NCBI GenBank assembly: GCA_963603005.1 | Contig: CAVCLW010000019.1 | Location: 8,896-32,895 of the forward strand | Length of the DNA stretch: 24,000 nt | Direction of reading: 5' to 3' | Source of the DNA: Escherichia coli | Lineage (GTDB): Bacteria; Bacillota; Negativicutes; Acidaminococcales; Acidaminococcaceae | Part shown: positions 1-24,000 of the stretch, piece by piece | Layout: the number at the start of each line of letters is the position of its first letter | Numbering within the stretch: position 1 is the stretch's first letter | Notes under the pieces: model-generated | What the model was told of the DNA's origin: nothing | Database searches by the model: none | What the model saw: only the letters and a program-made list of their open reading frames with translations | Made by a program: the position numbers and the translations under genes

Positions 1-1
1 A

Positions 2-268
2 TTTTTACTTATTATGGCAGCTTATTTTATTGTTGTTTTACGCAGTAACGCTATGGTGCAATATGGCAATGAGCTGGTGAGCCTGCAGCAGCAGGAGGCT
101 CAGCTTATTACCAAAAACAACGAGCTGAAAATCGAGGTTGAACAGCTGAAGGGTCCTGACCGTATTATCGGTTTGGCCGAACAGTATTTGGGTATGAGTG
201 TTGCCCGCAGCAATATTTATGTTAAGGCTGGCGGAAGCAGCAATTCTTTGGCTGTGCATAACAAATAA
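2..268 (+). CDS. ftsL: Cell-division protein FtsL, 5'-partial (frame is open to the window edge)
   Basis: The frame is open from nt 2. A hydrophobic FLLIMAAYFIVVL segment looks like a TM helix cut by the window edge. It is followed by a coiled-coil stretch (LQQQEAQLITKNNELKIEVEQLK) and an FtsL-type C-terminal motif (PDRIIGLAEQYLGM). The gene lies directly 5' of murE, as in dcw clusters. Confidence 0.7.
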   Translation, partial: FLLIMAAYFIVVLRSNAMVQYGNELVSLQQQEAQLITKNNELKIEVEQLKGPDRIIGLAEQYLGMSVARSNIYVKAGGSSNSLAVHNK

Positions 269-271
269 ACA

Positions 272-300
272 TAGCCATTCAGTTTATATTGTGATATAAT
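272..300 (+). promoter_or_regulatory. Candidate internal promoter of the mur operon (perfect extended -10)
   Basis: TGATATAAT at 292-300 matches TGnTATAAT exactly. A weak -35-like TAGCCA lies at 272-277 with a 17-bp spacer. The site is in the 160-nt ftsL-murE spacer. Confidence 0.4.
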
Positions 301-318
301 TTGAATGGGTTTTTGGGA

Positions 319-346
319 GGCAGCCTTTTGGCTGCCGTTTCAATTT
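319..346 (+). terminator. Terminator-like or leader hairpin after ftsL
   Basis: GGCAGCC-TTTT-GGCTGCC forms a 7-bp GC-rich stem (319-336), followed by an interrupted T-tract (GTTTCAATTT). It lies downstream of the candidate promoter, so it could act as an attenuator rather than a simple terminator. Confidence 0.35.
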
Positions 347-428
347 AAATTCTATACTATAATTAAACTAGAAGTAATTTACGTCTTTGCTCCTTGAGGG
401 GCGAAACGTAAAACAGGGGGGTTAATAA

Positions 429-1916
429 ATGGAAAAGCAATTAGCTTCACTCCTTGCCTTATTGCCGCAGGCTGAGGTTATTGGCAGTGCTGATAAAGTT
501 ATTACTGATGTAACTGCCGATTCCCGTGCGGTGGTAGCTGGCAGTCTTTTTATCTGCCTGAAGGGTGCAACTGTAGACGGACATAAATTTTTGAAGATGG
601 CTGCCGAGAAGGGCGCTGTTGCTGCGTTGGTGGAGGACGTTCCCGCTGAAGTACCGCAGGGCGTTACTCTGATTAAGGTTGCTGATACGCGTGAGGCTAT
701 GGAGTTGGTAACACCGTATTTTTATGATTATCCGGGACGCAAGCTGAGAATGATCGGTGTGACCGGTACTAACGGCAAAACAACTTCAACAAATATTATT
801 CGTCTGATTCTGCGCAAGGCAGGCTACAAGGTCGGCCTGATTGGCACTATCAATATTATGATTAACGATGAGATTACCGAATCTCATAACACTACTCCGG
901 ACGTAGTTGACCTGCAGAAAACACTGTACGCTATGTGCTGCGCCGGCTGCGATTACTGCGTAATGGAGGTTTCCAGCCATGCTTTGGCGCTGAAGCGTGT
1001 GGCAGGCATTGAATATGACTGCGCTGTGCTGACGAATATTACCCAGGATCACCTGGACTTCCATAAAACCATGGAGAATTACCGCGATGCTAAGAGCCTG
1101 CTCTTTGAGCATCTGACCGACGGCAGCAAGCTGAATAAAAACGCTGTCTTCAATATGGATGATCCGAGCTCCGCAATTATCCGCGAGCGTACCAAGGCTA
1201 ACGTACTGACCTATGGTGAAGGCCATGATAATGATATCTATCCTTTGAGCTTTACGGTAGAGCCTAAGCATATGCAGCTGCTGCTGCATACTCCGGTGGG
1301 CGAAATGGACCTGGAGCTGAAGATTACCGGTGAGTTCAATGTTTATAACGTTATGGGCGTTATCGGTGCAATGCTGGCTGAAAAGATTGACAAGGATATC
1401 ATCTGCTCCGTACTTGACGGCTTTGACGGCGTTCCCGGACGTTTCCAGCTCGTTGAGGCAGGACAGCCTTATACTGTTATTGTAGACTACGCACATACTC
1501 CCGACGGCTTGGAGAACGTGCTGAAAACCGCGCGCTCCATTACCCGCGGCAAGCTGTGGGTTGTGTTCGGCTGCGGCGGTGACCGTGACAACAAAAAGCG
1601 TCCGCTGATGGGTGCTTTGGCACTGGAGCTGGCTGACAACATCGTTGTTACCTCTGATAATCCGCGTACCGAGGATCCGGAGCTGATTATCGACGAAATC
1701 TTTACGGCGCTGCAAAATGTGCCTGAAGGCAAGCATGTTACCCGTCTGAGCGACAGACGTGAGGCTATTTGCTATGCTTTGGCAGAGGCTGCTGACGATG
1801 ATGTAATCCTGATTGCCGGCAAGGGCCACGAAAATTACCAGATTTTGAAGGACAGAACTATTCACTTTGATGATAAAGAAGTTGTAATGGAATACTGGAG
1901 TGATAAAAAATGCTGA
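429..1916 (+). CDS. murE: UDP-N-acetylmuramoyl-L-alanyl-D-glutamate--2,6-diaminopimelate ligase
   Basis: 495-aa ORF with the Mur ligase P-loop GVTGTNGKTT. The DNPR motif (TSDNPRTEDP) is typical of meso-DAP-adding MurE. An SD (GGGGGG) lies upstream of the ATG, and the 3' end overlaps murF by 7 nt. Confidence 0.95.
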   Translation: MEKQLASLLALLPQAEVIGSADKVITDVTADSRAVVAGSLFICLKGATVDGHKFLKMAAEKGAVAALVEDVPAEVPQGVTLIKVADTREAMELVTPYFYDYPGRKLRMIGVTGTNGKTTSTNIIRLILRKAGYKVGLIGTINIMINDEITESHNTTPDVVDLQKTLYAMCCAGCDYCVMEVSSHALALKRVAGIEYDCAVLTNITQDHLDFHKTMENYRDAKSLLFEHLTDGSKLNKNAVFNMDDPSSAIIRERTKANVLTYGEGHDNDIYPLSFTVEPKHMQLLLHTPVGEMDLELKITGEFNVYNVMGVIGAMLAEKIDKDIICSVLDGFDGVPGRFQLVEAGQPYTVIVDYAHTPDGLENVLKTARSITRGKLWVVFGCGGDRDNKKRPLMGALALELADNIVVTSDNPRTEDPELIIDEIFTALQNVPEGKHVTRLSDRREAICYALAEAADDDVILIAGKGHENYQILKDRTIHFDDKEVVMEYWSDKKC

Positions 1917-3274
1917 AGGCCAGTGAAGTTTTAGCAGCCACTAAGGCTGTTTGTGCAGATTTTGAGTTTACCGGCGTAACCACCGATTCCCGTGCGGTAA
2001 AGCCGGGAGAATTATTCGTAGCGCTGAAGGGCGATAATTTTGACGGCCATGACTATTGCGCCAAGGCTGTGGAGCTGGGTGCTGCGGGCGTTGTTGTATC
2101 CCATGAGGTGAGCGGCCTGCCTGCGGGCGTTGCTGTGTTCATGGTAGAGGATACGCTGCTTGCTTACCAGCAGCTTGCGCATGCCTACCGTCTGCGCAAG
2201 CAGGGCCTGAAGGTCTTTGCTATCACAGGCTCCAACGGCAAAACCTCTACGAAGGATTTGCTGGCTGCCTGCCTGAGCTGCAAATATAACGTTGTCAAAA
2301 CTCAGGGCAACTTCAATAATGAAATCGGTCTGCCGAAAACCTTGCTGAGCATTCAGCCGGATACCGATATTGCCGTTGTGGAGATGGGCATGCGCGGCCT
2401 GGGCCAGATTGCCGAGCTGTGCCGCATTGCCGAGCCGGACAGCGGTCTGATTACTAATGTGGGCGAAACCCACATGGAGCTTTTGGGCAGCATGGAAAAT
2501 ATTGGCAAGGCCAAAAGCGAAATCGTACTTAACCTGCCGGAGGATGGCTTTGCTGTTCTCAACGGCGATAACGAATACGTACTGCCGGCAGCAGGCAAGA
2601 CCAAGGCAAAGGTTGTTTACTTCGGACTGGGTGAAAACTGCGACTTCTGCGGCAGTGATATTGTGACATCCGGTGCAGGCACTACCTTTACCTGTACCCA
2701 TAAGGCTACCGGTGAAGCTGTTAAGGTAAGCCTGCAGCTGATTGGTGAGCATAACGTTTATAACGCGCTGAGCGCTATCGCCGGCGCCTTCTGTTACGGC
2801 GTGCCGATGGCAGCAAGCGCACAGGCATTGGCAACTGCTCGTCTGACAGGCAGCCGTCAGGAAATCGTTTATATCGGCGATATCACCTTTATCAACGATG
2901 CTTATAATGCAAGTCCGGCTTCTATGGAAGCGGCACTGAAAACCTTGGCGGAGGCCAAGAAGGCAGCTCATGGCAAAGCCCGCACTATTGCTGTACTGGC
3001 AGATATGCTGGAGCTGGGAGATATCAGCGAGGATGCTCATCGCCGTGTTGGCCGCTGGGCTGTAGAAAACGGTGTGGATTTTGTACTGACCTACGGACCG
3101 CAGGCTGCTTATATTGCGGATGAGGCTGCAAAGCTTGGCGGCAAGAGCAAGCATTGCGCCGACCGACAGGAGGCAGCGGATGCTTTGCGCCTGATGGCTT
3201 CCGCAGGTGATATTATCCTGCTTAAGGGCAGCCATTCCATGCAGGTTGACAAAATGCTGGAGCTGTTCAAGTAA
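1910..3274 (+). CDS. murF: UDP-N-acetylmuramoyl-tripeptide--D-alanyl-D-alanine ligase
   Basis: 454-aa ORF with the Mur ligase P-loop ITGSNGKTSTK. It occupies the MurF position between murE and mraY, and its ATG overlaps the murE stop. Confidence 0.93.
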   Translation: MLKASEVLAATKAVCADFEFTGVTTDSRAVKPGELFVALKGDNFDGHDYCAKAVELGAAGVVVSHEVSGLPAGVAVFMVEDTLLAYQQLAHAYRLRKQGLKVFAITGSNGKTSTKDLLAACLSCKYNVVKTQGNFNNEIGLPKTLLSIQPDTDIAVVEMGMRGLGQIAELCRIAEPDSGLITNVGETHMELLGSMENIGKAKSEIVLNLPEDGFAVLNGDNEYVLPAAGKTKAKVVYFGLGENCDFCGSDIVTSGAGTTFTCTHKATGEAVKVSLQLIGEHNVYNALSAIAGAFCYGVPMAASAQALATARLTGSRQEIVYIGDITFINDAYNASPASMEAALKTLAEAKKAAHGKARTIAVLADMLELGDISEDAHRRVGRWAVENGVDFVLTYGPQAAYIADEAAKLGGKSKHCADRQEAADALRLMASAGDIILLKGSHSMQVDKMLELFK

Positions 3275-3299
3275 ACTTAAGAGAGTGAGATTTTAGTAG

Positions 3300-4262
3300 A
3301 TGTTAAAATTAATCGGAATTCCTGTGACTGCGTTTATCGTGTGTGCTTTAATCGGCCCGGTGCTGATTCCTTATCTGCATAAGCTGAAGTTCGGCCAGTC
3401 TATCCGCGAGTGCGGACCGGCGAGCCATATGGCGAAAAGCGGCACACCGACTATGGGCGGACTTATGATGCTGGCAGCACTGCTTGTTGCTTTGCTGTGG
3501 GGCAACTTTACTCCCCATGTAATTATTGCTTTGGTGCTGACAGTAGGCCATGCGGTTATAGGCTTTATAGATGATTACATCAAGGTTGTAATGAAGCGCA
3601 ATCTGGGCCTGACTGCCAAGCAGAAATTTTTCCTGCAGTTCATTCTGGCCGGTGCCTATGTATATTTCGCCGAAACTCATATCCGCAATACGGAGCTGTG
3701 GGTTCCCGGCATCAATGCTGTAATTGATTTAGGCTGGGGTTATTATGTGCTGGCCTTCCTGCTTTTGGTTGGTACAACCAATGCCGTAAACCTGACGGAT
3801 GGTCTGGACGGACTGGTTTCTTTCGTCAGCCTGCCCGTTACCATGGTATTTGCTTTTATTGCTTACATGCAGGGCATGCTGGATCTGAGCGGTTTTTCTT
3901 TGGGCCTGACCGGTGCCTGCCTGGGCTTTTTACTGTTTAACCGTCATCCTGCCAGGGTATTTATGGGGGATACCGGTTCCTTGGCTTTGGGTGGTGCTGT
4001 TGCCGCTTTAGCGCTTTTGACACGTACAGAGCTGCTGCTGGTTATTGTCGGCGGTATCTATGTAGCGGAAGCACTGTCGGTAATTATTCAGGTTACATAT
4101 TTCCGTTTCAGCGGCGGTAAACGTATTTTCCGCATGTCTCCGCTGCATCATCATTTTGAGTTGGGCGGCTGGGCCGAGGTTAAGGTTGTGCGTGTGTTTA
4201 CAGCGGTAAGCTGCGTATTGTCTGTAATTGGCTTATGCCTGTGGCTTAATGCATTTGTATAA
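3300..4262 (+). CDS. mraY: Phospho-N-acetylmuramoyl-pentapeptide transferase
   Basis: 320-aa polytopic membrane protein carrying MraY signatures NAVNLTDGLDGL, MGDTGSLALGG and PLHHHFE. Confidence 0.95.
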   Translation: MLKLIGIPVTAFIVCALIGPVLIPYLHKLKFGQSIRECGPASHMAKSGTPTMGGLMMLAALLVALLWGNFTPHVIIALVLTVGHAVIGFIDDYIKVVMKRNLGLTAKQKFFLQFILAGAYVYFAETHIRNTELWVPGINAVIDLGWGYYVLAFLLLVGTTNAVNLTDGLDGLVSFVSLPVTMVFAFIAYMQGMLDLSGFSLGLTGACLGFLLFNRHPARVFMGDTGSLALGGAVAALALLTRTELLLVIVGGIYVAEALSVIIQVTYFRFSGGKRIFRMSPLHHHFELGGWAEVKVVRVFTAVSCVLSVIGLCLWLNAFV

Positions 4263-4271
4263 AAAATCTTC

Positions 4272-4318
4272 GGCTATAACCATTTTGTTGTAATTTTTGC
4301 GGTAAAATGGCTATAGCC
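4272..4318. repeat. Long near-perfect inverted repeat (stem-loop) in the mraY-murD spacer
   Basis: GGCTATAACCATTTT (4272-4286) pairs with AAAATGGCTATAGCC (4304-4318) at 14 of 15 positions, with a 17-nt loop. No clean T-run follows on either strand. Confidence 0.6.
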
Positions 4319-4350
4319 TATGTATGTTTATGAATAGAGGGTGTTTCTTG

Positions 4351-5724
4351 ATGACTAAAAAGGATGCTGTAATCGTTTACGGCGCAGGCATCAGCGGCCG
4401 TGGCGCAGCGCAGGTGCTGGCTGACAGAAAGCAGCAGGTTTATTTATATAACGATATGGACTGCACCATTGAGCCGCAGCTGCTGCAGCTTTTAGAGAGC
4501 GTTGGCGGCGGGCTGGCCATCGGTCAGGCTGAATTTGAAAGCCTGCTTGATATTGCAGAGGTGCTGGTGCTTTCTCCGGGTATCGCCTGCGATAACGCAA
4601 ATGTGCTGCTCGCAGAGCAGCGCGGACTGGAGGTCATCAGCGAGGTTGAGCTTGGCTACAGGCTGTATGGCGGTCATATTGCCGCTATCACCGGTACTAA
4701 CGGCAAAACCACTACCACTACTATCGTGGGCGAGATGCTCAAACGTCTGCCGGTGCCTTCTGCAGTAGGCGGTAACATTGGCCTGGCACTGTCTAAGGAG
4801 ATAGAGAGCCTGCCGCAGGATGGCTGGCTTGCTGCCGAGCTTTCCAGTTTTCAGCTGGAAAAAGTCAGCAGCTTCTGCCCTGATATCGCAGTAGTGCTGA
4901 ACCTGACTCCGGACCATCTGGAGCGTCATCATACGATGGAGGCCTACGGCGAGGCGAAGAAAAATATTTTCCGTCAGCAGGGCGAGGCGCAGGTTACGGT
5001 ACTGAATTACGATGATCCCATCGTGCGTACATGGGGTGCGGAAACTAAAGGCCGTCTGTGTTACTTCAGCCGTAAGGAAAAGCTGCAGCAGGGCATCTAC
5101 ATGCAGGATGGTAATTTTATCATCAGCTGGGACGGCAAGCAGGAAACTGTCTGCAATATCAGCGAGCTGCATCTGTTCGGCGGTCACAACGAAGAAAACG
5201 TGCTGGCAGCCATTGCCTGCGGCTTTTTCGCCGGTGTGAGCATCAGCGATATGGCTGATGTGCTGCGTAACTTCCGCAGCATTGAGCACCGCATTGAATA
5301 CGTTGCAACGATTGATGGCGTACCGTATTACAATGATTCCAAGGCTACCAATACCGATTCTACGATTAAAGCGTTGGAGGCCTTTAAGGACAGCCACATC
5401 ATCCTGCTCGCAGGCGGTCACGATAAGCTGACACCGCTGGAGCCGATGATGGAGCTGGTTAAGGAAAAGACCGATGCCTTGATTCTGTTGGGCGCTGCCA
5501 AGGAGCGCTTTAACAAGGCAGCTGTTGCCTGCGGCGTGCAGAACATCGTGCTGGCCGACAGCTTTGAGGACGCAGTGAGCAAGGCGCATGCGCTGGCACA
5601 TAAGCCACAGGTTGTGCTGCTTTCGCCGGCCTGCTCATCCTTTGATATGTTCAAGAATTATCCCGAACGCGGAAATTATTTTAAAAAGCTGGTACACGAG
5701 CTGGAGGGAGGTAACGTTAAGTGA
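4351..5724 (+). CDS. murD: UDP-N-acetylmuramoylalanine--D-glutamate ligase
   Basis: N-terminal Rossmann motif VYGAGISGRG and Mur ligase P-loop ITGTNGKTTTT. I prefer the ATG at 4351, which has an SD (AGAGGG) about 9 nt upstream, over the track's 4324 start, which adds a non-conserved MFMNRGCFL. Confidence 0.92.
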   Translation: MTKKDAVIVYGAGISGRGAAQVLADRKQQVYLYNDMDCTIEPQLLQLLESVGGGLAIGQAEFESLLDIAEVLVLSPGIACDNANVLLAEQRGLEVISEVELGYRLYGGHIAAITGTNGKTTTTTIVGEMLKRLPVPSAVGGNIGLALSKEIESLPQDGWLAAELSSFQLEKVSSFCPDIAVVLNLTPDHLERHHTMEAYGEAKKNIFRQQGEAQVTVLNYDDPIVRTWGAETKGRLCYFSRKEKLQQGIYMQDGNFIISWDGKQETVCNISELHLFGGHNEENVLAAIACGFFAGVSISDMADVLRNFRSIEHRIEYVATIDGVPYYNDSKATNTDSTIKALEAFKDSHIILLAGGHDKLTPLEPMMELVKEKTDALILLGAAKERFNKAAVACGVQNIVLADSFEDAVSKAHALAHKPQVVLLSPACSSFDMFKNYPERGNYFKKLVHELEGGNVK

Positions 5725-6824
5725 AGGTAATTCTTTCCGGCGGCGGTACGGGCGGACACATTTATCCGGCCCTGACCATTGCGGACCAGATAAAAAAACT
5801 GCAGCCTGAGGCGGAAATCAGCTTCGTAGGCACACAGCAGGGCTTGGAAAAGGATATCATTCCCCGCTACGGCTACAAGCTGCAGTTCATTGAAGTAGCA
5901 GGCTTTAAGCGCAGCCTGAGCCTGGATACCCTGCGCAGTGCAGCAAAGCTTTTTGCCGGCTTATATGATGCCTACAAGATTATCAGCAACGAAAAACCAG
6001 ATCTGGTAATCGGTACCGGCGGTTATGTCTGCGGCCCGATTGTTTTCATGGCAGCGTTAAAGGGAATTCCCTGCTGCATTCAGGAGCAGAATGCCATGCC
6101 AGGTGTAACCAATAAAATTTTGTCACGTTATGTGCGCAAAGTATTTTTAGGTTATAAAGAGGGCGGCAAATATTTTCACGGCAAGGCAGAGCTGGAATAT
6201 ACCGGCAATCCTATCCGCAGTGAAATTCTGCAGCATACGCGTGAGGAAGCTGTTAAGGAACTGGGGCTGGACCCGGCGAAGAAAACGATTCTCGTTTCCG
6301 GCGGCAGCCGTGGTGCGCGCACTATTAACAATGCGATGCTCGAAGCAGAGCTGGCACTTTCCGGCAGAGCCGAGGTGCAGGTGCTGCATGCAACCGGTGA
6401 TGTGAATTATGATGCCTATATGGCGGAAATCAAAAAGCGCGGCGGTGTGGCTGATAATATTATCATTAAGCCTTATCTGCATAATATGCCGGTAGCGCTG
6501 GCTGCGGCAGATTTGGCAGTGTTCCGTGCCGGTGCAATCGGTCTGGCAGAGCTGATGGCGAAGGGAGTGCCGTCGCTTTTGGTGCCATATCCGTATGCTA
6601 CGGCAAATCACCAGGAGTTTAATGCCAGAGCGGTAGAGGCTCAGGGTGCTGCCAAGGTTATTCTTGATAAGGATCTGACGGGTGATACCGTTTTGGAGTT
6701 TATCGAGCATTTATTAGTACATGAAGAGGAATTGCAGCAGATGCATGCGGCGGCGCAAAAGCTTGGCAGGCCGCAGGCTGCAGAGGTTATAGCCAAAGAG
6801 GCTGTGGCCTTGACTAAACAATAA
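5721..6824 (+). CDS. murG: UDP-N-acetylglucosamine--N-acetylmuramyl-(pentapeptide) pyrophosphoryl-undecaprenol GlcNAc transferase
   Basis: GTG start in a GTGA overlap with the murD stop. The N-terminal G-loop SGGGTGGHIYPAL and overall GT28 layout match MurG. Length is 367 aa. Confidence 0.93.
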   Translation: MKVILSGGGTGGHIYPALTIADQIKKLQPEAEISFVGTQQGLEKDIIPRYGYKLQFIEVAGFKRSLSLDTLRSAAKLFAGLYDAYKIISNEKPDLVIGTGGYVCGPIVFMAALKGIPCCIQEQNAMPGVTNKILSRYVRKVFLGYKEGGKYFHGKAELEYTGNPIRSEILQHTREEAVKELGLDPAKKTILVSGGSRGARTINNAMLEAELALSGRAEVQVLHATGDVNYDAYMAEIKKRGGVADNIIIKPYLHNMPVALAAADLAVFRAGAIGLAELMAKGVPSLLVPYPYATANHQEFNARAVEAQGAAKVILDKDLTGDTVLEFIEHLLVHEEELQQMHAAAQKLGRPQAAEVIAKEAVALTKQ

Positions 6825-6837
6825 GGGAGGGCCTCGA

Positions 6838-8232
6838 GTGGCTGAAAACAAATTAGCAAACCTGCATAATATACATTTTATCGGTATCGGCGGCGCCGGC
6901 ATGAGCGCGATTGCTTATGTATTGATTAAGCGTGGCTATGATGTAAGCGGTTCCGATTTAAATGCCGGTCATATGTCGGCACATCTGGCGGAGGAAGGCG
7001 CTATGGTTTATATGGGCCATGCTGCCAGCCAGGTGGAGGATGCCGAGGCTGTAGTTATTTCTACGGCGATTCATCCTAATAATCCGGAGCTGGTGGAAGC
7101 TCAAAGACGCGGCATTCCCGTGCTGCACCGCAGCGATGTGCTGGCAGCAATTATGAACGCTGCCGACGGCGTTGCTGTTGCCGGTGCACATGGCAAGACT
7201 ACCACCAGTGCAATGATTTCCTGCATCGCGGCTGAAAGCGGTATTGATCCTACTGTTATCATCGGCGGCGAGGTAAGCAGCCTCGGCGGTAATGCACGCA
7301 ACGGCGCAGGCCGCTTTGTGGTAGCGGAGGCTGACGAGAGCGACGGCTCCTTCCTCAAGCTGTATCCGTATCTTGCGGTAGTAACTAATATTGAAGATGA
7401 TCATCTGGACCATTATGGTACAGAAGAAAATATATATCAGGCCTTTAAACAGTTTGTTGGCAACATCAAGGAAGGCGGCAAGGCAATTCTCTGCTTTGAT
7501 AATGCCAAGGTGCGCCGTCTGGCTGCTGAAACCGACAAAGAGGTAATTACCTACGGCGTAGAAGGCGAGGGCGCTGACTACATTGCCCGTGACATCTCCT
7601 ACGGTGTTGGCGGCACGAGCTACAAGCTGTACTATAAGGGAGAATTTGTGACGGAGGTTCATCTGATTGTTCCCGGCAGACATAATGTGCTGAATTCTAT
7701 GGGTGCGTTTGCTGCTGCACATGAGATGGGCATTGCTACCGATAAAATTCTTGCATCATTGAAAAAGTTCGGCGGTGCCAAGCGTCGTTTTGAAACCAAG
7801 GGTAAGGTAAACGGTGTCTGGGTTGTTGATGATTATGCGCATCATCCGACAGAAATCGGCGTAACGCTGAAGGCTGCCAGACAGACGAAGCCTGAGCGCC
7901 TGCTGTGCGTGTTCCAGCCGCATCGCTACACCCGTACCAAGCTGCTGTTCTCTGAGTTCTGCGAATGCTTCAAGGATTGCGACGAGCTGATTCTGACTGA
8001 TATTTATGCAGCCAGCGAGGATGCAATTCCCGGCGTAAGCAGCATGCATTTGGCGGAGGGTATCAAAGCAGTGACCGGTCAGGAGGTACTGTATATCGGC
8101 AAGCTGACCAAGGCTGAGGAATACCTGGAGCGTATTGTACGTCCCGGCGATCTGGTGATGACCATCGGTGCCGGTGATGTGTTTAAAATTGGTGAAGAAT
8201 TAGTTAGGGAGTTGGAAAGAAATGCAGATTAA
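6838..8232 (+). CDS. murC: UDP-N-acetylmuramate--L-alanine ligase
   Basis: GTG start preceded by an SD (AAGGGAGGG). Carries IGIGGAGMSAIA and the P-loop VAGAHGKTTTS. Length is 464 aa. Confidence 0.93.
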   Translation: MAENKLANLHNIHFIGIGGAGMSAIAYVLIKRGYDVSGSDLNAGHMSAHLAEEGAMVYMGHAASQVEDAEAVVISTAIHPNNPELVEAQRRGIPVLHRSDVLAAIMNAADGVAVAGAHGKTTTSAMISCIAAESGIDPTVIIGGEVSSLGGNARNGAGRFVVAEADESDGSFLKLYPYLAVVTNIEDDHLDHYGTEENIYQAFKQFVGNIKEGGKAILCFDNAKVRRLAAETDKEVITYGVEGEGADYIARDISYGVGGTSYKLYYKGEFVTEVHLIVPGRHNVLNSMGAFAAAHEMGIATDKILASLKKFGGAKRRFETKGKVNGVWVVDDYAHHPTEIGVTLKAARQTKPERLLCVFQPHRYTRTKLLFSEFCECFKDCDELILTDIYAASEDAIPGVSSMHLAEGIKAVTGQEVLYIGKLTKAEEYLERIVRPGDLVMTIGAGDVFKIGEELVRELERNAD

Positions 8233-9169
8233 TAAGCAGGATGTTGTTGCTGTTGTTTTAGGCGGGCCTTCTTCTGAGGCCGAGATTTCGCGTGTTACCG
8301 GCGGTGCTATTGCCAATGCTTTGCGCGAAAAGGGCTATAATGCCAAGGAAGTGGAGCTGAATCCGTCTAATCTGATTAACGAGCTGCGTGATATGAACGC
8401 TAAGGTAGTATTTAACGCCGTTCATGGTATGTACGGTGAGGATGGCCGTTTGCAGAGCATTCTGGAGGCAGCAGGTATTCCTTATACCGGCTGCGGCGTA
8501 CTGGCAAGCGCTGTTTCTATGGATAAATCCGCTACGAAGCGTTATCTGCAGTCTGCAGGCATTCCTACCGCACCCTGCATGATTATCAATAAGCGTGATG
8601 CAGGTGATTTGCAGGCGCTGGCAGACAAAATTATTTCCGAGTTCGGTCTGCCCGTAGTTATCAAGGCAGCAACTCAAGGCTCCAGCATCGGCGTTGTAAT
8701 TCCTAAGACTGCAGAAGATGTTGTGCCTGCACTGGAGGAAGCCTTCAAGTATTCCGAAAATGTGCTGGCAGAAAAATGCATCAAGGGCAAAGAGCTGACG
8801 ATTTCTATTATGGAAGAGAACGGCGAGCCCAAACCGCTGCCGGTTATCTGGATTGCACCGCATTCCGGAGCCTATGACTTCCATTCCAAATACACCAAGG
8901 GTGCTACGGACTACCACTGCCCGGCACCGTTTGATGAGAAAACTACTGCTTATATCCAAAAAATTGCCGTAGAAACCTACAAGCTGCTGGGCCTTTCCGG
9001 TGTAGCGCGTGTAGATGCTATGCTGGGTGATGAGGATGGTGTTGCTTATGTACTTGAAGCAAATACTGTTCCCGGCATGACGGCAACCAGCCTGGTTCCG
9101 AAGGCTGCTGCTGCTGTTGGCATCAGCTTCCCGGAGCTGTGCGAGAAAATTTTACTGAGCGCTAAATAA
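8222..9169 (+). CDS. ddl: D-alanine--D-alanine ligase
   Basis: 315-aa ATP-grasp protein. N-terminal VVLGGPSSEAEIS, HGMYGEDGRLQ and C-terminal LEANTVPGMT are typical of Ddl. It overlaps murC by 11 nt. Confidence 0.92.
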   Translation: MQINKQDVVAVVLGGPSSEAEISRVTGGAIANALREKGYNAKEVELNPSNLINELRDMNAKVVFNAVHGMYGEDGRLQSILEAAGIPYTGCGVLASAVSMDKSATKRYLQSAGIPTAPCMIINKRDAGDLQALADKIISEFGLPVVIKAATQGSSIGVVIPKTAEDVVPALEEAFKYSENVLAEKCIKGKELTISIMEENGEPKPLPVIWIAPHSGAYDFHSKYTKGATDYHCPAPFDEKTTAYIQKIAVETYKLLGLSGVARVDAMLGDEDGVAYVLEANTVPGMTATSLVPKAAAAVGISFPELCEKILLSAK

Positions 9170-9202
9170 AAAAGTTTTACAAGGAGCCAAAGGAGGTGCA
9201 GC

Positions 9203-9979
9203 ATGGATTCATCGCAGACTATACGCGAACAACTGCGCAGACGCAGACGCCGGAAATTCTGGCACCTGGTGCGCTTATTGGTATCTACGGCTGTACTTGC
9301 TGTAACATGTACATATGCCTGGCGCTATGTGCATAATCCTGCGTTTGCCTTTGGCAACGTCAGCATTCACGGAAGCAGTCAGCTGACGGAGACGGAGGTT
9401 ATCTCGCTTGCAGGCTGCGGGCAGGGACCGTTGAATCTTTTCAATGCCAGCTCCGGCCGTCTGCGTGAGGCTTTGCTGCATGATGTCCGCTTTAAGAATG
9501 CAGAGGTGGCTTATCGCTTTCCGGCAACCTTGCAGGTGAGCGTAGAGGAACGACAGCCGGCGCTTTATGTTGCCAATTCCTATCACAGCTATCTGAAGGT
9601 GGATTATAACGGCGTAGTTCTCAGTGTGACAACTACTATTCCGGATGCCAAGGCTCCTGTGCTGGCCGGCATAAAATGCGGTAATCTCTATCTGGGTGAT
9701 AAGGTTGCCAATACGGGTGTGCTGCAGATTCTGCAATTTTTGCAGCAGCTGACGCCGGAAGCACTGCAGCGTATCGGCGAAATTGCCGTTGATGATAAGC
9801 AGGATGTCAAGCTGCAGCTGAGCGGCAGCTTTCCGGTGCGTCTGGGCAGGGTGCAGGAGGTATCACAGAAGGCTTCTGTGTTTATGACTGTGTTCAACGA
9901 GATTAAAGATAAAAACATTAAGGCTGAATATATTGATTTGACCTTCGGTAAGCCATATATCAAGCTTTTGCCAAAATAA
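9203..9979 (+). CDS. ftsQ: Cell-division protein FtsQ/DivIB (POTRA domain)
   Basis: 258-aa bitopic protein with a basic N-terminus (RRRRRK) and one TM helix. The POTRA-like segment FGNVSIHGSSQLTETEVISLAG follows. It sits at the FtsQ position after ddl, with an SD (AAGGAGG) upstream. Confidence 0.85.
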   Translation: MDSSQTIREQLRRRRRRKFWHLVRLLVSTAVLAVTCTYAWRYVHNPAFAFGNVSIHGSSQLTETEVISLAGCGQGPLNLFNASSGRLREALLHDVRFKNAEVAYRFPATLQVSVEERQPALYVANSYHSYLKVDYNGVVLSVTTTIPDAKAPVLAGIKCGNLYLGDKVANTGVLQILQFLQQLTPEALQRIGEIAVDDKQDVKLQLSGSFPVRLGRVQEVSQKASVFMTVFNEIKDKNIKAEYIDLTFGKPYIKLLPK

Positions 9980-9998
9980 ATTGCTGTTAACTTGTTAT

Positions 9999-10019
9999 AG
10001 CTGCAAAGCTGTTGCAGCT
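9999..10019 (+). other. Stem-loop directly after ftsQ
   Basis: AGCTGCAA (9999-10006) pairs with TTGCAGCT (10012-10019) around a 5-nt loop. No T-run follows, so it may be an mRNA-stabilising or processing hairpin rather than a terminator. Confidence 0.3.
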
Positions 10020-10042
10020 GATGTCACAGTGAGGGTGAGATA

Positions 10043-10741
10043 ATGAAAGAAATTTTTACTATGGATTTAAAGGGCAAGCTGTTGATTGCCGTGGTATTCA
10101 TGGTGTTGGGATTTATGCTTTCGGTACAGTATAAAACTACAGAGCTTCAACGCAATGTGCGTATGGACCGCGTAGAGGATTTGTCGGAACGCCTGAAGAT
10201 TATGGAAGCCGAGAACAAGCAGCTGCTGACGGAGCTGGAAACCTTGCGCGCAGGTGCTGCCAAGGATCCTGCTGATGACCGTATGAAGCTGATGGCAGGC
10301 ACGACTGACGTAGAGGGCGAAGGTATTGAGATTTTGCTGGATGACAGCAATATTGCCAAAAAGTCCGGCGAAAATCCTAATCTGTACATCATTCATGATG
10401 AAGATTTGCTGCGTGTGCTCAACGAGCTGCGCGCTGCCGGTGCGGAAGCGATTTCTGTCAACGATCAGCGCATTGTAGCTATGAGCGAGATTCGTTGTGC
10501 CGGACCTACTATTTCGGTCAACAATGTCCGTAGTGCTCCGCCTTATGTTATCAAGGCTATCGGTGCTCCTAAAACTCTGAGCAGTGCCCTGCGTCTGCGT
10601 GGCGGTGTTGTAGAAACCTTTGAGTTCTGGGGCATTCAGGTAAAAATCAAGACTGTTGAAAAGCTGCATATTCCGGCGCTGAAGGCACCGCGCAGCTTTG
10701 AATACGCTAAGACGGTGGAAAGCAAGGAGGCAGCGAAATGA
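10043..10741 (+). CDS. DUF881 family division-cluster protein (YlxW/YlxX-like)
   Basis: One N-terminal TM helix and a coiled-coil. The C-terminal block (GEGIEILLDD...IIHDEDLLRVLNELRAAGAEAISVNDQRI...PPYVIKAIG) is characteristic of DUF881. In B. subtilis these genes sit between divIB and sbp. Confidence 0.8.
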   Translation: MKEIFTMDLKGKLLIAVVFMVLGFMLSVQYKTTELQRNVRMDRVEDLSERLKIMEAENKQLLTELETLRAGAAKDPADDRMKLMAGTTDVEGEGIEILLDDSNIAKKSGENPNLYIIHDEDLLRVLNELRAAGAEAISVNDQRIVAMSEIRCAGPTISVNNVRSAPPYVIKAIGAPKTLSSALRLRGGVVETFEFWGIQVKIKTVEKLHIPALKAPRSFEYAKTVESKEAAK

Positions 10742-11070
10742 TTGGATTTGCATTTGCCGGCCTTGTGCTTGGCCTTATACTCGGTGTTTACTGTCCTTTC
10801 AGAGTGCCGCCTGAATACGCGCGCCTGCTTGCCGTAGCCGTTATGGCCGGTATGGATGCAGTGCTGGGCGGTGTACGTGCTTCGCTCGAAGGCAATTATG
10901 ATACTCAGGTTTTCATTTCCGGCTTCTTTATCAACGGTATCCTGGCTGCCTTTTTGTGCTATGCAGGTAATCTGATCGGTATCGATTTGTATCTGGTAGC
11001 GGTACTGATTTTCGGTATGCGTATTTTCCAGAATCTGGGAATTATCCGTCGCCTTTATATGGGCAAATAA
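10738..11070 (+). CDS. sbp: Small basic protein Sbp (DUF1290), membrane protein
   Basis: 110-aa hydrophobic protein whose start forms an ATGA overlap with the DUF881 stop. GGVRASLEGNYDTQVFISGFF...GMRIFQNLGIIRR resembles B. subtilis Sbp as I recall it. Confidence 0.75.
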   Translation: MIGFAFAGLVLGLILGVYCPFRVPPEYARLLAVAVMAGMDAVLGGVRASLEGNYDTQVFISGFFINGILAAFLCYAGNLIGIDLYLVAVLIFGMRIFQNLGIIRRLYMGK

Positions 11071-11194
11071 GTGTCCTGCAGGAAGATGAAGAAAAAAATT
11101 CATCAATAAGCAGGAAAATAGCACTTTCGTGTTGAACAATATAAAAATGATTTTTTTATAAATAAGCTACCCAAAGCTAAGGGGGACGTAGAAT

Positions 11195-12265
11195 ATGTTT
11201 GATGACGTAGAGACAACCTTTGAACCGTTGGCCAATATTAAAGTAATTGGTGTAGGCGGTGGCGGCAATAACGCCGTAAACCGTATGATTGACGCCGGCG
11301 TAAGCGGCGTAGAATTCATTGCAGTGAACTGCGATAAGCAGTGCCTAATGCTTTCCAAAGCAGAAAAACGCATCCAAATCGGCGAAAAGCTGACTAAAGG
11401 TCTGGGTGCAGGCGCAAATCCTGAAATCGGCGAAAAAGCTGCCGAAGAATCCCGTGACCAGATTTTGGAGTCCCTGAAGGGGGCAGATATGGTATTTGTT
11501 ACCGCAGGTATGGGCGGTGGTACCGGTACCGGTGCTGCGCACGTTGTTGCGGAATGTGCTAAAGAAATCGGTGCGCTGACTGTCGGCGTTGTAACCAAAC
11601 CCTTTGGCTTTGAAGGTCCTCGCCGCATGAAGCAGGCTGAGGCAGGCATTGTCAACCTGAAGGAAAAGGTTGATACCCTGGTAACTATTCCTAACGACCG
11701 TTTGCTGCAGATTATCGAAAAACGTACTTCCATGCTGGAAGCATTCAAAAAGGCCGATGACGTATTGCGTCAGGGCGTTCAGGGCATTTCCAACCTGATT
11801 GCTGTTCCCGGTCTGATTAACGTTGACTTCGCCGATGTCAAGACTGTTATGTCCAATGCAGGCAGCGCTCTGATGGGCGTTGGTACCGCTAAGGGCGAAG
11901 GCGGCGGCAAGGCTGCAGCCGAAGCTGCTATCAAGAGCCCGTTGCTTGAAGCATCTATCGACGGTGCCCGCGGTGTACTGATTAACGTTATCGGCGGCAA
12001 GGAGCTGTCCCTGTTTGACGTTAACGAAGCTGCCAATATTGTCAATGAAGCAGCTGATCCCAATGCAGTGGTTATTTTCGGCGCTGTTATTGATGAAAGC
12101 CTCAACGACGAAATCCGTGTTACGGTTATCGCAACAGGCTTTGAGAAAAAATCTCCTGTTACCAAAAATACAGTTGGCGGTCCGGCATCTATCAACCGCA
12201 ACAGTAGCGGTGTTATCAAGAATTTCTCTGATCCGAATGAAATTCCGCCATGGCTGCGTCACTGA
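11195..12265 (+). CDS. ftsZ: Cell-division GTPase FtsZ
   Basis: Tubulin signature GGGTGTG, plus [17 protein letters not shown] and NDRLL. The C-terminal anchor-binding peptide is EIPPWLRH. An SD (AAGGGGGA) lies upstream. Confidence 0.97.
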
Positions 12266-12284
12266 TTGAAAGGAAGGCAGTAAT

Positions 12285-12752
12285 ATGAAGTGCCCGTTTT
12301 GCTCCCACCGAGACAGCCGTGTTATCGACAGCCGTGCTGTAGAGGAAGGCTGTTCTATACGTCGCAGACGTGAATGCCCTAATTGCGGCAAACGCTTTAC
12401 TACATATGAAAAATATGAGGAAACTCCGCTTGTTGTCAGCAAGAAGGATGGCCGTCGCGAGCTTTTTGACGGTAAAAAGCTGCTGGCAGGTCTTTTGAAG
12501 GCTTGCGAAAAACGCCCGGTTCCTTATGAAAAGATTAAAGAGATTGCCGACAGCATCGAGCGTGAGCTGCGCATGAGTGCGGATGCGGAAATTCCCAGCG
12601 CCCAGATTGGTGAGCTGGTTATGAAGCATTTGGAGCAGACAGATCAGATTGCTTATGTACGCTTTGCTTCCGTATATCGTCAGTTTGCCGATGTGCGCAA
12701 TTTTATGCAGGAGCTAGAACGTATTATGCAAAAATCAAAAGACGCAAAATAG
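12285..12752 (+). CDS. nrdR: Transcriptional repressor NrdR
   Basis: N-terminal zinc ribbon (MKCPFCSH...CPNCGKRFTTYE) followed by an ATP-cone. Length is 155 aa. Confidence 0.93.
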   Translation: MKCPFCSHRDSRVIDSRAVEEGCSIRRRRECPNCGKRFTTYEKYEETPLVVSKKDGRRELFDGKKLLAGLLKACEKRPVPYEKIKEIADSIERELRMSADAEIPSAQIGELVMKHLEQTDQIAYVRFASVYRQFADVRNFMQELERIMQKSKDAK

Positions 12753-12763
12753 AGGTGCGGAAT

Positions 12764-13015
12764 ATGAAAAAGTATTTACTGCTTACTTTAACGGCTCTGA
12801 TGCTGGTTGCAGGCTTCAGCGGCTCTGCGCTGGCTAAAGAAAGACTCTTTACGTTTTCCAACAACAATAACGGAGCTGTGAAAGAGGTTAATTATTATCT
12901 GGATAATGGTGCCAAGGTTGTGTTTATGGACACAGCAGCCAAGGCTACCGACAGCACGGTGATTATCACCGTAGTGTTGGATATACCAGAGGGTGTGGCA
13001 GCATATCAAAAGTAA
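12764..13015 (+). CDS. Small secreted hypothetical protein
   Basis: Sec signal peptide MKKYLLLTLTALMLVAGFSGSALA, then KE. I recognised no family. The ATG at 12764 has an SD (AGAGG) 8 nt upstream and is preferred over the GTG at 12755. A strong terminator follows. Confidence 0.5.
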   Translation: MKKYLLLTLTALMLVAGFSGSALAKERLFTFSNNNNGAVKEVNYYLDNGAKVVFMDTAAKATDSTVIITVVLDIPEGVAAYQK

Positions 13016-13048
13016 ATAGTAAAAAGGTGCCGCAGGCACTTGCAAAGG

Positions 13049-13072
13049 GAGACGGCATTAGCCGTCTCTTTT
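13049..13072 (+). terminator. Rho-independent terminator
   Basis: GAGACGGC-ATTA-GCCGTCTC forms a perfect 8-bp stem followed by TTTT. Confidence 0.8.
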
Positions 13073-13139
13073 GGTATAAGCGTAATATTTCAGCTAGAGC
13101 TTAGCTGTAAATTTGAGTGCTTTTAAGGGGGACTTTAGG

Positions 13140-13967
13140 ATGCAGGATTTTATCATTACGCAAAAAAATAATATCTGGTGGGGAATGTTCCCTCGTTTGG
13201 CACAGGCGGGCTTCGGTAATGCCTGTAGCTGTCGGCTGCATGGGGAAAGCTCTCTGGTGCCGGGGACTTTGAACCTGGCCTTGCACGTGGGTGACGATGC
13301 AGAGCTTGTATTGCAGAACCGTCGCCTGTTTGCACAGGCTTTAGGCTTGGATGCGTCGAAATTTACTACCTGCGAGCAGGTGCATGGAAGCAACGTTGCG
13401 GTGGTAGATGAAGCCTTAGTCGGCGCCGGTGCGACAGCGCTTGCCGATACGATTAAGGATACGGATGCGCTGGTTACGAATTTGCCAAACGTACCGCTGC
13501 TGCTGTTCTTTGCAGATTGTGTGCCGTTGCTTTTCGCCGACGAGCGCCAAGGCGTGTGCGCTGTGGCGCACGCAGGCTGGCGCGGTACGGTGGCTCAGAT
13601 TGGGCGCAAAACTGTGGAAGCTATGCAGCAAGCCTTCGGCTCCCGTCCCGCAGATATCATTGCGGCGATAGGTCCGTCTATCGGCCAATGCTGTTACGAG
13701 GTGGACGATTTTGTGAGCAGTAAGGCTGCAGGCTATGAGCAGTTCTTTGCGCCACGAGCAGAAAAGCCCGGCAAGTATCTGCTGAATTTATGGGGTTATA
13801 ACCGTCAGGTGCTGCTGGACGCAGGATTAAAGGCGGAAAATATTCTTACTGCCGGCGTATGCACAGAGCATAACCATGAAATGTTCTGCTCCTACCGTGC
13901 AGAGCAGGGAAAAACAGGTCGCATGGGCGTGTGCCTGTACAGAATGTCAGCAGGGGAAAATGCGTAA
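13140..13967 (+). CDS. pgeF: Peptidoglycan editing factor PgeF / YfiH (YlmD) family, Cu-oxidase_4 (DUF152)
   Basis: Carries conserved FADCVPLLF, VAHAGWRGT and CTEHNHEMFCSYR motifs (a His/Cys/His site). The ATG at 13140 has an SD (AAGGGGGA) about 9 nt upstream and is preferred over the TTG at 13113. In Firmicutes ylmD lies downstream of ftsZ. Confidence 0.85.
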   Translation: MQDFIITQKNNIWWGMFPRLAQAGFGNACSCRLHGESSLVPGTLNLALHVGDDAELVLQNRRLFAQALGLDASKFTTCEQVHGSNVAVVDEALVGAGATALADTIKDTDALVTNLPNVPLLLFFADCVPLLFADERQGVCAVAHAGWRGTVAQIGRKTVEAMQQAFGSRPADIIAAIGPSIGQCCYEVDDFVSSKAAGYEQFFAPRAEKPGKYLLNLWGYNRQVLLDAGLKAENILTAGVCTEHNHEMFCSYRAEQGKTGRMGVCLYRMSAGENA

Positions 13968-14088
13968 GTACTGAGCGTGCAAAGAACTTACGGTTAACGT
14001 TTACTTGGAAACTATAGAAAGACCGATAAGAAAATGCGTTAAGAAATACTTCTTGTAACGCTAAAAAATACGAAAAGAGTGAGTGAAG

Positions 14089-14835
14089 ATGCTTAAGGAT
14101 ACATTTACCTTTCAGGGGCCTTTAGGTGATATTGAATGTCTTGTTGAGCCTAACCGCAGTGACAATAATGCAGTTCTTGTTATGGCGCACGGCTTCCGTG
14201 GCAGCCGCGACAGCGGCGGACGTGCTGCAGGCGTGGCACAGCAGGCTGCTGCGCATGCAGCCGTAGTGCGCTTCAACTTTACGGGTACGCAGATAATTTC
14301 GCGTCAGGTGGAGGAGCTGCGCGCCGTACTGGCAGAGGTACGCCGCAGACAGCCCGGTTGCAGGCTGTTCCTTTTGGGACGCAGCCTTGGCGGTGCAGCA
14401 TCCATTATCACTGCAGCGCAGGACGGCGCTCTTGCCGGTCTGATTTTGTGGGCAACGCCGAATAATCTGCGCTTTACCTTCCGCTATGTGATGACGGAGG
14501 ACGAATATCGTCGTCTGGATAGCGGCGAAACGTTGCACTTTAATGATGAGCGCGGCGAATGCGATTTGACACCGGATTTCCTGACGAACTTTGATCAATA
14601 CGATTTGCCTTCATTGCTGCAAAAAGCACAGCCTTTGCCTGTACTTTTGCTGCACTGCAGTGCGGATGAGGTGGTGCTGGCGGAGCAGGCGCAGCGCAAC
14701 GCTGCAGCCATCGGTGAGGTAGCAGAGCTGCATATCTTTGCAGGCGGTGACCACAGCTTTACGGAATACAGTGACGAAGCAGGCGCGTTGCTGAGCGATT
14801 GGCTGGGCAAACGCTTGAAATGCGGCGCTTGTTAG
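14089..14835 (+). CDS. Alpha/beta-fold hydrolase
   Basis: Nucleophile elbow GRSLGG, with putative acid (HCSADE) and His (GGDHSF) residues in the canonical order. The start is ambiguous between GTG 14083 and ATG 14089. Confidence 0.75.
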   Translation: MLKDTFTFQGPLGDIECLVEPNRSDNNAVLVMAHGFRGSRDSGGRAAGVAQQAAAHAAVVRFNFTGTQIISRQVEELRAVLAEVRRRQPGCRLFLLGRSLGGAASIITAAQDGALAGLILWATPNNLRFTFRYVMTEDEYRRLDSGETLHFNDERGECDLTPDFLTNFDQYDLPSLLQKAQPLPVLLLHCSADEVVLAEQAQRNAAAIGEVAELHIFAGGDHSFTEYSDEAGALLSDWLGKRLKCGAC

Positions 14836-14885
14836 TTGTATAATATACTTGAGGAATTATATTCTTTTCTATGGGAGGAAAGAGC

Positions 14886-15446
14886 ATGAAGAAATTGTTA
14901 ATAATCTGCCTGATGCTGGTGTGTGCGTTGGGACTTATAGCCTGCGGTCAGGAAAAGCAGGAGCAGGTGCCGAAGGCAGAGCCTGCGACGGCGGTTTTCA
15001 ACACGAGCATGGGCGATTTTGAGGTGAAGCTGGCAACAGATTATGCACAGGAAACGTCAAAGAATTTTATTACGCTGGCAGAAAAGGGCTTTTATAACGG
15101 GCTCATTTTCCATCGCGTAATCGATAACTTTATGATTCAGGGCGGTGATCCTGCCGGCAACGGTACCGGTGGTCCCGGCTACACTATTAAGGATGAGTTC
15201 AGCAGTAAGCTGCTGCATGACGGCCCCGGTGTAATTTCCATGGCCAACCGCGGTCCGAATACCGGCGGCAGCCAGTTCTTTATCACCCTGCGTGAATGCA
15301 AATGGCTTGACGGCAAGCATGCTGTTTTCGGCAAGGTAAGCAAGGGCATGGATGTTGTTTATAAAATCGGCAAAACAGCAACAGATTCCAATGATAAACC
15401 GTTGGAGCCTGTAATCATTAAGAAGGTTACGATAGAAAAACGTTAA
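14886..15446 (+). CDS. Cyclophilin-type peptidyl-prolyl cis-trans isomerase, lipoprotein
   Basis: Signal peptide with the lipobox LIAC (MKKLLIICLMLVCALGLIAC-GQ). The cyclophilin core includes FHRVIDNFMIQGGDP and GSQFFIT. An SD (GGGAGGA) precedes the ATG at 14886. Confidence 0.88.
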   Translation: MKKLLIICLMLVCALGLIACGQEKQEQVPKAEPATAVFNTSMGDFEVKLATDYAQETSKNFITLAEKGFYNGLIFHRVIDNFMIQGGDPAGNGTGGPGYTIKDEFSSKLLHDGPGVISMANRGPNTGGSQFFITLRECKWLDGKHAVFGKVSKGMDVVYKIGKTATDSNDKPLEPVIIKKVTIEKR

Positions 15447-15478
15447 CACCCCTTTTAAAACAGGTAGGAGGAAATTGC

Positions 15479-16486
15479 TTGGCTAGTGAAGAAGAAAAAA
15501 TGCAAGGTATACTCGAAACTGTTGACCAGCAGGAAATGGTTGGCATTTGCGGACGTAACGATGAGTTTCTGCGTTTAATCCGTGGTGCTTTTGACTGTAC
15601 AATTGTAGCGCGTGGCAATCAGATTACCATGAGCGGATGCGCTGAAGAGGTGGCGCAGCTGGAACAGCTGCTGCAGGAGCTTTTGTTTTTGTACCGTCAG
15701 GGACTGCCGCTGACAACGCATGATGTGCGTTACAGCATGTATATGGTGAAAGCGGGAAATTTGGAAAGCCTGCATCGCATGTACGCTGATACGATTATCG
15801 TCAATAACCGTGGCCGTCAGGTGAAGGCCAAAACATTGGGACAGTGGCAGTATGTGGAAACCATCCGCCATAACTATATAACCTTGGGCATCGGACCTGC
15901 AGGCACAGGCAAAACCTACCTGGCAGTGGCGCTGGCAGTAGCGGCGCTGAAGAAAAAAGAGGTAGAGCGTATTATCTTGACGCGTCCTGCGGTAGAAGCA
16001 GGCGAAAAGCTAGGCTTTTTGCCGGGTGACATGCAGGATAAGGTAGACCCGTATCTGCGTCCTCTTTATGACGGTCTGTATGATATGCTGGGTACGGAAA
16101 CCTTCCAAAAGTATTTGACCAAGGGTACAATTGAGGTTGCACCGCTGGCCTATATGCGCGGACGCACGCTGAATGATGCCTTCATCATTCTGGATGAGGC
16201 GCAGAACACTACGCCGGAGCAGATGAAAATGTTCCTGACGCGTTTCGGCTTTGGCAGTAAGATGGTTATTACCGGCGATATCACGCAGATAGATTTGCCG
16301 GGCGGCAAGAACAGCGGCCTGAAGGATGCAGCGCGTATTCTGGGCAACGTACCGGGAATCGGCGTGATTAAGTTCAGTGAGCAGGATGTTGTGCGCCACG
16401 AAATTGTGGGTTCTATTATCAAAGCTTATGAACGCTTTGAAAAACAAAAAGAAAAATATAACGGAGAAAAACAGCATGATAATTAA
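15479..16486 (+). CDS. phoH: PhoH-family ATPase (YbeZ-like)
   Basis: TTG start 7 nt after an SD (AGGAGG). Walker A is GPAGTGKTYLAVA and the Walker B region is FIILDEAQN. It sits upstream of ybeY, as in the conserved ybeZ-ybeY arrangement. Confidence 0.9.
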   Translation: MASEEEKMQGILETVDQQEMVGICGRNDEFLRLIRGAFDCTIVARGNQITMSGCAEEVAQLEQLLQELLFLYRQGLPLTTHDVRYSMYMVKAGNLESLHRMYADTIIVNNRGRQVKAKTLGQWQYVETIRHNYITLGIGPAGTGKTYLAVALAVAALKKKEVERIILTRPAVEAGEKLGFLPGDMQDKVDPYLRPLYDGLYDMLGTETFQKYLTKGTIEVAPLAYMRGRTLNDAFIILDEAQNTTPEQMKMFLTRFGFGSKMVITGDITQIDLPGGKNSGLKDAARILGNVPGIGVIKFSEQDVVRHEIVGSIIKAYERFEKQKEKYNGEKQHDN

Positions 16487-16982
16487 TTTGGAAAACGACC
16501 AGCAGAAGCTGGAGCTTTCCGCGCAGGTGCTGGAGCGCCTGCAGGAGGGCTTGCAGGCAGTAGCACGCTTGAATAAGCTGCCGGAGGAGTCCGAGGTTGA
16601 TGTAACTATTGTCGACGATGAGGAAATCCATGCGCTGAACCGTGAGTACCGCGGTATGGATAAGCCTACCGACGTTTTGAGCTTTGCGCTGGATGAGGAC
16701 TGCGAGGATGAAGATGAGCCGGAGCTTATTGGCGGACCGGAGGAGCATCTTTTCGGTGATATCATCATTTCGGCGGAAACCGCTCTGCGTCAGGCAGAGG
16801 AATACGGCCACGGCCTGGAGCGTGAAATGACGTATCTGGCAGTACACGGCATGTTTCATCTGTTGGGATATGACCATATGACGGAGGAGGATAAGGCTGA
16901 AATGCGTGCGAAAGAGGAGGAAGCTCTGCGTGCGATTAACCTTTCCGAAGAATATTTTGACCATCCCACAGGCATTCATTGA
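16476..16982 (+). CDS. ybeY: Endoribonuclease YbeY (rRNA maturation)
   Basis: Zinc-binding motif HGMFHLLGYDH. The start is taken at ATG 16476, with an SD (GGAG) 9 nt upstream and an 11-nt overlap with phoH. The track's 16377 start lies inside phoH and adds non-conserved sequence. Confidence 0.9.
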   Translation: MIINLENDQQKLELSAQVLERLQEGLQAVARLNKLPEESEVDVTIVDDEEIHALNREYRGMDKPTDVLSFALDEDCEDEDEPELIGGPEEHLFGDIIISAETALRQAEEYGHGLEREMTYLAVHGMFHLLGYDHMTEEDKAEMRAKEEEALRAINLSEEYFDHPTGIH

Positions 16983-17038
16983 TGCTTAATGCTCAATAAT
17001 TAATAATTAACCTGTAAAAATCATAGGAGGTGCTTTCC

Positions 17039-17446
17039 ATGAAAGACGTAAAACTGAATGAATTATCCCCGGCTTGGCGCGAATTGTACGATGCAGCAGT
17101 TGCTGCCCGTAAGAATGCTTACATTCCTTATTCCAACTTTGCTGTAGGTGCAGCAGTACGCTGTGCCAACGGAAAAATCTACGGTGGCTGTAATGTGGAA
17201 AACGCTTCCTACGGACTTTGTGTCTGCGGCGAGCGTAACGCTATTTTCCACGCTGCCTGCGCCGGTGAGCGCGAGATGGTAGAGCTGTGCGTAGTTGCAG
17301 ATACTTCCGGCCCCGTTTCTCCCTGCGGTGCCTGCAGACAGGTAATGCGCGAGTTTGGTATCCAGACCGTGATTTTAGCAAATATGAAGGGTGACTTTAA
17401 AATTACCACGGTAGAAGAGCTGCTGCCGTATGGTTTTGAATTATAA
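17039..17446 (+). CDS. cdd: Cytidine deaminase
   Basis: Zinc-site motifs CGERNA and PCGACRQ. It is a roughly 135-aa homotetramer-type Cdd. An SD (AGGAGG) lies upstream of the ATG at 17039. Confidence 0.9.
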   Translation: MKDVKLNELSPAWRELYDAAVAARKNAYIPYSNFAVGAAVRCANGKIYGGCNVENASYGLCVCGERNAIFHAACAGEREMVELCVVADTSGPVSPCGACRQVMREFGIQTVILANMKGDFKITTVEELLPYGFEL

Positions 17447-17509
17447 TAACAGGAGCTGATTAAGATAAAGAAGGTAAACAACGAAGAAGCTAAACATTAT
17501 GCCGGCTTT

Positions 17510-18379
17510 GTGGCTATGGTGGGCCGCCCGAACGTAGGCAAATCAACTCTGACAAACAGTCTGATCGGTGAGAAAATCGCCATCATGTCCGACAGACCGC
17601 AGACAACCCGCAACAAGATTATGTGCATTATGAATACGGATAATGCGCAGATTATGTTTCTTGATACACCGGGCATCCACAAGCCGCAGCACAAGCTGGG
17701 CGAATACATGGTGCGCACTGCTGAAAGCACCCTGCAGGAGGTTGACGTTGTCCTCTTTGTAGTGGATGCAACCGAAAAACGCGGCGCAGGCGAAGATTAT
17801 ATCCTGAACCTGCTGCAGAAGGTAAAAACACCGGTAATTCTGGTAGTAAATAAAATTGACAAGCTGGCAGATAAGCAAAAGCTGTTCCAGATTGTGGAAG
17901 GCTACAATAAGCTGTATAAATTTGCAGCGATTGTACCTGTTTCCGCATTGAATGACAGCGAATTCCCCGGTCTGGTGCAGGAAATCACCAAGCATCTGCC
18001 GGAGGGACCGGCGTACTTCCCGGAGGATATGATTACCGACCAGCCGGAGCGCGTAATTGCCGCCGAAATGATCCGTGAAAAGGTATTGCGCCTGACGCGT
18101 GATGAAATTCCCCATTCCGTAGCGGTTGAGGTGGACGAATTCAAGGAGCGCGACGAAGAAAACGTTTATATCAGAGCAACAATTTTTGTAGAGCGTGAAT
18201 CGCAAAAGGGCATTGTTATCGGTGCTAAGGGCAGCCTGCTGAAGAAAATCGGCCAACAGGCGCGTGCTGATATCGAAAACCTGCTGTACTGCAAGGTCTT
18301 TTTGGATTTATGGGTTAAGGTTAAGGCTGACTGGCGTAACAAGGATAAAGCCTTGAAGCAGCTTGGCTACAAGGAGTGA
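17510..18379 (+). CDS. era: GTPase Era (the annotated start is the first canonical codon; the true start is probably upstream, see findings)
   Basis: G1 [10 protein letters not shown]3 DTPG and G4 NKID motifs, with a C-terminal KH domain. The in-frame sequence upstream (..KHYAGF) completes the conserved GFVA(I/M)VG strand but contains no ATG, GTG or TTG. Confidence 0.9.
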
Positions 18380-18508
18380 GGACTTATCAACTTTTTTCGG
18401 AAACTGATTGATTTCTGGCACAGGCTGCCGCTTGCCTGGTATTACCTGAAAACCGGTACTTGGCACAAGGAGGGCAGCGCCAGCAGTGAGGACGAGCTGC
18501 GCCGGCTG

Positions 18509-19273
18509 GTGAGCGCCAGTGAGCGACATGGCCAGATTGACCATGTCGAGGGTAGCATGATCGGTAATGTGTTTGACTTTGCCGACCGTGTGGCGCGCGA
18601 GGTAATGGTGCCAAGACAGGATATGGTATGCCTGTTTTTGGACGATACGCTGGCAGAAAATATGGCTGTTGTGCGCAGCAGTCATCATACGCGCTATCCG
18701 CTCTGCATGGAGGATAAGGACCAGGTGGTGGGCACGCTGCACGTGCGTGACCTGCTGAAGCTTAAGCCGGGGCAGACTACCTTTGACCTGCGCCGTCTGA
18801 TGCGTCCGATTGTTGTTATCCCGGAGGCGATGCCGGTGCCGAAGGCCTTGCGCCTGATGCAGCAGCGTCATGTGCAGATGGTGCTGGTGGCGGATGAGTA
18901 CGGTGGTACAGCAGGCCTGATTACCATGGAGGACCTTGTGGAGGAAATCGTCGGTGAGATTCAGGATGAGCATGAAGCGGCTGAACCGCCTGACGTGCTG
19001 CAGCTGCCGGACGGCAGCATTGAATTTGACGGCATGGTACTGCTGGACGATGTGGCAGAGAAGCTGTCAATAGAGTTTGCTGACCCGGAGGAGGATACCA
19101 TCGGCGGTTATGTTTTCGGTCTGCTGGGACGCAAGCCTGAGATTGGTGATGTTGTGGAAATTTCCGGCTACAGCTTTAAGATACTGCGCACGGAGGGCTT
19201 CCGCGTAGTGCGCGTGCTGGCTGCGAAGCTGCCGCAGGCGCCGGAGCAGAAGGAAGAGCAGCAGGATGAATGA
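18509..19273 (+). CDS. corC: CBS-pair plus CorC_HlyC domain protein (CorC/YbeX-like); start uncertain, or a 5'-truncated DUF21-family gene
   Basis: The sequence runs IGNVFDFADRVAREVMVPR, then two CBS motifs, then the C-terminal transporter-associated domain (EDTIGGYVFGLLGRKPEIGD..). The frame stays open and family-like right back to the era stop codon. Confidence 0.8.
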   Translation: MSASERHGQIDHVEGSMIGNVFDFADRVAREVMVPRQDMVCLFLDDTLAENMAVVRSSHHTRYPLCMEDKDQVVGTLHVRDLLKLKPGQTTFDLRRLMRPIVVIPEAMPVPKALRLMQQRHVQMVLVADEYGGTAGLITMEDLVEEIVGEIQDEHEAAEPPDVLQLPDGSIEFDGMVLLDDVAEKLSIEFADPEEDTIGGYVFGLLGRKPEIGDVVEISGYSFKILRTEGFRVVRVLAAKLPQAPEQKEEQQDE

Positions 19274-20027
19274 TTCGCAAAGAGTGCTTTTGGCAGATGA
19301 TGCGCTTGTTTTGCATGTAAAAAACTGGCAGACCGCAGATAAATATGCAGTCTGCTTTACGAAGGAGCATGGCAAGGTGCGCTTTATCGCCTATGGTGCC
19401 CGCTATGAAAAAAATGTACATGGCAGATTGCTGCAGCCTTTCGCCAATCTGCATATTGAGGTGCAGCAGGGGCAGAAGATAGACAAGCTGCGCAGCTGTG
19501 AGCTTTTGCAGATGCCGAAGTCGATGGATATGCAGCAGATGGCTTATGCGGCGGTGGCGTCGGAGCTGACTGCTGTGCTGACGGAGGACAGAGTGCCGCA
19601 GCAGGAGCTTTATGAAATGCTGGGCGCTGCCCTGGCGGCGCTGCTGCAGCGCAATCCGCGTCTGGTTGTTTTGTCCTATGCTATAAAATTGCTGGCGGCT
19701 ACGGGCTTTGCGCCGCAGCTTACGCATTGCGTGCACTGCTGTGAGGCTGTGACGGCGCAGGAGGATGCGTGGTTCAGTCCGCTGCAGGGCGGGCTTATCT
19801 GCAGCAGCTGCAGGAGCAGCTATAACGGTGACGGGTTGGAGCCGTGCAGTGCGGAAACACGTGAGCTGTGGCAGTGGCTGGCGCAGCTTGATTACGAGCA
19901 GCCGGCGCCCTTTAGGGTGCGAGGCGGTGCGCTGATGGAGCTGGAAAAAATTCTCTTCAAGTTTATCTTCTTTCAGACGGATAAGCCTTTGAACAGCTTA
20001 AACTTTTTGAGTCAGTTGCAGCTGTGA
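19266..20027 (+). CDS. recO: DNA repair protein RecO
   Basis: N-terminal OB-fold region and a zinc finger (CVHCC...CSSC). It takes the conserved era-recO position and overlaps corC by 8 nt. Confidence 0.88.
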   Translation: MNDSQRVLLADDALVLHVKNWQTADKYAVCFTKEHGKVRFIAYGARYEKNVHGRLLQPFANLHIEVQQGQKIDKLRSCELLQMPKSMDMQQMAYAAVASELTAVLTEDRVPQQELYEMLGAALAALLQRNPRLVVLSYAIKLLAATGFAPQLTHCVHCCEAVTAQEDAWFSPLQGGLICSSCRSSYNGDGLEPCSAETRELWQWLAQLDYEQPAPFRVRGGALMELEKILFKFIFFQTDKPLNSLNFLSQLQL

Positions 20028-20070
20028 GGCTGTGGCGAAGGCGCTTAATTGAAGAACGTAAAACGTAAAC

Positions 20071-20107
20071 AAAAACGCTAAAGGCTTTGAAGTTTTTAGC
20101 GTTTTTT
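20071..20107 (+). terminator. Rho-independent terminator after recO (A/T-rich stem, symmetric)
   Basis: AAAAACGCTAAA (20071-20082) pairs perfectly with TTTAGCGTTTTT (20095-20106). The 3' T-run merges into TTTTTT. Only a few GC pairs are present, so strength is moderate. Confidence 0.5.
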
Positions 20108-20112
20108 GCATG

Positions 20113-20140
20113 CAAAAAGTCCGCTCACATAGAGCGGACT
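20113..20140 (-). terminator. Rho-independent terminator of the MerR-family gene
   Basis: On the minus strand, AGTCCGCTC-TATGT-GAGCGGACT forms a 9-bp stem followed by TTTTT. It lies about 65 nt downstream of the minus-strand stop at 20205. Confidence 0.75.
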
Positions 20141-20204
20141 CAGTAAAGGCTATCTTAGACATTGTACGTAAATGTTTAGTTTTAAGCATAACATGGGAGA
20201 ATTT

Positions 20205-21065
20205 TTACGTCAGAGAAGTTGTATCCTTATCTTCAACTTTCAAAAAGATTTTGTTGACGTACTGTTCGCAGTCGCAGGAGAACCAATGATTTTCCAGAGG
20301 CAGGATATAAATATTGCCGACAGGCTCCAAATCATTGGTCTGCAGAAAGTGTTCGATGCGCTGGGATAATTTTTCAGCGTTCTCGCAAAAGGTACCCGAA
20401 AAAATAATTTCCAGATACAGACCGGCAGGCAACGTCATTTTGATGGACTGCCGATGCTTGGTGGCGCTGGTGACACAGGAAAAATATGCCTGTGAACGTT
20501 GAAATTCATGCTTTTTAAAAAAGCTTTCCTGGTCTAAAACCCAGCCTGCATGATTAGGCAAGGCTCCCTTGTGATGCGCGCGTCTTTGACCATGGCGTGC
20601 AAATTTGGTAATGCGGCTTTTGCCGTCATCACTTTCCGCAAGCGGCGTCAGACGCAGCAGACGGTCAGTTTGCCAGCTGAGCGTAATGTGACGGCAGGGG
20701 TTAAGCTCCTTGACGTGCATATCCTCCTTAATGCGCTCGATGGTGTCGCAGATTTCCTGATTGTTGTGGATGATTGCCTGACATTCCGCTGTTTTTTCCT
20801 GCAGCAGCTGCAGAAAATGCTCCTTGCTGCGGTCCTCCAGATATTTTTTGATATTGGCGATGCTGATATCCAGCGCACGCAGGTTGACGATTATCTCCAA
20901 ATCCAGAAATTGCTGGATAGAATAATTGCGGTAGCCATTTTCACTGATAAAGTCCGGTGAAAGCAGGTTAACCTTGTCGTAGTAGAGCAATGACTGCTTA
21001 GATATATTAAAAATTGCTGCCAGCTCGCCGGCAGTAAAGTACTTTCGCTTGTCTTTATTAATCAT
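20205..21065 (-). CDS. MerR-family transcriptional regulator with a C-terminal GyrI-like (BmrR-type) effector-binding domain
   Basis: The N-terminal wHTH (YFTAGELAAIFNISKQSLLYYDKVNLLSP...NGYRNYS) is followed by a coiled-coil dimerisation helix. The roughly 150-aa C-terminal domain (LPAGLYLEIIFSGTF...IYILPLENHW...IFLKVE) looks GyrI-like. An SD (GAGGAA) is present. The gene is divergent from the nifH-like operon. Confidence 0.85.
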   Translation of the reverse strand: MINKDKRKYFTAGELAAIFNISKQSLLYYDKVNLLSPDFISENGYRNYSIQQFLDLEIIVNLRALDISIANIKKYLEDRSKEHFLQLLQEKTAECQAIIHNNQEICDTIERIKEDMHVKELNPCRHITLSWQTDRLLRLTPLAESDDGKSRITKFARHGQRRAHHKGALPNHAGWVLDQESFFKKHEFQRSQAYFSCVTSATKHRQSIKMTLPAGLYLEIIFSGTFCENAEKLSQRIEHFLQTNDLEPVGNIYILPLENHWFSCDCEQYVNKIFLKVEDKDTTSLT

Positions 21066-21082
21066 AATTGTTCCTCATAAGC

Positions 21083-21113
21083 TTGACTATAATACTAGTA
21101 TATAGTTTAATAT
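21083..21113 (+). promoter_or_regulatory. MerR-type promoter/operator for the nifH-like operon
   Basis: -35 TTGACT (21083-88), a 19-bp spacer, and -10 TAATAT (21108-13). The spacer holds a perfect 10-bp palindrome ATACTAGTAT (21092-21101) nested in ACTATA-N9-TATAGT (21086-21106). The region is AT-rich, so alternative hexamers exist. Confidence 0.55.
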
Positions 21114-21148
21114 TAGAAGGAATAGTATCACTTCTTTTTATCTAGTAA

Positions 21149-21177
21149 ATTATATCATATTTTTCCTGCTATTTAAA
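21149..21177 (-). promoter_or_regulatory. Candidate promoter of the MerR-family gene
   Basis: The minus strand reads TTTAAA-17 bp-TATAAT with an extended -10 (TGATATAAT is the complement of 21149-21157). The resulting transcript would traverse the palindrome before reaching the regulator's start codon. Confidence 0.4.
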
Positions 21178-21213
21178 TAGGAGTTTTGAGTATAGGATGG
21201 AGGTCAATATTTA

Positions 21214-22020
21214 ATGAAGAAAATTGCGATTTATGGTAAGGGCGGTATCGGCAAATCTACGACAACATCAAATCTGTCGGCTGCATTCAGTGAGGATGGT
21301 CTTAAGGTTTGCCAAATAGGCTGCGATCCGAAAAATGATTCTACCAGACTTTTGCTGGGACGCATCTGCAGCCAGACTGTTCTGGACATGGTGCGCGATA
21401 ATGATGAGGTTGCGGCAGAGGATATTGTTCATACAGGCTACAATGGCATCAAATGCGTAGAGGCCGGCGGTCCTGAACCAGGCGTAGGCTGTGCGGGCCG
21501 TGGTATTATTGTGGCGCTGGAAAAGCTGCGTTCGCTGGAGGTGCTGACGGACGAGGACCTGATTATGTATGACGTTTTAGGTGACGTAGTTTGCGGCGGT
21601 TTCGCCGTGCCTATCCGTGAGGGCTATGCAACCGATATATATATTGTTTCTTCCGGCGAGCTGATGAGCCTTTATGCTGCCAACAACATTGCCAAGGGCG
21701 TAAAGCGTTTTGCTATGCGCGGCGGTGTGCGTTTGGGCGGTATCATCGGCAACGGTCGTAATACACCTAACGAGCAGCAGCTGCTGCAGGAATTCGCCAA
21801 ACGCCTGCACACTCAGCTGATTGCTTTCATTCCGCGTGATGTAATCGTCAATAAGGCGGAAAACAATCGCCAGACAGTGCTGCAGTATGCACCGGAAAGC
21901 GCTCAGGCCGGCGTTTACCGCAAGCTGGCGCATGATATTTGGCATAATGAAAACATGGCTATTCCTACGCCGATGAGCTTTGAGGAGCTTGAAAAGCTGG
22001 TGGCCGAATATGGCAATTAA
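21214..22020 (+). CDS. NifH/BchL/CfbC-family ATP-dependent [4Fe-4S] reductase component (nitrogenase iron protein-like)
   Basis: 268 aa. P-loop [11 protein letters not shown] and switch [10 protein letters not shown]. Cluster cysteines are in GVGCAGRGI and switch [14 protein letters not shown]. An SD (GGATGGAGG) lies upstream. Confidence 0.93.
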
Positions 22021-23299
22021 AACAAGACGCTTTTACAGTGCACGCAAAAGCTGTAGCTGCAGCATGCCTGGCGTGTGGCGCGCCGTTGCCTATATGAACG
22101 GAGCTGTGGTAGTTTTTCACAGCCCGCGTGCCTGTGCTCATGTAGCACGCACGATGGATATCAATTCTCAATACCGCACGCTTTCCGAAAATGAACGTGA
22201 GCAATGGGGCTCCGTGCCGCTGCTGAGCAGCCAGATGCAGGAAAAGGACGCAATTTTCGGCGGTGTGGCGCGTTTGGAAAAATGCCTGCGCTTTGCCATT
22301 GAAACATATAAACCCAAGTGCCTGATGATTGCCAATTCCTGCGTGGCCGGTGTTATCGGTGACGATGTGGAATCGGTGGCACGCGAGGTGGAGGAGGAAT
22401 ATAATGTTCCTATTCTGACTGTTGAATGCTGCGGTTTTTTGGGTGCGGAATATTATGACGGCTATTTTGAAATTACGCAGAAGCTGTTGGAGCGCTTTGT
22501 GAAGCCTTGCACCAAGCAAAAGGACAGCGTCCTGCTTTTAGGCGATAACGGTGGCCCGTGGGGGCATTACGCGAAAGAGGTTACGCGTATTTTGCAGGAA
22601 TTCGGCGTAGAGGTTATCGGTCAGTTCCCCGGCTATATGGCTATGGATGAGCTGGAAAAGGTGGCAGCCGCCGAATATGCGGTTGTGCTTGGCGGCCGCG
22701 GGCAGACGCATATCGGTTTGCGTAAGGTTGCAGAGCAGCTGCAGGAAAAATACGGCACACATTATCTGGCCGATATTTATCCTGTCGGCTGGCAGGAAAC
22801 GCAGGACTGGATTATCAGCATCGGCCGTATGCTGGGGCGTGAGCAGTTGGCACAGCAGGTGCTGAGGCTGGAGCAGCAGCGCTTAAGTGAGCAGCTGCAG
22901 CATTTTCTGCCGGTAACGGAAGGCAAGAAAACAGTGCTGTGCATCGGTCGTATTCTGAGATATTTTCATCCGGGGAATATCCTGCAGACTATCAAGCTTT
23001 TGCGCTTGAATCTTACCGGCATTATTCTCTTGGATTCCTATGACGGTGATGAGCGTGAAGCGATGCTGAAGGTTGTGCAGGAAAACAGCGATGTACCTGT
23101 TTATACTACGGCGGAGGGTGAAAAGCTGGTTGCAGAGGCAGATATCGTGTTGACAACGCACGAACTGCAGAATAAGGAGGCACGCCAGATTTTTCTGCCG
23201 ATGCTGCCGCAGGTTGCCGTTGCCGGTGAGGTCAAGATGATGCAGGGAATTTATCAGAGCCTGTGCAGCAGGCTGAAGGGAGGCGTGCGCTATGTCTGA
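22010..23299 (+). CDS. Nitrogenase component-1-type oxidoreductase, NifD/NifE-like subunit
   Basis: 429 aa, with an ATG overlapping the nifH-like gene by 11 nt. By-eye alignment to NifD places [42 protein letters not shown] and VECCGF. The track's 21980 start is rejected as an in-gene extension. Confidence 0.85.
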
Positions 23300-24000
23300 A
23301 AAACAAGGCTGGGGCAATATCTGCGAGCGTGTGGATACCTGTGCGCTGACAGGTGCAGGTGCCTTTTTCGCTGCTATTGATAAGAGTGAGGTTTTGATTA
23401 ACGGACCATTGTGGTGTTATTTTTATGCTCTTCGACATCTGGAAAAGGCGCGTCCCGATATGTATACGCGCTTTTACGGCTCTCAGCCTGATAATAACGC
23501 TGTTATTTATGGCTCCGAGGAATATGTAACGCAGGAGCTGCAGCGTATGCTGGAGGATGGTCATAAGCCTTCGGTGCTGCTTTTGGAAAGCAGCTGCTCG
23601 CTGAGCTTAATCGGTGATGATTTGGCAGGCATGGCGCGCAAGCTGGAGCTGCCGTTCCCTGTGGTTACATTGGATAGCGGCGGTATGGTCGGCGGCTTTG
23701 CTGCAGGCTACGCCAAGGCTGCCAAGAAGCTGTTTGCGCAGCTGTTGCCGCAGACTGCGACAGCAAAGCCTTTGGCAGTGAATATTTTAGGACAATCGGA
23801 ATTTTATCTGCAGGGTGCTGCCGATACGCAGGAATTAAAACGCTTACTGCAGCTGGCAGGCTATGAGGTGCTGTGCACTCCCGGCTGCGAATGCACGCTG
23901 GAGGAGCTGCAGAAGCTTCCGGAGGCTTCACTGAACATTGTTACCAATGCGGAGCTGGGTTTGCCGCTGGCTGAATATCTGCAGAAAAAATACGGCACGC
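23292..24000 (+). CDS. Nitrogenase component-1-type oxidoreductase, NifK/NifN-like subunit (3'-partial, runs off the window)
   Basis: I translated this by hand and the frame stays open from ATG 23292 to nt 24000 (236 codons). An SD (AAGGGAGG) lies 8 nt upstream, and the start overlaps the preceding gene by 8 nt. Motifs are DTCALTGA, NGPLWCYFY and ESSCSLSLIGDDL. It is absent from the supplied ORF track because no stop falls within the window. Confidence 0.8.
   Translation, partial: MSEKQGWGNICERVDTCALTGAGAFFAAIDKSEVLINGPLWCYFYALRHLEKARPDMYTRFYGSQPDNNAVIYGSEEYVTQELQRMLEDGHKPSVLLLESSCSLSLIGDDLAGMARKLELPFPVVTLDSGGMVGGFAAGYAKAAKKLFAQLLPQTATAKPLAVNILGQSEFYLQGAADTQELKRLLQLAGYEVLCTPGCECTLEELQKLPEASLNIVTNAELGLPLAEYLQKKYGT

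Follow-up and report, generated by a model that had tools for sequence, protein, structure and literature searches.

A nitrogenase-like reductase encoded with a CobN-type chelatase and a B12-type importer in the gut bacterium Phascolarctobacterium succinatutens

Each of the described systems closest to the locus analysed here shares some of its features. The methylthio-alkane reductase MarHDK (NFL Group IV-C; PDB 9FMG, 9D9U) is built from H, D and K components with six P-cluster cysteines and has a radical-SAM gene in its cluster, all as in the Nfl system described below, but this gene encodes MarB/NifB and the genomic context is sulfur metabolism. DPOR (BchLNB), COR (BchXYZ) and CfbCD share with Nfl the principle that we propose, in which ATP-driven electrons from an H-type dimer pass via an interface Fe-S cluster to a bound macrocycle, with neither a complex cofactor nor NifB, and in their pathways, as in Nfl, a chelatase (BchH/I/D; CfbA) acts beside the reductase. 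The Group VI NFL proteins of Elusimicrobia, for which tetrapyrrole cofactor synthesis has been proposed (bioRxiv 10.1101/765248), are like Nfl uncharacterised, have radical-SAM neighbours, lack NifB and FeMo-co ligands and owe their suggested tetrapyrrole role to gene context; their NflH is ~40% identical to NifH, and their D/K pairs keep at most four of the six P-cluster cysteines (PMC13474568). On the chelatase side, the comparison is with class-I cobaltochelatases (CobNST/CobN-ChlID) and with HmuS/BtuS, which like the CobN of the nfl operon belong to uptake-type clusters of gut anaerobes; a nitrogenase-like reductase is part of no known CobN system. A literature search found no paper describing an nflHDK system.

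The window, that is, the whole stretch of 24,000 nucleotides that was analysed, comes from P. succinatutens, an abundant human gut bacterium, and contains a divergent merR followed by overlapping nflH, nflD and nflK. Identical contigs show that these three are the start of a seven-gene operon of ~10 kb (nflH-nflD-nflK-binding protein-permease-cobN-radical-SAM gene), which the window edge splits such that the regulatory region and the first three genes lie inside. Every gap or overlap between the seven genes is at most 16 nt (H/D -11, D/K -8, K/binding protein +7, binding protein/permease +16, permease/CobN +15, CobN/radical-SAM -11 nt). The features in the window are as follows.

About 20072-20106, plus strand: intrinsic terminator closing the recO housekeeping block, a 14-bp stem followed by a U-run.
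20111-20137, minus strand: intrinsic terminator of merR, hairpin GAGUCCGCUC-UAUGU-GAGCGGACUU of 10 base pairs followed by UUUU.
20205-21065, minus strand: BmrR-type MerR regulator of 286 aa with N-terminal helix-turn-helix, coiled coil and C-terminal GyrI-like ligand domain (Pfam, AF2, Foldseek).
21083-21113, plus strand: MerR-type nfl operon promoter read from the sequence, -35 TTGACT (21083-21088), 19-nt spacer, -10 TAATAT (21108-21113).
21149-21177, minus strand: candidate merR promoter, TTTAAA-17 nt-TATAAT with TG extension (promoter scan, 10/12 matches).
21199-21203, plus strand: Shine-Dalgarno GGAGG read from the sequence, 10 nt before the nflH ATG.
21214-22020, plus strand: nflH, NifH-family ATPase/[4Fe-4S] electron donor, 268 aa (PF00142).
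22010-23299, plus strand: nflD, alpha-type component-1 subunit, 429 aa (PF00148).
23292-24000, plus strand: nflK, beta-type component-1 subunit, 431 aa, of which 236 lie in the window (translation).

The recO stop codon is at 20027, and RNA folding confirmed both hairpins (-17.9 kcal/mol, z -3.8 against shuffles, for recO; -18 kcal/mol, z -4.9, for merR), in agreement with a preliminary description of this DNA that let the cluster begin right after the terminators of housekeeping genes. The translational coupling of nflH, nflD and nflK proposed there is borne out by overlaps of 11 nt (H/D) and 8 nt (D/K). Because nflH and nflD overlap, nifI/glnB genes between them are excluded, as had been noted, and the reported lack of visible nifE, nifN and nifB extends to the 10 kb downstream, where nifV was not found either.

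The Pfam scans suggested as a check assign NflH to PF00142 (365 bits, E 3e-109), and its P-loop and DVVCGGF motifs agree with the NifH-family ATPase first recognised there; NflD, starting at the ATG at 22010, and NflK, complete with 431 aa on the identical contigs L001-L006, match PF00148 with 177 and 157 bits, respectively. With family E-values of 1e-34 to 1e-109, chance matches are negligible. On the nifH model TIGR01287, NflH reaches 392.9 bits, 1.5 bits short of the cut-off of 394.35; it also obtains 389.6 bits on the CfbC model (cut-off 402), 225 on BchL and 177 on BchX, and its closest PDB match is Clostridium pasteurianum NifH (328 bits; MarH, 296). Where the equivalog models demand 268-874 bits, NflD and NflK reach 48-121, and every NCBIfam equivalog scores NflD far under its cut-off (102 bits versus 654 for nifD). 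Similarity to the tetrapyrrole enzymes is far lower (BchB 65-96, BchN 48 and CfbD 41 bits versus cut-offs of 268-490), and none of the three proteins reaches a curated cut-off for Nif/Vnf/Anf, DPOR, COR or CfbCD. The best PDB sequence match of NflD is MarD (9d9u/9fmg; phmmer E 5e-28), which is also the top Foldseek match of its AF2 model (pLDDT 86.5; E 3e-23, TM 0.70), and both by sequence and by fold NflD resembles MarD and NifD more closely than BchN, BchY and CfbD. Identity to MarD is only ~23%, however, and NflD has no cysteine at the position of the MarD 'GFCY' L-cluster ligand.

NflD keeps C17, C42 and C111, equivalent to NifD C62, C88 and C154, while C11, C17, C42 and C102 of NflK are invariant in an alignment of 18 loci and the last three correspond to NifK C70, C95 and C153. 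Six P-cluster cysteines are thus invariant across D and K, as opposed to three Cys and one Asp in DPOR and a 2 + 2 arrangement in CfbD, which unlike Nfl does not comprise both D and K; this, together with an H protein that nearly passes the nifH model, also distinguishes Nfl from Group VI. In a sequence comparison, the FeMo-co ligands Cys275 and His442 had no counterpart in NflD. The sub-threshold D/K scores, the missing ligands and the lack of nifB/E/N uphold the earlier view of an H+DK nitrogenase-like reductase that is no nitrogenase, and nflHDK appears to encode an ATP-driven reductase from a clade not described before.

Past nt 24000, where the preliminary description had advised looking for transporters and radical-SAM genes, the next genes of the operon encode a BtuF/FecB-type binding protein, which is as similar to siderophore, citrate and heme binders as to BtuF, and a permease that best matches BtuC (298 bits). 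These are followed by CobN and a SPASM/anSME-like radical-SAM enzyme that is neither NifB/MarB-like nor BciD-like, setting it apart from the MarB/NifB of Mar clusters. CobN (1239 aa) passes the TIGR02257 model with 940 bits (cut-off 822) and ranks PDB entries in the order M. tuberculosis CobN (720 bits), ChlH (549) and HmuS (400). No signal peptide was found; on sequence grounds, it is predicted to be cytoplasmic, in contrast to the periplasmic, membrane-anchored, ATP-independent HmuS, and is nearer to true CobN.

The operon core is syntenic in relatives with D identity of only 28-50% and is present in loci spanning 41-100%. The 28-32% clade has it in the order CbiZ-CobN-NflD-NflK-(TonB-SBP)-ChlI-ChlD-NflH and also in a Dialister locus. 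Relatives add ChlI/ChlD chelatase motors, directly after the radical-SAM gene in several lineages and with ChlI at 519 bits on a 'putative cobaltochelatase' model, amidases, BtuB-like receptors and CbiZ (PF01955), which recurs and in L107/L108 shares one base with the cobN start. Their TonB receptors match a B12-receptor model best, at full length but under the cut-off (188 bits), and a heme-receptor model nearly equally (182 bits). In L057, where a terminator hairpin is present, and in L073, a cobalamin riboswitch (101-109 bits) immediately precedes nflH, and in L107/L108 one precedes (TonB-SBP-)chlI-chlD-nflH; two lineages have a riboswitch directly before nflH or chlI-chlD-nflH. No CobN, ChlID, CbiZ or riboswitch context has been reported for Group VI. 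The P. succinatutens locus has no riboswitch and, within 10 kb, no CbiZ, ChlI/ChlD or ABC ATPase, and the link to B12 therefore rests on the relatives.

Because of the downstream genes and the ChlI/ChlD, CbiZ and riboswitches of relatives, we consider it rather likely that the Nfl reductase, together with CobN and the radical-SAM enzyme, serves cobamide supply and has a tetrapyrrole as its substrate, most probably a corrinoid or a precursor of one. The genes and their synteny, the cysteines, the layout of the promoter, the folds and the riboswitches linked to the operon are observations; from them we infer what class of substrate is used, in which direction chelation runs and what chemistry takes place at the individual steps. 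In our model, the macrocycle is possibly imported by the co-encoded transporter, passing a BtuB-like receptor, the BtuF/FecB-type lipoprotein and the BtuC-like permease; alternatively, the Btu-like genes could merely share membership of a B12 regulon with Nfl and CobN without supplying the substrate. CobN would hold the macrocycle while cobalt is inserted, or possibly removed, with ChlI/ChlD, encoded in the operon of relatives and not seen in the P. succinatutens 10 kb, as partners. The NflH dimer would hydrolyse ATP and send electrons of low potential from its [4Fe-4S] cluster into a P-type cluster coordinated by six cysteines where D and K meet. With no FeMo-co or L-cluster in the path, these electrons would then directly reach a ring C=C/C=N of the bound macrocycle or its cobalt, reducing Co(II) to Co(I), in the manner of DPOR/COR/CfbCD; the radical-SAM enzyme would alter a side chain or the ring. 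The hosts are non-phototrophic, non-methanogenic gut bacteria, unlike those of DPOR/COR/CfbCD. A non-N2-fixing relative of nitrogenase would thus be tied to a cobalt chelatase and a B12-type importer in a seemingly undescribed pathway for B12-like rings.

That the operon instead makes a novel F430-like cofactor, a reduced metallo-tetrapyrrole built de novo from endogenous precursors, with metal insertion by CobN/ChlID, ring reduction by NflHDK, tailoring by the radical-SAM enzyme and transporter genes as co-regulated passengers, is in our judgement unlikely; in a variant, Nfl, CobN and the radical-SAM enzyme would replace canonical anaerobic B12 steps such as CbiK or CbiJ. The combination of chelatase, NFL reductase and tailoring enzyme does parallel CfbA-E (PMC13474568), two ATP-costly machines fit biosynthesis better than catabolism, riboswitch control suits a B12-biosynthetic step, and L099/L103/L106 have a compact HDK-SBP-CobN-rSAM-ChlI-ChlD operon without permease. 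Against this stands the lipoprotein-type binding protein inside the core operon of all CobN-containing lineages above 40% D identity (at a different position in the 28-32% clade), and CbiZ, CbiR-like AP_endonuc_2 genes, multiple binding proteins and TonB receptors among the relatives' loci suggest salvage. Salvage of heme or porphyrin for iron, in which imported heme would lose its iron to an HmuS-like CobN de-chelatase, NflHDK would reduce heme or the leftover porphyrin (for example, at vinyl groups or to a porphyrinogen) and the radical-SAM enzyme would trim the product, appears unlikely as well: the relatives' operon is under cobalamin riboswitches and not iron regulation, CbiZ acts on corrinoid amides and heme offers it no substrate, and CobN is predicted to be cytoplasmic, passes the threshold of the CobN model and resembles true CobN more closely than HmuS. 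Nevertheless, HmuS can be recognised as a homologue of this CobN, the receptor reaches 182 bits on the heme-receptor model, the binding protein weakly matches IsdE, and the CobN-less loci (L095/L098/L101) adjoin a binding protein and a periplasmic, signal-peptide CbiK chelatase (271 bits), a kind of protein that resembles the heme-linked CbiK-P and IhtB. CobN-family heme de-chelatases also occur in gut Bacteroides (HmuS, PMC12583661; BtuS, PMC6460266), but HmuS works independently of ATP (PMC12583661), whereas relatives of nfl have ATP-dependent ChlI/ChlD partners.

The small organic substrate favoured in the preliminary description, for instance, an organosulfur compound sensed by MerR and reduced by a Mar/Isr-like enzyme, is contradicted by the operon beyond nt 24000 and by the ChlI/ChlD, CbiZ and riboswitches of relatives, and we regard it as very improbable. 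In its favour, MarD is the nearest solved relative of NflD by sequence and fold, Nfl retains the six P-cluster cysteines of MAR and shares the presence of a radical-SAM partner with the Mar/Isr/Nfa 'BHDK' sets, and BmrR-type regulators sense small planar molecules. IsrD, whose substrate is a small sulfonate, likewise lacks Cys275/His442 (PMC13474568), and the missing ligands are thus no proof of a tetrapyrrole substrate. However, no sulfur-metabolism or sulfonate-transport genes were present in the loci listed or searched for gene content, the reductase is invariably accompanied by CobN and a siderophore/B12-type binding protein, the operon of relatives is under B12 riboswitches, and the radical-SAM enzyme is not of the NifB/MarB type. 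A cryptic or minimal N2-fixing nitrogenase like the Group IV-A Nfa system, to which the near-threshold nifH score of NflH and the P-cluster cysteines might point, is effectively refuted by the absence of FeMo-co ligands from NflD, its low nifD score and the lack of nifB/E/N/V within 10 kb and of glnB/nifI between H and D.

In the corrinoid reading, a ligand in the GyrI-like pocket of MerR would realign the over-long 19-bp-spacer promoter and turn the operon on, while in sister lineages the cobalamin riboswitch would shut it off when B12 is plentiful; a complete corrinoid may not fit into this pocket, however. MerR scores 42 bits on MerR_1, 33 on MerR and 22.4 on Cass2/GyrI-like (under the 27-bit cut-off), and its AF2 model (pLDDT 84.7) best matches full-length BmrR (3q1m; E 1.7e-16, TM 0.62-0.65) in Foldseek, followed by EcmrR, BrlR and GyrI/SbmC. 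As with BmrR/EcmrR/BrlR, the gene is divergent and faces a promoter with a dyad (ACTATA...TATAGT) in its 19-bp spacer; identity is 18-21%, and the known members govern drug efflux and no metabolic operon. The TTGAC(N)-19 nt-TA(N3)T layout and the spacer are conserved in all ten merR-nflH intergenic regions examined (D identity 45-100%). The -10 region of the merR promoter (plus strand TAGTAAATTATATCA) recurs in five of ten aligned regions, with a weaker form in some further ones, and, judged from position, the merR transcript would probably cross the MerR operator leftwards. The proposed pairing of a ligand-sensing MerR with the reductase therefore holds as regards fold and promoter but is lineage-specific, with a B12 riboswitch in place of MerR in sister lineages. 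Away from any Nfl genes, distant homologues of MerR adjoin CobN/CbiZ, in the context rSAM-SBP-permease-CobN-CbiZ, or a TonB receptor.

Our results support a model whereby the nitrogenase-like (NFL) proteins NflH, NflD and NflK belong to a tetrapyrrole- or corrinoid-directed system in cobamide supply, a reading in which we have moderate confidence; in any single candidate reaction of NflHDK we have far less. The parts list of the system, the coupling of its genes, its cluster ligands and its regulatory elements are directly established. Pfam searches, translation and RNA folding bear out the gene inventory of the preliminary description, which had read a MerR gene, nflH, overlapping nflD and nflK genes and terminators downstream of a housekeeping block (here annotated as ftsZ, nrdR, phoH, ybeY, era and recO among others), and the profile scans that it proposed gave 365 bits for NflH on PF00142 and 177 and 157 bits for NflD and NflK on PF00148. 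The translated NflH has an intact P-loop, intact switch regions and both [4Fe-4S] cluster cysteines. The NflD sequence occurs unchanged on many human-gut contigs and is 99% identical to that of Phascolarctobacterium succinatutens YIT 12067; clustering at 90% identity groups it with 5,773 sequences in all. On contigs with the same NflD, the operon continues past the window end with genes for a binding protein (SBP), a permease, CobN and a radical-SAM enzyme (rSAM).

Genes and regulatory elements of the cluster
Between recO (end 20027) and merR, one per strand: two strong hairpin terminators, from RNA folding
20205-21065, minus: merR, 286 aa; Pfam MerR_1 and MerR, with a sub-threshold Cass2/GyrI-like match
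21083-21113, plus: predicted MerR-type nfl promoter, TTGACT-19 nt-TAATAT, with the spacer dyad ACTATA...TATAGT
21177-21149, minus: putative merR promoter; the conserved motif TAGTAAATTATATCA (21145-21159) reads on the minus strand as an extended -10, TGATATAAT
21214-22020, plus: nflH, 268 aa
22010 (ATG)-23299, plus: nflD, 429 aa; overlaps nflH by 11 nt
From 23292 past the window end, plus: nflK, 431 aa on contigs with the same NflD; 8-nt overlap with nflD
7 nt 3' of nflK: Peripla_BP_2 lipoprotein gene (contigs with the same NflD, as for the next three lines)
16 nt after the lipoprotein gene: FecCD permease gene, best match BtuC
15 nt after the permease gene: cobN, 1239 aa; TIGR02257 940 bits against a cut-off of 822
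Overlapping cobN by 11 nt: radical-SAM/SPASM gene, 341 aa; best matches CteB, PapB, SCIFF and anSME

The operon CobN lacks a signal peptide and has M. tuberculosis CobN as its nearest match, and the radical-SAM enzyme shows neither a NifB match nor a peptide-recognition domain. Genes for a CN-hydrolase and a TonB-dependent receptor follow the operon after a gap of ~220 nt.

Support for a link to cobalt chelation comes from the gene context of ~100 related loci. Loci whose NflD is 41-100% identical to that of the window (D identity) share the core nflHDK-SBP-(permease)-cobN-rSAM, and in several lineages chlI and chlD, encoding AAA+ and AAA+/VWA subunits, lie directly 3' of the rSAM gene. ChlI scores 519 bits on a 'putative cobaltochelatase' model; the two subunits are adjacent in the loci L024, L062, L089, L091, L094, L099/103/106 and L107/108, and one compact operon reads HDK-SBP-CobN-rSAM-ChlI-ChlD. 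Recurrent accessories are CbiZ (adenosylcobinamide amidohydrolase family), CN-hydrolase, additional binding proteins, BtuB-like receptors, an ABC ATPase and, as a Pfam-level match, AP_endonuc_2 proteins, whose superfamily contains the cobamide-remodelling enzyme CbiR (PMC7733943). The most distant clade (D identity 28-32%) has the MerR gene and a gene for a 106-aa protein, then CbiZ-CobN-NflD-NflK-(TonB-SBP)-ChlI-ChlD-NflH, and a Dialister locus carries the same gene set. We set aside chance adjacency of nflHDK and cobN in view of this synteny down to ~28% D identity and of the overlapping genes. Three loci have no CobN, and there the divergent neighbours of the nfl genes are a binding protein and a chelatase that presumably resembles periplasmic CbiK-P and IhtB:

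L098 7814-8803, minus: CbiK-family chelatase with an N-terminal signal peptide; also in L095 and L101

Because either CobN/ChlID or, where CobN is missing, CbiK adjoins, Nfl is repeatedly tied to tetrapyrrole chelatases.

A second line of support comes from full-length cobalamin riboswitches (RF00174, Rfam), which score 101-109 bits in four relatives.

Cobalamin riboswitches in related loci
L057 8905-9079 and L073 8905-9081: directly upstream of nflH
L107 12655-12831 and L108 12657-12833: upstream of (TonB-SBP-)chlI-chlD-nflH
L107 3353-3532 and L108 3361-3540, minus: further riboswitch, preceding genes for a TPR protein and a short-chain dehydrogenase

The L057 aptamer is separated from the ribosome-binding site of nflH by a terminator hairpin. 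By standard riboswitch-regulon logic, this control would place the operon in cobamide biosynthesis, salvage or transport, and because riboswitches, CobN/ChlID cobaltochelatase scores and CbiZ concur, a corrinoid-related substrate is the best-supported class. Rfam searches of the window found no riboswitch or other RNA family at the gathering threshold, nor did an E-value scan of 19900-21400, and no cobalamin riboswitch was found in L001 (a contig identical to the window with the operon complete), L023-L026, L058, L094, L096, L098 or L099. Loci in which the MerR gene is divergent from nflH, the window included, have no riboswitch; no MerR gene lies within L057, L073 or the loci that share their synteny; and L107 and L108 hold riboswitches and a MerR gene together. 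As judged from sequence, the window lineage uses a MerR activator where sister lineages have cobalamin riboswitch control.

The predicted structure of MerR (AF2, pLDDT 84.7) matches full-length BmrR (Foldseek E 1.7e-16, TM 0.62-0.65) as well as EcmrR, BrlR and GyrI-like ligand domains, and the modelled architecture of helix-turn-helix, coiled coil and GyrI-like domain is that of a BmrR-type regulator. A 19-20 bp spacer with a dyad operator is the hallmark of MerR-activated promoters, and the 19-nt-spacer layout is present in all ten merR-nflH intergenic regions checked (D identity 45-100%). Direct reading and folding found this promoter and both terminators, all of which a simple promoter/terminator scan had missed. 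The intergenic motif TAGTAAATTATATCA is probably the merR promoter, overlapping the start of the nflH transcript, and a merR transcript initiated there would run through the MerR operator. Distant MerR homologues (42-44% identical) adjoin rSAM-SBP-permease-CobN-CbiZ without Nfl or a TonB receptor alone; MerR is thus part of the entire uptake/CobN system and not specific to Nfl.

NflHDK, with its NifH-family ATPase and two PF00148 component-1 subunits, is a member of the nitrogenase superfamily in the broad NFL sense. NflH reaches 392.9 bits on the nifH model (cut-off 394.35), 328 bits against Cp NifH and 389.6 bits on the CfbC model (cut-off 402), and NflD and NflK give 20-121 bits on every Nif, Vnf, Anf, Bch and Cfb model (cut-offs 268-874). 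All six P-cluster cysteines (C17, C42 and C111 of NflD; C17, C42 and C102 of NflK) are kept and are invariant across the family, even in the ~28%-identical clade; from the MarD alignment and the Av sequence, we take them to be NifD 62, 88 and 154 and NifK 70, 95 and 153. NflK carries a further invariant cysteine, C11. At the alpha-Cys275 position NflD has no cysteine, the MarD segment 'TVGFCYTLS' ('GFCY') aligning with 'LGGRGQ', and alignments of 26 and 46 sequences contain no conserved Cys or His in NflD for alpha-Cys275 or alpha-His442. By inference, the clade would have a P-type cluster and a cofactor-less active site. The nearest solved relative of NflD is MarD of methylthio-alkane reductase (MAR; phmmer E 5e-28; Foldseek E 3e-23, TM 0.70, from an AF2 model with pLDDT 86.5), followed by NifD and NifE, and BchN is not among the top 50 matches listed; NflD is nearer to Mar and Nif than to known tetrapyrrole NFLs. 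As IsrD illustrates, an enzyme without FeMo-co ligands may still act on a small substrate (PMC13474568). Among 1.84 billion library representatives, the NflD family forms a distinct tier at 240-436 bits (~430 aa), with two related tiers behind it at ~190 and ~150 bits; next to it, among 50%-identity representatives, come NFL proteins that carry no label, and not the canonical nitrogenases. None of nine sampled NflD relatives (proteins P0193-P0222) reaches a curated cut-off, so these models point to no named sub-group. The low family scores, the distinct tier and the unlabelled next neighbours therefore argue for an undescribed NFL clade.

Assignment fails for each of the described groups compared here. 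True nitrogenases (Groups I-III) are ruled out by low scores (NflD 102 bits against a cut-off of 654 on nifD, 77 against 823 on VnfD and 63 against 874 on AnfD; NflK under the reporting threshold on nifK and 34 against 854 on anfK), by the absent FeMo-co ligands and by the lack of nifB, nifE and nifN within 10 kb either side of the cluster, which extends what the preliminary description had seen. MAR (Group IV-C) does not fit an NflD without the L-cluster-type cysteine, a radical-SAM enzyme that is not of MarB/NifB type and loci of which none examined contains sulfur-metabolism genes. DPOR and COR (Group V) use a cluster held by three Cys and one Asp (or 3+1 Cys), in contrast to the six cysteines across NflD and NflK, of which NflK retains all three of its own, and their equivalog cut-offs are not reached (BchL 225/345, BchX 177/331, BchN 48/420, BchB 96/490, BchZ 44/529 bits). 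CfbCD (Group IV-B) has a homomeric D and no K, whereas here both are present, and the CfbC score and that on CfbD (TIGR03282; 41 bits against 268) are under the cut-offs. Group VI NFLs, defined by an NflH ~40% identical to NifH and <=4/6 P-cluster cysteines (PMC13474568), are excluded by the 393 bits of NflH on the nifH model and by all six cysteines being invariant.

In our model, binding of an inducer to MerR would switch on operon transcription; a macrocycle would be imported; CobN with ChlI/ChlD would insert or remove cobalt; NflH, driven by ATP, would deliver electrons by way of the P-type cluster, either to the macrocycle itself or to the cobalt in it; and the SPASM radical-SAM enzyme would tailor the macrocycle. 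We propose, more tentatively than the general role in cobamide supply, that NflHDK might be an ATP-driven reductase whose direct substrate is a corrinoid or a tetrapyrrole precursor scavenged in oxidised form, working with the CobN-ChlID chelatase; it would then be the first of the nitrogenase-like enzymes with a place in cobamide metabolism. Candidate reactions include reduction of a ring double bond, by analogy to DPOR, COR, CfbCD and CbiJ; post-chelation reduction of Co(II) to Co(I) in cobyrinic-acid-type intermediates, by analogy to CobR; reduction of a scavenged oxidised precursor, e.g. uroporphyrin III or a factor-type isobacteriochlorin; and reductive loosening of the ring leading to cobalt extraction or exchange. 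Uroporphyrin III is present in stool, which is relevant to 'tetrapyrrole precursor salvagers' (PMC6461909).

The cluster might instead harvest iron from heme, as de-chelatases of the CobN type occur in gut Bacteroides (PMC12583661, PMC6460266); the riboswitches, the CobN/ChlID cobaltochelatase scores and CbiZ speak against this reading, and transporter specificity is ambiguous, in that the B12-receptor model is only slightly ahead of the others for the receptor and the binding protein does not discriminate between heme and B12. Riboswitch regulons can include B12-independent isozymes, and Nfl as such an isozyme is rejected by its place in one operon with CobN/ChlID. Nor is the radical-SAM enzyme a NifB analogue building a complex cluster, as NflD and NflK have no ligands for one. 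A corrinoid-related substrate handled within cobamide supply is the reading that we retain.

Nitrogenase-like enzymes with known jobs are few and serve chlorophyll synthesis (DPOR, COR), F430 synthesis (CfbCD) and organosulfur cleavage (MAR, ISR). NflHDK is an NFL reductase whose substrate is probably a tetrapyrrole, and both its pathway context and its regulation are new. Gene context has been of little help beyond sulfur links in Group IV and tetrapyrrole links in Group VI, according to a 2026 review of the field that does not mention such a clade (PMC13474568); here an unusually rich and coherent context links cobalt chelatase genes, CbiZ and B12 riboswitches with a large NFL clade that had no assignment before. 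In the literature searched, CobN, cobaltochelatase, CbiZ and B12 riboswitches are nowhere connected to an NFL enzyme, and the sole connection for Phascolarctobacterium is a remark on odd 'nifD' reads (PMC8597730).

Phascolarctobacterium and Dialister make their livelihood from the B12-dependent conversion of succinate to propionate. If our model is correct, these abundant gut bacteria would have a previously unknown B12 route, which would therefore matter for gut cobamide ecology and propionate production, and which could explain how 'tetrapyrrole precursor salvagers' (PMC6461909) exploit the gut supply. The exchange of a riboswitch for a BmrR-type activator offers a handle, in that once the MerR ligand is known the substrate class will probably follow. 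Genes of the nfl type also lead to overcounting of nitrogen fixers when gut metagenomes are surveyed by nifH/nifD (PMC8597730).

Several further features of these loci deserve mention. Most lineages encode, beside merR or the operon, a conserved ~105-aa protein with the motif HP.FE.PTDPHGK.RYESA.KHV, for which Pfam gives a sub-threshold CMD/AhpD-like match only; the window has no gene for it.

Genes for the ~105-aa protein
L026 7871-8188
L062 7818-8156
L094 7794-8123
L107 4670-4990
L111 10031-10351
L007 7844-8149

In strains with an NflD 98-99% identical to ours, CbiZ and this 105-aa gene lie directly upstream of merR (L007 6668-8149, L009 6239-7722); in the window (20028-20204) recO abuts merR with only the two terminators between, so the left cluster border is variable within the species group. 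A PF27665 (UCP028175) protein gene lies directly 3' of nflH in the riboswitch-controlled chlI-chlD-nflH unit (L107 19801-20469; L108 16962-17540).

The locus of this strain is without riboswitch, CbiZ, ChlI/ChlD (none within 10 kb) and ABC ATPase. Its operon has the binding protein and permease without the ATPase (L001 12586-14611, downstream of the window), which relatives encode either between the permease gene and cobN or within another transporter set upstream (L022 6565-7398; L057 8119-8901); unless an ATPase encoded elsewhere serves it, the importer is incomplete. The downstream TonB-dependent receptor is a 134-aa fragment in L001 (20548-20952), followed by a PDDEXK_2 transposase-like gene, and measures 530-640 aa in the otherwise identical contigs L003 (20520-21290+) and L004 (20555-21290+), which suggests disruption or rearrangement in some strains. 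Finally, contigs bearing this Phascolarctobacterium-type cluster with an NflD 67-97% identical to that of the window (L016, L018, L019, L020 and L022) are filed as Bacteroides sp., Segatella copri, Bacteroidaceae, Ruminococcus intestinalis and Duodenibacillus MAGs, for which binning contamination is a more likely explanation than horizontal transfer.

Follow-up and report, generated by a model that had tools for sequence, protein, structure and literature searches.

The nflHDK operon of Phascolarctobacterium succinatutens, a common human-gut bacterium, encodes a three-gene nitrogenase look-alike that pairs an intact Fe protein and the full set of P-cluster ligands with an apparently empty cofactor pocket, and its family is repeatedly linked to cobalamin riboswitches and to genes for corrinoid uptake, a cobaltochelatase and CbiZ. 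We propose, with a probability of roughly 0.55, that NflHDK would act as an ATP-driven reductase on a corrinoid or cobalt tetrapyrrole in the salvage or uptake of vitamin B12. Work on B12-type molecules, to which both the neighbouring genes and the relatives point, is a job not yet known for the nitrogenase-like family. The ligand class has been known since 2012 and the corrinoid-linked gene context is the new part; literature searches for the nflHDK operon found no paper describing it.

Gene organization and cluster-ligand cysteines of NflHDK

In the window, namely the whole stretch of 24,000 nucleotides that was analyzed, nflH, nflD and nflK follow one another next to a regulator gene (Table 1). 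The full-length K-like protein was taken from L001 (11283-12578), among the contigs encoding an identical D protein.

Table 1. Genes, regulatory element and residues of interest in the window
Feature	Position	Strand	Description
MerR-family regulator gene	20205..21065	-	286 aa; divergent from nflH
Predicted MerR-type promoter/operator	21083..21113	+	TTGACT, 19-nt spacer with dyad CTATA-N7-TATAG, TAATAT
nflH	21214..22020	+	NifH-like ATP-dependent Fe protein, 268 aa; 11-nt overlap with nflD start
nflD (D-like)	22010..23299	+	429 aa; ATG at 22010; family N-terminus MAIKTKRF
D-like Cys17 codon	22058..22060	+	NifD Cys62 / MarD Cys66; motif KSCSCSMPG; Cys in 48/48
D-like Cys42 codon	22133..22135	+	NifD Cys88 / MarD Cys91; motif HSPRACAHV; Cys in 48/48
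D-like Cys111 codon	22340..22342	+	NifD Cys154 / MarD Cys158; Cys in 48/48, surrounding 10-residue motif invariant
D-like residues 219-250	22664..22759	+	NifD Cys275 / MarD Cys270 region; no cysteine
D-like His384 codon	23159..23161	+	Motif LTTHE, just after strand β4 of domain III
nflK (K-like)	23292..24000	+	ATG at 23292; 236 of 431 codons inside the window, rest beyond its end; 8-nt overlap with nflD stop
K-like Cys17 codon	23340-23342	+	Motif DTCALTGA; Cys in 50/50
K-like Cys42 codon	23415-23417	+	Motif NGPLWCYFY; Cys in 50/50
K-like Cys102 codon	23595-23597	+	Motif ESSCSLSLIGDDL; Cys in 50/50

NflH belongs to the Pfam family Fer4_NifH (3e-109) and shares 54.5% and 56.9% identity with NifH of Sinorhizobium medicae and Clostridium butyricum, respectively, while its NCBIfam scores fall slightly short of the cut-offs of both nifH (392.9 vs 394.35) and CfbC (389.6 vs 402). 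The P-loop, Cys97 and Cys132 (VVCGGF) are intact, and the motifs of both cysteines are present in 76/76 homologs. NflH would form a homodimeric [4Fe-4S] ATPase that passes single low-potential electrons to the core.

The D-like and K-like proteins both match Pfam PF00148 (E=6.7e-52 and 5.2e-34, respectively) and are two distinct subunits of only 25% mutual identity, which sets them apart from the single-subunit CfbD (TIGR03282, 41 vs a cut-off of 268), as an earlier note on this DNA had held. From motifs compared by eye, all of which are present in the two proteins, the note had also claimed that the pair keeps all six P-cluster-type cysteines, and had made their coincidence with cluster-ligand positions the test. 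This coincidence was upheld by two methods. In a MAFFT L-INS-i alignment of 48 D-like and 50 K-like non-redundant sequences with NifD, NifK, NifE and NifN of S. medicae and C. butyricum, the columns of NifD C62/C88/C154 and NifK C70/C95/C153 hold cysteine in every D-like and every K-like sequence, with the HSPxxC segment of the D-like protein paired with HGPxGC. Independently, HMMER placed C17, C42 and C111 of the D-like subunit on the corresponding MarD cysteines, with an equal 25-residue cysteine-to-cysteine spacing. The first cysteine was assigned by this conserved spacing; a global hhalign comparison against a two-sequence NifD profile mis-paired it (SMPGVW to SIPGVM) and had zero confidence in the C-terminal domain.

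Beside the ligand positions, Cys15, which forms a CxC motif with Cys17 of the D-like subunit, is kept in 40/48 sequences, and Cys11 of the K-like subunit in 49/50. The mean column identity of the D-like family is only ~56% (26-sequence alignment), and the cluster-cysteine columns are invariant among sequences down to 40% identity, a pattern that, judged from the alignments, is far beyond chance. As the structural model is that of a monomer only, the six cysteines were positioned by homology, which would put them at the D/K interface. The NflD/NflK core is presumably an α2β2 assembly in which three cysteines per subunit would ligate a cluster between the subunits; this would be either [8Fe-7S] of the P-cluster type or two [4Fe-4S].

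Cofactor cavity and comparison with known systems

The AF2 model of the D-like subunit (pLDDT 87, pTM 0.86) has the fold of NifD and MarD, with a TM of ~0.65 in Foldseek, and places Cys17 at the N-terminus of a helix (residues 19-26). The best solved relative is MarD of R. rubrum (PDB 9fmg/9d9u), with E=5e-28, improving to 2.5e-42 in a profile search, and NifEN structures are among the best matches after it. A phmmer search of residues 289-429 against the PDB returned nothing meaningful.

The earlier claim that the D-like subunit lacks the FeMo-co cysteine holds as well: neither the 25-residue stretch on which it was based nor the aligned column contains one. The NifD Cys275 column of the MAFFT alignment is occupied by T, S, P, A, V and similar residues, never by cysteine (48/48), and three different alignments place it on T233 or G228 of the D-like protein, with Cys in none. 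For the C-terminal domain, MAFFT was off by one β-α unit, setting E385 under His442, and the five-strand domain III was placed by the order of secondary-structure elements in the AF2 model. This strand-by-strand match assigns the His442 loop to LPMLPQ (residues 396-401), where the family has no histidine; judging from the model, the D-like subunit probably lacks a His442 equivalent. A histidine does occur nearby, at position 384 between the strands of residues 379-382 and 392-395, and would be the counterpart of MarD His429 rather than of NifD His442. Its column is often His in long relatives that retain the Cys275 column, whereas among the 48 D-like sequences it is H in 26, N in 13, D in 8 and T in one. 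As N or D is found in Dialister and Succiniclasticum, His384 was rejected as a conserved metal or cluster ligand.

Compared to the Mo, V and Fe forms of NifDK, the D-like/K-like pair has in common the six P-cluster cysteines (α 62/88/154, β 70/95/153) but lacks the FeMo-co ligand α-Cys275 and probably also α-His442, and it scores far under the NCBIfam equivalog cut-offs, as for nifD (101.8 vs 653.55) and nifK (48.5 vs 427.3 for the full-length K-like protein). With MarHDK (Group IV-C) it shares the H, D and K architecture and the six cysteine columns. However, of the MarD residues Cys270 and His429, which ligate the L-like cluster, and Arg428, the D-like subunit lacks Cys270 and has an invariant Thr before His384 in place of Arg428, and it is ~90 residues shorter than MarD (519 aa). 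Moreover, MarDK adjoins the NifB homolog MarB in a sulfur-metabolism context, whereas the neighbours of NflDK are transport, chelatase and amidase genes and a SPASM radical-SAM (rSAM) enzyme. Even with MarD as the closest solved relative and His384 as the putative counterpart of its His429, these differences and the missing FeMo-co ligands make it extremely improbable that NflHDK cleaves organosulfur C-S bonds like MarBHDK or IsrBHDK, or retains some N2 reduction.

No NifB, NifE or NifN gene was found in the ~20 kb around the operon. Since there are two subunits with 3+3 cysteines, an intact NifH-like ATPase and a NifD/MarD fold, and neither Cys275, His442 nor NifB, the best reading of NflDK is a heteromeric core that does not reduce N2, in which a P-cluster-type or double-[4Fe-4S] site is combined with an empty cofactor cavity. 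This agrees with the earlier proposal of a heteromeric catalytic component with an inter-subunit Fe-S cluster but no FeMo-co, and with the view that such an enzyme does not reduce N2 and has a different active site.

The closest working analogy for NflHDK is DPOR (BchLNB), COR (BchXYZ) and CfbCD, all of which combine an ATP-dependent Fe protein with a core carrying a simple inter-subunit Fe-S cluster. In these enzymes the tetrapyrrole occupies the FeMo-co position, and their genes are linked to a chelatase and, for bacteriochlorophyll, also to a radical-SAM enzyme. As NifB is not encoded and the cavity of NflD, which is the FeMo-co site in NifD and the L-like cluster site in MarD, lacks a Cys ligand, this cavity would most likely bind an organic substrate directly, as in these three systems. 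The differences lie in the ligands and subunits. DPOR holds one [4Fe-4S] on 3 Cys + 1 Cys + 1 Asp, compared to 3+3 Cys in NflDK; Cys42 of the K-like subunit falls on the Asp ligand of ChlB (BchB) and Cys102 on ChlB Cys95, leaving an extra third cysteine. CfbCD (Group IV-B) has a homomeric D subunit with two conserved cysteines, whereas NflDK is heteromeric. The NCBIfam scores for BchB (96 vs 490) and BchN (48 vs 420) are, like that for CfbD, far under the cut-offs. The Group VI NFL proteins of Elusimicrobia, for which a tetrapyrrole link was proposed, are likewise uncharacterised nitrogenase paralogs near radical-SAM genes that lack FeMo-co ligands and NifB (PMC13474568); however, their NflH is ~40% identical to NifH and their DK keep at most 4 of 6 cysteines, compared to 55-57% and 6/6 here.

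The class with 3+3 P-cluster cysteines and both FeMo-co ligands missing was described in 2012 by Dos Santos et al. (PMC3464626). By that class description, its "yellow" clades of NifD/E-NifK/N pairs have exactly the ligand pattern of NflDK, a PF00148 pair beside a NifH-like protein with three cysteines per subunit and neither Cys275 nor His442. The description itself gives no function, no linkage to CobN, ChlID, rSAM or CbiZ and no riboswitch control. For nitrogenase-like genes co-located with ABC transporters, the same source raises the idea of a NifEN-like scaffold or maturase; here, the D/K pair would assemble or carry a metal cofactor for another enzyme, coupled to metal-chelate import. 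The NifEN structures among the best matches and the lack of an adjacent NifH in several distant D/K operons would fit this role, but we regard it as quite improbable, since the operon holds no NifB, NifE-type Cys275 equivalent or client enzyme, and the overlaps at the H, D and K gene junctions are those expected of a stoichiometric enzyme. In addition, the K-like subunit keeps three cluster cysteines, whereas NifN retains just one.

Operon neighbours, regulation and riboswitch-linked relatives

On contigs with an identical D protein, the operon comprises H-D-K, Peripla_BP_2, FecCD, CobN, rSAM, CN_hydrolase and a TonB receptor. CobN lies above the cobaltochelatase equivalog cut-off (940 vs 822). 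The FecCD permease is best matched by BtuC and the substrate-binding protein (SBP, Peripla_BP_2) matches IsdE, with all transporter components scoring under every curated cut-off. The sole radical-SAM enzyme of the operon is of the SPASM type, resembling CteB/anSME, and was rejected as a NifB or MarB; its likeness to NifB is that of a generic radical-SAM core (E=9e-6 over 96 aa). From Phascolarctobacterium through to Dialister, with its D-like identity of 40-44%, the loci keep the order H-D-K-(SBP-permease)-CobN-rSAM, and one locus (L049) has a second module, CobN-D-K-rSAM. ChlI and ChlD, whose best family is TIGR02442, "putative cobaltochelatase", follow the module in >20 loci, although in P. 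succinatutens they are not adjacent to the operon.

The regulator consists of an N-terminal MerR HTH domain (MerR_1, 8.6e-11) and a C-terminal GyrI/Cass2-like effector domain (Cass2, 1.6e-4) in Pfam. This is the architecture of BmrR, BrlR and EcmrR, and the best PDB matches are BmrR, BrlR, SkgA and EcmrR. Such a regulator adjoins nflH in 43 loci and also adjoins distant D/K operons. The TTGACT/dyad/TAATAT element ~100 nt upstream of nflH, which probably functions as its operator, recurs before nflH in most loci of the Phascolarctobacterium clade (79-100% identity in nflH), with conserved arms and a variable centre, and is absent from Dialister-type loci. No cobalamin riboswitch was found in the window, where the 5'UTR is too short for one, or in 7 other Phascolarctobacterium/Dialister (Negativicutes) loci. 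In P. succinatutens, expression would depend on a MerR-type activator that senses a ligand, and in other lineages on cobalamin riboswitches.

In five relatives, which keep the 3+3 cysteines and lack Cys275, a cobalamin riboswitch (RF00174) lies directly upstream or B12 genes are co-operonic. L096 has a riboswitch followed by H-D-K-CobN-FecCD-ATPase-rSAM-ChlI-ChlD, L097 a riboswitch followed by H-D-K-TonB receptor, and L092 a riboswitch followed by TonB receptor-SBP-D-K. Three tandem riboswitches (114-116 bits) precede H-D-K-TonB receptor-CN_hydrolase-CbiZ-CobN in L098, with CbiK upstream. In L095, cbiB, an aminotransferase, cobA/btuR, cbiK, SBP, cbiK, TonB receptor and SBP precede H-D-K. Compared to these, the only co-operonic B12 genes in P. 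succinatutens are those of CobN and the BtuC-like permease, and the five relatives, homologs of only 25-38% identity, may be paralogs that act on a different substrate.

B12-independent isozymes are often under the control of cobalamin riboswitches, and the position of riboswitches before homologous operons would also suit a back-up role, in which B12 represses the operon since NflHDK replaces a B12-dependent reaction in the manner of metE or nrdDG. This is very unlikely, as the same transcription units hold corrinoid-handling genes (TonB receptors, Btu-like importers, CobN/ChlID, CbiZ, CbiK) and no alternative catalytic pathway.

The same neighbours could alternatively serve heme or porphyrin processing, in which the importer takes up gut heme or free porphyrins, CobN/CbiK (de)chelate them, NflHDK reduces the porphyrin ring or vinyl groups and the rSAM enzyme trims side chains, thereby harvesting iron or remodelling the porphyrin. 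The trio of chelatase, rSAM and nitrogenase-like enzyme mirrors BchHID/BchE/DPOR, the SBP matches IsdE, and for one related TonB receptor the best matches are heme-type models. In Dialister loci, a CbiK that lies beside an SBP is extended at its N-terminus, as are periplasmic heme-binding CbiK homologs. The CobN superfamily also includes the heme dechelatase HmuS (PMC12583661). However, the CobN of the operon is far nearer to true CobN (720 bits to that of M. tuberculosis) than to ChlH (549) or HmuS (400), the HmuS match being mostly limited to the C-terminal third, which disfavours an HmuS-type dechelatase. With ChlI/ChlD as partners, ATP-driven insertion of a metal is indicated, not its removal, and homologous operons carry cobalamin riboswitches, CbiZ, BtuR and CbiB, which speak for corrinoids and not for heme. 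We therefore consider heme processing unlikely.

Proposed reaction and significance

For a corrinoid reductase, we envisage that the corrinoid or cobalt tetrapyrrole would be imported by the co-encoded TonB receptor and BtuF/BtuC-like importer and/or metallated by CobN(-ChlI-ChlD), and that the SPASM rSAM enzyme and amidases (CN_hydrolase, CbiZ) would carry out its further processing. NflHDK might use ATP to reduce Co(II) to Co(I) before adenosylation by BtuR/CobA, the adenosylated product being the substrate of CbiZ; alternatively, it might reduce a C=C bond of the macrocycle. A comparable gene set is known from operon-2 of Dehalobacter restrictus, an anaerobic Firmicute, a riboswitch-controlled corrinoid-salvage operon with a corrinoid ABC transporter, CbiZ, CobN and Mg-chelatase subunits, for which nitrogenase-like genes are not reported (PMC4285132). 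Phascolarctobacterium converts succinate to propionate by a route using B12-dependent methylmalonyl-CoA mutase (PMC7568257). P. succinatutens is also predicted to possess a complete anaerobic B12 pathway (PMC7568257), which leaves the need for CobN unexplained and counts against the corrinoid reading.

Tentatively, and with more doubt than the reductase assignment itself, vitamin B12 might be a third arena for nitrogenase homologs, besides N2/C-S chemistry and chlorophyll/F430 synthesis. Together with CobN-ChlID and the SPASM rSAM enzyme, NflHDK might make Co(I), at ~-600 mV, to serve adenosylation and salvage, or reduce a corrin or precursor macrocycle, giving abundant gut succinate-to-propionate bacteria an unrecognised anaerobic route to salvage, re-metallate or remodel scavenged corrinoids. 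If true, this would widen the known chemistry of the nitrogenase superfamily and bear on the B12 economics and propionate production of the gut. A 2026 review names the assignment of functions to uncharacterised nitrogenase-like clades as a main challenge, and states that gene context so far ties Group IV to sulfur metabolism only (PMC13474568). Besides, nifH/nifD look-alikes of this kind inflate the counts of "nitrogen-fixers" in gut metagenomes (PMC8597730). The function of NflHDK is testable in cultured gut species, as the family is found in P. succinatutens YIT 12067 and Dialister succinatiphilus YIT 11850, and the 90% cluster of the D-like protein comprises 5,773 member sequences.

Organization of the nflHDK locus

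The window represents a chromosomal stretch of a Negativicute, and its D-like protein is 99% identical to the counterpart in Phascolarctobacterium succinatutens YIT 12067. The complete dcw cell-division cluster is followed by nrdR, yfiH, phoH, ybeY, cdd, era and recO, after which come a divergent MerR-family regulator gene and the tightly packed nitrogenase-like genes nflH, nflD and nflK. The plus strand carries nearly all genes and the GC skew is positive over all 24 kb, matching the expectation for a leading-strand region. The frames of nflH and nflD overlap by 11 nt (22010-22020) and those of nflD and nflK by 8 nt (23292-23299), an arrangement suggesting that translation of the three subunits is coupled.

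The 148-nt region between the MerR gene and nflH harbors a promoter of the classic MerR geometry, which recurs 5' of nflH in most loci of the Phascolarctobacterium clade, with conserved dyad arms and a variable center. The regulator resembles BmrR, BrlR and EcmrR, in which a GyrI-like ligand pocket is joined to a MerR domain. No riboswitch was found anywhere in the window.

Features of the locus, in window coordinates
Feature	Position	Strand	Remark
dcw cluster	429-12265		murE, murF, mraY, murD, murG, murC, ddl, ftsQ on to ftsZ
MerR-family regulator	20205-21065	minus	divergent
MerR-type promoter	21083-21113		TTGACT, 19-nt spacer, TAATAT; dyad CTATA-N7-TATAG in spacer
nflH (NifH-like)	21214-22020	plus	
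nflD (D-like)	22010-23299	plus	429 aa
D-like Cys15 to Cys17 codons	22052-22060		CxC
D-like Cys92 codon	22283-22285		
D-like Cys104 codon	22319-22321		
D-like Cys419 codon	23264-23266		
nflK (K-like)	23292 to window end	plus	cut by window end
K-like Cys11 codon	23322-23324		

Cluster ligands of the D-like and K-like subunits

Both the D-like and K-like proteins are members of PF00148, and neither they nor NflH reach any curated NCBIfam equivalog. NflH shares 55-57% identity with NifH, and 76 of 76 homologs preserve its P-loop, Cys97 and Cys132. The sole radical-SAM enzyme nearby is a SPASM protein without an RRE; its closest matches are CteB and anSME, and its similarity to NifB does not go beyond the generic radical-SAM core.

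A set of 86 loci yielded 85 D-like and 80 K-like sequences, the non-redundant ones of which were aligned with NifD, NifK, NifE and NifN encoded on annotated S. medicae and C. butyricum plasmids. The columns of the P-cluster ligands Cys62, Cys88 and Cys154 of NifD are occupied by cysteine in all 48 D-like sequences (Cys17, Cys42 and Cys111), and those of NifK Cys70, Cys95 and Cys153 in all 50 K-like sequences (Cys17, Cys42 and Cys102), in agreement with the by-eye alignment of the earlier note. HMMER alignment against the solved MarD subunit of the Rhodospirillum rubrum methylthio-alkane reductase (PDB 9fmg/9d9u) pairs the same D-like cysteines with an identical 25-residue spacing. K-like Cys42 aligns to the Asp ligand of ChlB, and K-like Cys102 to ChlB Cys95. 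The column of the FeMo-co ligand NifD Cys275, corresponding to MarD Cys270, falls on Thr233 or Gly228 of the D-like protein depending on the method, and holds a cysteine in no family member of the D-like alignment; the D-like stretch quoted in the earlier note is likewise free of cysteine. The observation of the earlier note, that all six cluster cysteines are kept and the FeMo-co cysteine is missing, is confirmed, and its interpretation as a heteromeric non-nitrogenase, unlike CfbD, with an inter-subunit Fe-S site and no FeMo-co, is supported. The ligand pattern itself, with six cluster cysteines kept and the FeMo-co ligands gone, had been described before as a class (Dos Santos et al. 2012, PMC3464626).

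Further cysteines are conserved in the D-like subunit (Cys15 in 40/48, forming a CxC motif with Cys17; Cys92 in 47/48; Cys104 in 45/48; Cys419 in 41/48) and in the K-like subunit (Cys11 in 49/50), which could act as additional or alternative cluster ligands.

As sequence methods fail in domain III, the equivalent of the second FeMo-co ligand, NifD His442, was sought in an AlphaFold2 monomer model of the D-like protein built from 70 homologs (pLDDT 87, pTM 0.86), which matches NifD and MarD with a TM-score of ~0.65. The model shows five strands in domain III (residues 307-312, 334-340, 364-365, 379-382 and 392-395), the number also present in NifD. Strand-by-strand matching places the putative His442 loop at LPMLPQ (396-401), where the family has no conserved His or Cys. 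His384, in the motif LTTHE, comes after strand 4 of the model. In the alignment with distant relatives, the long ones (480-515 aa) that keep the Cys275 column often have a His in the His384 column, and the L-like cluster of MarD is bound by Cys270 and His429, the latter not being His442 (2026 review, PMC13474568). His384 is therefore probably what is left of the histidine of Group IV. In this family it is not a strict ligand, since its column is a mixture of H (26), N (13), D (8) and T (1) among 48 sequences, and is preceded by Thr instead of Arg.

Corrinoid-related gene neighborhoods

On six contigs whose D protein is identical to that of the window, nflD is followed by genes for the K protein (431 aa), Peripla_BP_2, a FecCD permease, CobN (1239 aa), the radical-SAM enzyme, a CN_hydrolase and a TonB-dependent receptor. 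The CobN scores above the cobaltochelatase equivalog cut-off and resembles Mycobacterium tuberculosis CobN more than it does ChlH or the heme dechelatase HmuS, and the permease best resembles BtuC. Across the 80 genome loci surveyed, whose gene content marks all of them as Negativicutes, the H-D-K-(SBP-permease)-CobN-rSAM block is conserved as far as Dialister, where D identity drops to 40%. ChlI and ChlD come next in more than 20 loci and complete a class I chelatase with CobN; the family that fits them best is "putative cobaltochelatase". They do not adjoin the operon in P. succinatutens. The Dialister loci without an adjacent CobN have CbiK and SBP genes divergently upstream.

In an exhaustive HMMER search, all of the nearest relatives proved to be short (410-437 aa), with the three cysteines retained and no Cys in the Cys275 column. 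Cobalamin riboswitches precede four of the more distant operons (see the table below). The three in tandem at L098 (5950-7033) are each full-length and score 114-116 bits; two further riboswitches lie nearby (4395-4577, and 2825-3000 on the minus strand), one of them preceding a CbiK gene. Other distant D/K pairs, with a MerR gene alongside but no neighboring NifH, reside in operons of TonB receptors and ABC importers; the pairs of L089 and L091-L094 have no adjacent Fe protein. The best models for the related transporter parts are corrinoid or heme, every score being below the cut-off.

Distant D/K loci with their upstream riboswitches
Locus	D identity	Upstream riboswitch	Gene order
L092	25-27%	cobalamin	divergent MerR, then TonB receptor-SBP-D-K
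L095	~35%	none found	cbiB, aminotransferase, cobA/btuR, cbiK, SBP, cbiK, TonB receptor, SBP, H-D-K
L096	35%	cobalamin	H-D-K-CobN-FecCD-ATPase-rSAM-ChlI-ChlD
L097	~34%	cobalamin	H-D-K-TonB receptor
L098	38%	three tandem cobalamin	H-D-K-TonB receptor-CN_hydrolase-CbiZ-CobN; CbiK genes upstream

Proposed function and strain-level variation

We propose that ATP hydrolysis by NflH would drive electrons into a six-cysteine cluster at the D/K interface, and that the ligand-less cavity would hold a corrinoid or cobalt tetrapyrrole, which the CobN chelatase, the importer or both would provide. The chemistry might be the reduction of Co(II) to Co(I), which fits the neighboring BtuR and CbiZ, because CbiZ acts on adenosylated cobinamide. 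Alternatively, it might be a macrocycle reduction, paralleling DPOR, COR and CfbCD. Heme or porphyrin processing and a NifEN-like scaffold are both less consistent with the riboswitches, CbiZ and cobaltochelatase, as are a B12-independent isozyme and chemistry like that of the methylthio-alkane reductase. For the P. succinatutens operon, the putative B12 link draws on the riboswitches and B12 genes of its homologs; a de novo B12 pathway is predicted for this species (PMC7568257). The conserved corrinoid-linked operon around the D/K pair appears undescribed in the literature searched, and renders the function of this clade directly testable.

Several loci deviate from the common organization. 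L049 carries a second paralogous module (48-7759) directly upstream of the main operon, with genes in the order of CobN, the D-like and K-like subunits, a radical-SAM enzyme of 271 aa, an unknown ORF and SBP. The D-like gene of this module is broken into two ORFs of 133 and 321 aa, by either a frameshift or pseudogene formation. In three Succiniclasticum loci (L054, L070 and L080) with D-like and K-like genes, no NifH-like gene was found within ~10 kb; L080 has a tautomerase-family ORF upstream. Downstream of the operon, the TonB-dependent receptor is intact-looking in L003 and L004 (530-640 aa, ~20520-21290) and a 134-aa fragment in L001, L002, L005 and L006 (20548-21290), beside a PDDEXK_2 (transposase-like) gene in the last three; the fragment looks like a strain-level disruption.

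Ten contigs bearing nflHDK loci of the Negativicutes type (L016, L018, L019, L020, L039, L058, L062, L068, L077 and L086) have record titles that name, for example, Bacteroides sp., Segatella copri, Ruminococcus, Lachnospiraceae or Fusicatenibacter, probably owing to bin contamination in those MAG sets. The 595-aa protein P0110 is probably a chimeric assembly: it fuses elongation-factor-like domains to the first half of the D-like protein, which matches at 99% identity across 51% of the query.
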